Shown here: positions 1-17,746 of the stretch, in pieces
Position numbering within the stretch: position 1 is the stretch's first letter
Layout of the letters: each line of letters begins with the position of its first letter
UHGV virus genome: UHGV-0072542
Reading direction: 5' to 3' (one strand)
Length of the DNA stretch: 17,746 bases
DNA from: a virus
Position numbers and translations under genes: made by a program
The notes under the pieces: model-generated
The model's input: only the letters and a program-made list of their open reading frames with translations
Database searches by the model: none
What the model was told of the DNA's origin: nothing

Positions 1-1444
1 TGCCACCCCGTGTCAGCAGGGAGACTGCGTCATCCACCGGATGCATCAGGGACCAAGTTTTATTGCTCTGCTTGGTAACCTTAAACACACCATCTTCCAG
101 CGCAACACTGCCGCCGGTGATGGTCCAGCCCTGCGCAGCAGCCTCTCCGGCTGTCGGCAGCAGGGAGACTGTACGAACGGATGTGTCACCATCAGACGGC
201 CCCGATGGAGTGTCGCCGCCGGGCGAGGGTTTAATCTCCGGTGCGGTACCGCTGATGAAGGCGCTGGTTCGACCAACTGCGTTCAGAATAGCGGTTGCCA
301 GGCGATCCGAAATAATGCCCCTGCGCGCCCATGAACTGAAATGTGTCGGACGATTTGACGATACCCAATTACCATTACTACGGGATTGCGCGCCGTAATA
401 ACCTGCATCAGCAATATCCGGGTCTTCTGCCGGTAAGTTGGTGGGCGTGTTGTTGCCGTTACCGTCGGTCATGAACGGCACAAAGAAAACGTTGTCGCTC
501 TCCCTGTTTTTGTACGCGCCGTAGACGGAGTCATACTGTGTGCCGTATGTGTTTTTCCAGTAATACGTCGTGTCGCCACAAATCCACGGTACAACTGCAG
601 CACTGCCGCCATGGCACTGCGCGTTAAATCCGGAAAGGTCAGTACGGAACTGCTTCAGCATGGCCGTGAACAGGTCCGGTTGCTGTGCGTAGGTGGCAGC
701 GCTCATGTCAAATTCGCCCTGCATCCAGCACACCGCCAGCAACACATTTTTCGGGTTCTTCTGTAATGCCGCTTTGGTGCGTGCGATCAGGTCCTGATAT
801 AACGGTTTACCCACACCCCAGCGTGCCGAATCCTGGCTGGCCCCCGTGTCCGCACTGAATGTCCCCTCCGCGCCCTGGGTGAATGCCGAACCACCACGAC
901 AGCATGGTACCAGCAGGATCCCCGCGTTATTCGGGATATACGGGAGCAGTTTTTTGGCAATATGTAAGCCCTGGCCGACACAGCCGTACTGCCCTTTGCT
1001 CAGGTCTGCCTTCGGATGATTCAGTGCGCTCATATCCTGAACATCATGCAGGCAGTGGTCTGCCGGAATGATGTCGTTAAATGCGCATGCTTTACCACCG
1101 GGAGTCACTGTGTTGCGACGGGCCAGTTGCTTAATGCGTGGGTGGGGCGCATCGTAAGAATCCGGCAGCGGCATTCCATCACCATATGACATGGCATTGG
1201 ATTGACCAGCAAGTACCACCACGTAATACCACTCCGGCACGCTGCCGTGCTGGGGGGAATCAGGTGAGATGTCTGTAGTGCCATCGGCCACCATTGCCTG
1301 CATTAGATACCACGGGGTGCCGGGTTCGTAGGCAACCCGCGTCTCCCCCTGAAGATGCCACCCTTTCGCAAGATGTTCATTCACCTTTTGAGTCAGTTCA
1401 GCCTGTGTCATGGCTGTAATCAGTGCAAAGTTCTTACTGGTCAT
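1..1444 (-). CDS. DUF1737 + SGNH/sialate O-acetylesterase-like protein (NanS-p-like), 3' end beyond window; partial
   Basis: Hand translation of the reverse strand from ATG (complement of 1442-1444) gives 481 codons with no stop to position 1. N-terminus MTSKNFALITAMTQAELTQKVNEHLAKGWHLQGE resembles DUF1737. Downstream VVVLAGQSNAMSYGDG carries the GQSN serine motif of SASA/SGNH esterases. The start overlaps the Rz1 stop as ATGA. Not in the ORF track because it has no in-window stop. Confidence 0.6.
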   Translation of the reverse strand, partial: MTSKNFALITAMTQAELTQKVNEHLAKGWHLQGETRVAYEPGTPWYLMQAMVADGTTDISPDSPQHGSVPEWYYVVVLAGQSNAMSYGDGMPLPDSYDAPHPRIKQLARRNTVTPGGKACAFNDIIPADHCLHDVQDMSALNHPKADLSKGQYGCVGQGLHIAKKLLPYIPNNAGILLVPCCRGGSAFTQGAEGTFSADTGASQDSARWGVGKPLYQDLIARTKAALQKNPKNVLLAVCWMQGEFDMSAATYAQQPDLFTAMLKQFRTDLSGFNAQCHGGSAAVVPWICGDTTYYWKNTYGTQYDSVYGAYKNRESDNVFFVPFMTDGNGNNTPTNLPAEDPDIADAGYYGAQSRSNGNWVSSNRPTHFSSWARRGIISDRLATAILNAVGRTSAFISGTAPEIKPSPGGDTPSGPSDGDTSVRTVSLLPTAGEAAAQGWTITGGSVALEDGVFKVTKQSNKTWSLMHPVDDAVSLLTRGG

Positions 1445-1722
1445 TGTGTTACTCCCGTCTGGTGTGTCAGCTCGGCTATTCTCTTATCCAGTTCAGCAAT
1501 GGCCCGTTTATCCGCGTTACAGGTTTCCAGTGCATCCAGAAGGCGGTCGCCCCATATTCCGAGGTTTCCCCATGTGGGTGGGTCAGGGAAGGGGGGAGGC
1601 GTTACCGGCATGGTCAGCGTCTGCGGTATAAGCCGGACTGACGGCGCTGGCCCTGGCGCGTTCTGCGTGCCTGCGCAACCTGTCAGTAAAACGAGCGTCA
1701 GGCAAAGCGTGGGCGCATTCAT
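1441..1722 (-). CDS. o-spanin (Rz1/LysC-like outer-membrane lipoprotein)
   Basis: MNAPTLCLTLVLLTGCAGTQ has a lipobox (LLTGC) followed by a proline-rich segment (PVTPPPFPDPP). It starts in the +1 frame inside the Rz gene and extends past the Rz stop, as in P2 lysB/lysC. The start is the internal ATG at 1722; the ORF-track start at 1752 is a GTG. Confidence 0.7.
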   Translation of the reverse strand: MNAPTLCLTLVLLTGCAGTQNAPGPAPSVRLIPQTLTMPVTPPPFPDPPTWGNLGIWGDRLLDALETCNADKRAIAELDKRIAELTHQTGVTQ

Positions 1723-1990
1723 CTTTTGCAATATCGTTGCGTAGCTGTTCACGTCTTACCTCTCCGTCCTGATTGCGTTGCTGATTTTCCGCGCGGAGCT
1801 GAGCCAGCACCTGCTGCATATCCTGTACCCCGGCGCTGATGATATTCAGTGTGTCGACGGTACTTTTCAGGGTGCTGGCCTGCGCTTCGTTTCTGGCGTT
1901 CTCCCGGCCCAGCGACCACGACAGACGCATGGATGTTCCCCATGCGGCAATCAGAAGGAAAGCGACGCCAAGCGTGGGCCAGAGCTTCAT
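1583..1990 (-). CDS. i-spanin (Rz/LysB-like)
   Basis: The product begins MKLWPTLGVAFLLIAAWGTS (N-terminal transmembrane segment), followed by a charged Q/E/R-rich helical region. The ATG at 1988-1990 overlaps the endolysin stop as ATGA. The ORF-track start at 2134 lies inside the endolysin gene and is rejected. Confidence 0.75.
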   Translation of the reverse strand: MKLWPTLGVAFLLIAAWGTSMRLSWSLGRENARNEAQASTLKSTVDTLNIISAGVQDMQQVLAQLRAENQQRNQDGEVRREQLRNDIAKDECAHALPDARFTDRLRRHAERARASAVSPAYTADADHAGNASPLP

Positions 1991-2379
1991 GCCGGATAGG
2001 CTCCGTGTGGTAACTGAAAATGCGGTCCGTCTTTCAGGGTCTTCCAGTCGCCGCCCCATTCCACCGGAATATTCAGTTCCTGGCTGGCCTGTCTGAATGC
2101 TGCTGCGATTTTTTCGTACAGCGGCCATTCCCATGACACCTGGTTGCCGACATAAGCCACAACATCCACGGCATGCCCTGTGAGATGGCGACTGTTCATG
2201 GTCTGGCTCTTGCCTGTGGTCACGAGCTGCTTCTGACGATAACGACTGCGCAATCCTTCGGTGATACCAAAATCCACTTCCGAGATTTCCAGCGCCCGTC
2301 GGGTCACTTTCACCAGATCAGGATTTACACCCTGCAAATTCTTTTCGCTTCGGCTGCTGAATTTAAATGTGTTGCTCAT
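1987..2379 (-). CDS. endolysin, peptidase M15 family (L-alanyl-D-glutamate endopeptidase type)
   Basis: 130 aa with the zinc-peptidase motifs SRHLTGHAVDV and DGPHFQ. A strong SD (AAGGAGAGG) precedes the ATG at 2379. Its position between holin and spanins fits a lysis cassette. Confidence 0.8.
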   Translation of the reverse strand: MSNTFKFSSRSEKNLQGVNPDLVKVTRRALEISEVDFGITEGLRSRYRQKQLVTTGKSQTMNSRHLTGHAVDVVAYVGNQVSWEWPLYEKIAAAFRQASQELNIPVEWGGDWKTLKDGPHFQLPHGAYPA

Positions 2380-2699
2380 TCGTTCCTCTCCTTCACCCTG
2401 CGATCAAATATTGCAATAACCTTGTCGCGTGCTTTCTCTGCGCCCATAAAACCGATTGAGGCACCAAAAAACGTCACTGCATCCTCAGGGATCCCGAAGA
2501 AGCGCAGCGACCCGGCCACGGCCATGGCAAGAACGCCGCACGCCAGCGATCCCGTTACGGTCTGAACCAGTGTTCGTCCGTCATAAAGACTCATCAGCGC
2601 GGAAATGCTGACCGCCGCGCCTACTGCATACACCGTTGGCAGGTGGTCAAAGAGCCACGCAATAACCTGCTCTGTGATCCCTGTTTGAATGGTGCTCAC
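2376..2699 (-). CDS. putative holin
   Basis: 107 aa from a GTG at 2697-2699, 7 nt after a GGGGGGAG SD and 2 nt after the gpX stop. Two to three hydrophobic segments (VYAVGAAVSISALMSLY, VTGSLACGVLAMAVAGSLRFFGI, VTFFGASIGFMG) and a charged C-terminus. The stop overlaps the endolysin ATG. Confidence 0.55.
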   Translation of the reverse strand: MSTIQTGITEQVIAWLFDHLPTVYAVGAAVSISALMSLYDGRTLVQTVTGSLACGVLAMAVAGSLRFFGIPEDAVTFFGASIGFMGAEKARDKVIAIFDRRVKERNE

Positions 2700-2701
2700 T
2701 G

Positions 2702-2902
2702 CTACTCCCCCCACAACTGAATCATTTCTCGTTTCTTCTTCTCCGGCTCCGGCATCTCCACTTCCTGCCCGGCGTCCAGAAATACCTGCTGACAGAGTCC
2801 GGGGTTGGCATCCAGCACCTTTTCGGTGACGCCCTGTGTCGTGCCGTAGTACCGGAAACAGAGCGAATCCACGGTGTCGCCTTCCAGTGCCTTCACTTTC
2901 AT
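2702..2902 (-). CDS. X: tail protein X (P2 gpX-like, LysM-like)
   Basis: MKVKALEGDTVDSLCFRYYGTTQGVTEKVLDANPGL matches the recalled P2 gpX pattern (MKTFALQGDTLDAICVRYYG...). The ATG at 2900-2902 overlaps the gpL stop as ATGA. Confidence 0.8.
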   Translation of the reverse strand: MKVKALEGDTVDSLCFRYYGTTQGVTEKVLDANPGLCQQVFLDAGQEVEMPEPEKKKREMIQLWGE

Positions 2903-3446
2903 CAGCACAGCTCCGCAAACATTCGCGGTCGTCCCAGAATGTCAGAGATGGCCCAGCTCACATCGCGCCACAAATCCGATGTCTGTATATCCAGTGCGTC
3001 CGCCCGGCGATCGCCCTTGTCCGTTGTGTCCGCATCGCGGTAACGCTCCAGAATCAGGGCACGTGTGGCGGTATAAACAGCATTGCGCCAGTGCCAGAGA
3101 TTGACGCTTTCTCCGTTAATTACGGGTGCCGGAACATCGGCCAGCGTCTGATGGCCCACCACCCGCTCGCCCGATTTGAAAGTGAATGGCCCGGCGTCTG
3201 ATGGCCGCCCGCCTGCTGTTCCTGCTGCCACGCTTCCAGTTCGCGGGTAACGTGAGCCACGGCCCCAGTGGCGGTATGCAGCAGGCGGGAGGTGGTCACG
3301 CGGCCCGGCAGTCGTACCGCCAGACGCAGCTCGCGCAGCACAATATCCGGCCAGAATGCACCTGCTGAAATGCGAGTGTCGCCATCATCGGTATCGGTGA
3401 TGTCGTCCTCTGCGGGTCCTGGTTCAGTTCTGGCAACCATACTCAT
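2902..3446 (-). pseudogene. L: head completion protein gpL, reading frame interrupted (N-terminal part in frame of 3120-3446, C-terminal part in frame of 2902-3231)
   Basis: N-part FWPDIVLRELRLAVRLP...LEAWQQEQQAGGHQT and C-part GHQTLADVPAPVINGESVNLWHW...ERYRDADTTDKGDRRADALD each align to recalled P2 gpL but lie in different frames. The junction coincides with a 13-bp direct repeat GCGTCTGATGGCC (3144-3156 and 3194-3206) spaced 50 bp apart. Removing one 50-bp period restores a continuous gpL-like ORF. Confidence 0.55.
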
Positions 3447-3461
3447 GGAGTTCACTCCTGA

Positions 3462-3533
3462 AAAAAAATCGGGCGGTGGGTGCGCGGTGTAAACGGTCAC
3501 GGAGTCAAACCGGAACACCGCGCACGCCGCCCG
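3462..3533 (-). terminator. putative intrinsic terminator between M and L (long GC-rich stem, then U8 on the minus-strand RNA)
   Basis: Inverted arms cgggcggtgggtgcgcggtg (3470-3489) and caccgcgcacgccgcccg (3516-3533) flank a 26-nt loop. On the minus strand they are followed by eight U (plus-strand AAAAAAAA at 3462-3469). Confidence 0.4.
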
Positions 3534-3549
3534 CTGACGGGGTCAGTCG

Positions 3550-4350
3550 TTAACCGCGCTTCGCCTTCTGCGACGCGGTGGTTTTTCGTGTTGCAGGCTT
3601 CTGCGTTGTCTTTTTACTTTTGCTGCTTTCGTCCTGCGTCTGCTGTGCGCTGGCGTCTTCTGGTGCGGCTGCGGAATCGGCTTTTTTCAGGGCGCGGGAA
3701 AGGGTTGCAATCTCGCGTTTCACACCTGCGTTCGGGTTCAGGTGCATCGCTTCGCGCAGCAGCTTCAGTGATGAGGCCATGTTGTCTGCATCGGTCAGGC
3801 CACGACGGGCAAAGGCACACGCCTTGCATAATTTGGCGCGCACTTCGTCCGGCATGTCCTGGTTGGCGACAATTTCCCAAAGTGTGTCCAGTGGTTCGAT
3901 AAAGGCGGATAAATCCGCGTCGGCATCCGTCCCGGCCTGCGTCAGTACCGGGTTGCAGATTTCTTCGGTCAGTACCGTGGCAGCAGTACGGCCAAAGTTA
4001 TCCGGCATGATGAGGTTGTGACGGACCACATATGCACCAATACGCAGCGCCAGCGGAAGATCGCCGCAGTCAATCGCCCACACCATCAGCGTGGCAATTA
4101 CTTCGTCCTGTTGCCCGCCGTCAGTCTCCAGCGTTCCCTCAATCCAGCCGGAAAAGTCCGGCAACAACTCTTTTTTGATGGCGGCTTTCGCGCTTCTGGC
4201 CTGTACGCCCTTTAGCCTGGCCTGTGCCAGACGCAGACGATACAGCACCTCTTCATGCGCGGTACGCGCGGCGTGGTCCACACCTTCATTCGCCCGGCCT
4301 GCGCGCTGTGCCATCACGTTCTGCCAGTGTTGTTGTGCAGGAGTAATCAT
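3550..4350 (-). CDS. M: terminase small subunit (P2 gpM-like)
   Basis: 266 aa; its position after the capsid gene and its sequence character fit P2 gpM. ATG at 4350 with a GGAGAG SD. Confidence 0.8.
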   Translation of the reverse strand: MITPAQQHWQNVMAQRAGRANEGVDHAARTAHEEVLYRLRLAQARLKGVQARSAKAAIKKELLPDFSGWIEGTLETDGGQQDEVIATLMVWAIDCGDLPLALRIGAYVVRHNLIMPDNFGRTAATVLTEEICNPVLTQAGTDADADLSAFIEPLDTLWEIVANQDMPDEVRAKLCKACAFARRGLTDADNMASSLKLLREAMHLNPNAGVKREIATLSRALKKADSAAAPEDASAQQTQDESSKSKKTTQKPATRKTTASQKAKRG

Positions 4351-4367
4351 TTTTTCTCTCCGTTACA

Positions 4368-4386
4368 GGCGGGCATGATGCCCGCC
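4368..4386 (-). other. GC-rich hairpin between N and M (no U-tract)
   Basis: ggcgggcatgatgcccgcc is a perfect palindrome lying 9 nt downstream of the N stop on the minus strand. It may be an RNA-stability or partial-termination element. Confidence 0.35.
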
Positions 4387-4395
4387 GTGAGTTGA

Positions 4396-5448
4396 TTAGC
4401 TGTCGGCGAACTTCAGGCCAGTGACCATCGCGCACTTGCCATAGTCTTCAACGACATAAGCGTCATTGATGGACTGGTAGGTGGCGATGCGGTTGTATTC
4501 CGGCTCGTCTTTCATCAGGCGACGCATTGAACCTTTCTGCCAGTAAATCGACAGGTTGTTGAACGAGGTGATCAGCATCGTTGCATCCGGGAAGAACGGT
4601 GCAAGGAACACACCCAGCCCGCCAATGGTGCGCGATGACAGGATGAGCTGCCCGGCAAGTAATTCCGCATTGGGATTCTGGCCGCTGATGCTGTTCAGCA
4701 CGGGCAGACGCAGCGAGTTAAACAGGTTGCGTCCCATAATCACCACGAGGTCGTCTGCTTCCTTGTGCCATTCATCCAGCAGGGATGAGCGCGCATCCTG
4801 TACCAGTGCATCAGGGTTCGCGTATTTACCCGCGTGCGCCACAGTGTTGTCCATGTTGCGGGAGGTCAGCGTCACGTCATTCATTACGCGCTCGCTGGCA
4901 TCGGTTCTGATGTGCTCCAGCCAGCCCACGTTAACGTCCTGAAGCAGCTTGTTGGTGTGAAAATCAGACTCGTAGGCGTGGGATGTGCCGTTAAAGCCAA
5001 TCATGATGCGATCAAGCGCTACCTGCCGGGCGATCTGTGTACTGATACGGGACTGAAAATCGCTGTGGGCCGCCCAGGTATCAAGCTGTGGGTACGAAAT
5101 AAAGGTATCGTAGTTCACCTGTTCGCACTGGTACTGACGAGACTTCATATCGATCACGTTATTCGGGTTACGGCGTTTGATGCCGTCATAACTGCTATTC
5201 GTGCGCGCAATTGGCCCGGTGGTGTCCAGGAGGATTTTTTCGCCTTTCTGGTCGGTCACGCCGATCACGTTAATTCTTTTCGTAAATTCGGTACTTTCCT
5301 TTGAGGCGTTTTCAAAACGCTGCTGCACCGCGGGTTCCACGGTAAATCGCGATACCAGTGCAGATACCGGGATATTGTTAAGCGACGCCTGCTGCGCCAT
5401 ATAGCAACCCAGCTTGTTGCGGGTAATATCTGACATCACCAGATTCAT
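4396..5448 (-). CDS. N: major capsid protein (P2 gpN-like)
   Basis: 350 aa. SRFTVEPAVQQ, KRINVIGVTDQKGEKI, ...FFPDATMLITSFNNLSIYWQ...YVVEDYGKCAMVTGLKFADS match the recalled P2 gpN throughout. ATG at 5448 with an AAGGAG SD; an alternative ATG lies at 5436. Confidence 0.9.
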   Translation of the reverse strand: MNLVMSDITRNKLGCYMAQQASLNNIPVSALVSRFTVEPAVQQRFENASKESTEFTKRINVIGVTDQKGEKILLDTTGPIARTNSSYDGIKRRNPNNVIDMKSRQYQCEQVNYDTFISYPQLDTWAAHSDFQSRISTQIARQVALDRIMIGFNGTSHAYESDFHTNKLLQDVNVGWLEHIRTDASERVMNDVTLTSRNMDNTVAHAGKYANPDALVQDARSSLLDEWHKEADDLVVIMGRNLFNSLRLPVLNSISGQNPNAELLAGQLILSSRTIGGLGVFLAPFFPDATMLITSFNNLSIYWQKGSMRRLMKDEPEYNRIATYQSINDAYVVEDYGKCAMVTGLKFADS

Positions 5449-5471
5449 AAAAAATTTGCTCCTTTGTCTTA

Positions 5472-6308
5472 TCAGAAGTCAGCCAGCTGGTCGGAGGCTG
5501 CGCCCGTTGCGGTGAACCGGTTCTGCGGATCGCCGTCCTGCGTGCGCAGTTTTTCCTTCAGTGCTGTCAGCTCTGTGGTCAGTGACGTGATTTTCTGGCG
5601 GTCCTGCTGATGGCGGGTTTCCAGCACATTAAAACGGTCGATAATGTCGGCCTGTGACGTTGCGACGCCTTCCACCGCTTCCTGAATACGGGAAAAACTG
5701 GCGTCATCCGCTTTGCGGCCACGGCCAATAATCCCCATTACGCGGTTAAACCACTGGGTGCCTTCTTCCTGGCGTTGTTCTGCCATTTCGATGATTTCAG
5801 ACTCGATGGCTTCGGAGATAAGCGGCGCTTCACCCTGGACACTGTTGAACGTCATTACCGCCTGACGTTGCTGTGCCGTGAATTTCAGGCGCTCAGTGCC
5901 CAGGCTTGCCGGGGTGTCGGTCATCGCCAGCCCGACCAGATAGGCGCGCCCGTTAACGGAGAACTGCGGGTGCAGTTCGATACTGGAATAGATTTTCTTG
6001 CCGTCCGCGACAAGCTGCTTCATGCGCTCGGTCGGTTCGATTTCTGCATACAGCGCAGTACGTCCGGCCAGCGGACCTTCCGTAATGTCTTCCGTACTCA
6101 GTGCGGTGACATCGCCCATTGCGGAAAATTCGCTTGACGGGCATGGCGAGAGATAGTGCTCAACGTTCACGCGGGCAGCGTAAACATCCGGGTTGAAGTT
6201 CTCGGCGGCTTCACGCAGATGCACCGGACTGATTTCACGGCCATCAACAGTTGATCCGGAGACAGCCACGCGAAACTTTTTGCGGGATGTCTTTTTTTCA
6301 TTAGCCAT
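5472..6308 (-). CDS. O: capsid scaffolding protein (P2 gpO-like)
   Basis: MANEKKTSRKKFRVAVSGSTVDGREISPVHL aligns to the recalled P2 gpO N-terminus (MAKKVSKFFRIGVEGDTCDGRVIS), and the product has an acidic coiled-coil C-terminus. The start is taken as the ATG at 6308 (GAGGGG SD); the longer ORF-track start is at 6341. Confidence 0.8.
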   Translation of the reverse strand: MANEKKTSRKKFRVAVSGSTVDGREISPVHLREAAENFNPDVYAARVNVEHYLSPCPSSEFSAMGDVTALSTEDITEGPLAGRTALYAEIEPTERMKQLVADGKKIYSSIELHPQFSVNGRAYLVGLAMTDTPASLGTERLKFTAQQRQAVMTFNSVQGEAPLISEAIESEIIEMAEQRQEEGTQWFNRVMGIIGRGRKADDASFSRIQEAVEGVATSQADIIDRFNVLETRHQQDRQKITSLTTELTALKEKLRTQDGDPQNRFTATGAASDQLADF

Positions 6309-6462
6309 AGTTTTTGCCCCTCTGACTGGTTCTTCAGTCATGATGGCAAAGCGTAACAGGCTGATACAAAGGGCTTTTGTTGTAAGAAAACGGCCAGAGC
6401 AGGGGGTTAAGGAGAACGGTTTCGCGCGCGGGTAATCTTCCTGTAATTACTCAGGGGGAGCA
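6309..6462. promoter_or_regulatory. divergent intergenic region between O (-) and P (+); expected site of late promoters
   Basis: A 150-bp non-coding gap between divergently oriented packaging and capsid operons. This is where P2 has its Ogr-dependent P and O late promoters. I could not find a convincing TGT-N12-ACA activator site by eye. Confidence 0.35.
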
Positions 6463-8214
6463 ATGATTCAGGACGCTTTTGTGCGCCAGCGTGCGCAGCA
6501 ACTTTACTGGCAGGGTTATCCGCCCGCAGAAATATCACGTCTGATGGGAATAAACCCGAACACGATTTATGCGTGGAAAAAACGCGACCAGTGGGATGAA
6601 ACGCCACCCGTGCAGCGTGTCACGCAGTCCATCGATGCGCGCCTCATCCAGCTTACTGAAAAACAGAATAAAACAGGCGGTGACTTTAAGGAAATAGACC
6701 TGCTGACCCGGCAGCTTAAAAAGCTGCATGATGGCCAGCCGGATGTGATGGCCGCAGGAAAGAAAGGCCGGGCGAAAAAACTCAAAAATCATTTCACGCC
6801 GGAACAGATTTCCGCACTGCGGGAAAAAATCATCAGCAGGCTGGAGTGGCATCAGCGGGGCTGGTTTGACTCCCTGACCCTTTGCAGGGAAGCCGGGATA
6901 CGTAACAGGATGATCCTGAAATCCCGACAGATTGGGGCGACCTGGTATTTTGCACAGGAAGCTCTGCTGATGGCGCTGCGTGACGATGTGGCGCAACCTT
7001 ACCAGCGTAACCAGATTTTTTTGTCTGCGTCGCGTCGTCAGGCGTTCCAGTTTAAAAGCATTATTCAGAAGGCCGCGGCTGAAGTTGATGTGGAGCTGAA
7101 AGGGGGCGATAAAATCACCCTCTCCAACGGCGCAGAGCTGCATTTTCTCGGCACTTCTGCTGCGTCGGCACAGTCCTATACGGGCAATTTTTATTTTGAT
7201 GAATTTTTCTGGGTCAGTCGCTTTGCTGAACTGCGCAAGGTGGCTGGCGCTATGGCAACCCTCAGCGGACTGCGGCGCACCTACTTCTCCACGCCATCCA
7301 CCGAAACGCACGAGGCATACGCCTACTGGAACGGCGACCGCTGGAACGAGAAAAAGGCCTCGCATAAACGCCAGCGTTTTTCTGTGGACTGGAAAACGCT
7401 GCATAACGGGCTTATCTGCCCTGACCGGACGTGGCGGCAAATTGTCACGCTGGAAGATGTGGTTAATCACGGCTGGAAACACACCGATATCGACGAAATT
7501 CGTGATGAAAACACCGAAGACGAGTTCCTCAATCTCTATATGTGTGAGTTTGTCCGCGAAGGGGAATCGGCATTTAACCTGAATATCCTGATTGGCTGCG
7601 GTGTTGACGGATACGACGACTGGAAAGACTGGAAACCTTTTGCTCCCCGCCCGATGGGGAATCGTCCGGTATGGATTGGGTATGACGCAAACGGCAGCAG
7701 TGGAAACGGCGACAGCGGCGCAGTGTCCGTGGTGGTTCCTCCGGCTGTTCCTGGTGGCCGTTTTCGAACGGTGGAGACGCGACGCGTTCAGGGGCTGGAG
7801 TTTGAAGAACAGGCCAGAGTCATTGAAGAGTTCACGTATCGCTACAACGTGGAACACATCGGCATTGATGTGACGGGCGGGAACGGGGAGGCTGTTTATC
7901 AGATAGTGAAACGGTTTTTCCCTGCAGCTATTCCGTACACCTTCACGCTGTCATCAAAACGGTCGCTGGTACTGAAAATGCTGCAAATAATGCGCGCCGG
8001 GCGGTGGGAATACGATCGCGCTGAACGCGAGCTGGTCGCAGCCTTTAACGCCGTGCGTAAGGTGAAAACACCGGGCGGCTTTATCACTTACGAAACGGAC
8101 CGCGCGAGGGGGATCAGCCACGGCGACCTTGCGTGGGCAACCATGCTTGCTGTCATTAACGAACCGATTGGCGGCGAAGGAGAAAACGAGCGTTTCACGG
8201 TTATGGAGTTCTGA
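6463..8214 (+). CDS. P: terminase large (ATPase) subunit (P2 gpP-like)
   Basis: 583 aa. ATG at 6463 preceded by GGGGGAG. Sequence character and position immediately upstream of the portal gene fit P2 gpP. Confidence 0.9.
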   Translation: MIQDAFVRQRAQQLYWQGYPPAEISRLMGINPNTIYAWKKRDQWDETPPVQRVTQSIDARLIQLTEKQNKTGGDFKEIDLLTRQLKKLHDGQPDVMAAGKKGRAKKLKNHFTPEQISALREKIISRLEWHQRGWFDSLTLCREAGIRNRMILKSRQIGATWYFAQEALLMALRDDVAQPYQRNQIFLSASRRQAFQFKSIIQKAAAEVDVELKGGDKITLSNGAELHFLGTSAASAQSYTGNFYFDEFFWVSRFAELRKVAGAMATLSGLRRTYFSTPSTETHEAYAYWNGDRWNEKKASHKRQRFSVDWKTLHNGLICPDRTWRQIVTLEDVVNHGWKHTDIDEIRDENTEDEFLNLYMCEFVREGESAFNLNILIGCGVDGYDDWKDWKPFAPRPMGNRPVWIGYDANGSSGNGDSGAVSVVVPPAVPGGRFRTVETRRVQGLEFEEQARVIEEFTYRYNVEHIGIDVTGGNGEAVYQIVKRFFPAAIPYTFTLSSKRSLVLKMLQIMRAGRWEYDRAERELVAAFNAVRKVKTPGGFITYETDRARGISHGDLAWATMLAVINEPIGGEGENERFTVMEF

Positions 8215-9260
8215 TGAGCAGAAAAAATAAAAAAGTGCGCATGAGTTCACGCATTGATCTCGCTGATGCGCTCAGGAAAGAATCATCGCTCAGTGCATTC
8301 ACATTTGATGGTCCTTATCGCCTGACCGGGCATGACCTGCTGGACAATATGTACTGTGCTGATAACGGGCGGTGGTATGAAACCCCGGTGGACTGGTACG
8401 GTCTGGCAAGAGCTGCCCGGCAAACGTCCTGGCATCAGTCTGCGCTTTACTTTAAGCGCAATGTATTACTCGGTTGCTACATCCCGCACCCGCTGCTTTC
8501 CCGGCAGGATTTCTCGGCGCTGGCGCTGGACTGGTTTGTGTTCGGTAACGCATTCCTTGAGCTTCGGAGCAATATGCTCGGCGAACCGCTTAAATTACGG
8601 CACGCCCTGGCGAAATACATGCGACGCGGAAGCGATCTTGAATCATGGTGGTATGTGCAGGATGGCAAGGACGCGTTTCAGTTTCGCCCTGACAAAGTGT
8701 GCCACCTGATGAATCCGGATATTAACCAGGAAATCTACGGCATGCCGGAATATCTTGGCGCATTACTCTCGGCCAGCCTTTCTCATTCGGCGGACATGTT
8801 CAGAAAACTGTACTACGACAACGGATCCCACGCCGGGTGCATCATCTACATCGGTGCAGCGCAGGTAAACCGCGAAAGCATGGACTCCCTGAAAGAAACG
8901 CTACAGGGTGCGCGTGGTGGTGGTGCGTTTAAAAACGTGCTCATTCATGCGCCCAACGGGGGCAAAGAAGGTGTGCAAATTTTGCCGTTCCAGCAGATCA
9001 CCGCAAAGGATGAGTTCATGAATGTTAAGGCGGCATCCCGTGATGATGTACTGGCTGCGCACCGCGTTCCGCCGCAACTGATGGGGGCGATGCCGGGCGA
9101 AAAAAGTGCGTTTGGTGATGTGGAGAAGGCCGCGCGGGTTTACGCAATTAACGAGCTGATGCCCGTCATGGAGGCCATGAAGCACATCAATGACTGGCTT
9201 GGCGAAGAGGTGATCCGCTTTAACCCTTACGCACTGTTAGACACCCAGCCCACATCCTGA
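8214..9260 (+). CDS. Q: portal protein (P2 gpQ-like)
   Basis: 348 aa; the start overlaps the terminase stop (TGATG). Size and position fit the P2 portal. Confidence 0.85.
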   Translation: MSRKNKKVRMSSRIDLADALRKESSLSAFTFDGPYRLTGHDLLDNMYCADNGRWYETPVDWYGLARAARQTSWHQSALYFKRNVLLGCYIPHPLLSRQDFSALALDWFVFGNAFLELRSNMLGEPLKLRHALAKYMRRGSDLESWWYVQDGKDAFQFRPDKVCHLMNPDINQEIYGMPEYLGALLSASLSHSADMFRKLYYDNGSHAGCIIYIGAAQVNRESMDSLKETLQGARGGGAFKNVLIHAPNGGKEGVQILPFQQITAKDEFMNVKAASRDDVLAAHRVPPQLMGAMPGEKSAFGDVEKAARVYAINELMPVMEAMKHINDWLGEEVIRFNPYALLDTQPTS

Positions 9261-9286
9261 CGCGCTTCGCTTGTCTGCTGCTTCGC

Positions 9287-9311
9287 CGGGGCATAAAAAA
9301 TTTATGCCCCG
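9287..9311 (+). terminator. hairpin downstream of portal gene (possible terminator; no clear U-tract)
   Basis: cggggcataaaaaatttatgccccg is a palindrome lying 27 nt after the Q stop. Confidence 0.3.
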
Positions 9312-9612
9312 ACTCTCCAGCTCCTGTATCAGTCAGATAATTTCACGACGCCTTCCAGTTTATCGCCACCATCGACGGTCAGGCTCTTACGCAATCCCAC
9401 CGCGTTGACTGCATGTTCTCGCCGCCTCAGTGCGATTTTGACGGCCTTACCTTTCACCCCATTAAATCAGAATCCCTCACGTATTTTTCACGCTCAGCGT
9501 GAGAAATACGGCCATTCTGTCGTGTCGCTGCGACATCGTTAAGGGAACGCTATTTACCCCCTGAAACGCGGGCTGTTCCCCCGTCACCTGCGCGCAGAAA
9601 AAACGCGTTTTT

Positions 9613-9711
9613 TTGTGCATGCACGGATCCTTGACGGATCCAGCCGCCATGCGGGCCGAAAGGGTAAAAAGTCGTTCAAAAAAATTGTGCAAATTTGTGC
9701 ACTATTGTGCA
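9613..9711. repeat. TTGTGCA direct repeats (three copies at 10-bp phasing, plus one upstream copy embedded in palindrome GTGCATGCAC)
   Basis: TTGTGCA occurs at 9685-9691, 9695-9701 and 9705-9711, and again at 9613-9619. The region is intergenic, between cos (expected nearby) and the cargo operon. Confidence 0.5.
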
Positions 9712-9718
9712 TTGAAAT

Positions 9719-9740
9719 AAACGCCCTGGAGGAGGGCGTT
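9719..9740 (-). terminator. intrinsic terminator at the end of the cargo operon (hairpin with T-rich flanks both sides)
   Basis: aacgccctggaggagggcgtt has an 8-bp stem and is flanked by T/A-rich runs. It lies immediately 3' of the stop at 9745-9747. Confidence 0.5.
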
Positions 9741-9744
9741 TTAC

Positions 9745-10152
9745 TTATCTTTTATAGCCTTGCCCCTTTCTGGCCAGCGCCCTGATGGCCGGGCGTGCCA
9801 ACACCATATTTTGGCAATGATGAATTGCCCGGCAAAATTCATCTCTACCCATTGGATGCTCAACTGGCAACGTTAAATACAGGTTCCATGCGTCGCCTAA
9901 AAGTTGGGCTATCTTTTGTTCTTCAGATGTCAGCAAGCAAGCGGTATCCGTAAAATAATCATACTTTTCATGTATGTTATTTAACGGTTTTGTCTGTAGT
10001 GCAGCCTGAGCTATACGGTATGCCTGAAGCATACTGGCGTCGTTGATATCCATTCCGAACGGAATTTCTGATGATTGTGACTCTGCATCTTCAAGCCTGG
10101 CAATTTCTTTACGTAAGAAGTACTTCAACTCTTGTTTCTGTTTTCTGTTCAT
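9745..10152 (-). CDS. hypothetical protein (135 aa), second gene of two-gene cargo cassette
   Basis: The ATG at 10150-10152 overlaps the upstream stop (ATGA). The gene is AT-richer than the flanking phage genes. No recognisable family; the product is [25 protein letters not shown]...[28 protein letters not shown]. Confidence 0.6.
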
Positions 10153-10481
10153 GCGTTTTTTTCCTTTTTGTCTGTCACTTCTTTCCTGATAATTTCATTG
10201 CACAAATCCACGCACTCATTGCAGATGTAAACAGACGGTCCGGCAATCACCTTTGTGACTTCGTACTGGGATTTATTGCAGAAACTGCAATAAACCGTCT
10301 TCTCGCCTGAAGTCCATGTTTTGCTGGTTTCGCCAGACATCAGTTGTTTGAGGTCTTTTTCACGACGAAGAACTATCTGGCCACATTCAGCTATTTTTTG
10401 GATGTTGACATTTTCTGCTTTCGCCAGCGCTTCCATCCGCTCAATCAGTCGCTGCGCTTTTTCTCTGTCAATGTGTTGCAT
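10149..10481 (-). CDS. small protein with C-terminal ClpX-type C4 zinc-binding domain (ZBD) and N-terminal helical region
   Basis: The C-terminus [40 protein letters not shown] is near-identical in pattern to the N-terminal zinc-binding domain of E. coli ClpX ([34 protein letters not shown], recalled). ATG at 10481 with an AAGGGGGA SD 5 nt upstream. Confidence 0.7.
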
Positions 10482-10544
10482 TGTGTCCCCCTTGTTTATG
10501 CTCCCGGGTTAAAGTCATCAGGGCGGATGCGCCCTGATGTTGTG

Positions 10545-10856
10545 TTATTCGGGAAATAACGCCCGGATATTTCCGGCCATCTGACTGGTTATCTGTGCGG
10601 CTGATACTGGCTGTGACGCGGGGCGTTCTGTCCTGGTTTGTGTCACTGATAACGCCTCATCATCAGCCCATGCAGCCAGTCGGTAAGCCTCTGCCGGATT
10701 CATTTTCAGTAGTGCCAGCCCGGCCAGAAAAGCCACGCGTTGACCACTTTTGCGGGCTTCTGGTGTAAGGCTGTCCAGCCAGGCGCATGCTTCGCCTTCG
10801 TTCTTGACGGCGGCGGGCTTCAGATAGAAACTTATCCGTCTGGTTGGTGTCGTCAT
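10545..10856 (-). CDS. parR: ParR-like centromere-binding protein (type II partition)
   Basis: RRISFYLKPAAVKNEGEACAWLDSLTPEARKSGQRVAFLAGLALL resembles the recalled R1 ParR N-terminus (RTIAFKLNPDVNQTDKIVCDTLDSIPQGERSRLNRAALTAGLALY). It lies 4 nt downstream of parM. Start taken at the internal ATG at 10856. Confidence 0.65.
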   Translation of the reverse strand: MTTPTRRISFYLKPAAVKNEGEACAWLDSLTPEARKSGQRVAFLAGLALLKMNPAEAYRLAAWADDEALSVTQTRTERPASQPVSAAQITSQMAGNIRALFPE

Positions 10857-10860
10857 TGGT

Positions 10861-11820
10861 TTACTCCTTGTCCATTGCGTACAGCCCATTAACCAGAGCA
10901 AACTGTGGCACCCCGTCCGCGATGAAGGTCGCATTAACTCCGCAGGCTTCGCGGATAGCGGGTGCCACAATCTCCGCCCCGCCACCGACAACCATCACCC
11001 GCCCGTAACCCGAAAAACCCGCCAGCGCGCGGATCACGCGTTGTTTCAGTGTTTCTTCCTTTTCACGAATAACCGCCATCAGGCTGGCGTAATGCGCGTC
11101 ATTGTGGATGTGCTGGCGCAGCCAGGCTTCATCATGGCGATGTTCGATAATGGTATTGGCGATGTGGTGACTGGTACGCATACCGTTAGTGGCCATCACC
11201 GACAGTACGGCATCGGCCATCAGGGAAACGCCTACGTGTGGATCGCAAAACACCTGGCTGATACCTGCCAGTTGTCCCTGAACCTTTGCCACATCCAGCG
11301 TGGTTCCGCCTAAATCCACAATCAGCAGGGATTCAAACGGACTCATGTCAGCCAGTGCTTTAAAACCAGCCGGAATGGATTCAGGCATAACCCGTACGTT
11401 ACGGATAGTGAATGCTTTTCCGTTCTGGTACGCCACCGGGCGCATGACGTTTGCTTTTTTGCGGTTGATGTTGGCCATGTCCGGCTGTGCGTTTGTGTCG
11501 AAATATTCGCTCAGTGGCAGGGTGACAACCACATCCACTTCCTGTGGTGTGATGCCTGATTTGACCAGCGCGTGATGAATGGCAATGACATTCACATCGC
11601 TGTACTGGTATTGCGTGTCGGTCGTCTGGACAAAGCGATCGCTGACTGGATCAAAACCATAGCGCACGCCATCAAGCATGTAGTTCGCGGGCTGCGTGCC
11701 ACCGAACGGCGCAGACCATTCCGACTTGAAGCTGTTCGGGCTGATGGCGTTGCGGCGTTCGCCGTTCTCAGTCCATGCCAGCTTGATGTTGGTGGAGCCG
11801 TCATCGATACAAATTTTCAT
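10861..11820 (-). CDS. parM: ParM/StbA-like actin-like segregation ATPase
   Basis: 319 aa. IDDGSTNIKLAW, ISPNSFK, YSDVNVIAIHHAL, IRNVRVMPESIPAG, LLIVDLGGTTLDV, VMVVGGGAEI and VNGLY match the recalled plasmid R1 ParM along its whole length. ATG at 11820 with an AAGGAAAA SD. Confidence 0.85.
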   Translation of the reverse strand: MKICIDDGSTNIKLAWTENGERRNAISPNSFKSEWSAPFGGTQPANYMLDGVRYGFDPVSDRFVQTTDTQYQYSDVNVIAIHHALVKSGITPQEVDVVVTLPLSEYFDTNAQPDMANINRKKANVMRPVAYQNGKAFTIRNVRVMPESIPAGFKALADMSPFESLLIVDLGGTTLDVAKVQGQLAGISQVFCDPHVGVSLMADAVLSVMATNGMRTSHHIANTIIEHRHDEAWLRQHIHNDAHYASLMAVIREKEETLKQRVIRALAGFSGYGRVMVVGGGAEIVAPAIREACGVNATFIADGVPQFALVNGLYAMDKE

Positions 11821-11850
11821 GTCGCTTTTCCTTATGTTGATTAATTAATC

Positions 11851-11962
11851 GTTTACGGGATTCTGAAATCCCGTTTTTGCCTGTTTTATGCGCGCTTCAT
11901 ATATCGCGGCGCGTTTTTTGCTCATTTACGGGATTTGTGAATCCCGTTTCTGTCTGTTTTTT
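11851..11962. repeat. two copies of a ~35-bp hairpin-containing repeat flanking the A stop / parM upstream region
   Basis: Copy 1 is tttacgggattCTGAaatcccgttttt (hairpin 11855-11874). Copy 2 is tttacgggattTGTGaatcccgtttct (hairpin 11928-11947). Both are followed by T-runs on the plus strand. Spacing is 73 bp, and copy 2 lies inside the 3' end of gene A. Confidence 0.5.
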
Positions 11963-14719
11963 GTTTCCACTGGTCAGGCCACCCCGCAGCAGGTCTGCTT
12001 TGCGGCGGGCGCGTTCAGTGGTTTCACTGATTCTCTGTGCGTGCTCTGCGTCGCGGATGGCGCGCAGCATGTCAGAAAGCACGGTAACGGGTGTTTTCAT
12101 GGTGTTCTGGTCCTGCTGAAGTGTGGATGCCAGGCGTGCGGCGGCTTCGGGGTCTGATGCCCCCAGCTGTTCCAGATAGCTGGCGACCGGGTTATGGCGG
12201 ATCTCCGTGCTGCTTACGCCGTGGTTACGGCTCAGGCGCTGCCAGAGCTGCGTGATCCGGCTGTCCGGTCGGGTATCCGGTTTGCGTACAATTTCAAATC
12301 CCTGCGGTGCAATGATGCTGCCGTCAACGTACAGGCTGCCTCCCCGTAACAGGTGCTGCATCTGCTGTTCACCGATATGCAGGCCGAGAGATTCGGCAGA
12401 TTCCCGCCATTCTTTAGCGAGTAATTCGTGGTTATCAGGCAAAGGCCGCGGCTGTTTGCGGCTCTGTGTCCAGCTCTGCATTTCATCACTGCTGTTTTTT
12501 GCCTGTTTGTCACGCAGCGAACGCATCAGCGCCCGGCGTTCGTGCCGTTTCAGTGAGCGCATCCATTCATTCACATCAATGCCGTCAGGAAGCTGCGGCC
12601 ATGGTGCTGGCCGTTCTTCCGGCTGTTCTGTCCCGTTGTTGTCCGTTTCCTGTACACGGGGACAGTTATTGCCACGAGTCCAAGGGGCGGCAGGGCCGCC
12701 CTGAAGGTCAAAACCATTTTCGCGGGCGCTGTCTTCAGCTTCCGGTTTGCGTCTTACCAGCTTCCAGTTATCCGGATGCGTGCACACACGGGAGGATTCC
12801 CCGATGAGTGGTGACCAGATCCCGTAAATCTGTACGCTCTGTTCGCCGTAATCGTTCAGCTCATCGGCGAGGTCGTAGGCGGTGCGAATCAGGTAGTCTT
12901 TGCGTGGAACAAGTACGCCGCCCTGTTTCTCTATGTAGGTGGCAAAACATCCGGCATCAGCGGCAGCGAGTACCGCATCCATTGCGTCATCCTTCAGCCG
13001 TTGCGGGCCTTCCGGGTTGCGTGCCATCTGGCTGGCAAGGCGGCGGAGTTCACGCCACACCTGACGGGAGGGGATGCCAAAGAACTGGAACTGGCGGACC
13101 CGGTGAAGGCGCGCCCAGCCAATGGCACGCTCCACGCTCTCGGCCATTGATTTTCCGGATTCATGGTCAACGCGTGGTTTGCCCGTTTTCGGGTCGATGC
13201 CATCCACGGCGCGGCTGTCCAGGTTTTTTCCGATGTAGGTCGCGATATAGCTGGTTGGTGTGCCTTTTGAGCCGTCGACGTACTCCGCCTCAAAGCGCGG
13301 GGTTATGTCATCGCCCAGCTCGTGGCGGTCTTCCTGAATGGCAATATCGCAGACGTGAGACACAATGGTGTCGATTTCGTCCGGATGCGCAAAAACCATC
13401 ATGTGCCAGTGCACGGTACCGTCATGGTGAGGCTCCGCTGTGCGGATGCCATACCAGCGCAGACCTTCACGGTTCAGTTTCTTGCGGACCGCTGCAAAAA
13501 ACGTGTTAACCAGGTAATCGCTGGAGTCGCGCATGGTGGCCCCGTTCCATTTGGGATTCGGATGACCGTTCTCTGTTGTTGCGTGGTATTTTGACGGGCA
13601 GGTGACAGTCAGAAACACCGCTCTGTCGCCACGGGCTTCGGCCAGAAGTTCCAGTCCCTTCATGGTGGCCATCATTTCTGCCTTACGGTGAACCGGGTTA
13701 CTTACTCCCGCGTAATACACTGTCTCGAGATCAATCGTGAACCCGTCTTCGTTTTCCAGCATGAAACTTTTCAGGAAATCGCGTGTTTTCTCGCGCTGTG
13801 CGCGAAACTCGCTTAACGCGTCCTGGCTCAGATAGGGCGATGTTTTTCTGGAAACCAGACAGGCGGCGCGGAGTTGTTCTTCTCTCCACTCGCAACGTAA
13901 CAGCCACAGTTTGTGTTTCCACCATTGCGCACAGGTCAGGCGAAGGATTGCGCCCGGCAGCAGCTCCGTGTCCGGTTCGTTCCTCCGGTCTTTGTCTGTT
14001 GTCAGTGCGTCATAATGCGGAGGCATGGCGTGCAGGTGTAACGCCATGCGGGCCAGCATCTGATACGCCTTCAGCGTTACATCCATGGTCAGCTCGCCAT
14101 CAGTCGCGCCAAAGCCATCGCAGAGTTTTTCGAAGGTGCTGCTGAACATCGCCGCCGTCATGGTGGCCAGCGTCTGTATCTGGTGCTTGTTGAGCTGCGG
14201 CAGGTAAAGCAAATCATCCAGGCGTTCGCGTCCGGCAAGGGAGCGATAACCCGGTGTCAGCCAGTGTCCGTCAGTGCGATCCAGACGTTCGAATATTTTG
14301 CGCAGGGTTCCGCGTGCATAGCGTTCCGCCTGCCAGCTCTTTTTGCCTTTCCGGCGATCGGCTTCCTGTTTTTTGCGCAGGAAGGAGAGGTGGCGAATAA
14401 GCGGATCGCGCAGATAGGACGGCAGCAGGCGCAGCGAGGCCATGGCTTCATCCACCGCGCCGCGTGCCTGTTTTCTGGCGTCTCCTGCCAGTGTGATGGT
14501 TTTGTCCTGTTTTTCCTGTGCGTCCAGGCTTTTATTAATCAGGTTGCCCAGCGGCGTGGCGGAGAACGCCGCATCAGCCATTTCCTGGCGGCGCTCGTTC
14601 TCTACCCGGTAGGCATCCAGCCAGGAGGAAAGCGCGGATTCAGGAGCGGGGATCCCCGTTCCTTCACGCCCCACTGCGTGGCGCGGTTGTTGCCAGTCCC
14701 TGATGTACTCTGCCGTCAT
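11897..14719 (-). CDS. A: replication initiator endonuclease (P2 gpA-like, rolling-circle HUH family)
   Basis: 940 aa with the HUH-type motif VHWHMMVFAHP and the paired-tyrosine motif TSYIATYIGKN. Its position downstream of the early operon fits P2/186 gene A. Confidence 0.85.
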   Translation of the reverse strand: MTAEYIRDWQQPRHAVGREGTGIPAPESALSSWLDAYRVENERRQEMADAAFSATPLGNLINKSLDAQEKQDKTITLAGDARKQARGAVDEAMASLRLLPSYLRDPLIRHLSFLRKKQEADRRKGKKSWQAERYARGTLRKIFERLDRTDGHWLTPGYRSLAGRERLDDLLYLPQLNKHQIQTLATMTAAMFSSTFEKLCDGFGATDGELTMDVTLKAYQMLARMALHLHAMPPHYDALTTDKDRRNEPDTELLPGAILRLTCAQWWKHKLWLLRCEWREEQLRAACLVSRKTSPYLSQDALSEFRAQREKTRDFLKSFMLENEDGFTIDLETVYYAGVSNPVHRKAEMMATMKGLELLAEARGDRAVFLTVTCPSKYHATTENGHPNPKWNGATMRDSSDYLVNTFFAAVRKKLNREGLRWYGIRTAEPHHDGTVHWHMMVFAHPDEIDTIVSHVCDIAIQEDRHELGDDITPRFEAEYVDGSKGTPTSYIATYIGKNLDSRAVDGIDPKTGKPRVDHESGKSMAESVERAIGWARLHRVRQFQFFGIPSRQVWRELRRLASQMARNPEGPQRLKDDAMDAVLAAADAGCFATYIEKQGGVLVPRKDYLIRTAYDLADELNDYGEQSVQIYGIWSPLIGESSRVCTHPDNWKLVRRKPEAEDSARENGFDLQGGPAAPWTRGNNCPRVQETDNNGTEQPEERPAPWPQLPDGIDVNEWMRSLKRHERRALMRSLRDKQAKNSSDEMQSWTQSRKQPRPLPDNHELLAKEWRESAESLGLHIGEQQMQHLLRGGSLYVDGSIIAPQGFEIVRKPDTRPDSRITQLWQRLSRNHGVSSTEIRHNPVASYLEQLGASDPEAAARLASTLQQDQNTMKTPVTVLSDMLRAIRDAEHAQRISETTERARRKADLLRGGLTSGNKKQTETGFTNPVNEQKTRRDI

Positions 14720-14725
14720 AGTGAT

Positions 14726-15091
14726 TTACTTCGTCATGCCATTCAGGGTGTCGCGGCAGACTGTAGCCAGCCGCTGAATTTCCAGCACGGTGTCTTCTGT
14801 GTCGGCATGGCGATGTGTGATGCGGATGCTGTCGGCAATCACATCGACGATTGCAGAGGATGGGCGCTGGTAAATGCCAATAACGGACGGGGTGCCACCT
14901 TCAATGCGGTAAAGCCTGTAATTTCCCTCGTGGCTGTCAATCATGTAGCGACCATCAATAACAATCTTTCCGTCAGCGAGCTGCGGTACAGGCAGGGATT
15001 TCAGGTACATGTCATAACGTTCACGCACGCGAACGGCAAGATCACGCTCTGTGTTGAGCAGGTATTCAAGAAAGTCGTTGGCGAGAATCAT
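14726..15091 (-). CDS. hypothetical early-operon protein (121 aa)
   Basis: ATG at 15091 with an AAGAGGA SD; the gene ends 6 nt before gene A. No family recognised. Confidence 0.55.
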   Translation of the reverse strand: MILANDFLEYLLNTERDLAVRVRERYDMYLKSLPVPQLADGKIVIDGRYMIDSHEGNYRLYRIEGGTPSVIGIYQRPSSAIVDVIADSIRITHRHADTEDTVLEIQRLATVCRDTLNGMTK

Positions 15092-15232
15092 TGCGGCAAT
15101 CCTCTTGTTACAGATGTGCGAAGGCCTCCCGCCACAAGGTGCAGGAAAGGCCCGGAACAGGAATTAATGGAGTTTGTTTTGCTGCCGGATGAGCTGCTGA
15201 AGCCCGACGTGGTTTCCGGCAGTTGGAGGTGC

Positions 15233-15478
15233 TCATGCTCTGATTTCCCTCAGTAGCTGGTTGAACATCTGGGTTAGTGGGTTGCTACACCCAAACGGCA
15301 TCGGGTTTACCTGATAAGAAAAGCGACCGCCTGTTTTGCGCTCTTTTCTTATGACTGAACCGCTGCGCCAGAGACGGCGTAGCTCCGCATTAATGGTTGT
15401 GGTTGGTGTATTCAGTGCTGCGGCGATTTCTCCACCGCTACAACCCGGATTGGCAGCGATGTAGTCCAGAATGGTCAT
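15233..15478 (-). CDS. hypothetical early-operon protein (81 aa)
   Basis: The ATG at 15476-15478 overlaps the upstream stop (ATGA). No family recognised. Confidence 0.5.
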   Translation of the reverse strand: MTILDYIAANPGCSGGEIAAALNTPTTTINAELRRLWRSGSVIRKERKTGGRFSYQVNPMPFGCSNPLTQMFNQLLREIRA

Positions 15479-15678
15479 CTGCGTGACTCCTGTACCTGTC
15501 TGATAAGATTCACCTGCACCACGTTGGTGGCGCAGAAGTAAGTGCCGTCAGTGAGATAGATGTGATGTGCATCCTTTTCTGAACGGTGTTTGTCGATTGT
15601 GGTAATCAGGCGTTCGTCAACTTCGTATTCACGTCCTCTGGAGGTGAAACGAACGACAGGAAAATGCTTAATTGCCAT
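15475..15678 (-). CDS. hypothetical early-operon protein (67 aa)
   Basis: The internal ATG at 15678 is preceded by an AAGGAGG SD 5 nt upstream. The ORF-track start at 15729 is a GTG with no SD. Confidence 0.5.
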   Translation of the reverse strand: MAIKHFPVVRFTSRGREYEVDERLITTIDKHRSEKDAHHIYLTDGTYFCATNVVQVNLIRQVQESRR

Positions 15679-15764
15679 TACGCCTCCTTGACGTGTGCGA
15701 ATACCTCCGCGAATGCGGATTGTTTTCACATTTTCTTATTTAACCTGGGGGCTTATTTGCGCGG

Positions 15765-15878
15765 TTATTCTTCAGTGAAAAAGCGTTCAATCTTTTTTAC
15801 TGAATTAATAATTCGCATAATCCCAATGGCGCAGACCACCGAAATAATCAGAACAAGCCATGAGATAAATATACTCAT
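15765..15878 (-). CDS. small hydrophobic peptide (37 aa, single predicted transmembrane helix)
   Basis: Hand translation gives MSIFISWLVLIISVVCAIGIMRIINSVKKIERFFTEE. The ATG at 15876-15878 overlaps the stop of the upstream gene (ATGA). Below the ORF-track length cutoff. Confidence 0.4.
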   Translation of the reverse strand: MSIFISWLVLIISVVCAIGIMRIINSVKKIERFFTEE

Positions 15879-16117
15879 GCGATATTTCCCAGCTTATACG
15901 GTTCAATATGTTCCCCGCATTCTGCGGCATAGATCAGCTCGGAAAGTTCGTTAAGTGCATCCAGATCATCAGCGTAAAAAGCCACGTCATACAGACTTCG
16001 GATTGCTCTGGTCAATGAGTCACGGGCCGCACGTTCAGCATGAGCGCCTGATGCACTTAAGCGAAAATAAAAACGCTCAAGTGCTTTGTTAATGAGAGTT
16101 TTATATTCTTTGCCCAT
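15875..16117 (-). CDS. hypothetical early-operon protein (80 aa, acidic)
   Basis: ATG at 16115-16117 with an AAAGGG SD. The ORF-track start at 16120 is a GTG. Confidence 0.5.
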   Translation of the reverse strand: MGKEYKTLINKALERFYFRLSASGAHAERAARDSLTRAIRSLYDVAFYADDLDALNELSELIYAAECGEHIEPYKLGNIA

Positions 16118-16128
16118 CACAACGCCCT

Positions 16129-16407
16129 TTAATCTGCTTTCTGAATTTCAGCTTCTGAATCCATACAAATAATTTCGATATAGGGTTCATCGTCATTAAC
16201 CTGACGTGCCTTTTCAGCTTCGCTAATGATTTCTCGTACGGTCTGGTACGGAAGCTCCACAGTCAGGCGCGTACCGTTCAGATAAACGTAAGTAGCTGCG
16301 TTTTTTTCGAATGGAACAACTCCGTCAATGGCTGATGCGCGTAATAACAGTTCACCGCGAAAATCAATAAAACGGATAAATACACCTTGTGCATGCTCTT
16401 TGGTCAT
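16129..16407 (-). CDS. hypothetical early-operon protein (92 aa)
   Basis: The internal ATG at 16407 has an AGGUG SD 5 nt upstream. The ORF-track start at 16467 is a TTG. Confidence 0.5.
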   Translation of the reverse strand: MTKEHAQGVFIRFIDFRGELLLRASAIDGVVPFEKNAATYVYLNGTRLTVELPYQTVREIISEAEKARQVNDDEPYIEIICMDSEAEIQKAD

Positions 16408-16417
16408 AAAGCACCTG

Positions 16418-16768
16418 TTATAAATCAGCCTGTTTAATAAAACTTTGCCCGCGAAGCAGACGATCAACCGTGCGAAGTGCTTCGTATAATGTGAAATCCT
16501 GCCCGAAGTGATTGTCGCCGCAGTTCAATGCAAAAATGCGGTTTCCGGTAAACGGATTGCGTGGGCATTTGTGGACCACGATTCCAGCTTTCTCAATCAG
16601 CCAGGCATGCTCGCCGATTTGTTTTACAGCGTGGCCATCCGGTGTTGCGTGCGTCTCGTTCAGGTTATAGCGACTGTTACTACGTGATGCACTGGTAGCG
16701 ACGTGGTGTACATGGCGTTCTACGCCATTACGAAATTTGGAGTATGGATTATTAGCGTTTTTTTTCAT
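16418..16768 (-). CDS. hypothetical early-operon protein (116 aa), possibly regulatory
   Basis: ATG at 16768; basic N-terminus. Its position corresponds to the cII/regulatory slot of 186-like early operons, but no motif was confirmed. Confidence 0.5.
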   Translation of the reverse strand: MKKNANNPYSKFRNGVERHVHHVATSASRSNSRYNLNETHATPDGHAVKQIGEHAWLIEKAGIVVHKCPRNPFTGNRIFALNCGDNHFGQDFTLYEALRTVDRLLRGQSFIKQADL

Positions 16769-16789
16769 GATGGTGCTCTGTTCATTGTT

Positions 16790-16993
16790 TTAGCTGTTAG
16801 CCAAAGCGTCTTTTAACATCGCCACAAGGTTTACTTCAGGCTTTTCCATTTTGGCGCGTTTGGGTCGGATAATAATTCGACCGTCAGCCAACATCTTTTT
16901 GCATGTATTAAGAGGGATACCTGTTATCTCTGCATATTTCTGCAGGGATACATAGGGGGCATTCACATTGATATTGATGGTTATACCTGACAT
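16790..16993 (-). CDS. small putative DNA-binding protein (HTH; excisionase/Cox-like candidate)
   Basis: 67 aa. YVSLQKYAEITGIPLNTCKKMLADGRI looks like a helix-turn-helix. ATG at 16993 with an AGGAGG SD. Confidence 0.5.
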   Translation of the reverse strand: MSGITININVNAPYVSLQKYAEITGIPLNTCKKMLADGRIIIRPKRAKMEKPEVNLVAMLKDALANS

Positions 16994-17009
16994 CCCACTA
17001 GCCTCCTGA

Positions 17010-17216
17010 TCAGGAAGATTTGTTTTGTTCTTTCTGGGTTAGCTCTAGGCCGCGAAGGAAGATCATGCGCGCCATGTTAGAGGATGAGCGTTGTTCTTTA
17101 GCTGCCATTTCATCAATGACGGCTCGCTCCTCGAGGGACAGCCGAAGTGCCAGTCTTGGACCTGTGGCGGTGTTACGCGGAATGCGTGATCTGGTATCGT
17201 GAAGAACTTGTTTCAT
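17010..17216 (-). CDS. first early-operon gene; putative ribbon-helix-helix-like regulator (Cro/Cox/Apl position)
   Basis: 68 aa. RLALRLSLEERAVIDEMAAKEQRSSSNMARMIF has a beta-strand-helix-helix pattern. It is divergent from the repressor gene and sits directly downstream of the operator/promoter. Confidence 0.45.
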   Translation of the reverse strand: MKQVLHDTRSRIPRNTATGPRLALRLSLEERAVIDEMAAKEQRSSSNMARMIFLRGLELTQKEQNKSS

Positions 17217-17291
17217 AGTGGTATATTGTGATCATCTAATAGCTCGTGAAATCATTTTGGTATCAAAAAAGATACCTGTCAAGGTTTTTGT
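17217..17291. promoter_or_regulatory. divergent switch region: early promoter (minus strand) with palindromic operator in its spacer
   Basis: Minus-strand TTGACA (complement of 17277-17282), a 17-nt spacer, then a CAAAAT -10-like hexamer. The spacer contains the perfect palindrome GGTATC-AAAAAA-GATACC (17259-17276). A GGTAT half-site-like copy lies at 17219-17223. Confidence 0.45.
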
Positions 17292-17696
17292 ATGAAAAAT
17301 GATATTGGTCAGCGGTTGCGTGAGGAAAGGGAAAGATTGGGACTTAGTCAAGTTGCCATGAGCGACATTGGTGGAGTCAAAAAGCTAACTCAGCTTAGAT
17401 ATGAGAAAGGAGATAGCTTTCCTGATGCTGCGTATTTGGCAGCGCTGTCTCGTTTTGGCCTTGATGTTCAGTATGTTGTGTTGGGAATTCACTCATCTGA
17501 AACTTATAACGATGATGAGCAGGAGTTGATTACTCGCTTTCGAGCAGCTTCGTTAGATGTGAAAAATGCGGTGATTGGGGCTTTAAAAGGTGCGATCAGT
17601 GAAAAGGAAACTCAGCCATCAGGACGTGAGTTAAATATTTCTGGTGGTAATAACCGTATCGCTGGTCGTGACTATAACGAAACTAAGGGTAGGTGA
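17292..17696 (+). CDS. phage repressor, XRE-family HTH (immunity repressor candidate)
   Basis: 134 aa. IGQRLREERERLGLSQVAMSDIGGVKKLTQLRYEKGDSFPDAAYLAALSRFGLDV is a canonical XRE HTH. The gene is divergent from the early operon and AT-rich. Confidence 0.8.
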   Translation: MKNDIGQRLREERERLGLSQVAMSDIGGVKKLTQLRYEKGDSFPDAAYLAALSRFGLDVQYVVLGIHSSETYNDDEQELITRFRAASLDVKNAVIGALKGAISEKETQPSGRELNISGGNNRIAGRDYNETKGR

Positions 17697-17712
17697 TAGT
17701 AGGGAGGTGACA

Positions 17713-17746
17713 TGGCCGTCAACTCAAACGGTTCAAACAATCGCGT
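17713..17746 (+). CDS. 5' end of an unidentified gene running off the window (integrase would be expected here in 186-like layouts, but the N-terminus does not confirm it)
   Basis: ATG at 17713 preceded by GGGAGGTGA; reads MAVNSNGSNNR... to the window edge. Confidence 0.3.

Follow-up and report, generated by a model that had tools for sequence, protein, structure and literature searches.

The left end of the window, a stretch of 17,746 nucleotides from the virus genome UHGV-0072542, carries part of a gene for an esterase of the NanS-p family, a known family in a new context. The observations are jointly best explained by a three-domain NanS-p-family esterase whose gene, an accessory late gene, lies in a P88-like prophage, in the slot between lysC and the tail gene R; we put the probability of this reading at about 0.8. 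NanS-p has been studied almost solely in lambdoid Shiga-toxin phages, where it is an accessory, and here the same cargo is found in P2-family prophages. The N-terminal domain is the sole non-routine aspect of the gene.

Open frame, domain architecture and catalytic residues

On the minus strand, a frame of 481 codons runs without a stop from position 1444 to position 2 and continues past the left edge of the window. The remaining five frames over the same stretch contain 9 to 26 stops each, and given the local composition the probability of so long an open frame arising by chance is about 5e-9. The start codon (ATG, 1444-1442) shares two bases with the stop codon of lysC (TGA, 1443-1441), giving ATGA. 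A stop-free frame starting in an ATGA overlap with the o-spanin gene and missing from the list of open reading frames had been described in an earlier note on this DNA, and all of this was borne out; the frame is missing only because open reading frames that run off the end of the source were not listed. Since the window holds residues 1-481 of 626 only, the C-terminal remainder was taken from the E. coli genome NZ_CP148391.1, which differs from window positions 1-2400 by a single synonymous base at position 944 and encodes the identical 481 residues. There the complete gene (7564-9444 of locus L001) encodes WP_021543506.1. This leftward extension, which the earlier note had proposed as the way to the C-terminal domain, gave a protein of 626 aa with a C-terminal DUF6645. 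In RefSeq the P2-type esterase is named only 'DUF6645 domain-containing protein', and an NCBIfam search with it gave no match.

Table 1. Features of the esterase gene and the adjacent lysis cassette (window coordinates)
Feature	Position	Strand	Basis
NanS-p-family gene, first 481 of 626 codons	2..1444	-	Open frame; PHROG 143, E 3e-260; remainder past left edge
Start of C-terminal lectin-like jelly roll, residues 431-481 of 431-626	2..154	-	6YP6, DUF6645
Pro/Ser/Gly-rich linker, residues 391-430	155..274	-	Precedes C-terminal domain
SASA / SGNH type II esterase domain, residues 69-390	275..1240	-	3PT5 match; Pfam SASA
His368 codon	341..343	-	Alignment to 3PT5; = NanS His301
Gln81 and Ser82 codons of GQSN	1199..1204	-	Alignment to 3PT5; = NanS Gln18, Ser19
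Hypervariable linker, residues 58-68	1241..1273	-	Allele comparison
DUF1737 domain, residues 1-57, P2-family-specific clade	1274..1444	-	Pfam; AlphaFold2 model
GGGAG Shine-Dalgarno/ribosome-binding site	1452..1456	-	Sequence; 7 nt upstream of esterase ATG
lysC (Rz1-like o-spanin)	1441..1701	-	Pfam LysC 51.5 bits; RefSeq annotation; stop overlaps esterase start
lysB/DUF2570 i-spanin	1583..1990	-	Lysis cassette, same operon, upstream of esterase
M15 endolysin	1987..2379	-	Lysis cassette, same operon, upstream of esterase
Holin	2376..2699	-	Lysis cassette, same operon, upstream of esterase

Profile searches placed both a DUF1737 N-terminus and a SASA core with GQSN motif, the two elements recognized in the earlier note, above the curated Pfam cut-offs: DUF1737 (PF08410) scored 31.1 bits against a cut-off of 24 over residues 4-53, and SASA (PF03629) 50.3 bits against 24.8 over residues 75-271. 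[quoted passage not shown] In the full protein completed from NZ_CP148391.1, the lectin-like C-terminal domain of NanS-p (6YP6) matches residues 431-623 (E 3.9e-30) and DUF6645 (PF20350) scores 70.1 bits. With these matches to 3PT5 and 6YP6, the NanS-p-like candidate of the earlier note turned out to be a close homologue of both NanS and NanS-p. The first linker shows 0-27% identity even among alleles that are otherwise 95-100% identical.

The GQSN motif corresponds to residues 80-83 (codons 1207-1196). In NanS, Ser19 is the nucleophile, Gln18 contributes the oxyanion hole and His301 is the catalytic histidine (PMC9063846); all of these are kept here as Ser82, Gln81 and His368, and all lie inside the window. 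NanS is described, in the part of PMC9063846 that cites Rangarajan 2011, as working with a Ser-His dyad and no catalytic Asp, and a missing Asp would therefore not count against the esterase assignment. Of the Ser/His/Asp triad by which the earlier note wished to judge the candidate, the Ser and the His are present, and the demand for an Asp was mistaken. Judged from its sequence, the frame product is a NanS-p-family sialate O-acetylesterase of three domains, namely DUF1737, SASA with the Ser82-His368 dyad and a lectin-like jelly roll.

According to a review, all tested NanS-p alleles of EDL933 and O104:H4 C227-11 are active esterases (PMC8065619), and the Stx1a-phage relative is annotated as 9-O-acetyl-N-acetylneuraminic acid deacetylase. 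By analogy with its 89%-identical lambdoid relatives, the enzyme would, once outside the cell, act on the Neu5,9Ac2 of mucin glycans and free these sialic acids of their 9-O-acetyl groups, with the C-terminal domain directing it to the glycan.

Host prophage and predicted late expression

The host element is a P88-like (Xuanwuvirus, P2-family) E. coli prophage. Its backbone is P2-type, with a P2-family major capsid protein, GPO scaffold, gpM, gpL and X, and with gpR and gpS adjoining, in agreement with the P2-type structural region proposed earlier. The esterase gene occupies the slot between lysC and the tail gene R, from which it is separated by 22 nt. It had been thought to replace or to precede R and S; it precedes them and does not replace them. 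In the same prophage, a hexapeptide O-acetyltransferase gene adjoins the tail-fibre genes.

A scan at the esterase gene did not find more promoter-like or terminator-like sites than shuffled sequence has. The GC content of the gene is the same as that of its flanks, and no hydrophobic segment is present in the protein (maximum 15-residue Kyte-Doolittle hydropathy 1.3). With neither promoter nor terminator to itself, the gene looks, at the level of sequence, like an accessory member of the late genes and not like an autonomous moron. Its transcript would be made only within the late operon of head, lysis and tail genes, after induction, and its translation would be coupled to that of lysC; given this coupling inside a late operon, expression in the resting lysogen is not expected. 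As a signal peptide is absent, the enzyme would stay in the cytoplasm until lysis.

This arrangement bears on the view that the gene is a classical lysogenic-conversion moron, expressed from the resting prophage so that the lysogen feeds on O-acetylated sialic acids. NanS-p alleles do allow growth of EHEC on Neu5,9Ac2 and have been discussed as lysogen fitness factors (PMC8065619, PMC10462455), and the gene is accessory, being present in about one third of P88-like prophages. However, promoter and terminator do not rise above chance, the overlap with the lysC stop and the start of R after 22 nt embed the gene within a late operon, and an enzyme without signal peptide could not reach an extracellular or periplasmic substrate before lysis. 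In Stx phages, moreover, nanS-p expression climbs with that of stx on induction (PMC10462455), so that any benefit would go to sister cells by way of a lysing minority. We consider the conversion moron unlikely and retain the reading as an accessory late gene.

Distribution and mosaicism

Phage P88 itself does not carry the esterase gene, and the breakpoints relative to P88 lie at L001 7500 and 9497. Within the window, similarity to P88 on the lysC side stops at position 1497 and DNA similarity to Stx1a phages (86%) stops at position 1238. Among 5,426 complete E. coli genomes, the esterase junction was found in 376 (383 places) and the P88-like lysis cassette in 1,009 (1,164 places); about one third of P88-like prophages have the gene and two thirds are without it. 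The carriers, about 7% of the complete genomes, include ST131 and O104:H4 outbreak strains. Z1323HEC0010 likewise has a P88-like prophage with the gene. In O104:H4 C227-11, whose genome has 5 matching places, the P2-type gene, at 1681594-1683474 of NZ_CP011331.1, is 99.8% identical in nucleotides to the window allele. Since an enzyme this frequent bears an uninformative RefSeq name, tallies of sialate esterase genes, and of what they add to growth on mucin, should take in these copies.

Hybrid P2/lambdoid junctions occur inside the esterase gene, and the sequences mark the gene as a hotspot for recombination between prophages; the enzyme DNA held in common is then a recombination site for unrelated prophages in one chromosome. 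The earlier description as a moron on a mosaic backbone thus survives as regards the mosaicism of the gene and fails as regards an autonomous moron, for which promoter and terminator signals above chance were not found. The phage can do without the gene, as truncated alleles (218, 273 and 286 aa) and a form with an internal deletion of about 1 kb exist. These damaged alleles, together with the in-gene hybrid junctions of a recombination hotspot, would also suit a decaying passenger, brought in by prophage recombination and functionless for the phage. Against this, most complete loci have intact frames of 625-627 aa, the catalytic residues are retained, and the lysC-esterase junction, with the codons of the N-domain in it, shows 99% identity or more in 367 of the 376 genomes. 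Four further P2-like lineages, with capsid proteins 60-62% identical to the one here, have the gene in the same position, which argues for long retention. Decay is the least probable of the explanations that we considered, and it hardly competes with that of a retained accessory gene.

The N-terminal domain and its possible capsid docking

The DUF1737 domain is 93-100% identical among P88-like carriers and 21-35% identical to the lambdoid versions. The P2-family and lambdoid groups of N-domains are 22-45% identical to each other, a split that the SASA and C-terminal domains ignore. In IMG/VR, all 35 loci with a DUF1737 domain of the P2-linked clade (clade A) have P2-type head genes beside it, as do all four further lineages looked up, and all 80 loci with a lambdoid-type domain have lambdoid markers alongside. 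In lambdoid phages, N-domain types B, D and E all go with one general head type (GpA terminase, portal_2), so that the match between domain and capsid is not one to one. A comparison of N-domain type with head type in the lambdoid phages of IMG/VR yielded type B throughout its 80 best loci, of which only 6 extended to the head genes.

An AlphaFold2 model of the N-domain (pLDDT 84.9) has strands at residues 4-11, 36-38 and 46-54 and a helix at 14-26, giving a beta-alpha-beta-beta arrangement with an aromatic-rich loop at 39-45 (YEPGTPW). NanS-p of phi24B (gp84) is reported in a preprint to be a virion protein whose DUF1737 hexamers sit in the hexon pores of the capsid, and the fold of that domain consists of one helix, three antiparallel strands and an anchoring loop (bioRxiv 10.64898/2026.04.10.717836). 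The modelled helix, three strands and loop appear to match the phi24B domain, a likeness by description only, since a PDB search for the structure of the gp84 N-domain did not find it. In the alignment no residue of this N-domain corresponds unambiguously to Tyr42, the anchor residue of phi24B. A Foldseek search of the PDB with the model gave nothing below E 0.06 and returned generic beta-alpha-beta-beta folds (NikR, dodecin).

Homologue searches with the N-domain yielded little: a word-index search with 68 aa returned contig-end fragments only, and HMMER with 60 aa against 1.84 billion representatives gave 10 matches, mainly short single-domain proteins. A fine-scale co-phylogeny of N-domain and capsid protein within P2-like phages was considered and set aside, 55 residues being too short and the identities not cleanly congruent. 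A literature search brought up nothing relevant on DUF1737 in P2-like phages or on NanS in Peduoviridae. Decoration proteins are not known on P2-family capsids, which counts against docking of this kind here.

By analogy with phi24B, and with indirect support from the pairing of clade A with P2-family capsids, decoration of the capsid by this esterase is plausible. Docking of the enzyme on the P2-type capsid through its P2-specific DUF1737 domain, by which virions would take the esterase into mucus, has in our estimate somewhat less than an even chance. The broader proposal is a little more tentative still: DUF1737 may be an exchangeable capsid-docking adaptor that exists in capsid-specific versions, clade A fitting the P2-family (gpN) capsid, with the cargo swapped freely with lambdoid phages. 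If so, P88-like and other P2-like myoviruses would show a sialic-acid esterase on their heads, and the adaptor would remain with the capsid while the SASA and lectin cargo recombines with lambdoid phages. The link between N-domain and P2 head genes could also be one of simple linkage. The N-domain is encoded at the 5' end of the gene, beside P2-specific DNA, so that crossovers in the conserved SASA region would keep it on the P2 side, and hybrid loci show that crossovers inside this region do occur. In lambdoid prophages, by comparison, nanS-p has the head genes downstream of it, and an association of domain type with capsid there could not be put down to linkage. An adaptor fixed to the phage type, as opposed to an exchanged enzyme module, offers a simple comparative test of the docking claim made for DUF1737.

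A location on the virion would also suit a host-range enzyme, for which mucin is irrelevant and which deacetylates a bacterial surface polysaccharide (O-acetylated O-antigen, or a polysialic or other capsule) and so exposes the phage receptor. This possibility has been raised for NanS-p in a review (PMC8065619); the virion association of phi24B NanS-p (bioRxiv 10.64898/2026.04.10.717836), the C-terminal carbohydrate-binding domain as the most variable module of the enzyme and the O-acetyltransferase by the tail-fibre genes are in line with it. The catalytic domain, however, is 89% identical to alleles of a family shown to act on free Neu5,9Ac2 and mucin glycans, and there is no sign here of a bacterial substrate. 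P88 does without the gene when it infects, as do two thirds of its relatives, and the esterase is joined to a putative capsid-docking module and not fused to a tail fibre. We therefore hold a host-range role to be very improbable, and activity on mucin sialic acids to be the better supported of the two.

Comparison with known systems

Chromosomal NanS (YjhS; 3PT5) has the SGNH type II fold and the Ser-His dyad in common with the enzyme described here, but corresponds in the alignment to residues 69-388 only and is without the DUF1737 and lectin-like domains (PMC10462455). Its gene belongs to the chromosomal nanCMS of the sialoregulon and not to a phage (PMC10088187).

The NanS-p proteins of lambdoid phages (933W L0105/z1466, phi24B gp84/vb_24B_21 and the Stx1a-phage 'YjhS') have the same DUF1737-SASA-DUF6645 architecture and the same catalytic Ser, Gln and His. 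The Stx1a-phage allele is 88.5% identical to this protein in SASA and 83.7% in the C-terminal domain; for the 933W allele the values are 69.6% and 37.8%. In both settings the gene is a late phage gene beside the lysis cassette. The host here, however, is a P2-family myovirus and not a lambdoid phage, the N-domain falls in a separate P2-linked clade, and the DUF1378 gene that follows the lambdoid esterase is missing. The slots differ as well. Here the gene is flanked by the spanin genes upstream and R downstream. In Stx phages, where the earlier note had placed nanS-p downstream of the lysis genes, it is actually found upstream of them, with stx on one side and the holin gene S on the other (PMC10462455).

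A further setting is that of the P2-like prophages P0071, P0058, P0086 and P0100. They differ in having a lysozyme-type endolysin in place of M15 and a DUF1378 gene after the esterase, and their esterases are 49-62% (N-domain), about 70% (SASA) and 35-43% (C-terminal domain) identical to the one here. All four nevertheless combine a P2-family capsid protein with NanS-p in the same lysC-R slot, and they share with this gene a clade-A DUF1737 with the ASEPG-P-[WF]YLMQ loop.

Identification of the esterase gene

On the minus strand, positions 1-1444 of the window are spanned by a single stop-free frame of 481 codons, whereas 9 to 26 stops interrupt each of the five remaining frames; at the local composition, the chance probability of an open frame this long is about 5e-9. 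The ORF before it encodes a LysC/Rz1-like o-spanin (Pfam LysC, 51.5 bits) and is itself nested in lysB/DUF2570, with an M15 endolysin and a holin upstream. The long frame and its ATGA overlap with the o-spanin gene, as read in the earlier note, were both observed, and the frame is indeed absent from the ORF track, solely because it continues past the window's left end. The genome of Escherichia coli Z1323HEC0010 (NZ_CP148391.1) differed from window 1-2400 by one synonymous base and encodes the identical 481 residues. Its complete gene of 1,881 nt yields a protein of 626 aa, WP_021543506.1, which RefSeq labels 'DUF6645 domain-containing protein'. The C-terminal part, which a leftward extension had been proposed to recover, was thus obtained from this genome and adds a DUF6645 domain (70.1 bits on the full 626-aa protein, Pfam).

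The two domains proposed for the N-terminal part both scored above their Pfam cut-offs, DUF1737 with 31.1 bits (cut-off 24) at residues 4-53 and SASA with 50.3 bits (cut-off 24.8) at residues 75-271, and the protein was assigned to phrog_143 of PHROGs (E 3e-260). Residues 69-388 matched PDB 3PT5, the E. coli 9-O-acetyl-N-acetylneuraminate esterase NanS/YjhS (E 2.8e-123), and residues 431-623 matched 6YP6, the crystallised C-terminal domain of a NanS-p, as the prophage homologues are called (E 3.9e-30). PMC9063846 (citing Rangarajan 2011) gives a Ser19-His301 dyad without a catalytic Asp for NanS, and an oxyanion hole of Gln18 and a glycine. Ser19, His301 and Gln18 align with Ser82, His368 and Gln81 here. 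The earlier note took absence of a Ser/His/Asp triad as grounds for rejection; Ser and His are retained, but the demand for an Asp was mistaken, and since NanS has no catalytic Asp it is a missing Ser or His that would speak against the assignment. Judged by its architecture and catalytic residues, WP_021543506.1 qualifies as a full NanS-p family member. No hydrophobic stretch suitable for a signal peptide or membrane anchor was found in the protein.

Coordinates of the esterase start and of the aligned catalytic residues in the window
Feature	Position	Strand	Basis or remark
Esterase start	ATG 1444-1442	-	overlaps TGA 1443-1441 of preceding ORF
GGGAG ribosome-binding site	7 bases upstream of esterase ATG	-	sequence
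Ser82 codon	1201-1199	-	3PT5 alignment
Gln81 codon	1204-1202	-	3PT5 alignment
His368 codon	343-341	-	3PT5 alignment

Genomic position and distribution

The gene is surrounded by P2-family head, lysis and tail genes, in agreement with the proposed P2-type structural region: portal, large terminase, GPO scaffold, major capsid protein, gpM, gpL and X, together with holin, endolysin and lysB/lysC, and, beyond the window, gpR (Pfam P2_Phage_GpR, 132.8 bits), gpS, V, W, J, I and tail-fibre genes. The closest named phages are P88-like (genus Xuanwuvirus, family Peduoviridae), and the prophage ends with an integrase adjoining yecA. The esterase occupies the slot between lysC and R; it precedes R and S, as one of the two suggested arrangements had it, and does not replace them, both being present beyond it. 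Phage P88 has no esterase gene, its lysB to R spacing being 137 bp including the end of lysC. Towards the lysis genes, similarity to P88 ends at window 1497, and at the opposite end it breaks off 41 nt within R. With breakpoints in lysC and R, the inserted segment comes with a lysC tail and an R head of its own, as would a piece taken over from a different P2-like phage in which the gene already occupied this slot.

Some other genes of the prophage were also noted. About 7 kb left of the window, an accessory gene between tail genes (769-1341 of the NZ_CP148391.1 locus) encodes a hexapeptide-repeat O-acetyltransferase of 190 aa, which bears the annotation serine O-acetyltransferase, so that the prophage holds both an acetyltransferase and an acetylesterase; the PDB matches of the former were CysE, maltose and galactoside acetyltransferases of a generic kind, and none tied it specifically to sialic acid. 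The early region (window ~10545-11820, minus strand) has plasmid-like maintenance genes, for a 319-aa segregation protein of ParM type and for a small protein of partition/stability, as annotated by RefSeq in a close relative whose collinearity with the window ends at 3157.

Of 5,426 complete E. coli genomes, 376 contain the lysC-esterase junction (383 places). As the P88-like lysis cassette is present at a coverage of at least 80% in 1,009 genomes (any match, 1,164 places in 1,043 genomes), about one third of P88-like prophages carry the esterase. Among the carriers are strains of ST131 and of the O104:H4 outbreak lineage, in which the C227-11 allele is 99.8% identical in nucleotides to that of the window. 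Truncated alleles of 218, 273 or 286 aa occur in P88-like prophages (L011, L021, L026, L029), two of which have a deletion of ~1 kb that moved R nearer; the phage can thus dispense with the esterase. Contig ends fall within the gene in 7 of 26 IMG/VR loci (L008-L010, L014, L016, L017, L019), and three deposited 'phage genomes' (ON470599, ON470623, PV468777) are cut there, as is the window. The number of matching nanS-p places per genome has a median of 2 and a maximum of 19, and these similar copies are the likely cause of the frequent assembly breaks.

N-terminal domain types and head families

Several N-domain types were distinguished among 120 surveyed homologues. The protein of the window belongs to clade A, with the loop ASEPG-P-[WF]YLMQ. 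All 26 IMG/VR loci with the N-domain of the window had a P88-like context and capsid proteins 98-99.7% identical. Four further clade-A lineages were examined, and in all four the gene lies between lysC and R of P2-like phages with a PF05125 capsid protein, 60-62% identical to that of the window's prophage. Prophages of the lambdoid types D and E have a GpA-type terminase and a ClpP-capsid fusion; the 933W-like type C goes with a portal of P22 type together with a Phage_capsid_3 protein. In IMG/VR, P2 head markers were present at 35/35 clade-A loci and lambdoid markers at 80/80 lambdoid-type loci (best 80 loci). Pairwise identity of the N-domains was 49-76% within the P2-family group and 49-62% within the lambdoid group, and 22-45% between them. 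SASA is ~70% identical in nearly all comparisons, and SASA and C-terminal domains pair across the divide. Among eight complete alleles compared by domain, the N-domain was 93-100% identical and SASA plus C-terminal domain 88%-100%; the 11-residue linker may differ entirely.

Four IMG/VR loci (L024, L047, L059, L127) have hybrid junctions within nanS-p: in three, an esterase with clade-A N-domain stands behind P88-like head and lysis genes and ahead of lambdoid holin S, and in the reciprocal one lambdoid DUF968, Q, methylase and an esterase with lambdoid-type N-domain are followed by P2 gpR and gpS. They resemble the two outcomes of a homologous exchange between P2-like and lambdoid prophages through their common esterase DNA. 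A small DUF1378 ORF 3' of nanS-p in lambdoid and other P2-like lineages (L034 12036-12200, L036 12195-12368, L040 12376-12558, others) suggests that the two travelled together; the P88-like version lacks this ORF, and R begins there 22 nt past the esterase stop. A Mu-like prophage homologue (P0095, L045 10001-12115), adjoining gin-like resolvase and com/mom-like genes, has SASA and DUF6645 without DUF1737, behind an unrelated 120-aa N-terminus. A 752-aa homologue (P0015) with a clade-A N-domain and an additional phage tail-collar domain (PF07484) may represent a fusion or an artefact of a frameshift.

In phage phi24B, the NanS-p gp84 is reported to be an abundant virion protein, the DUF1737 (residues 2-57) of which forms hexamers that plug the central hexon pore by a Tyr42 loop, the enzyme part being freed later through self-cleavage (2026 preprint, bioRxiv 10.64898/2026.04.10.717836). 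Should DUF1737 serve as a capsid anchor, the expected pattern would be an adaptor kept with its capsid family and an exchanged enzyme cargo. In the AlphaFold2 prediction for residues 1-60 (pLDDT 84.9), a single helix is combined with three strands, and a loop rich in aromatic residues, 39-45 (YEPGTPW), occupies the position of the phi24B anchor loop. By this analogy, DUF1737 may dock the esterase onto the P2-type head, a tentative reading to which we give a probability of 0.35-0.4, because the 5' end of the gene may simply be linked to P2 DNA and because lambdoid N-domain types do not correspond one to one with head types.

Expression and function

Promoter-like and terminator-like sites of the esterase gene were not above shuffled sequence, and its GC content resembles that of neighbouring genes. 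The overlap with the lysC stop, the short gap to R and the lack of own signals place the esterase in the late transcript with head, lysis and tail-completion genes. The label 'moron' holds for its accessory nature and fails for autonomous signals. From this operon structure and general knowledge of P2 late operons, the esterase should be produced only after induction; nanS-p expression in Stx phages goes up upon induction (PMC10462455). Lacking a signal peptide, the enzyme would meet sialoglycans only at cell lysis, and the beneficiaries of a late, cytoplasmic product would be sister lysogens, released virions, or both.

By the family mechanism, which is the best supported, the serine esterase would strip 9-O-acetyl groups from sialic acids, making Neu5,9Ac2 and acetylated mucin glycans usable. 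According to a review, every tested NanS-p allele of EDL933 and O104:H4 was active and supported growth on Neu5,9Ac2 (PMC8065619). The same review suggests an action on O-acetylated bacterial polysaccharides, for which the present data gave no support.

Comparison with lambdoid NanS-p

Family, fold, chemistry and prophage association are already known, and the protein is in RefSeq. No account was found in the searchable literature of the P2-specific DUF1737 clade, of the adaptor-versus-cargo pattern, or of the gene regularly occupying the lysC-R slot in several P2-like lineages. Identity to a Stx1a-phage NanS-p was 35% for DUF1737 (1-57), 88.5% for SASA (69-390) and 83.7% for the C-terminal domain (431-626); to that of 933W it was 21%, 69.6% and 37.8%, respectively. 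DNA similarity to Stx1a phages (86%) ends at window 1238, exactly at the linker-SASA boundary. This break and the differing domain identities mark the gene itself as a mosaic. The earlier note also placed lambdoid nanS-p downstream of the lysis genes; as annotated in a Stx1a phage and in 933W it lies upstream of them, and the order Q-stx-nanS-p-S was reported for 59 Stx2a phages (PMC10462455). In Stx phages nanS-p is thus located between stx and holin gene S, whereas here it is located between lysC and R.

Follow-up and report, generated by a model that had tools for sequence, protein, structure and literature searches.

Gene L of P2-like phages codes for gpL, the protein that completes the head and adapts it to the tail, and it is among the six genes common to all Peduoviridae. 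In the DNA analysed here, a stretch of 17,746 nt that we call the window, this gene is present as two pieces in different reading frames. The question that the locus raises is whether the gene has been inactivated, whether full-length gpL is still made from it by some indirect route, or whether the interruption is not part of the phage DNA at all. A sequence-only reading had described an additional 50-bp segment in L, flanked by a 13-bp direct repeat, that splits the gene and leaves the two gpL halves in different frames, and this description was borne out by our analysis. We consider it probable that the locus carries a private, very recent and complex insertion mutation in L of an otherwise intact P88-like E. 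coli prophage (Xuanwuvirus, Peduoviridae). Most likely, L has been knocked out by an ordinary mutation of very recent date, and no new biological mechanism is involved. The features discussed below are collected in Table 1.

Table 1. Gene L, the parts of its lesion and the adjoining gene X, with positions in the window.
Feature	Position	Strand	Description
Gene L (gpL, head completion / head-to-tail adaptor)	2902-3446	-	545 nt, compared with 495 nt in relatives
N-terminal fragment ORF, 108 aa	3120-3446	-	first 84 native residues (A80G included), followed by 24 out of frame and TAA at 3120-3122
C-terminal fragment, gene call of the public contig	2902-3159	-	85 aa from a GTG start; covers native residues 81-164
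Direct repeat, copy on the side of the C-terminal half	3144-3156		GCGTCTGATGGCC on the + strand; GGCCATCAGACGC on the coding strand, encoding G-H-Q-T; adjoins native downstream coding sequence
Filler, 37 nt	3157-3193		CACCACCCGCTCGCCCGATTTGAAAGTGAATGGCCCG on the + strand; no source found
Direct repeat, second copy	3194-3206		adjoins native upstream coding sequence
Two substituted bases	3207-3208		GC on the + strand, where all relatives have AG; results in A80G
Extended imperfect direct repeat	3136-3217		32 nt (3136-3167 and 3186-3217), 78% identical, enclosing the perfect 13-mer
Gene X (tail protein X)	2702-2902	-	ATG at 2900-2902; 1-nt overlap with the L stop at 2902-2904

The closest phages are P88 and other members of Xuanwuvirus, at about 88% DNA identity. 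Complete E. coli genomes contribute about 1,050 records with gene L itself, at an identity of 90-99.5%, and every one of these relatives lacks 50 of the 651 bases that the matching stretch has in the window. An alignment with intact L genes, which the sequence-only reading had proposed as a check, was made with L of E. coli Z1323HEC0010 (WP_052936259.1) and of P88. It contains one 50-column gap and is otherwise collinear. In the relatives, L is one continuous ORF, annotated as 'head completion/stabilization protein'; another name of the protein is head-to-tail adaptor Ad1. It lies between the gene for the terminase small subunit, M, and the tail gene X, and this position is kept in the window. 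Both gpL halves of the window match the profile PF05926 (Phage_GPL). When one period of the repeat (3157-3206) is deleted, a continuous ORF of gpL length is obtained, as had been predicted; its 164 aa are identical to WP_052936259.1 apart from A80G. Against PF05926, this restored ORF scores 159.8 bits (cut-off 27) and covers profile positions 1-138 of 139. By profile and by position, the restored gene is thus a member of the Phage_GPL family, and the copy in the window is a disrupted one that lacks the continuous ORF of about 164 codons.

The window is about 100% identical to three complete E. coli chromosomes (NZ_CP148391, NZ_CP195362 and NZ_AP040249), which it matches in two pieces. A base-by-base comparison of the 17,746 nt with NZ_CP148391 yielded one SNP at position 944 and the event in L, and nothing else. 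Since the window otherwise equals the three E. coli genomes but for one SNP, the lesion is much younger than any other divergence of the prophage. The insert is present in none of the approximately 1,050 E. coli records with gene L. For each of the two fragment proteins, the public records contain just one contig, NODE_133 of ENA ERZ1741949 (37,301 nt). The window begins where this metagenome contig begins and extends over 17,746 nt of it; the k-mer coverage of the contig, taken from its name, is about 20. The lesion is private to this contig.

Some neighbouring features of the window are recorded here for context. The SNP at 944 (G in the window, A in NZ_CP148391) lies inside a large DUF6645 / SASA-domain (sialate O-acetylesterase-like) gene, which occupies positions 1-1444 of the minus strand and is flanked by the lysis cassette and the tail genes; the contig, and hence the window, starts inside this gene. 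Between M and the ribosome-binding site of L, a very stable hairpin followed by U8 (3461-3533, minus strand; -48 kcal/mol, z = -5.5 against shuffles) constitutes an intrinsic-terminator-like element within the late capsid operon and outside the lesion. At about 10545-11820 on the minus strand, the RefSeq annotation of NZ_CP148391 gives genes for a ParM segregation ATPase, a small plasmid-partition/stability protein and a ClpX-type zinc-finger protein. This is a plasmid-like maintenance set in the early region, beside the portal gene, of an integrated P2-like prophage.

At the level of single bases, the event in L is not a clean 50-nt insertion. On the plus strand, the reference reads GGCC-AG-CCGCC and the window reads GGCC-CACCACCCGCTCGCCCGATTTGAAAGTGAATGGCCCG-GCGTCTGATGGCC-GC-CCGCC, so that 52 nt stand in place of 2 nt with a net gain of 50. 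Codons 80-84 of gene L are affected. Each copy of the repeat encodes GHQT in its own frame, as had been noted from the sequence. The N-terminal ORF runs ...QQAGGHQT and continues with out-of-frame residues to its stop, and the C-terminal ORF runs ...GHQTLADVP... through the native stop at 2902-2904. The frame of the C-terminal fragment is open beyond the GTG start of the gene call (ORF 2902-3231).

The 13-mer occurs in exactly two copies in the window, 50 nt apart from start to start, and is the only direct repeat of at least 13 nt within 100 nt in the whole window; block shuffles contained a mean of 0.045 such repeats. The similarity extends beyond the perfect core. In its flanks, 12 of 19 bases are identical when 4.8 are expected, and 0.02% of control positions do as well. 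If symmetric flanks of 10 + 10 bases are taken, the count is 11 of 20, which is equalled at 0.3% of control positions. Both ends of the filler resemble degraded copies of the native flanks, and its middle matches nothing. The location of the 13-mer inside a 32-nt repeat of 78% identity fits annealing at an imperfectly matching site.

A source for the 37-nt filler was sought in the window, in the prophage and in public sequence collections. Only chance-level matches were found in the window, whether up to 3 mismatches were allowed, k-mers were compared or Smith-Waterman alignments were used (score 24; shuffles 22.8 +/- 1.9), and the same holds for k-mers and Smith-Waterman alignments over the whole 41.7-kb prophage locus. 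The best match in 5,426 E. coli genomes was 24 nt in csiE (E = 6), and plasmid and phage collections again gave chance-level matches only. IMG/VR, the GTDB representative genomes and the JGI metagenome contigs were scanned with exact patterns, namely the middle of the filler and both its halves, and contained none of them. At the two ends of gene L, the opposite strand (minus, 2892-2901 and 3466-3475) repeats two 10-mers from the filler, TGAAAGTGAA and CGCCCGATTT. Chance alone would give about one 10-mer match of this kind, and the gapped alignment did not reach significance. The insert has no consensus sites for promoters or terminators, its structure is not unusual (z = -0.18 as RNA, -1.43 as DNA), and no Rfam family was detected in the window.

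Several simple origins of the lesion were considered and rejected. A tandem duplication by strand slippage is contradicted by the repeat itself, in which only 13 nt are identical (32 nt at 78%), and by the filler, which as a whole resembles the local sequence no more closely than shuffles do. When the filler was treated as a noisy copy of local sequence, it scored 10, compared with 10.1 +/- 1.4 in shuffles. A segment of a diverged L gene is no better a candidate: swapped into gpL, it scored like shuffles against PF05926, and tblastn detected no such L segment in phages. The GC change that leads to A80G occurred in none of the 1,048 E. coli records (best match 39/41), which argues against a natural polymorphism acquired by recombination.

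The anatomy of the lesion does not agree with a transposon footprint, nor with simple slippage. It is probably the scar of a template switch during replication or repair, in which the nascent strand would have re-annealed at the 13-nt microhomology after copying either a template not met among the sequences searched or one that was poorly copied. A donor of the 37-nt filler was found nowhere among those sequences. Frameshifting insertions in virion genes of prophages are of a known kind; the junction anatomy of this one is somewhat unusual. As a mutational signature, with its 13-nt microhomology, its two adjacent substitutions and 37 nt of orphan filler, the lesion is of modest curiosity.

The consequences for the protein follow from the length of the event. 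A gain of 50 nt is not a whole number of codons, so ribosomes exit the native frame after residue 84 and meet a stop 24 codons later. The frameshifted product keeps residues 1-84 and is without the C-terminal 80 residues of gpL. In the P2 virion, gpL is a 12-mer ring with the portal on one side and the tail terminator gpR on the other; its helices are connected by short disordered linkers, and its C-terminal region engages in a 'handshake' with the portal clip (bioRxiv 10.64898/2026.09.14.750843). It joins the head, and thereby finishes it, before the tail is attached (PMC7552001). As the portal-binding C-terminal half of gpL is lost, infectious particles should fail to form unless gpL comes from outside. 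Head completion and tail joining by this prophage copy would then depend on gpL from a co-resident P2-like phage. The main interpretation of the sequence-only reading, that a split L means a defective phage unless there is a sequencing error or L is supplied in trans, is supported in this way, with the loss of function deduced from the structural data on P2. A search by sequence returned no solved structure of a close homologue.

The overlap of the L stop with the X start has the form TGATG on the coding strand, which suggests a translational coupling that the upstream frameshift would break. The frameshift may also be polar on X, as termination 216 nt upstream could lower the translation of this gene. 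For the prophage, the private frameshift marks this copy as probably non-infectious without a helper, and its importance is local only. For the annotation of phage genes from metagenome contigs, the lesion is a reason for caution.

The most serious rival to a real mutation is an artefact. According to this explanation, the 52-nt tract is absent from the phage DNA and stems from a chimeric or error-rich molecule formed during library preparation or amplification, or from graph simplification or gap closing in an assembly of the SPAdes type. The tract does come from a single source, contig NODE_133 of ERZ1741949, and its filler is unmatched in any collection searched. The lesion is also odd in combining a perfect core with degraded flanks and two substituted bases, and the rest of the window is identical to finished genomes. 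However, de Bruijn assemblers join sequences on shared k-mers of at least 21 nt; they do not make 13-nt joins and do not invent 37 bases. The filler would then have to occur in the reads, and rare chimeric reads should be outvoted at a k-mer coverage of about 20, which is adequate. The contig is moreover indexed under two samples, which may or may not be independent of each other. An artefact is thus possible, if rather unlikely, and we rate it below a real allele, which for its part rests on one short-read metagenome assembly.

If the tract does belong to the phage DNA, gpL might still be functional. In one version of this idea, the true allele is an in-frame insertion of 48 or 51 nt with an error of 1-2 nt; in another, the ribosome performs a programmed -1 frameshift. 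The C-terminal frame is indeed open across the whole insert, and the shift needed to connect the two L frames is one of -1 (or +2). The roughly 17 extra residues would then be placed in a linker, and the site AAGHQT...PAP is plausibly a linker of the kind that connects the gpL helices. Still, no relative has any insertion at this site, and indel errors in a consensus are rare at about 20x short-read coverage. The peptide that the filler encodes in the C-terminal frame, GRPSDAGPFTFKSGERVV, is loosely similar to GHQTLADVPAPVINGESVN. When the inserted peptide was swapped into gpL, the PF05926 score was 124.2 bits, like that of shuffled controls (116.4-123.6 bits in seven shuffles). A slippery heptamer of the X XXY YYZ type is absent from the upstream N frame within the frame overlap, and the relatives, in which L is read in a single frame, provide no conservation of a shift. 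The sequence-only reading had allowed for a 51-bp in-frame insertion with a 1-bp error and for functional frameshifting. The first gained no support, as the inserted bases are in no searched sequence and the peptide is not gpL-like, and the second is not supported either, given the missing heptamer and the missing conservation. We hold it to be very improbable that gpL is functional by either route.

Translational bypassing similar to that of T4 gene 60 would be another way around the insert. Peptidyl-tRNA would leave one of the codons GGC-CAU-CAG-ACG and re-pair with the identical codon 50 nt downstream, and full-length gpL (with A80G) would result. For comparison, we used the conserved bypass features compiled by Manning & Atkins (bioRxiv 10.1101/2022.08.31.505936). 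Gene L shares with T4 gene 60 the 50-nt gap and the identical take-off and landing codons, of which L has four consecutive matched pairs. A candidate for the G-rich triplet that precedes the landing codon in T4 gene 60 is a GGG 5 nt 5' of the landing GGC, inside the 'mini-SD' window of 5-7 nt. In addition, L is a phage structural gene, and without some such remedy the phage would not survive an insertion in it. The GGG, however, sits in GC-rich sequence (GGGCGAGCGGGUGGUG), not in AU-rich sequence, and is expected by chance in such a composition. T4 gene 60 further has a stop or hungry codon, a tetraloop stem-loop, an AU-rich 3' part of the gap, a nascent-peptide signal, a MobA element, the setting of a topoisomerase gene and conservation, and gene L is without all of these. 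The codons that follow the four take-off codons (CAU, CAG, ACG and CCG) are neither stop nor rare codons, and the first in-frame stop comes 24 codons past the ACG. Neither a compact take-off stem-loop nor a UUCG or GNRA hairpin is present, and the 141-nt region folds no more stably than shuffles do (z = -0.18 for its minimum free energy). There is no evolved nascent-peptide signal, because the upstream peptide is identical in relatives that have no insert. A homing-endonuclease cassette is not found nearby, and there is no second occurrence of the arrangement anywhere that we searched. We therefore find bypassing hard to believe.

Full-length gpL from the interrupted gene, if it were made, would span ...QQAGGHQTLADVPAP..., and the tryptic peptide of a 50-nt hop would be ELEAWQQEQQAGGHQTLADVPAPVINGESVNLWHWR. 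Were such a hop real, it would be the first of the gene 60 kind outside T4-like topoisomerase genes, caught at birth. The locus would be of general interest only if a 50-nt spacing of matched codons supported hopping, and the sequence offers little reason to expect this. That the 50-nt tract is a spontaneous bypass element which yields enough full-length gpL for the phage to survive strikes us as a very long shot.

Scarcely credible, too, and largely refuted, is the idea that a transposable element left the tract behind, as a footprint or as a miniature copy, and duplicated its 13-nt target site in doing so: there are direct repeats on both sides of a foreign tract, and target duplications of 11-13 bp do occur with IS4-family elements, but the filler has no terminal inverted repeats, no match or other copy was found in the 5,426 E. 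coli genomes, plasmids and phages (which hold the common IS elements) or in GTDB, IMG/VR and JGI, and the two substituted bases and the degraded similarity beyond the repeat misfit a staggered-cut duplication.

The private frameshifting insertion that we prefer can be set beside several known systems. Prophage decay produces pseudogenes by frameshifting indels, and these likewise present as a private frameshift in an essential virion gene while the rest of the element is intact. The usual cases involve a simple slippage duplication or an indel of 1-2 nt, whereas the L lesion involves 37 nt of orphan sequence. Microhomology-mediated template-switch insertions (filler DNA) also place new sequence between short target repeats and are accompanied by nearby base changes; unlike in these, no donor was found nearby or elsewhere, so that the assignment of the L lesion to this class rests on junction anatomy only. 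The intact L of P88, of other Xuanwuvirus members and of P2-like prophages of E. coli is the same gene in the same position. In the prophage of NZ_CP148391, which encodes WP_052936259.1, the flanking DNA is identical to that of the window, the restored protein is one residue off, and the replacement of 2 nt by 52 nt is what sets the window's L apart.

Follow-up and report, generated by a model that had tools for sequence, protein, structure and literature searches.

A probably layered cos-proximal A–Q locus in a P88-like prophage: a lineage-fixed partition operon beside a variable slot with a stand-alone ClpX zinc-binding domain gene

The interval between the portal gene Q and the replication gene A of P2-like phages is the place where P2 carries old and tin, and the prophage considered here raises the question of what occupies this place instead, how many acquisitions its content reflects, and whether that content is a defence cassette. 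The stretch of DNA analysed (hereafter the window, 17,746 nt) is 99.97% identical over its whole length to a chromosomal prophage adjoining yecA-tyrP, a P88-like element (Xuanwuvirus, P2-family) of an E. coli chromosome, and phage P88 is 97% identical to it over the Q–A interval (9261–11896). An earlier note had described this interval as a mosaic cargo locus lacking old and tin, with four minus-strand genes at a known exchange hotspot. On these points it was right: parM, parR, orf110 and orf135 were all called on the minus strand, after a conserved non-coding stretch that follows Q (Table 1); tblastn against the whole window gave zero hits for P2 Old and only hits with E > 1 for P2 Tin; and the position matches that of P2 old/tin, in an A–Q locus published as an exchange hotspot (PMC9122126). 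It is quite probable that the locus is layered, a reading that takes in a putative co-transcription of its genes and a decoy function of orf110. The first layer would be the conserved non-coding cos-side flank, the second a variable slot of ca. 0.8 kb (~9712–10481) with stem-loops at or near its ends (9719–9741 and 10516–10539), and the third a lineage-fixed parM–parR operon of the type II partition class, preceded by a candidate centromere and lying directly downstream of gpA.

The A–Q locus of P2-like phages is a variable hotspot validated for defence (Rousset et al. 2022, PMC9122126), and the cos-proximal gpA–gpQ hotspot of these phages is also found in Moura de Sousa et al. 2026 (PMC13586616). 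Table S5 of the former work lists "StbA + Plasmid_stab_B + zf-C4_ClpX + hypothetical" (PMC9122126), and the presence of a partition system is likewise noted in this published work. Since the hotspot is published and the arrangement is already in that table, the locus and its gene order are known and the finding is an ordinary one. It is a textbook P2-family cos-proximal hotspot whose description is of value as such, and the stand-alone ClpX zinc-binding domain (ZBD) protein is its sole element with wider potential.

Table 1. Features of the A–Q locus and its flanks (window coordinates)
Feature	Position	Strand	Evidence or remark
Portal Q	8214–9260	+	Phage_portal; left-side flanking gene
Conserved non-coding cos-proximal region	9261–9711		Left flank of variable slot
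Q terminator hairpin	9287–9311		Inside cos-proximal region
Three 10-nt repeats	9681–9711		Inside cos-proximal region
Bidirectional terminator-like stem-loop, 9-bp stem	9719–9741		Terminator scan; left edge of variable slot
orf135, 135 aa	9745–10152	-	Gene call; no Pfam family matched
orf135 C-terminal module, aa 57–135	9745–9984	-	PHROG 13916; small, helical
orf135 N-terminal module, aa 1–56	9985–10152	-	PHROG 660
orf110, 110 aa, stand-alone ClpX ZBD	10149–10481	-	Pfam zf-C4_ClpX, 6.9e-18
14-bp repeat pair (family D6)	10164–10177 and 10457–10470		Endpoints of orf110 deletion
Junction/leader, parR stop to first cargo start codon	10482–10544	-	Holds hairpin and Shine-Dalgarno
parR, StbB-type adaptor, 103 aa	10545–10856	-	Pfam Plasmid_stab_B, 3.9e-24 (model 1–71/72)
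parM, actin-like segregation ATPase, 319 aa	10861–11820	-	Pfam StbA_N, 6.9e-82; ParM C-terminal domain, 1.3e-68
Two copies of 42-nt repeat (family D1)	11849–11963		Each with 20-bp palindrome; candidate parC
gpA replication endonuclease, 940 aa	11897–14719	-	Pfam Phage_GPA, 1.3e-128; right conserved flank

The right flank, gpA, is 31% identical to P2 gpA. On the left, the cos-proximal region shows 92–97% identity in 16 of 16 Xuanwuvirus phage records, and homology running from this flank extends in all relatives to 9711–9762. A cos region had been expected here, and a conserved non-coding stretch in which cos plausibly lies is indeed present, but the P2 cos 19-mer has no match in the window with up to three mismatches allowed. 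Nor did blastn with the P2 right end give a match that would place cos; the sole positional hint comes from the linear P88_4B11 record, whose termini map to 9666|9667. The stem-loop at the left edge of the slot folds at −12.4 and −13.8 kcal/mol, has T-rich tails on both strands and is likely to be the end of the minus-strand operon; the breakpoints of relatives near it are at 9711, 9732 and 9762. An Rfam search (E up to 1) and a tRNA scan returned no matches.

The compositional mosaicism claimed for the interval was confirmed on measurement, with a G+C content of about 0.55 in parMR and 0.43 in the distal pair, which rules out uniform composition. The values are 0.547 for parM (GC3 0.63), 0.554 for parR, 0.435 for orf110 and 0.434 for orf135 (GC3 0.43), and the lowest value for any 400-nt segment of the whole window, 0.400, falls at 9801–10200 (mean 0.537, sd 0.049). 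The designation of parM and parR as GC-rich, on the other hand, had to be abandoned: their G+C content equals that of gpA (0.577) and of P/Q (0.54), and they are therefore backbone-like.

Both domains of ParM are full length (model positions 1–157 of 158 for StbA_N and 1–159 of 159 for the C-terminal domain), and parR, assigned to PHROG 2515 (partition protein) and annotated at 312 nt in all relatives, lies immediately downstream after a gap of 4 nt. parMR is carried at 90–100% identity by 1,307 of 5,426 complete E. coli genomes, and together with gpA it is 97–99% conserved in all relatives. Its copies are chromosomal in 1,453 of 1,455 cases, while PLSDB holds a single phage-sized circular record with parMR, 34.5 kb in size and deposited as a plasmid. 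This half of the locus, which earlier work had treated as part of what the hotspot exchanges, is a fixed element of the P88 lineage, and parMR is best described as belonging to the backbone of P88-like phages, with an ameliorated composition, and not as currently mobile cargo. Upstream of parM, the palindrome ACGGGATT-N4-AATCCCGT occurs at 11855–11874 and 11928–11947, 73 bp apart, with the second copy inside the 3′ end of gpA; two matches were observed against 0.07 expected by chance. All 13 parMR loci have both palindromes and the nine loci devoid of parMR have neither, a distribution confounded with the 940-aa gpA type. The pair is a candidate parC centromere/operator, and it also resembles plus-strand terminators.

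Alignment with P2-like relatives excluded universal conservation of the four-gene block: the flanks of the locus are conserved and its interior is variable. In 12 relatives with flanks 95–99% identical, the slot measures 539–1559 bp and contains unrelated genes (Ead/Ea22, DUF4760, a Mom-like protein and hypotheticals), with homology breakpoints at 9711–9762, 9984, 10148, ~10481–10519 and 10542. These alignments show replacement of the slot content by recombination among otherwise nearly identical phages (95–99%). The joints lie in the conserved flanks, at the codons where the first cargo gene starts or stops, and inside orf135, where its two modules meet. Two relatives (L006 and L021) lack exactly 10178–10456, a clean in-frame deletion of orf110 by microhomology between the 14-bp repeats. 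The exchange points are thus seen at base-pair resolution: terminator-like stem-loops, start/stop codons, an intragenic module junction and a 14-bp microhomology. The proposal of at least two independent acquisitions gained support from module frequencies, determined as BLAST coverage classes in the 5,426 complete E. coli genomes: the 1,307 genomes with parMR compare with 14 that carry the whole AT-rich stretch 9700–10545 with both distal genes (coverage ≥80%), and the slot is replaced among near-identical phages. As read from the breakpoints, the AT-rich part is made up of at least three independently exchanged modules, i.e., orf110 and the N- and C-terminal halves of orf135, and not of one cassette, and the slot here holds two independent small genes.

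The two-module build of orf135 recurs in other contexts. Its C-terminal module also exists as a stand-alone protein of 75–86 aa in Hafnia, Enterobacter, Pectobacterium and Yersinia, the Pectobacterium copy being located in the A–Q locus of another P2-like prophage, and its N-terminal module is joined to at least four different C-termini in relatives (P0140–P0149). The breakpoint at 9984 between the two is common to P88, PhiR44_2, L005 and L007. The C-terminal module was found in 112 and the N-terminal one in 161 of the complete E. coli genomes. No Pfam or PDB match was obtained for the C-terminal module, nor any PDB match for orf135 as a whole in a sequence search with E up to 10, and the AlphaFold model of orf135 has a pLDDT of 51. 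The names 'carboxylate--amine ligase' (NCBI) and 'DNA ligase' (PHROG) given to such small proteins found no support in domain searches.

The orf110 product comprises a helical hairpin (aa 6–48), a flexible linker (aa 52–59) and a ZBD (aa 62–110). The latter shares 30 of 36 core residues (83%) with the ZBD of E. coli ClpX (PDB 1OVX, 2DS5), and the AF2 model (pLDDT 80) is superposed by Foldseek on 2DS5/2DS8 with an rmsd of 0.7 Å. The zinc ligands C65, C68, C87 and C90 (CxxC...CxxC) are invariant across the family, which evolves with dN/dS of 0.2–0.4, i.e., under purifying selection, and F16 and I46 of the ClpX docking patch have their counterparts in the conserved residues F67 and I97. In ClpX this hydrophobic patch binds lambda O, SspB, RssB and TF (PMC7804408). 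The protein ends 11 residues past the ZBD helix, with no AAA+ module, and matches of the NCBIfam ClpX models are limited to positions 3–54. When the N-terminal hairpin was used for an exhaustive HMMER search, the 11 hits were either from the same family or spurious, and none was an informative fusion.

The ZBD gene is present in 112 of the 5,426 complete E. coli genomes; an orf110 DNA query matched only 178 of them, and those among the matches listed carry annotations as stand-alone ClpX zinc-finger genes, some chromosomal and some on plasmids. In other P2-like lineages without parMR it occupies the A–Q locus alone or with unrelated neighbours. A full-length homologue (50% identity) lies in the nin-like region of a lambdoid prophage, and similar ZBD copies appear in records annotated as ~106-kb plasmids. 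The gene is a recurrent early accessory gene in P2-like and lambdoid phages at least. A conserved partner of the ZBD gene was sought and rejected: in the two contexts compared (L008, L024), the genes of 173–174 aa that come after it resemble neither one another nor orf135. Searches of the literature for phage ClpX zinc-finger proteins yielded nothing relevant.

Functionally, orf110 may act as a decoy for the docking domain of ClpX. Adaptors or substrates that bind the hydrophobic patch of the ZBD would then be titrated away, as an early accessory function and not as an old/tin-like defence expressed from the prophage. Such a decoy would be a new temperate-phage route to manipulating a central host protease and, besides, a simple, testable reagent. 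A more specific proposal is possible but rather doubtful: orf110 would belong to a family of phage stand-alone ClpX N-domain mimics, each a helical hairpin joined to a ZBD, which display the docking patch of ClpX and so titrate ZBD-dependent proteins such as SspB, RssB and those of the lambda O or MuA type. If true, phage replication or regulatory proteins could be shielded from ClpXP, or host proteolysis could be reprogrammed, e.g., in RpoS turnover or in keeping out phages that, like Mu, depend on ClpX.

The hairpin said to separate the two gene pairs is present between them as a perfect 10-bp stem, CATCAGGGCG-GATG-CGCCCTGATG, but at 10516–10539, a few bases to the right of the 10510–10535 reported for it; its folding energy is −17 to −19 kcal/mol, and 0.017 perfect 10-bp hairpins are expected by chance in the Q–A interval. 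The stop codon of parR is 5 nt away and the start codon of orf110 34 nt, the latter preceded by a strong Shine-Dalgarno sequence, AAGGGGGA. Its role as a boundary was only partly upheld: the hairpin is located at the composition jump, but in one relative the exchange took place at the start codon of the first cargo gene, ~35 nt beyond, and by this alignment the hairpin is on the conserved parMR side of the joint and is not the joint itself. P88_4B11 retains part of the junction, followed there by an unrelated Ead/Ea22 gene; in Shae_phiSM the junction is degenerate. On the plus (antisense) strand the hairpin is followed by TTGTGTTATT, a T-run of the kind found in U-tract terminators, and on the minus (sense) strand by ACTTTAACCC, which has no such feature.

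Three other explanations of the locus deserve attention. That the drop in G+C content reflects only local compositional constraints on short genes or on regulatory DNA, the whole block being inherited together, is barely credible: the early/immunity region at 15500–17400 is indeed nearly as AT-rich as the slot (0.41–0.45), but the AT-rich part undergoes presence/absence changes and replacement among phages with 95–99% identical flanks. The hairpin might also be an intrinsic terminator of a parMR unit, with the AT-rich genes promoted separately. This is unlikely, even if the stem is very stable (−17 kcal/mol), lies just past the parR stop and at the composition jump, and is kept in P88_4B11 (7 contiguous bp) with a different loop. 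The sense-strand tail ACUUUAACCC is not a U-tract, the T-run being on the plus strand; the 34 nt leading to the orf110 ATG contain the Shine-Dalgarno sequence and no promoter-like hexamers (in a low-sensitivity promoter scan), and no promoter-like site was found in the 3′ end of parR on the minus strand. Because the T-run is antisense and no promoter-like motif follows the hairpin, co-transcription across it is more likely than two transcription units, and the hairpin would rather terminate antisense transcripts and/or, between the cistrons, stabilise the mRNA or attenuate its synthesis. Co-orientation, the strong ribosome-binding site, the overlap of the orf135 ATG with the orf110 stop codon (ATGA) and the lack of a promoter-like motif together suggest that orf110 and orf135 share a transcript with parMR and the early operon.

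The same overlap, which suggests translational coupling, the validated defence hotspot (PMC9122126) and an AT-richness resembling that of many morons could be taken to mean that orf110 and orf135 are a two-gene anti-phage or toxin–antitoxin cassette, a prophage-expressed replacement of old/tin. We regard this as improbable. PADLOC, run with the four proteins and an ORF of the cos region, detected nothing credible, only a marginal match of orf135 (E = 0.012). Co-occurrence of the genes is not obligate, each being found without the other in ~100 genomes and both in 14; the clean deletion of orf110 is tolerated, and in Salmonella P2-like phages (L014–L017) the ZBD gene is solitary. Moreover, the pair is co-oriented with the early replication operon and has homologues among the early nin-type genes of a lambdoid prophage, and although the arrangement is catalogued, the table of tested systems has no ClpX-domain entry (PMC9122126). 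A layered locus, with two independent small genes in a slot next to a fixed partition operon, accordingly remains the preferred reading.

With the P2 old/tin locus it shares the A–Q position beside a putative cos, conserved flanks and a swapped interior. However, P2 old/tin is divergent and has its own promoter, whereas the cargo here is co-oriented with gene A, about half of the locus (parMR) is lineage-fixed, and no defence domains are recognisable. The partition operon resembles R1 parMRC (StbA/StbB) in its full-length actin-like ParM followed by a StbB-type ParR and in the repeated palindromic sites upstream of parM. R1 parC consists of arrays of 11-bp iterons, whereas the candidate centromere here is formed by two 20-bp palindromes, and, unlike plasmid ParMRC, this parMR is carried by an integrating phage, which restates the question of why such a phage keeps a plasmid-type partition system. 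The nearest true plasmid parM is only ~66% identical to the phage gene at the nucleotide level, over 45% of the query, and recent capture from a plasmid was rejected on this ground.

The cargo genes have their own counterparts. A common N-terminal module with swappable C-terminal modules, as in orf135, is known from the Ead/Ea22-like and DUF551 proteins of lambdoid nin/ea regions, and ZBD and Ead/Ea22 genes adjoin each other in a lambdoid prophage, in a plasmid-annotated record and in P2-like loci; orf135, which has no Pfam match, is linked to this lambdoid early gene pool by context and architecture only. At the DNA level orf110 has no detectable similarity to host clpX, and a recent capture of the ZBD from the chromosomal gene was dismissed on that account. 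In its protein, orf110 shares with E. coli ClpX the C4 zinc ligands, the core identity, the modelled fold and the equivalents of F16/I46, and differs from it in being phage-borne, in lacking the AAA+ module and in possessing a family-specific N-terminal helical hairpin.

The interval 9261–11896, between the portal gene Q and the replication gene coding for gpA, is 97% identical to that of Escherichia phage P88 (Xuanwuvirus, Peduoviridae). The whole window matches a chromosomal prophage of E. coli Z1323HEC0010 (99.97% identity), which adjoins yecA–tyrP and carries its own integrase. The replication endonuclease is longer than that of P2 (761 aa) and only 31% identical to it; homology to P2 gpA stops at about 12488, leaving ca. 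190 C-terminal residues with no counterpart. The window also contains a 50-nt insertion (3157–3206) between 13-nt direct repeats GCGTCTGATGGCC, missing from the 99.97%-identical prophage (L004) and causing a frameshift in a head-completion (gpL-like) gene (2902–3446, minus strand). Since a 164-aa open reading frame is regained when the insertion is taken out, the phage copy in the window may be a defective one.

Gene order around the locus and right-hand homology breakpoints in related phages
Feature	Position	Strand	Remarks
capsid N, scaffold O		minus	
terminase P	6463–8214	plus	
portal Q	8214–9260	plus	
non-coding DNA			about 480 bp between Q and the four minus-strand genes
orf135	9745–10152	minus	no Pfam match
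orf110	10149–10481	minus	zf-C4_ClpX match (Pfam)
parR	10545–10856	minus	Plasmid_stab_B match (Pfam)
parM	10861–11820	minus	full-length StbA_N and ParM C-terminal domains (Pfam)
20-bp palindromes	11855–11874, 11928–11947		second copy within the 3' end of gpA
gpA replication endonuclease	11897–14719	minus	940 aa
breakpoint, Citrobacter phage Shae_phiSM	10542		junction degenerate; phage has its own terminator
breakpoint, P88_4B11	10519		hairpin stem kept (7 contiguous bp), other loop; leader CCTTGTTTATG conserved; unrelated gene next
breakpoint, strain ET358	10148		orf110 retained; other downstream genes
breakpoint, P88, PhiR44_2 and two prophages	9984		orf110 and first 56 codons of orf135 retained; other C-terminus

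The base composition of the locus is not uniform. The G+C content of orf110 and orf135 (0.435 and 0.434) is well below that of the backbone (0.54–0.58), the G+C content at third codon positions is 0.43 in orf135 versus 0.63 in parM, and the minimum of the whole sequence, 0.400 in a 400-nt window, is found at 9801–10200 (mean 0.537, sd 0.049). The composition jump described in an earlier note on this DNA is thus real on its AT-rich side, but parM (0.547) and parR (0.554), regarded there as GC-rich, merely equal the backbone. The early/immunity region (15500–17400) forms a second AT-rich block, with a G+C content of 0.41–0.45 nearly matching that of the orf110–orf135 stretch, and therefore low G+C alone is not diagnostic of recent acquisition here.

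The limits of the exchanged DNA were mapped as homology breakpoints against twelve fetched related loci. On the left, the homology of all relatives reaches 9711–9762, at a bidirectional terminator-like stem-loop (9719–9741), while on the right parMR (parM with parR) and gpA are 97–99% identical in every P88-like phage compared. Between these conserved flanks lies a slot (about 9712–10481 in the window), 539–1559 bp long among the relatives, whose content varies and comprises an Ead/Ea22-like gene, a plus-strand DUF4760 gene, a Mom-like gene, or assorted hypothetical genes. The right-hand breakpoints differ in position from one relative to another (see the table). Moreover, two relatives, L006 (at 2953–3052) and L021, lack exactly 10178–10456, so that orf110 is deleted in frame between two 14-bp repeats (10164–10177 and 10457–10470) and a 13-codon remnant is left.

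A count over 5,426 complete genomes of E. coli gave 1,307 with parMR (1,453 of 1,455 copies chromosomal), 112 with the interior of orf110, 161 with the N-terminal module of orf135, and 112 with its C-terminal module; roughly 100 genomes, by subtraction, carry orf135 without orf110. The whole AT-rich stretch (9700–10545, at least 80% coverage) occurs in only 14, so the four genes do not form a universally conserved block. These frequencies indicate that parMR is a fixed feature of the P88-like lineage, with its composition ameliorated, while what is genuinely mobile is the AT-rich stretch, itself a mosaic composed of three or more modules. The breakpoints and the independent frequencies of the modules support the proposal that an exchange hotspot received DNA on two or more occasions; the two outcomes named in the earlier note as speaking against it, uniform composition and universal conservation of the four-gene block, are both contradicted by the data.

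The hairpin CATCAGGGCG-GATG-CGCCCTGATG, considered in the earlier note as the boundary between the two gene pairs and placed at 10510–10535, is a real and perfect stem (folding energy -17 to -19 kcal/mol; only 0.017 perfect hairpins of such kind expected by chance in the interval), but it is located at 10516–10539, 5 nt past the parR stop codon and 34 nt ahead of the orf110 ATG. The stem has its T-rich tail on the plus strand (TTGTGTTATT); on the sense (minus) strand the tail reads ACTTTAACCC. This orientation, together with the retention of the stem in P88_4B11 ahead of another cargo gene, suggests that the hairpin belongs to the backbone side of the exchange joint. The 34 nt preceding orf110 contain a strong Shine-Dalgarno sequence and no promoter-like hexamers, and the hairpin does not appear to divide two promoter-driven units. 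It could stop antisense transcripts that arrive from the plus-strand side, in the direction of the P–Q operon, and/or act as an intercistronic stabiliser or attenuator.

orf110 codes for a stand-alone ClpX zinc-binding domain (ZBD). Its residues 62–102 align with the ZBD of E. coli ClpX and share 30 of the 36 core residues with it, and the AF2 model (pLDDT 80) comprises a helical hairpin (aa 6–48), a disordered linker, and the ZBD, which superposes on PDB 2DS5/2DS8 with an rmsd of 0.7 Å. The four cysteines are invariant throughout the family, and ClpX residues F16 and I46, marking the hydrophobic patch that docks lambda O, SspB, RssB, and trigger factor (PMC7804408), are kept as F67 and I97. 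The role proposed for the protein is that of a decoy mimicking the docking domain of ClpX. Recent copying from the host clpX was considered and rejected, because no DNA-level match to the chromosomal gene was found. It is worth adding that a perfect 10-bp palindrome, TTTATTGCAG-AAA-CTGCAATAAA (10272–10294), lies within the coding sequence at the first CxxC codons.

Two modules are fused in orf135. The N-terminal one (aa 1–56) is elsewhere linked to four or more different C-termini, while the C-terminal one (aa about 70–135) also occurs as a stand-alone protein of 75–86 aa, a copy of which is located in a P2-like prophage of Pectobacterium, again at the gpA–gpQ locus. For orf135, Pfam and PDB gave no match and PADLOC no credible one, and its structure model (pLDDT 51) is too poor for use.

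The adjacency of orf110 and orf135 could be taken for a two-gene toxin–antitoxin or defence cassette. Full-length orf110 homologues (42–53% identity) are, however, found in other settings: in the gpA–gpQ locus of other P2-like lineages devoid of parMR, either alone (a Salmonella lineage) or with unrelated neighbours (an E. coli lineage), in a lambdoid prophage, within its nin-like early region and flanked by the replication genes and rusA, and on plasmid records of ca. 106 kb, adjoining Ead/Ea22 and DUF551 genes. Two of the lambdoid and plasmid records, L023 and L024, carry full-length homologues, both at 4823–5146 (the compared lambdoid copy is 50% identical); the 'plasmid' L023 also bears the chromosomal genes metG and apbC, and the record may be misassembled. 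The genes following the ZBD gene in the contexts compared (L008, L024, and orf135 in the window) are mutually unrelated, which, together with the independent distribution of the modules of both genes, argues against a cassette and favours a stand-alone early accessory gene. Between its copies, dN/dS is 0.2–0.4.

ParM and ParR are both intact. Upstream of parM a 42-nt repeat occurs twice, with a spacing of 73 bp, and both of its copies contain the palindrome ACGGGATT-N4-AATCCCGT. All 13 parMR loci compared carry both palindromes and all 9 loci lacking parMR are devoid of them, which makes them a candidate centromere/operator (parC); the association is confounded with the gpA type, and the palindromes also look like plus-strand terminators. 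The nearest true plasmid parM has only about 66% nucleotide identity. One of the related loci, L021 (NZ_CP148288.1, 1–34461), is a complete P88-like phage with an integrase deposited as a 34.5-kb circular 'plasmid', the sole phage-sized circle among seven PLSDB records carrying parMR of this type; it lends thin support to the suggestion that P88-like phages may persist as plasmids (PMC9122126).

The cos region expected next to Q would lie in a conserved non-coding block (92–97% identity throughout the genus), but the P2 cos 19-mer is missing, and its position is hinted at solely by the linear record of P88_4B11, whose termini fall at 9666|9667. A 10-nt unit, AAAATTGTGC, is repeated about three times within 9666–9711, starting 15 nt past that point, and may belong to cos or serve the terminase. 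The absence of old and tin was borne out, as neither P2 Old nor P2 Tin has a homologue anywhere in the window.

The observation of a mosaic locus is thus confirmed and its interpretation supported with refinements, while the locus itself is ordinary. The present analysis adds the module-level breakpoints, the transfer of parMR to the lineage backbone, and the recognition that the zinc-finger gene, shared by at least two phage families, encodes a structure closely copying that of the docking domain of ClpX; this candidate mimic is the one modestly interesting lead. The gpA–gpQ locus is a published hotspot, for which 1,650 arrangements of genes have been reported from 18,150 loci, and where about one-quarter of P2-like phages bear a putative partition system (Rousset et al. 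2022, PMC9122126), and where rapid swapping and chimera formation occur (Moura de Sousa et al. 2026, PMC13586616). The table of systems tested by Rousset et al. has no ClpX-domain entry; their Table S5 lists "StbA + Plasmid_stab_B + zf-C4_ClpX + hypothetical", the same arrangement at the same position as parM–parR–orf110–orf135, and therefore the locus is already known in kind, even in its specific four-gene arrangement.

What the first reader, a model, noticed from the sequence alone, without database searches (positions are those of the whole stretch)
9745..10481. Two-gene cargo cassette encoding a free-standing ClpX zinc-binding-domain look-alike
The 110-aa product of 10149-10481 ends in a segment that copies the ClpX N-terminal C4 zinc-binding domain almost residue for residue, but it has no AAA+ module. 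Its N-terminus is helical and charged. It is translationally coupled (ATGA) to a 135-aa protein of no recognisable family. Both genes are visibly AT-richer than the flanking phage genes. They sit at the cos-proximal cargo locus between gene A and Q, where P2 carries old and tin and where P2-like phages are known to exchange anti-phage and host-manipulation systems. A ZBD mimic could titrate ClpX adaptors or substrates, heterodimerise with host ClpX, or act as a sensor or antitoxin module. I know of no described system with this architecture.
Basis: partly seen in the sequence, partly recalled or inferred. Interest (0 to 1): 0.8.

Follow-up and report, generated by a model that had tools for sequence, protein, structure and literature searches.

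The report
Phage-encoded stand-alone ClpX zinc-domain mimic
A P2-like prophage of E. coli carries a small gene whose product copies the docking domain of the host protein-degradation motor ClpX without the motor.

Summary
ORF 10149-10481 (-) encodes a 110-aa protein: a helical hairpin, a disordered linker, and a C-terminal ClpX C4 zinc-binding domain (ZBD). It has no AAA+ module. It overlaps (ATGA) a 135-aa ORF with no Pfam family. Both ORFs are AT-rich. They lie between gpA-parMR and cos/portal of a P88-like (Xuanwuvirus) prophage.

The "two-gene cassette" reading fails:
- Only 14 of 5426 complete E. coli genomes carry the intact pair.
- 57 genomes keep the 135-aa gene with the ZBD gene deleted in frame.
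- Most ZBD genes have other downstream neighbours.
- Distant family members (29-69% identity) occupy the same post-gpA position in other P2-like phages, with no partner.
- Members also occur in phage-plasmids and lambdoid-type prophages.

The ZBD is not a clpX fragment. Synonymous sites against E. coli clpX are saturated and dN/dS is 0.1-0.4. The four Cys and the F16/I46 docking patch are conserved.

Best explanation (inferred): a trans-acting ZBD decoy or competitor that modulates adaptor- and ZBD-dependent ClpXP proteolysis. Isolated ZBD does this in vitro.

I found no functional description of the family. Interest is moderate.

The parts
10149..10481 (-). Gene for the 110-aa free-standing ZBD protein (the real feature of interest). 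RBS AAGGGGG lies 6-7 nt upstream of the ATG.
   Evidence: ORF. Pfam PF06689 at E=6.9e-18. phrog_6797 covers residues 1-106 at E=1.6e-57. Annotated 'ClpX C4-type zinc finger protein' in RefSeq.
10338..10481 (-). N-terminal helical-hairpin domain (residues 1-48) with a conserved Cys at residue 33. It is found only in this phage protein family.
   Evidence: AF2 helices 6-22 and 27-48. An exhaustive phmmer search of 1.84 billion representatives with residues 1-58 returned 11 hits at E<=1e-3. Nearly all belong to this family or are truncated fragments of it. The exception is P0159 (1212 aa, 6 stretches), which was not examined.
10176..10295 (-). ClpX-type C4 zinc-binding domain (residues 63-102). 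The Zn ligands are C65, C68, C87 and C90.
   Evidence: Identity to E. coli ClpX 12-51 is 31/40. The four Cys, and the Phe equivalent to ClpX F16, are invariant in 14 family members. I46 is I/V/L.
9745..10152 (-). Gene for the 135-aa mosaic protein, a neighbour that is not an obligate partner. N-module residues 1-57 map to 9982-10152. C-module residues 63-135 map to 9748-9966.
   Evidence: The N-module hits phrog_660 and the C-module hits phrog_13916. Homologues share only one half. AF2 gives two helical hairpins at low confidence, pLDDT 61. There is no fold match.
10516..10539 (.). GC-rich hairpin in the 63-nt parR-ZBD spacer. On the transcribed (minus) strand no U-tract follows it, so read-through from parMR is likely.
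   Evidence: I9. No sigma-70-like promoter was found in the spacer.
9719..9741 (.). Hairpin immediately after the 135-aa stop codon, a likely bidirectional intrinsic terminator that closes the operon. It is conserved in P88, which carries a different C-module upstream.
10545..10856 (-). parR/StbB-like partition adaptor gene, directly upstream of the ZBD gene in all 41 P88-like loci.
   Evidence: Pfam PF10784 at E=3.9e-24. RefSeq start. Synteny.
10861..11820 (-). parM/StbA actin-like segregation ATPase gene.
   Evidence: Pfam PF06406 at 6.9e-82 and PF21523 at 1.3e-68.
11897..14719 (-). gpA replication endonuclease gene. It marks the early operon that the ZBD gene follows in all P2-like relatives.
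   Evidence: Pfam PF05840 at E=1.3e-128. Synteny.
8214..9260 (+). Portal (gpQ) gene, the other boundary of the hotspot. The cos region lies between 9260 and 9719.
   Evidence: Pfam PF04860. Annotation. PMC9122126.

Best explanation
The meaningful unit is the single 110-aa gene, not a pair.

It encodes a member of a family of temperate-phage proteins built from a family-specific helical hairpin, a flexible linker and a ClpX-type zinc-binding domain. The domain has been kept close to the host ClpX N-domain by purifying selection.

The gene is probably co-transcribed as a distal gene of the gpA-parMR early/partition operon. The protein most likely acts in trans on the ClpX network. Its ZBD dimer would present the same hydrophobic docking surface as ClpX. 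It would therefore compete for adaptors and substrates that must dock on the ClpX N-domain, such as SspB, RssB and lambda-O-type degrons, and perhaps antitoxins such as Phd. This would dampen or redirect ClpXP proteolysis to the benefit of the phage or lysogen.

The 135-aa gene downstream is an independently shuffling mosaic accessory gene of unknown function.

Shown: domain identity, conservation, selection, independence of the two genes, and positional conservation in P2-like phages.

Inferred: binding to ClpX ligands, the decoy effect and the physiological target.
For: 1. ZBD identity. Pfam gives 64.7 bits and PDB 1ovx/2ds5 match at E~1e-19 to 1e-20.
2. Conservation of functional residues across 14 family members whose ZBD cores are 20-35/40 identical to E. 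coli ClpX. The four Cys and the F16 equivalent are invariant, and I46 is I/V/L. F16/I46 define the patch that binds lambda O, TF, SspB and RssB (PMC7804408).
3. Selection. dN/dS is 0.08-0.42 within the family, and synonymous sites against E. coli clpX are saturated. P0016 and P0019 are each closer to E. coli ClpX (84% and 89%) than to each other (79%).
4. Biochemical precedent. Isolated ZBD in trans inhibits RssB-dependent sigma-S degradation by ClpXP (PMC7226468 Fig. 1d). ZBD is required for lambda O degradation.
5. Independence from the neighbour gene.
6. Positional conservation. The gene follows gpA, co-oriented with it, in P2-like phages whose ZBD proteins are only 29-69% identical. No promoter was detected in the parR-ZBD spacer.
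7. Phages are known to target host AAA+ proteases. Lambda RexB blocks ClpP, T4 PinA and T7 gp4.5 act on Lon (PMC10286901), and SPO1 Gp53 acts on ClpC (PMC6873191).
Against: - There is no experimental or structural evidence that this protein binds any ClpX ligand or ClpX itself.
- In vitro inhibition by free ZBD needed roughly 10-30-fold excess over ClpX (PMC7226468). A decoy would therefore need high expression or an avidity gain from the hairpin domain.
- The conserved N-terminal hairpin is unexplained by a pure decoy model.
- The ZBD gene is dispensable in nature. 57 genomes carry an in-frame deletion and many P88-like phages lack it.
- High conservation of a small zinc-stabilised fold could partly reflect structural constraint rather than retained ligand specificity.
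- Expression timing was not measured.
Confidence: 0.45

Rival explanations
1. Adaptor by domain mimicry. The phage ZBD heterodimerises with a ClpX N-domain, or otherwise docks on ClpX. The helical hairpin then becomes a phage-specified substrate-binding module on ClpXP. It would recruit a chosen host or phage protein for unfolding or degradation rather than blocking proteolysis.
For: - The C-terminal helix and beta-hairpin, which to my recollection (not checked here) form the ClpX ZBD dimer interface, are the most conserved parts: VYIC, ECVDLC and II.
- The N-terminal hairpin is conserved across the whole family, with a near-invariant Cys, and is found nowhere else. That argues for a specific binding function beyond a decoy.
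- There is a precedent for a phage adaptor-like protein acting on a Clp ATPase, SPO1 Gp53.
Against: - No complex prediction or interaction data could be obtained.
- ZBD dimers are reported as stable homodimers, so subunit exchange with ClpX is uncertain.
- No candidate substrate emerges from gene neighbourhoods, because the neighbours vary.
Confidence: 0.2
2. First reader's reading. The two genes are a functional cassette, either a toxin-antitoxin/addiction module or an anti-phage defence module. The ZBD protein would be the sensor, antitoxin or ClpXP adaptor (type VI SocAB-like), and the 135-aa protein would be the effector.
For: - ATGA overlap and sizes typical of a TA pair.
- Location in the P2 gpA-gpQ defence hotspot, next to a partition system.
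- The ZBD gene is followed by a gene with the same N-module in 27 of 41 P88-like contigs.
- TA modules (phd/doc, hicAB-like) do populate the same locus.
Against: - 57 E. coli genomes keep an intact 135-aa gene, still ATGA-coupled to a 12-codon remnant, with the ZBD gene deleted. Only 14 carry the intact pair.
- The N-module gene and the C-module gene each occur in P2-like prophages that have no ZBD gene.
- Divergent ZBD genes have unrelated neighbours or none.
- There are no PADLOC, Pfam or NCBIfam toxin, antitoxin or defence hits.
Confidence: 0.1
3. The ZBD fold has been co-opted for a function unrelated to ClpX, for example a zinc-ribbon or treble-clef module that binds DNA, RNA polymerase or another phage protein. 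That would be similar to the Ogr/Delta or TraR/DksA zinc proteins common in these operons.
For: - Small C4 zinc proteins with regulatory roles are common in the same regions: Ogr_Delta in L009 and TraR/DksA in L016.
- Free ZBDs occur fused to unrelated modules in other phages, for example a 303-aa protein with a ParB-like N-terminal part in L078 (the ParB-like reading is by eye and no family search was run).
- The plasmid/lambdoid subfamily has drifted at the GPSVY strand, which reads GDAVF there.
Against: - Cores remain 70-89% identical to E. coli ClpX in most members, despite saturated synonymous divergence and N-domains that diverge far more.
- That includes surface residues of the adaptor-docking patch, not just the zinc ligands.
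Confidence: 0.15
4. Pseudogenised or recently captured fragment of host clpX with no function.
For: High protein similarity to E. coli ClpX residues 12-51.
Against: - A blastn 'distant' search did not hit clpX in any of 5426 genomes.
- Nucleotide identity is 65-77% with pS of 0.83-1.04.
- dN/dS is below 0.45.
- The ORF is intact, with its own RBS and a conserved extra domain.
- The family spans P2-like phages, phage-plasmids and lambdoid-type prophages.
Confidence: 0.02

Closest known systems
N-terminal zinc-binding domain of ClpX (Pfam PF06689; PDB 1OVX, 2DS5-2DS8)
   Same: Same fold family by HMM and by direct alignment. The four Cys ligands, the F16/I46 hydrophobic patch and the GPSVYIC strand are retained. 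Identity to E. coli ClpX is 78-82%, depending on the window compared.
   Different: It is not attached to an AAA+ ring. The domain is C-terminal rather than N-terminal and is preceded by a family-specific helical hairpin. It is encoded by temperate phages and phage-plasmids.
Phage-encoded modulators of host AAA+ proteases: lambda RexB (ClpP), T4 PinA and T7 gp4.5 (Lon), SPO1 Gp53 (ClpC)
   Same: Small phage accessory proteins that alter host regulated proteolysis. Some of them prevent protease-dependent activation of toxin-antitoxin systems (PMC10286901, PMC6873191).
   Different: No sequence relationship is known or was tested. None of them, as far as I know, is a copy of a domain of the protease itself. 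The activity of the present protein is only inferred.
Anti-adaptors IraP/IraM/IraD and the competition between SspB and RssB for the ZBD
   Same: They regulate ClpXP substrate choice by interfering with adaptor docking rather than with the catalytic machine. A free ZBD would sequester RssB and SspB in a comparable way (PMC7226468).
   Different: The Ira proteins bind the adaptor RssB through unrelated folds. Here the competitor would be a mimic of the docking platform.
Type II / type VI toxin-antitoxin pairs (Phd/Doc; SocAB, where the antitoxin is a ClpXP adaptor)
   Same: Two small overlapping genes next to a partition system, with a link to ClpXP.
   Different: The pair is not co-conserved. 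The putative toxin gene survives loss of the ZBD gene in 57 genomes. There is no toxin or antitoxin family signature.
Other free-standing ZBD proteins in phages (phrog_12435; 65-aa 'Clp protease' of Pseudomonas phage PP9W2; IMG/VR loci L081-L084, L087, L090, L091)
   Same: A ZBD without an AAA+ module, encoded in viral genomes.
   Different: The extensions differ or are absent. These proteins lack the helical hairpin of the enterobacterial family. They are uncharacterised too.

Membership tests
ClpX C4 zinc-binding domain (PF06689) | Match to the family HMM above the curated gathering score | tested here: met
   64.7 bits against a cut-off of 27, E=6.9e-18, residues 64-99 on profile positions 2-38 of 39.
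ClpX C4 zinc-binding domain (PF06689) | Four zinc-ligand cysteines (ClpX C14, C17, C36, C39 in literature numbering) | tested here: met
   C65, C68, C87 and C90 are present. They are invariant in all 14 family members compared.
ClpX C4 zinc-binding domain (PF06689) | Hydrophobic adaptor/substrate docking patch (F16, I46) | tested here: met
   F67 is invariant. I97 is I in 11, V in 2 and L in 1 of 14. The patch is defined in PMC7804408.
ClpX C4 zinc-binding domain (PF06689) | Zinc binding, dimerisation, and binding of SspB, RssB or lambda O | not testable with these tools
   This needs biochemistry or multimer modelling.
ClpX unfoldase (TIGR00382 / NF003745) | AAA+ ATPase module and a full-length equivalog score | tested here: not met
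   Scores are 51 and 49.5 bits against cut-offs of 370.75 and 359. The protein is 110 aa and ends 8 residues after the ZBD helix.
Pseudogene fragment of host clpX | Near-identity to host clpX at DNA level and relaxed selection | tested here: not met
   Host clpX is not detected by blastn in 5426 genomes. pS is 0.83-1.04 against E. coli clpX, and dN/dS is 0.08-0.42 within the family.
Type II toxin-antitoxin pair | The two genes are co-inherited, and the toxin gene does not persist without the antitoxin gene | tested here: not met
   There are 14 genomes with the pair and 57 with the ZBD gene deleted but the 135-aa gene intact. The ZBD gene has five different downstream arrangements in 41 P88-like contigs.
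Type II toxin-antitoxin pair | Recognisable toxin or antitoxin domain | tested here: not met
   No Pfam or NCBIfam hit for the 135-aa protein and no fold match.
Known anti-phage defence systems (PADLOC-DB v2) | Match to a defence-system protein model | tested here: not met
   No hit for the ZBD protein. The 135-aa protein gives only a spurious E=0.012 partial hit.
Known anti-phage defence systems (PADLOC-DB v2) | Protection against phage when cloned | not tested
   The arrangement is catalogued in Table S5A of PMC9122126. The section read does not name it among the validated systems, and I did not check the list of cloned systems.
Phage-encoded protease modulators (RexB, PinA, gp4.5, Gp53) | Direct binding to, and altered activity of, a host AAA+ protease | not testable with these tools
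   This is a functional class with no shared sequence signature. The link is inferred from domain mimicry only.

The most novel reading that the evidence does not exclude
Temperate enterobacterial phages (Peduoviridae, P1-like and other phage-plasmids, lambdoid-type prophages) carry a dedicated ClpX N-domain mimic. The mimic physically plugs into ClpX, by mixed ZBD dimers or by occupying adaptor sites. It uses its private helical hairpin to re-programme which proteins ClpXP unfolds or spares. Candidate targets are replication proteins, repressors, or ClpXP-labile antitoxins such as Phd, which is found next to the gene in two independent lineages. This would be a viral hijack of a bacterial AAA+ protease by copying its own substrate-selection domain.
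Probability: 0.2. Interest if true: 0.8.

Novelty: new variant of a known kind. Interest (0 to 1): 0.55.

Why it matters
ClpXP controls RpoS, the SOS and replication proteins of several phages, and the stability of some antitoxins. A phage protein that copies the ClpX docking platform would be a simple, testable way for a virus or prophage to rewire host proteolysis. It could possibly blunt protease-triggered toxin-antitoxin or abortive-infection responses.

The family is common enough to matter for lysogen physiology. About 3% of complete E. coli genomes carry it, and there were 303 relatives in IMG/VR. I found no functional study. The result also cautions against reading adjacent overlapping genes in the P2 hotspot as 'systems'.

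Tried and rejected
- **Two-gene TA or defence cassette.** Rejected on distribution.
- **clpX pseudogene or recent capture.** Rejected.
- **Function of the 135-aa protein.** Pfam, NCBIfam, PADLOC, PDB sequence search and Foldseek against PDB gave nothing. The AF2 model is of low confidence, pLDDT 61. The PHROG label 'DNA ligase' for its C-module, and the NCBI label 'carboxylate-amine ligase' for the ZBD protein, look like propagated mis-annotations.
- **N-terminal hairpin.** An exhaustive phmmer search of 1.84 billion representatives found little beyond this family, apart from one unexamined 1212-aa hit.
- **Shared partner among divergent ZBD genes.** None found. The phage-plasmid and lambdoid subfamily has its own frequent neighbour (the MKFSKF... 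protein), which is unrelated to the 135-aa protein.
- **Specific link to phd/doc.** Two independent co-occurrences (L005/L015 type; L077 = L109). The same Doc family also occurs in P2-like hotspots without a ZBD gene. This is suggestive only.
- **SOS control.** No LexA box near the cassette.
- **Own promoter.** None detected in the parR-ZBD spacer.
- **Literature.** Nine full-text searches found no functional description of a free-standing phage ZBD.
- **afdb50 fold library.** Unavailable.

Full report
**1. What is in the sequence**

The window is a P2-like prophage of the P88 type (Xuanwuvirus, Peduoviridae). The region 9300-11000 matches Escherichia phage P88 at 96% over 87% of its length. 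An identical copy lies in the chromosome of E. coli Z1323HEC0010, next to an integrase and yecA/tyrP.

The local gene order, in window coordinates, is:
- terminase 6463-8214 (+)
- portal gpQ 8214-9260 (+)
- the cos region
- a 135-aa ORF 9745-10152 (-)
- a 110-aa ORF 10149-10481 (-)
- parR 10545-10856 (-)
- parM 10861-11820 (-)
- gpA 11897-14719 (-)

The two ORFs of the finding overlap by ATGA. Their GC content is 0.39-0.46 against 0.52-0.60 in the flanks.

**2. The ZBD look-alike is real**

Residues 64-99 of the 110-aa protein match Pfam zf-C4_ClpX at E=6.9e-18, 64.7 bits against a cut-off of 27. The segment aligns without gaps to the solved E. coli ClpX N-domain (1ovx, 2ds5) at E~1e-19 to 1e-20. 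Identity is 31/40 over ClpX residues 12-51.

Full-length ClpX models score only about 50 bits against cut-offs near 360-370, so there is no AAA+ module. AlphaFold2, using a 12-sequence alignment (mean pLDDT 77), gives a helical hairpin (6-22, 27-48), a disordered linker (53-59), and then the ZBD with its C-terminal helix.

PHROGs already holds the whole protein as phrog_6797, function unknown.

**3. It is not a clpX fragment**

A sensitive blastn search with the ZBD-coding DNA hit 178 of 5426 complete E. coli genomes. All listed hits were annotated as free-standing 'ClpX C4-type zinc finger protein', and host clpX was not hit in any of them.

I also compared the core against MG1655 clpX, fetched. 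Nucleotide identity is 65-77%, and the proportion of synonymous differences is 0.83-1.04, which is saturated. Protein identity remains 71-89%. Within the family, dN/dS is 0.08-0.42.

The domain is therefore old and under purifying selection.

**4. The two genes are not a system**

In complete E. coli genomes:
- 209 match some part of the cassette, but only 14 carry the whole of it.
- 57 genomes of diverse serotypes and sources carry an in-frame 294-bp deletion. It reduces the ZBD gene to a 12-codon mini-ORF ([12 protein letters not shown]) that is still ATGA-coupled to an intact 135-aa gene.
- The 135-aa protein therefore does not need the ZBD protein, and it is not a toxin held in check by it.

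In the other direction, 41 P88-like viral contigs all have the order gpA-parM-parR-ZBD. The gene after ZBD varies:

| Downstream arrangement | Contigs |
|---|---|
| Window-type 135-aa gene | 4 |
| Same N-module fused to a different C-module (as in P88 gp20) | 23 |
| Different N-module on the same C-module | 4 |
| Unrelated 174-aa gene plus an ead/Ea22-like gene | 6 |
| Convergent phd/doc pair | 4 |

The 135-aa protein is a mosaic. Residues 1-57 hit phrog_660 and residues 63-135 hit phrog_13916. The two halves recombine at a conserved 'AL(Q/E)(A/T)KP' joint. Each half also occurs in P2-like prophages that have no ZBD gene.

Stop/start overlaps are the rule in these compact operons. The ATGA overlap therefore carries little weight as evidence of pairing.

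**5. The ZBD protein is an independent, widely distributed phage gene**

Relatives with the same hairpin+ZBD architecture but only 29-69% identity sit at the same place in other P2-like prophages of Salmonella, E. coli and unidentified hosts. In each case the gene is co-oriented with gpA and close to cos and the portal gene. The neighbours are unrelated or absent.

A second subfamily lies in phage-plasmids of about 90-113 kb and in a lambdoid-type prophage. There it is embedded among ead/Ea22-like, DUF4752, DUF551 and similar accessory early genes.

The N-terminal hairpin is essentially confined to this family. An exhaustive search of 1.84 billion representatives returned 11 hits. Nearly all are family members or fragments, plus one unexamined 1212-aa protein.

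Other viral contigs carry short free-standing ZBDs with different extensions. One carries a 303-aa protein with a ParB-like N-terminal part (judged by eye) and a C-terminal ZBD. Large phages carry full-length ClpX.

**6. Mechanism**

The ZBD core is the most conserved part of the family. Across 14 members, the four Cys, the Phe equivalent to ClpX F16, and the motifs CSFC, IAG, IC-ECVD-C and II are invariant or nearly so. I46 is I, V or L. The hairpin diverges much more.

F16 and I46 mark the hydrophobic region of the ClpX N-domain that binds lambda O, trigger factor, SspB and RssB (PMC7804408). Deleting the ZBD abolishes lambda O degradation and RssB-dependent sigma-S degradation. Purified ZBD added in trans inhibits the latter in a dose-dependent way (PMC7226468; PMC7804408).

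The best-supported inference is therefore a trans-acting mimic of the ClpX docking platform. It would compete for ZBD-dependent adaptors and substrates, and so modulate ClpXP.

The gene lies 63 nt downstream of parR, beyond a hairpin that lacks a U-tract. No promoter was detected in that spacer. A terminator-like hairpin follows the 135-aa gene. Co-transcription with the gpA/parMR early or partition genes is therefore likely, but it is not shown.

A more adventurous alternative is that the ZBD heterodimerises with ClpX, and the conserved hairpin then acts as a new substrate-binding module. I could not model complexes.

The physiological target is unknown. Phd is a ClpXP substrate (Lehnherr & Yarmolinsky 1995, cited in PMC10286901). 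phd/doc lies beside the ZBD gene in two independent P2-like lineages. The same Doc family also occurs in P2-like hotspots without a ZBD gene, so this is only a lead.

**7. Comparison with what is known**

The domain belongs to the ClpX ZBD family, with every testable membership criterion met. The protein is not a ClpX. The pair fails the criteria for a TA module and matches no PADLOC defence model.

Functionally the nearest kinds are phage-encoded modulators of host AAA+ proteases: lambda RexB on ClpP, T4 PinA and T7 gp4.5 on Lon, and SPO1 Gp53 on ClpC. The Ira anti-adaptors are also close. None of these, to my knowledge, works by copying the protease's own docking domain.

The gpA-gpQ interval is the described P2 defence hotspot. 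The arrangement 'StbA + Plasmid_stab_B + zf-C4_ClpX + hypothetical' is listed in Table S5A of Rousset et al. 2022. I found no evidence there that it was analysed or tested. Nine full-text literature searches found no functional description.

**8. Verdict**

The ZBD mimic is real and a plausible ClpX-network modulator. The 'two-gene cassette' is not a conserved system.
- Novelty: a new variant of a known kind, namely phage modulation of host regulated proteolysis, here by domain mimicry.
- Interest is moderate at 0.55. The hypothesis is sharp and cheaply testable, and the family is fairly common. The function remains inferred, and the gene is evidently dispensable.

Noticed in passing
window 11849-11890 and 11922-11963: Two copies of a 42-nt direct repeat (81% identical, 73 nt apart). 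Each contains a 20-nt palindrome, ACGGGATT..AATCCCGT. One copy lies in the gpA-parM spacer and the other inside the 3' end of gpA. They are a candidate parC-like centromere or operator for the ParMR system.
   Followed up: no
L003 3848-3900; L004 5404-5460 (equivalent to window 10160-10457 deleted): A 294-bp in-frame deletion between short A-rich repeats removes the ZBD gene. It leaves a 12-codon ORF ([12 protein letters not shown]) with the original RBS and the ATGA overlap onto the 135-aa gene. It is found in 57 of 5426 E. coli genomes, including O157:H7.
   Followed up: yes
L005 4080-4831; L015 1579-2330; L077 2849-3630 (= L109): A phd/doc toxin-antitoxin pair lies next to the ZBD gene in two independent P2-like lineages, whose ZBD proteins are about 92% and 36% identical to the window's. 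Phd of P1 is a known ClpXP substrate. The same Doc family also occurs in P2-like hotspots without a ZBD gene.
   Followed up: partly
window 9748-9966 (C-module of the 135-aa protein): The C-module carries a conserved His/Cys pattern (PVEHP...FCRAIHHCQ) between two predicted helices. The pattern is largely kept in stand-alone 75-86-aa homologues from Hafnia, Enterobacter, Pectobacterium and Yersinia. It may be a metal site.
   Followed up: no
window 9982-10000 (codons ~51-57 of the 135-aa gene): Module exchange in the downstream gene happens at a conserved 'AL(Q/E)(A/T)KP' joint. The same N-module is fused to at least four different C-termini, and the same C-module to at least two N-termini.
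   Followed up: partly
L001 3788-4120 (P88 gp19); phrog_13916: These look like annotation errors. The ZBD protein is named 'carboxylate--amine ligase' in many NCBI records, and the PHROG that holds the C-module of the 135-aa protein is labelled 'DNA ligase'. Neither label is supported by any domain hit.
   Followed up: partly
L078 2400-3311; L081-L084, L087, L090, L091; L085, L086, L092-L099: Other viral contigs encode several ZBD-bearing proteins. One is a 303-aa protein with a ParB-like N-terminal part (judged by eye) and a C-terminal ZBD. Several are short free-standing ZBD proteins with unrelated extensions. Large phages encode full-length ClpX.
   Followed up: no
L079 4405-5042: In a distant P2-like phage, a pair of small genes that look HicA/HicB-like by eye follows the ZBD gene. 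This would be another TA module in the same hotspot. No family search was run.
   Followed up: no
window 1-1494 (-), cut by the window edge: By correspondence with L006, a 626-aa DUF6645 protein gene is inserted between the lysis genes and the tail-completion genes. It is a second accessory locus of this prophage.
   Followed up: no
window 10545-10991 (-): The mechanical ORF list gives parR as 148 aa from a TTG start that overlaps parM by 131 nt. RefSeq and the Pfam match (residues 51-121) indicate the real start is at 10856, giving 103 aa.
   Followed up: yes
window 15600-17700: A second AT-rich stretch (GC 0.42-0.48) covers the small early genes and the HTH repressor region at the right end of the window.
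   Followed up: no

Follow-up and report, generated by a model that had tools for sequence, protein, structure and literature searches.

In the ParMRC (StbA/StbB) system of R1/NR1, the gene downstream of parM encodes a small ParR whose ribbon-helix-helix (RHH) N-terminus is joined through a variable linker to a C-terminal motif of the ParM-binding type, and cis repeats lie upstream of parM. The C-terminus of R1 ParR is the ParM-binding peptide (PDB 4a62), and R1 parC consists of two blocks of five 11-bp A/C-rich iterons around the promoter. R1 is a low-copy plasmid, and the structurally characterized ParR of pB171 (2jd3) is likewise plasmid-borne. Partition loci have also been described in elements of other kinds. 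SrpMRC stabilizes the excised, rolling-circle-replicating form of SXT/R391 ICEs (PMC4489591). AlpAC of prophage CGP3 in Corynebacterium glutamicum comprises an actin-like protein and an adaptor that binds upstream of its own operon; the pair is induced early and tethers the circular phage DNA to actin-like filaments, and without it this DNA is not replicated efficiently (PMC4446434). The P1-like phage-plasmid D6, which is maintained as a plasmid and has plasmid-type replication, encodes a StbA-type ParM.

A parMR cassette is also present in P88-like prophages of the P2 family, where its genes are annotated as “plasmid segregation protein ParM” and “partition protein” in GenBank/RefSeq and also in PHROGs. 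The cassette has thus already been annotated and reported in these prophages, and the idea that they are phage-plasmids has been published as well (Rousset et al., PMC9122126). Our literature search found no functional study of it. What we add here are integration statistics, cross-genus synteny, a phage-specific ParM clade and selection estimates, together with a two-palindrome candidate parC and the boundaries of the module.

The window, a stretch of 17,746 nucleotides of viral DNA (UHGV-0072542), shows the P2-type gene order. On the minus strand, gene A is followed by parM, parR, two small cargo genes and then the portal, terminase and capsid genes; lysis genes are also found. Gene A (11897-14719, minus strand) encodes gpA, a rolling-circle replication endonuclease of 940 aa (Pfam Phage_GPA, 1.3e-128), and parM follows it immediately, reading in the same direction. 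The region is matched by phage P88 and E. coli prophages at 92-100% coverage and 96-100% identity (Escherichia phage P88 itself at 92% coverage and 97% identity), and Xuanwuvirus kin including Citrobacter phage phiSM also match. Judged by this nucleotide identity and by a gene order that extends to the repressor and integrase, the host element is a P88-like (Xuanwuvirus, Peduoviridae) temperate prophage of the P2 family, as an earlier note on this DNA had proposed at family level. P88, other Xuanwuvirus prophages, phiSM and CP-933T-like elements carry this cassette in the same position between gpA and portal gene, with ParM identities of 95-100%; nothing substantive distinguishes the P88-type members from the window apart from the adjacent cargo genes.

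The gene parM (10861-11820, minus strand) encodes a 319-aa actin-fold segregation ATPase. Its product matches StbA_N (6.9e-82) and the ParM C-terminal domain (1.3e-68) in Pfam, and a phmmer search aligns its residues 2-316 with R1 ParM structures, 1mwk among them (E 1.6e-92). Over its full length the protein is 47% identical to R1-type StbA; identity is 53% to an IncFIA ParM and 48% to the ParM of D6. The alignment reveals invariant DDGSTNIK (residues 6-13), E147, D169-LGGTTLD (including G171-T174) and GGGA (279-282), and the nucleotide-binding and ATPase motifs, that is, phosphate-1, phosphate-2, catalytic and adenosine, are therefore all intact. The earlier note's assignment of this product to R1-type ParM is borne out, and the loss of ATPase motifs that it had named as a potential objection is contradicted by the alignment. 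The ribosome-binding site of parM is AAGGA (11829-11833). The gene ends with the stop codon TAA at 10861-10863, directly preceded by codon 319, GAG, at 10864-10866.

Directly downstream, parR (10545-10856, minus strand) encodes a small, 103-aa ribbon-helix-helix adaptor. The open reading frame as listed, 10545-10991 with a TTG start, reaches too far upstream; translation begins instead at the ATG at 10856, which has its own Shine-Dalgarno sequence, AAGGAG (10864-10869), overlapping the 3′ end of parM. Only 4 nt separate the two genes, and from this arrangement parR appears to be translationally coupled to parM. With its coordinates corrected, the small protein is ParR, as the earlier note had suspected from resemblance. 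It matches Plasmid_stab_B (PF10784) in Pfam at 1.7e-24, and a profile built from phage and plasmid ParRs matches the pB171 ParR structure 2jd3 over its full length (E 3.7e-17); a single-sequence search of the PDB with ParR gave no match, and 2jd3 was reached by the profile only. Identity to plasmid ParRs is in fact only 24-27%.

The two ends of ParR are nevertheless well kept among related loci despite a hypervariable linker. Near the N-terminus, the stretch TRRISFYLKP, presumed to be the DNA-contacting strand of the RHH fold, is near-invariant in both allele groups, with RRISLYLKP in one locus. At the C-terminus, the motif NI(R/Q)xxFP is retained, and N(A/I)xxLFP ends every divergent phage ParR examined, similar to the R1 C-terminus KNAMKLIN.

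Upstream of parM lies a candidate parC (centromere/operator; 11821-11965, minus strand), built of two 42-nt direct repeats: a proximal copy at 11849-11890 and a distal copy at 11922-11963, with a spacing of 73 bp. Within each copy lies a 20-bp palindrome, ACGGGATTnnnnAATCCCGT (11855-11874 and 11928-11947, respectively), and A/C-rich iteron-like tracts flank the repeats. The distal repeat falls within the final 22 codons of gene A. The palindrome pattern does not recur elsewhere, either in the window or in a homologous locus of 42.7 kb (L001), and two matches arose in 0 of 200 shuffles. Both repeat copies were found in all 85 of 85 related loci. A pair of repeats spaced about 72-75 bp likewise precedes parM in phages of Plesiomonas and Hafnia, and a large inverted repeat is found in the relatives from Serratia and Enterobacter; GGGA-type half-sites recur in the relatives from all four genera. 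We regard the two-palindrome region as the likely centromere, a candidate parC to which ParR would bind.

This arrangement differs from that of R1, and several observations count against reading the locus as a functional ParMRC system. The candidate parC holds only two palindromic sites compared to the ten 11-bp iterons of R1, and the promoter scan revealed no consensus sigma-70 promoter upstream of parM. The palindromes also resemble weak intrinsic terminators on the plus strand (about -10 kcal/mol), and ParR allele groups showed no co-variation with palindrome variants. On the minus strand, the terminator scan found no terminator-like site between gene A and parM; together with the missing sigma-70 site, this makes read-through from the early operon plausible.

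The limits of the module can be placed on both sides. In one related locus (L052) the 3′ end of gpA is unrelated, yet the sequence is unchanged from the distal repeat onward, which places the left boundary just upstream of the distal repeat. The right boundary is marked by a hairpin with a 10-bp stem (10516-10539, strand not assigned) directly after parR, with a folding energy of -19.5 kcal/mol (z -5.3) and a terminator-like appearance on the plus strand only. Among relatives its stem is kept and its loop is variable, and right after it the sequences diverge into different cargo. This variable cargo locus (9261-10544, minus strand), situated between parR and the portal gene, is outside the partition cassette. 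It corresponds to the gpA-gpQ hotspot described for P2-like phages (PMC9122126) and differs in gene content between relatives; in the window it encodes a protein consisting only of a ClpX zinc finger (10149-10481) and a 135-aa protein (9745-10152). Neither ParM, ParR nor the two cargo proteins gave a significant match in PADLOC, the only listing being a marginal one of the 135-aa cargo protein to RT_UG36 (E 0.012, 12.5 bits).

We compared the cassette across 87 related loci, in 81 of which parR was readable. Every parM (87/87) and every readable parR (81/81) was intact. The cassette is intact in the degraded prophages of EDL933 and RM9322, too. The dN/dS of parM was 0.057; that of ParR was 0.12 in the N-terminal ribbon-helix-helix part and 0.60 in the hypervariable linker. 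The C-terminal part of gpA, at 0.20, exceeded both parM and the RHH part of ParR. One alternative explanation, that the cassette is an inactive relic of an old recombination between plasmid and phage, draws on the oddity of finding a partition system in an integrating phage and on nothing more. The selection data, with intact genes in all readable loci and intact motifs, effectively refute it, the cross-genus synteny described below also speaks against it, and we regard it as having next to no chance of being correct.

A protein search combined with contig look-ups reveals ParMs of 54-63% identity in P2-like prophages of Plesiomonas, Hafnia, Serratia and Enterobacter. All of them are located between gpA and the portal gene and are followed by ParR, in the order gpA-parM-parR-(cargo)-portal. 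Of the three proteins compared in these distant phages, ParM is the most conserved (54-63%, against 29-55% for gpA and 30-47% for portal). Homologues at 52% identity or less, in contrast, are on plasmids, integrated plasmids or an ICE, and in a neighbour-joining tree the phage ParMs group in a single, moderately supported clade (106/200). Scans with ParM were narrower in their yield: that of genome contigs returned three near-identical loci only, and that of viral contigs only relatives of at least 97% identity. We conclude from these comparisons that the cassette is a core module, fixed and syntenic across a broad clade of P2-like phages, rather than a recent capture. The earlier note's suggestion of a captured stabilization module consequently stands in a deep evolutionary sense but not as a recent event.

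A second alternative treats the cassette as an accessory “moron” of the gpA-gpQ hotspot, which would benefit the host or keep out competitors, for example by centromere-based incompatibility towards ParMRC plasmids or related phages or by contributing to anti-phage defence. Its location adjoining this defence hotspot, its listing among the hotspot systems (PMC9122126) and its persistence in degraded prophages are all in line with such a role. However, ParM and ParR have no PADLOC match, and both the position and the content of the cassette beside gpA are fixed across genera while true cargo turns over alongside. Moreover, the candidate parC does not resemble plasmid iterons, nor does the N-terminus of ParR resemble that of plasmid ParRs (ParR identity 24-27%), so that cross-binding is unlikely. 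We therefore consider a moron role improbable. The selection, the intact genes, the cross-genus synteny and the conservation of ParM together argue that the cassette is neither a relic nor swappable hotspot cargo.

Among 5426 complete E. coli genomes, 1307 (24%) carry the parMR segment; it occupies 1453 places on chromosomes and 2 on plasmids. The matching gpA type occurs in 1328 of these complete genomes (coverage of at least 80%), and gpA and parMR thus travel together. A megablast with the head genes retrieved the P88 type only; other P2-like phages, those without parMR, were not matched. Positions 3209-17746 of the window are identical to integrated prophages in NZ_CP148391 and other genomes, which sit between tRNA-Leu (leuZ) and yecA, are bounded on each side by a direct att repeat of at least 124 bp (including the 3′ half of the tRNA) and encode an intact 333-aa tyrosine integrase. 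The int-yecA junction is found in 24 of the 24 longest contigs that carry the window's repressor. Integration sites vary among relatives, being leuZ/yecA here and a traF-like gene for phiSM. The integrase that the earlier note expected beyond the repressor is indeed there and intact in these prophages, about 1 kb further on, but the 11 codons at the right edge in which it was sought belong to a membrane-protein gene.

These data bear on the view that P88-like phages are facultative or true phage-plasmids, which persist as low-copy circles with gpA/ori and parC-parMR as a mini-replicon, possibly as an alternative to integration when, for example, attB is absent or occupied. The origin of P2-type phages lies inside gene A, and in the window the replication gene and the partition cassette are contiguous. 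The phage-plasmid D6, moreover, uses a ParM 48% identical to that of the window, and the same idea has been raised by Rousset et al. (PMC9122126). There is also a 34,461-bp circular “plasmid” record, NZ_CP148288.1, that comprises a whole P88-like phage; among the plasmid matches it is the sole credible episomal record. We rejected the others as episomes, the 26.7-kb “plasmid” of Shigella boydii being a linear fragment and the rest prophages inside large replicons.

Nevertheless, the integrase of NZ_CP148288.1 is intact, and another strain has a 99.9% identical phage in integrated form; the circle may be an excised, replicating form of the phage that got assembled. The source contig, an ENA metagenome contig whose first 17.7 kb are the window (ERZ1741949 NODE_133; 37,301 bp), is about 1.5 kb longer than the prophage of about 35.8 kb and so hints, weakly, that it is not a simple circular phage assembly. 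Further against an autonomous lysogen are the 1453 chromosomal versus 2 plasmid places and the integration of all 24 contigs of the window genotype at yecA. In place of plasmid-type replication without an integrase, we find a P2-type gpA and an intact integrase in identical copies, and gpA, an initiator of lytic rolling-circle replication, is kept repressed in lysogens. Chromosomal integration with an intact integrase is also what the earlier note, which had proposed an extrachromosomal phage-plasmid as one possibility, had itself named, along with single-copy read depth, as speaking against that proposal. We consequently judge a phage-plasmid state unlikely. Similarly doubtful is a dual lifestyle, in which integration would be combined with many generations as low-copy rolling-circle plasmids by means of the contiguous gpA(ori)-parC-parMR unit.

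A cassette that is so often integrated might instead act in the lysogen on the integrated copy, separating sister chromosomal loci or affecting chromosome segregation. In keeping with this explanation, 24% of complete E. coli genomes have the candidate parC on the chromosome, and the genes are intact even in defective prophages. Such an action would, however, have no known precedent, and parM lies downstream of a repressed early operon with no consensus sigma-70 promoter of its own found. The differing integration sites (leuZ/yecA versus the traF-like gene of phiSM) further mean that no consistent chromosomal position would be served. We hold an action on the integrated copy to be very unlikely.

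In sum, the intact components, the purifying selection, the core-module synteny, the integration data and the precedents of SrpMRC and AlpAC favour a functional type II ParMRC that is a core module of P2-like phages and acts on the phage genome only while it is an extrachromosomal circle. We put the chances of this reading at about even. P2-type replication yields circular monomers, and those produced by gpA rolling-circle replication, after infection or after excision and induction, would be the substrate. Mechanistically, the system would involve (I) the binding of ParR dimers to the two palindromic repeats of parC upstream of parM, (II) the capture of the growing ends of ATP-ParM filaments by the C-terminal peptide of ParR, and (III) the elongation of these filaments, which would push sister circles apart. 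Dispersed copies would allow both cell halves, or both daughters, to retain the phage; fewer elements would then be lost before re-integration or lysogenization, and efficient replication would be supported. In the integrated, repressed state the cassette would be idle. The sequence analysis shows what the genes are, that their motifs are intact, that they are under purifying selection, that they are syntenic and chromosomally integrated, and how the repeats are arranged; from this we infer that ParR binds the palindromes, when the cassette is expressed and what phenotype it confers.

The earlier note had pointed out, fairly, that an integrating prophage has no obvious need for active segregation. 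To our knowledge, phages P2 and 186 have no such cassette and yet thrive, and it is therefore not essential to the P2 life cycle. In addition, rapid multi-copy rolling-circle replication may make active segregation unnecessary.

By analogy, the best functional analogue of the phage cassette is SrpMRC, which is likewise a type II partition locus in a normally chromosomal element with a rolling-circle-type initiator (PMC4489591). It differs in being ICE-borne and distant from R1 ParM, to which the phage ParM is close, and the likeness to SrpM is one of function. AlpAC shares the prophage setting and an adaptor that binds upstream of its own operon, but belongs to a distant actin-like family, a Gram-positive host and a non-P2 phage. 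R1 and D6 differ in lifestyle: R1 is a plasmid and D6 is maintained as one, whereas the P88-like element integrates and uses gpA. On these comparisons, the analogy to the ICEs and CGP3 appears to be a better-supported model than stable plasmid lysogeny.

The cassette is carried on an integrated prophage in about one quarter of complete E. coli genomes, O157:H7 and ST131 strains included, and purifying selection acts more strongly on its parM than on the C-terminal part of gpA that we tested. Should a dual lifestyle prove true, P88-like phages would be unrecognized and very abundant integrative phage-plasmids, present in about one quarter of E. coli genomes. If, as we favour, the cassette stabilizes or positions transient circles, the principle seen in SXT/R391 and CGP3 would also hold for tailed phages of Enterobacterales: while they are episomal, integrating elements require partition of the kind that plasmids have. 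Prophage stability, lysogenization efficiency and spontaneous induction in pathogenic E. coli would then all be matters on which the cassette bears.

At its right edge the window ends 11 codons into a gene (17712-17746, + strand) that encodes not an integrase but a 216-aa membrane protein (Flk_N). In the identical copies, the prophages that match window positions 3209-17746, this gene is followed by a YebY/DUF2511-like gene and then by the integrase. The interval between the repressor and int thus holds two moron-like genes, and the integrase that the earlier note expected beyond the repressor is present in these copies. At the opposite edge, a SASA/DUF6645 gene is cut by the start of the ENA metagenome contig ERZ1741949 NODE_133_length_37301_cov_20.08 (L101), whose first 17,746 nt correspond exactly to window positions 1-17746.

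The head-completion gene gpL carries a 50-bp insertion in the window (3144-3193) when compared with otherwise near-identical prophages, with the 13-bp direct repeat GCGTCTGATGGCC at both of its ends. The insertion shifts the reading frame, giving a product of 108 aa (84 native residues followed by out-of-frame sequence) instead of 164 aa, and the 3′ part of the interrupted gene is called as a separate gene of 85 aa. None of the 1048 complete E. coli genomes having gpL contains this insertion, and the copy in the window may therefore be defective or may reflect an error of metagenome assembly.

Upstream of parM, the gene for the actin-fold ATPase, lies the gene for the rolling-circle replication endonuclease gpA (11897-14719, − strand; 940 aa). 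Its Phage_GPA domain is confined to residues 179-503, and the long stretch C-terminal to it varies (dN/dS 0.20); gpA lengths in distant relatives range from 785 to 907 aa. The distal repeat of parC, the candidate centromere, supplies the final 22 codons of the gene. Just upstream of parM, phages of E. coli, Plesiomonas and Hafnia have in common the non-coding element ATTAATCAA (11836-11846) and, after it, a ribosome-binding site AAGG (comparison of loci L090 and L091). The element is kept even though ParM identity across these phages is only ~62%, and it may have a regulatory role or serve as a weak −10 element.

Both parM and the adaptor gene parR are intact in two degraded prophages: that of EDL933 (L088), which is without head genes and in which an IS3 element abuts parR, and that of O111 RM9322 (L089), in which IS3 truncates gpA. 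We note that a ParM 97% identical is also found, in surroundings of enterobacterial type, on a contig assigned to the Gram-positive Vagococcus sp. (L006); this label probably results from assembly contamination or mislabelling.

Directly 3′ of parR, a strong hairpin (10516-10539; folding energy −19.5 kcal/mol) forms the boundary at which the cargo locus recombines, its stem being kept and its loop variable among relatives. Since its T-rich tail is found on the + strand only, the hairpin may terminate antisense or late transcription. Beyond it, the variable gpA-gpQ hotspot holds a two-gene operon (9745-10481, − strand). The first protein (110 aa) is no more than a ClpX-type C4 zinc finger (Pfam, 6.9e-18) with an N-terminal extension, and the second (135 aa) has no Pfam match. 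PADLOC returned nothing significant for either protein, with only a marginal RT_UG36 listing for the 135-aa protein (E 0.012). The operon could constitute putative defence cargo or cargo that interferes with ClpX.

Follow-up and report, generated by a model that had tools for sequence, protein, structure and literature searches.

Ribbon-helix-helix proteins read bases with their N-terminal strand, as established for the pB171 and pSK41 ParR structures; in pSK41, the unit read is a 20-bp repeat bound by a dimer-of-dimers of ribbon-helix-helix ParR, and parC is built from contiguous tandem repeats. Among phages, a parMRC locus is found in E. coli phage D6, which is kept as a plasmid prophage. 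The paradigm for type II centromeres is parC of R1, in which two sets of five direct 11-bp iterons flank a 39-bp core containing the autoregulated par promoter (PMC2241845). A type II partition locus may also be carried by an element that is normally chromosomal; such is srpMRC of the SXT/R391 ICEs, which acts on the excised circular form and whose SrpR has no detectable homology to ParR (PMC4489591). Finally, the AlpA/AlpC/alpS system of the Corynebacterium prophage CGP3 combines an actin-like filament and a DNA-binding adaptor with sites in the promoter of its own operon, and the role proposed for it, once the prophage is induced, is in the movement and replication of viral DNA (PMC5539076, PMC4446434). 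For P2-like prophages, the searchable literature yielded no description of a par cis site or of a role of ParMR. We describe here two repeats that probably serve a phage ParMR system as a parC-like centromere and may in addition be its operator.

The window, i.e., the whole stretch of 17,746 nt analysed here (virus genome UHGV-0072542), is a P88-like (P2-family) prophage with gpA, parM, and parR in this order on the minus strand (Table 1). Over positions 10800-12300, it shares 96-99% identity with Escherichia phage P88 and further members of Xuanwuvirus (P2-like Peduoviridae), P2-type capsid, terminase, and portal genes are found in its left part, and accessory genes follow parR on the minus strand. 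One of the ORFs downstream of parR (110 aa, 10149-10481, minus) contains a ClpX-type C4 zinc finger (PF06689, 6.9e-18); its annotation in P88, “carboxylate--amine ligase”, is inconsistent. The gpA protein is 940 aa long in the window versus 761 aa in P2, the alignment with P2 gpA stops near residue 800, and the C-terminal 267 aa (window 11897-12700) find matches in the phage collection in P88-like phages only.

Table 1. Coordinates of the features discussed in the text (window numbering).
Feature	Position	Strand	Remarks
Gene A (gpA-type replication endonuclease, 940 aa)	14719-11897	minus	PF05840
Last 21 codons of gene A	11900..11962	minus	encoded by the par upstream block, not by the body of A
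Distal site, ACGGGATT-tgtg-AATCCCGT, 20-bp palindrome	11928..11947		core GGG-N10-CCC 11930-11945; within repeat 11922-11963
53-nt spacer between palindromes	11875..11927	minus	A-rich on the coding strand; contains the A stop codon
Gene A stop codon	11899-11897	minus	
Proximal site, ACGGGATT-ctga-AATCCCGT, 20-bp palindrome	11855..11874		core 11857-11872; within repeat 11849-11890
parM leader	11821..11854	minus	ATTAATCAA at 11845-11837; Shine-Dalgarno AAGGA at 11833-11829
parM, actin-like segregation ATPase, 319 aa	10861..11820, ATG at 11820	minus	PF06406 (6.9e-82), PF21523 (1.3e-68)
parR, StbB-type adaptor, 103 aa	10545..10856	minus	PF10784 (3.9e-24)

A sequence-only reading of this DNA had noticed two near-identical elements 73 bp apart, one upstream of parM and the other in the last codons of A. 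This pair is real: the repeat finder detects a 42-nt direct repeat present in two copies (11849-11890 and 11922-11963), 81% identical, whose starts are 73 bp apart. Each copy includes a perfect palindrome, ACGGGATT-n4-AATCCCGT, with 8-bp arms and a 4-nt centre; the paired stem described earlier holds for these 8 bp, whereas the flanking T residues quoted with it do not pair. Given the position of the A stop codon, the distal copy falls within the last 21 codons of A (...KKQTETGFTNPVNEQKTRRDI*), and the proximal copy is inside the 76-bp gap preceding the ATG of parM; in the direction of the coding (minus) strand, the sites start 127 nt (distal) and 54 nt (proximal) upstream of this ATG. When ACGGGATTNNNNAATCCCGT was searched with at most three mismatches, exactly two matches were found in the 17.7-kb window, while shuffled sequences gave 0.07 on average and none of 200 reached two. 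The spacer harbours a variable GC-rich mini-palindrome at about 11889-11913 and no GGG/CCC half-sites. Between the proximal site and the Shine-Dalgarno, the minus-strand 9-mer ATTAATCAA is kept in the P88, Plesiomonas, and Hafnia lineages, and is a candidate for a weak -10 element, half an IHF site, or a recombination junction.

The locus has what is expected of a type II parC, namely a cis site made of repeated units upstream of parM-parR, with a ParR-family adaptor (PF10784) and an actin-like ParM. As in R1/R100, the site lies directly upstream of homologous parM-parR genes and comprises two groups of repeated elements with a spacer, both regions being A-rich with CCC/GGG triplets and extending over comparable lengths (a footprint of 159 bp for R1 parC versus about 110-140 bp in the window). 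The R1-type architecture itself, two sets of five 11-bp iterons and a promoter core, was not found in the window: instead of ten iterons, there are only two elements, each a dyad-symmetric GGG-N10-CCC, 72-73 bp apart, with no consensus promoter detected; the distal one overlaps the coding end of the upstream gene, and the carrier is an integrating P2-like phage, not a plasmid. R1-like iterons had been considered, as five distal 11-mers seem by eye to end in A-runs, and were dropped, the A periodicity being weak and the autocorrelation of coding-strand A residues giving no clear 10-11-bp period. The 20-bp palindromes would fit the binding unit of pSK41, but they form two isolated units seven helical turns apart, and the ParR families differ. 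With srpMRC, the locus shares being a type II partition system on a normally chromosomal element; in contrast, the window ParR is a clear member of PF10784, the repeats differ in sequence, number, and spacing, and SXT/R391 elements are conjugative, not phages. The proteins of the CGP3 system belong to families unrelated to ParR/ParM, its alpS is a short TTAAnnG motif in many copies, and both host and phage type are different. The only further ParM that the phage collection yielded is that of D6 (48% identical), in which repeats likewise precede parM and the ParR is again of the PF10784 type; the D6 repeats, however, are clustered and short, of a TCTCA type as read by eye, the beta-strand of its ParR is RKKVMIYL, and D6 is a plasmid where the P88 group is integrated.

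Regarding expression, the consensus scan found no sigma-70 promoter between or beside the sites in any of the three lineages compared below, and inspection by hand gave hexamers that matched at 2-4 of 6 positions only. This leaves the operator half of the R1 model unsupported; par may be co-transcribed with A.

Both sites are present in all 86 P88-type loci at a fixed distance from the ATG, and their spacing is 73 bp in 84 loci, 72 bp in one, and 74 bp in another. Among the 68 unique P88-type sequences, the central GG/CC bases of the distal site are invariant and the parM leader, including ATTAATCAA, is nearly so, while the sites often carry one-sided changes (A to G in 22/68, CCC to CCT in 15/68, T to C in 21/68); the proximal site reads CCT instead of CCC in 21 of the 86 loci, with no compensating change. 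The average diversity of the repeat block is about that of synonymous sites (pi of 0.055 versus 0.056). Over the 21 codons only that make up the A tail, diversity is higher at codon position 1 (0.067) than at position 3 (0.040), which is atypical for a segment constrained by its protein.

More divergent lineages were obtained by a ParM protein search followed by contig look-ups. Other P2-like phages, from Plesiomonas, Hafnia, Serratia, and Enterobacter, have gpA, parM, parR, ogr, and portal in the same order; their ParM is 63% identical to that of the window in Plesiomonas shigelloides (L089), 62% in Hafnia (L090, with variants L104 and L105), and 54-58% in Serratia and Enterobacter (L094, L097, L095, L100). 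L089 and L090 each possess exactly two GGG-N10-CCC elements at the 5' end of the par operon, with parR after parM as in the window. Relative to the ATG, the cores are located at -131/-59 in L089 and -128/-55 in L090, compared with -125/-52 in P88, i.e., with spacings of 72, 73, and 73 bp, respectively, with the distal element and the end of the upstream ORF overlapping there too. All 24 G/C core positions of these four sites match the GGG/CCC defined in P88 (36/36 over the six sites), giving the consensus GGGA-N6-AA-N-CCC for the three lineages. The flanks and the spacer are 7-48% identical between lineages; the spacer between cores in particular keeps its length (56-57 nt) and is only 43-48% identical in sequence. 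Elsewhere in these loci of 7-18 kb, GGG-N10-CCC has 0-4 further matches per locus, and no other pair is 70-75 bp apart.

The exact two-site architecture is represented by three deep lineages only, which share their ancestry. Intermediate relatives were sought in species-representative genomes and in IMG/VR, which returned 3 and 249 loci, respectively, all near-identical, while searches with the L089 and L090 ParM gave one and zero viral contigs. Plasmid ParMs are at most 52% identical, except for six records of the plasmid collection, at least 95% identical, that carry P88-like prophage sequence. L101, whose ParR is 41% identical, was discarded as a divergent lineage, being a P88-type locus with a frameshifted parR. 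In Serratia and Enterobacter, one long imperfect inverted repeat lies upstream of parM in place of the two sites (L094 3880-3945; L095 3883-3950; L100 1384-1449), with arms of 14-32 nt (GGGAAC...GAAAAAT / ATTTTTC...GTTCCC); the mini-palindrome at its centre has undergone a compensatory change, being GCCGC/GCGGC in L094 and GCCAC/GTGGC in L097.

A direct repeat could of course be a relic without function, left by a 73-bp tandem duplication of the A 3' end or, as a recombination scar, by the insertion of par. The repeat extends over 42 nt, past the palindrome, the proximal copy translates (as read from the sequence) into a similar peptide followed by a stop, mosaic junctions occur at both edges of the block, and diversity is at the level of synonymous sites, all of which would suit a relic. 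A neutral relic would not keep its core G/C bases, its 10-nt gap, and its 72-73-bp spacing while ParM has drifted to 62-63% identity and the flanks are essentially randomised, nor would it show a fixed spacing in 84 of 86 loci; we regard a relic as highly improbable.

The hairpins themselves deserve closer scrutiny. Folded as RNA, they reach about -10 to -11 kcal/mol on either strand, and a T-rich tail follows each of them on the + strand, so that the consensus scan calls both terminator-like. They could be intrinsic terminators of the + strand, stopping antisense read-through from the late P-Q operon or from morons into the 3' end of the early operon, and their 8-bp stems with four G-C pairs and T-rich tails agree with this, as does an excess of terminator-like sites in 9000-15500 (17 versus 7.8 expected, 13 of the 17 on the + strand). 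The earlier remark that terminators would face the wrong way is nevertheless correct: they would act on the + strand, all neighbouring genes are on the minus strand, no + strand gene lies upstream, and the nearest ones end at 9260, with two stronger + strand terminator-like hairpins already present at 9719-9741 and 10516-10539. Moreover, the proximal-site changes found in 22 and 15 of the 68 unique P88-type sequences create A-C mismatches on the + strand. In Plesiomonas and Hafnia, stems and T-runs are missing, and yet the GGG/CCC pair and its spacing persist; no terminator was called at any L089 or L090 site. A stem with a U-tract is found on the + strand only, and neither a 3'-end location nor upkeep in relatives goes with it, which makes terminators very unlikely. 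As a separate observation, the 13 + strand terminator-like hairpins of the 9000-15500 region are antisense to genes, and there is a 10-bp stem immediately past the parR stop.

On the other strand, hairpins in the sense A-parM mRNA might serve in its processing or stability, or in translation coupling or attenuation between A and parM. The sense strand does fold well (z = -2.3 and -4.6), and the proximal-site changes keep G-U pairs in the sense RNA; Rfam has no match for the hairpins. Against such a role, there is no compensatory double change in the stems among the 68 unique P88-type sequences; the common distal-site change (21/68) breaks a sense-strand pair, and stable hairpins are missing at three of the four sites of the distant lineages. 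Indeed, the inner 10 nt of the L089 and L090 sites are not palindromic, and on the terminator-facing strand three of these four sites do not surpass shuffled sequences in folding (z of about -0.2 to -1; -0.3 to -2.6 for the same three on the coding strand); the exception is the L089 proximal site, which owes a better fold to an outer GC palindrome. We consider a sense-RNA function very improbable. Both the terminator and the RNA-hairpin readings were, thus, set aside, because folding of both strands in three lineages shows the hairpins to be lineage-specific and because compensatory changes are missing.

Stems and T-runs have been lost while half-sites, gap, and spacing were kept, from which we infer that selection held two inverted half-sites, the gap between them, and a spacing of seven turns; judged from sequence comparison, this is the signature of a site for a symmetric DNA-binding protein. 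Only the P88 lineage has the perfect palindrome, the hairpin potential, and the + strand T-runs, and the simplest explanation is that these are by-products of a symmetric site for protein binding with A-rich flanks in front of it.

The location of the distal repeat inside A had also led the sequence-only reading to suggest a part of the gpA nicking origin, the P2 ori being inside the 3' part of A. This suggestion did not survive a comparison with the mapped nick site of P2 (29892), which is annotated 427 bp before the A stop. A homologue of the nick site, (C/T)CT(T/C/A)GGA-N9-CAATAACTGT, was found in each of the ten gpA genes compared, 312-774 bp ahead of the stop; its form in the window is CCCCTTGGAC...GGCAATAACTGT, at about 12657-12702, i.e., outside 11851-11962 and some 750 bp from the repeats, for which reason the origin reading was rejected. 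In addition, gpA phages without par lack the repeats, and an origin function of the repeats is hardly credible. The probable origin of replication, as predicted from this homology, is GCCGCCCCTTGGACTCGTGGCAATAACTGT within about 12657-12702 (minus), with the equivalent of the nick near 12681.

Several rearranged loci indicate to which neighbour the sites belong. In L047 (IMGVR_UViG_2547132279_000014), gpA is 871 aa long and diverges from residue about 737 onwards, and it is a different, 155-aa ORF located after A (3457-3924) that enters the distal site and ends with the 21-residue tail of the window gpA (...EKQTKTGFTNPVNEQKTRSDI*). In L095, a methylase gene and a small ORF are found between A and par. 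In the Hafnia variant L105, the pair of sites stands at the head of a parC-orf93-parM-parR operon, and the leader with ATTAATCAA is duplicated, with one copy on each side of the inserted ORF. Conversely, no GGG-N10-CCC was found within 200 bp of the A stop in P2 and in the Klebsiella phages ST15-OXA48phi14.1 and 4LV2017, which have gpA without par. A counter-case is L102 (E. coli CUVET19-1704 chromosome, 3380-3640), where an ead/Ea22-like gene lying directly after the A stop has taken the place of parM, parR, and the proximal site, with a junction at about window position 11892, and an orphan distal site stays inside A, which we read as a secondary loss of par. On this comparative evidence, the sites are linked to par rather than to gpA, and a part of the par regulatory DNA at the same time encodes the C-terminus of the upstream gene product, whichever that is.

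The obvious candidate to bind both sites would be ParR. The window ParM matches the R1 ParM structure 1MWK with E=1.6e-92; a phmmer search of the PDB with ParR alone found nothing, and the ParR family profile matches the pB171 ParR structure 2JD3 at 1.7e-15, so that, by homology, ParR should be a ribbon-helix-helix protein. Among 51 ParR variants, there is hardly any change in the strand MTTPTRRISFYLKP or in the C-terminal tail NI(R/Q)ALFPE; two classes of helices can be distinguished, and the linker is hypervariable. In the P88 lineage, the helix class of ParR does not correlate with the repeat haplotype, which is consistent with an invariant reading strand. The ParRs of P88, Plesiomonas, and Hafnia, with TRR(I/V)SFYL, go with GGG-N10-CCC pairs; those of Serratia and Enterobacter, with NRKISFYL, go with the GGGAAC...GTTCCC inverted repeat; RKKVMIYL of D6 goes with TCTCA iterons, and RRTIAFKL of R100 with A-rich ...CCC iterons. 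This co-variation between strand and repeat type is a qualitative match, over too few independent lineages for statistics. Separately, ParR varies widely among P88-like prophages (10545-10856, especially below about 10800), with 80 or more clusters at 50-96% identity and a nucleotide diversity of 0.17-0.33, while the adjacent ParM is 98-99% identical.

The binder might also be another protein, such as gpA, Cox, Ogr, a repressor, or a host factor such as IHF, regulating expression at the A/par junction. The signature of symmetric and spaced sites tells that some protein binds and is silent on which one; the distal site survives in a prophage without par (L102); and the 9-mer ATTAATCAA beside the proximal site contains WATCAA, which we take to be the core of the IHF consensus WATCAANNNNTTR. 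However, only this WATCAA half of the consensus is present, the pair is absent from gpA phages without par and stays with par across upstream changes, and the sequence type of the sites changes along with the ParR beta-strand. A protein other than ParR is, thus, unlikely.

That the repeats are ParR-binding centromere sites had been put forward in the sequence-only reading, and this prediction is strengthened on three grounds: GGG-N10-CCC pairs 72-73 bp apart are found at the 5' end of par in three diverged P2-like lineages; the pair follows par despite changes of the upstream gene and is absent from gpA phages without par; and it occurs with one type of ParR DNA-reading strand. In the mechanism that we envisage, ParR dimers would read the inverted half-sites (C/T)GGG(A/T)... 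and ...CCC(G/A) of each 16-20-bp element by means of their N-terminal beta-ribbon (TRRISFYLK), probably as a dimer-of-dimers on each element. As 73 bp amounts to about seven helical turns, the two ParR assemblies would be found on one side of the double helix and make up a single partition complex. By analogy with R1, the C-terminal tail of ParR (NIRALFPE) would couple this complex to the ends of ParM filaments, and the filaments would drive circular phage genomes away from each other.

The par module with its sites is widespread, being found in 1308 of 5426 complete E. coli genomes (24%), including O157:H7 EDL933, in up to three copies per genome. Since 1454 of the 1456 E. coli copies are chromosomal and two are on plasmids, a classic role in plasmid maintenance is not evident; speculatively, with almost all copies integrated, its target would be the non-integrated circle that follows infection or induction. 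NZ_CP148288.1 (L103), recorded as a circular “plasmid” of 34,461 bp, is in fact a complete P88-like genome with an integrase.

A tentative and rather doubtful extension is that the two-site centromere and ParMR are used only in the transient circular phase following infection or induction, spacing or segregating the replicating genomes or carrying unintegrated circles to daughter cells, as proposed for CGP3 AlpAC and SXT srpMRC; in that case, the hypervariable middle of ParR, flanked by an invariant strand and an invariant tail, would result from diversifying selection between co-resident or competing prophages with parC and ParM in common.

For annotation, caution is advised: the hairpins should not be labelled as terminators or as an origin. 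We propose as new what is, from comparative sequence evidence, probably a minimal dyad-symmetric type II centromere, differing from the R1 paradigm. With this likely centromere narrowed to two 20-bp elements, a widespread and unstudied prophage partition system becomes directly testable.

Follow-up and report, generated by a model that had tools for sequence, protein, structure and literature searches.

A short open reading frame of 37 codons on the minus strand of the virus genome UHGV-0072542 is very probably a real, translated gene for a small membrane peptide. The DNA analysed (hereafter the window, 17,746 nucleotides in all) is a P88-like Escherichia coli prophage of the genus Xuanwuvirus (P2 family, Peduoviridae), and the gene lies directly behind a gene of the DUF4754 family, whose stop codon it overlaps. 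The frame reads from an ATG at 15878-15876 to a TAA at 15767-15765 on the minus strand and its translation is exactly MSIFISWLVLIISVVCAIGIMRIINSVKKIERFFTEE, in agreement with the 37-codon frame reported in the first-pass annotation of this DNA. Length alone does not set the frame apart, with 45 ORFs of at least 30 aa overlapping the last 3.7 kb of the window; it goes beyond chance because it is conserved in ~200 related loci and shows a dN/dS that is specific to its frame. The features discussed below are listed in Table 1.

Table 1 Positions of the peptide gene, its parts and its surroundings in the window.
Feature	Position	Strand	Description
Small membrane peptide CDS	15765..15878	-	37 codons and TAA stop; product MSIFISWLVLIISVVCAIGIMRIINSVKKIERFFTEE
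Predicted transmembrane helix	15816..15872	-	Codons 3-21, IFISWLVLIISVVCAIGIM; from hydropathy, AF2 helix and conservation
Basic/amphipathic tail	15768..15815	-	Codons 22-37, RIINSVKKIERFFTEE; predicted cytoplasmic (positive-inside rule)
ATGA start/stop overlap	15875..15878	-	Putative translational coupling signal; peptide ATG shares three bases with DUF4754 TGA
Weak Shine-Dalgarno-like GGGA	15887..15890	-	9-12 nt upstream of ATG, within the last DUF4754 codons
DUF4754 gene, 80 aa	15875..16117	-	Pfam PF15946, E = 1.9e-52; directly precedes the peptide gene
Hairpin, 5 bp with 4-nt loop	15706..15719	.	Intergenic; 46 nt separate it from the peptide stop and 28 nt from the next gene
Next operon gene, 67 aa	15475..15678	-	phrog_3459; strong SD AAGGAGG
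Replication gene A	11897..14719		Pfam Phage_GPA
HTH repressor gene	17292..17696	+	Faces the early promoter
Sigma-70-like early promoter	17254..17282	-	TTGACA-17-CAAAAT; faces the repressor gene

The late genes of the prophage (capsid, terminase, portal and lysis cassette) are found at 1.4-9.3 kb, and the early operon that contains the peptide gene is presumed to start at the sigma-70-like promoter. Its genes follow in the order Arc-like, Cox-like, DUF4761, phrog_3800, DUF4754 and peptide, and continue 3' of the peptide gene with phrog_3459, a MarR-type wHTH gene, phrog_3237 and gene A. The annotations of phage P88 and of the E. coli E2348/69 prophage show an identical order, which also matches the early region of P2. 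Gene order, promoter and P88 annotation together make the peptide gene part of the early lytic operon of this P2-family prophage, and the first-pass annotation had likewise assigned it to the early operon. No terminator-like site was found on the coding strand between the peptide gene and its neighbours, and no Rfam family reached its gathering score anywhere in the window. The peptide frame ends 86 nt before the phrog_3459 gene.

Conservation of the frame was assessed in about 210 related loci drawn from IMG/VR, one E. albertii genome and NCBI assemblies. Among the first 190 loci, 173 encode a product of 37 aa, and when distinct 500-nt regions were considered, the full product of 37 or 41 aa is encoded by 147 of 161. 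The length exceptions that can still be aligned are single-base indels in homopolymers, with T5 reduced to T4 (yielding 45 aa and a different tail) or A6 extended to A7 (yielding 30 aa), and such frameshift alleles occur naturally in about 9% of the distinct regions. Both runs are situated inside the gene near its 3' end, at window positions 15780-15800 (loci L082 and L104 are examples). Many independent genomes contain the 45-aa form, which loses the otherwise invariant F34, so that it could be real slipped-strand variation and not sequencing error; such alleles may be dead, or else the tail is dispensable. Given the natural frameshift alleles, the peptide gene appears to be non-essential.

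Substitutions among the relatives point to selection acting on the encoded protein. Tree-based parsimony over 64 alleles, in which recombination may inflate the event counts but leaves the classification of each change unaffected, assigned 104.5 synonymous and 108.5 non-synonymous events to 24.5 and 86.5 sites, respectively. This corresponds to a dN/dS of 0.29 in the peptide frame as compared to 1.07 and 1.72 in the other sense frames, with a synonymous excess in the peptide frame (binomial p = 9e-18) and changes distributed over its codon positions as 61/27/125. Pairwise comparison of 55 distinct 37-codon alleles gave a pN/pS of 0.27 for the peptide frame, 1.30 and 1.10 for the other sense frames, and 1.54, 0.36 and 1.06 for the antisense frames, the value of 0.36 belonging to the one frame that shares its wobble positions with the peptide frame. 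Codon position 3 holds 59% of the nucleotide diversity (permutation p = 0.003). The neighbouring DUF4754 gene has a pN/pS of 0.20, close to that of the peptide, and the 41-aa subfamily analysed alone gave an independent value of 0.41 versus 0.86 and 5.0 in the other frames. This pattern of substitution identifies the ORF as a true protein-coding gene on which purifying selection acts in the frame originally described. Conservation of the frame in related phages and the balance of synonymous and non-synonymous variation had been proposed as checks in the first-pass annotation, and both came out in favour of the gene, with the frame intact in most distinct regions and the synonymous excess confined to this sense frame.

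Two further ORFs across the same stretch were considered and rejected. An overlapping sense ORF (15805..15930, minus strand, …NRISWEISHEYIYLMACSDYFGGLRHWDYANY) is open in all relatives, yet its pN/pS of 1.1-1.3 indicates that it is not coding, and roughly half of the loci carry an interrupted version of a 122-aa antisense ORF (15586..15954).

The start of the peptide gene is suited to translation by ribosomes arriving from DUF4754. The overlapping ATGA was found in 189 of the 190 loci of the first set, with GTGA in the remaining one, and in all 118 DUF4754-preceded matches of a peptide-first scan (see below). The weak GGGA upstream is predicted to form a duplex of -4.6 kcal/mol with the anti-SD, a value comparable to those of several neighbouring operon genes. 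In three diverged lineages the C-termini of the DUF4754 proteins differ (…LGNIA, …TEVAA and …QEEA), all of these genes end in GCATGA, and each lineage carries a purine- or G-rich motif 4-12 nt upstream of the ATG (GGGAA/GGGGAA, GAGGTGG and AGGAGGA, respectively). The canonical AGGAGGA belongs to the lineage of locus L197, where the duplex reaches -10.3 kcal/mol and the overlapping protein sequence is different. Overlap and G-rich motif are both still present where the DUF4754 protein retains only about 40% identity. Retention of an SD-like motif across diverged DUF4754 C-termini is what selection for initiation at the peptide ATG would produce. Judged from these signals, the gene is most probably translated by coupling, and both the overlap with the upstream stop codon and the coupling proposed in the first-pass annotation are in keeping with this arrangement.

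The product is predicted to cross the membrane once. Mean Kyte-Doolittle hydropathy reaches 2.81 over residues 3-21, and the AlphaFold2 model, generated from a 25-sequence alignment, consists of one continuous helix from residue 2 to residue 35 (pLDDT 87.5); both predictions fit the single transmembrane helix and charged tail originally described. Charged residues of the tail are R22, K28, K29, R32, E31, E36 and E37. The basic residues among them (R22, K28, K29 and R32) all lie C-terminal to the hydrophobic stretch, the N-terminus comprising just M-S, and the KRRK end of the 41-aa relatives likewise lies C-terminal to the helix. The positive-inside rule is well established for membrane proteins, and because the basic residues follow the helix, it predicts an N-out, C-in topology for the peptide. 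A lipoprotein or a cleaved signal peptide was considered and rejected: the N-terminal M-S provides no basic n-region, the S-V-V before C16 does not form a lipobox of the pattern L-[AS]-[GA]-C, and C16 is itself variable, being M, I, F, Y or S in relatives.

The gene had been described as unannotated, which proved to be wrong, as RefSeq, GenBank and UniRef already carry it. In E. coli E2348/69 it is a PGAP CDS (WP_000021668.1, hypothetical protein), in the GenBank record of phage P88 the peptide is named "membrane protein" (AIZ95115.1), and its UniRef name is "Prophage membrane protein" (A0A0H0IEI8). The window peptide is an exact member of this P88-like "prophage membrane protein" set, and its gene holds the same position after DUF4754 in P88 and E2348/69. 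The set consists of automatic annotations only, without a Pfam, NCBIfam or PHROG model, and no functional information was found in the literature on the peptide, WP_000021668.1, DUF4754, DUF4761, Xuanwuvirus or P88. The identical 37-aa sequence occurs on at least 1000 contigs in a public protein collection. An 801-bp stretch of the window (15400-16200) matches 1366 of 5426 complete E. coli genomes, including EPEC E2348/69, and genomes that are 100% identical list three hypothetical proteins under this query.

The peptide is too short for word-indexed searches, and a natural 45-aa allele and the family alignment served as queries. A profile HMM search of 1.84 billion representatives returned the same family only, including its 41-aa branch (for example MSVFLSWVILIISVLMAIGIMRIIEALKNIESLFTGEERRK), so that the family comprises two branches of 37 and 41 aa with members all from Escherichia, Shigella, Salmonella and Citrobacter. 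Identity to the window peptide is 81-97% among the 37-aa members and 51-78% among the 41-aa members. Comparison of 41 diverse members shows no variation at M1, W7 and F34, and F4, S6, L10, I11, A17, G19, I20, R22, I24, I30 and E31 are conserved in at least 90%. The window peptide fits the resulting family pattern, M-[SN]-[IV]-F-x-S-W ... A-[IV]-G ... R-I-I ... I-E-x-x-F-[TS] with 37 or 41 aa, and the alignment shows constraint at specific positions of the helix as well as of the tail. Searches of Pfam, NCBIfam, PHROG and PADLOC with the peptide and the 41 family members gave nothing significant, and a PDB sequence search with the peptide profile gave no match. When 50,697 phage records were searched with tblastn, matches were confined to P88-like (Xuanwuvirus-type) phages. 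Phage 503458 gave a weak peptide match (56.8% identity), but its record contains a fragmented gene A, so that the weak match probably reflects an assembly-quality frameshift.

The AlphaFold2 model of the DUF4754 protein contains two helices (residues 4-48 and 52-66, pLDDT 89), and the protein is predicted to be a soluble alpha-helical hairpin. Comparison of this model with the PDB yielded generic helical matches only (E > 1), and a PDB sequence search yielded no match. In the GenBank record of P88 (L190, KP063541, 2692-2934), the DUF4754 gene is named "DNA modification methyltransferase", a name that looks unsupported: no methyltransferase match was obtained for DUF4754, only a sub-threshold PADLOC match to a segment of a type IIG enzyme (E = 0.023).

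The two genes were found together throughout. A peptide-first degenerate DNA scan of IMG/VR produced 120 matches, one of them an unrelated chance match, and DUF4754 is immediately upstream in 118 of the 119 family matches, the remaining one having no upstream sequence. At loci found via 41-aa peptides, the peptide gene again directly follows DUF4754 with a 4-nt overlap, and DUF4761 is upstream. In every locus examined DUF4754 and peptide genes co-occur in one order and with the overlap, and this pairing holds while genes further downstream vary. DUF4754 and peptide types mostly travel together; two recombinants argue against tight allele-specific co-adaptation, L195, in which a 41-aa peptide follows a DUF4754 of the window type, and L131, in which a 37-aa peptide (about 86% identical) follows a fourth type of DUF4754 (44% identity). 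Simple co-inheritance can likewise keep neighbouring genes linked, and it is from their linkage only that we infer an interaction between the two products.

We tentatively favour a mechanism in which the peptide acts through specific contacts and not through bulk damage to the membrane. Ribosomes terminating on DUF4754 would translate the peptide, so that both products would be made together, and the peptide would be anchored in the inner membrane, its basic tail facing the cytoplasm and the two residues of its N-terminus lying outside. Candidate contact surfaces are a face of small residues on the helix (S6, A17 and G19, next to W7) and the tail motif I30-E31-x-x-F34. Specific contacts are suggested because particular small residues of the helix and particular residues of the tail are conserved and because the gene was never found without DUF4754. 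The likeliest roles would be to tether or regulate the soluble DUF4754 protein at the membrane, or to bind a host membrane protein, in either case as a non-essential accessory function early in lytic growth. A more far-reaching reading, which we consider doubtful, is that DUF4754 and the peptide form an undescribed two-component early-phage module in which an inner-membrane anchor of 37-41 aa recruits or controls the helical hairpin as a means of disabling an anti-phage system or a membrane process of the host.

The main rival to specific contacts is a membrane-damaging toxic peptide, the reading put forward in the first-pass annotation, an explanation that is possible though rather unlikely and that draws on analogy. 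Here the helix would oligomerise in or perturb the inner membrane, collapsing the potential or blocking division as part of early host shutdown, and DUF4754 might be a timing or neutralising partner. Type I toxins have fewer than 50 aa, one hydrophobic helix and a charged end, and are often carried by mobile elements (PMC2887945, PMC8309996); the peptide resembles Hok/Gef, Ldr, Ibs, TisB and ShoB in its size, its single very hydrophobic helix and its charged C-terminal tail. A toxic product could be tolerated by a lysogen in which the operon is repressed. In position, the closest analogue is found in phage 186, where fil (a division inhibitor) and dhr (a host replication inhibitor) are short non-essential genes between the lysis-lysogeny switch and gene A, and the peptide gene shares with Kil/Fil-type division inhibitors the status of a non-essential gene in an early lytic operon. 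However, Fil (75 aa) and Dhr (66 aa) bear no visible sequence resemblance to the peptide and do not have its N-terminal transmembrane helix. In P2, no small hydrophobic ORF is annotated in the corresponding region. Neither tblastn in the 50,697 phage records nor PHROG revealed similarity in sequence to lambda Kil, Rac KilR, 186 Fil or DicB, and the Pfam and NCBIfam models of Hok_Gef, Ldr, TisB, Ibs and other toxins gave no match at E <= 1 for the window peptide or the 41 members, only sub-threshold matches to unrelated hydrophobic families being obtained. Moreover, the helix contains no charged or strongly polar residues that could line a pore, and the conserved specific residues of the tail would be unneeded for bulk membrane disruption. 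Conserved tail residues and obligate pairing thus weakly favour a specific interaction over generic membrane damage, whereas a toxin with a specific target would be just as likely to show purifying selection and conserved residues. The statement in the first-pass annotation that membrane peptides of phage early operons are typically host-takeover or toxic factors is an analogy and not evidence.

T4 Imm prevents the DNA entry of competing phages, and a comparable function of the peptide, as a small inner-membrane protein that mediates superinfection exclusion or blocks injection during lytic development, is improbable. The predicted inner-membrane location would suit such a role, as would the phage-borne, accessory and non-essential nature of the gene and its narrow, fast-evolving and lineage-specific distribution. 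Yet the gene is encoded in a repressed early operon and is not a lysogen-expressed moron with its own promoter, it matched no exclusion or defence family in PADLOC or PHROG, and exclusion would leave the obligate pairing with DUF4754 unexplained.

It is very unlikely that the peptide sequence is functionless and that the frame is kept open by a need for translation (as a regulatory uORF for the next gene), by constraint on the nucleic acid or by hitch-hiking. RNA-level features are indeed close by, in the form of a conserved hairpin and an A-rich stretch just downstream of the gene, the frame at 15805..15930 is also open in all relatives, and the antisense frame that shares wobble positions has a low pN/pS as well. 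Against this stands purifying selection at the amino-acid level that is specific to the peptide frame, with the other open sense frame evolving at the ratio given above and the antisense ORF broken in about half of the loci. In addition, the L131 peptide has kept about 86% identity though the accompanying DUF4754 protein is only 44% identical, and the next gene, 86 nt away, has a strong SD of its own. Least probable of all, to the point of being hardly credible, is the toxin of a type I toxin-antitoxin locus under antisense RNA control: prophage-borne systems of this type are known (PMC12648545) and the peptide is a small, hydrophobic, single-helix product encoded on a prophage, but its gene forms part of a polycistronic operon, with its start coupled to the stop of the gene before it and no antisense RNA or separate promoter detected, a consensus scan (which a weak promoter could escape) found no promoter-like site nearby on the opposite strand, no Rfam family reached threshold in the window and no type I toxin family was matched.

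The peptide belongs in kind with the small single-pass membrane proteins of phages and bacteria. It could be assigned neither to type I toxins, Kil/Fil inhibitors, holins or spanins, nor to proteins with a lipobox. Holin, antiholin and spanin functions were rejected on position: the holin, endolysin and Rz/Rz1 genes of this phage are at 1441-2918, about 13 kb away, and the peptide gene is in the early operon. KdpF, CydX, AcrZ, MgrB and MgtS are small single-pass subunits or regulators, and KdpF and CydX share an operon with their partner. The peptide is likewise single-pass, falls in the range of 30-50 aa and has a conserved face of small residues. In contrast to the KdpF/CydX type, it sits in a phage early operon, its linked partner DUF4754 is a predicted soluble helical hairpin and not a membrane complex, and the sequences are unrelated; annotation of the neighbouring early-operon genes lists no membrane protein. 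Small single-pass membrane proteins of phages and bacteria have been reviewed (PMC12648545).

Small phage membrane proteins are numerous and mostly uncharacterised, and this one is very common. Taken by itself, it is an ordinary small gene, hypothetical in status and already called by annotation pipelines, and it opens no long-standing question. What makes it worthwhile is how widespread it is and that it forms a clean two-gene cassette open to direct testing, and a peptide strictly coupled to DUF4754 could give that family its first functional context. If the two-component module were real, it would represent a common but unstudied device for host takeover or counter-defence, present in about a quarter of complete E. 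coli genomes.

The intergenic hairpin lies between the peptide stop at 15765-15767 and the next ATG at 15678, and on the mRNA strand it reads UCCGC-AUUC-GCGGA, preceded by an A-rich stretch. It was found in 199 of 209 related loci with a variable loop, and its stem occurs in two independent compensatory variants, UCCGU/ACGGA and UCUGC/GCAGA, so that two of the five pairs show compensatory change. Pairing is preserved in 98.8% of cells as compared to 36-61% in slid controls. On the opposite strand a T-rich run follows and the hairpin scores as terminator-like, whereas the sense strand is without a U-run; the hairpin may not belong to the peptide gene. Reading the hairpin as a mini-ORF (GTG AAA ACA ATC CGC ...) was rejected, as the GTG is GTA in many alleles and the stem shows compensatory changes.

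Several other observations were made in the surrounding operon and its relatives. In the RefSeq annotation of E2348/69, a truncated "ash family protein" pseudogene is present between the MarR-type and phrog_3237 genes (L001, 2689-2808), and the counterpart of this stretch in the window (15092-15232, minus strand) contains just a 42-aa ORF. Locus L195 (GCA_900536625.1, UNQI01000008.1) carries Mu-type transposase A/B genes at 1-2795, directly upstream of the region from DUF4761 to gene A, where they replace the usual integrase, repressor and Cox genes; this locus is either a Mu-like insertion into a prophage or a hybrid element. In the window, gene A is followed on the minus strand by a plasmid-type partition cassette with a ParM/StbA actin-like ATPase (10861-11820) and Plasmid_stab_B (10545-10991), and after the partition genes by a 110-aa protein with a ClpX-type C4 zinc finger (10149-10481, minus strand). 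The presence of a ParM module in a P2-family prophage suggests possible episomal maintenance.
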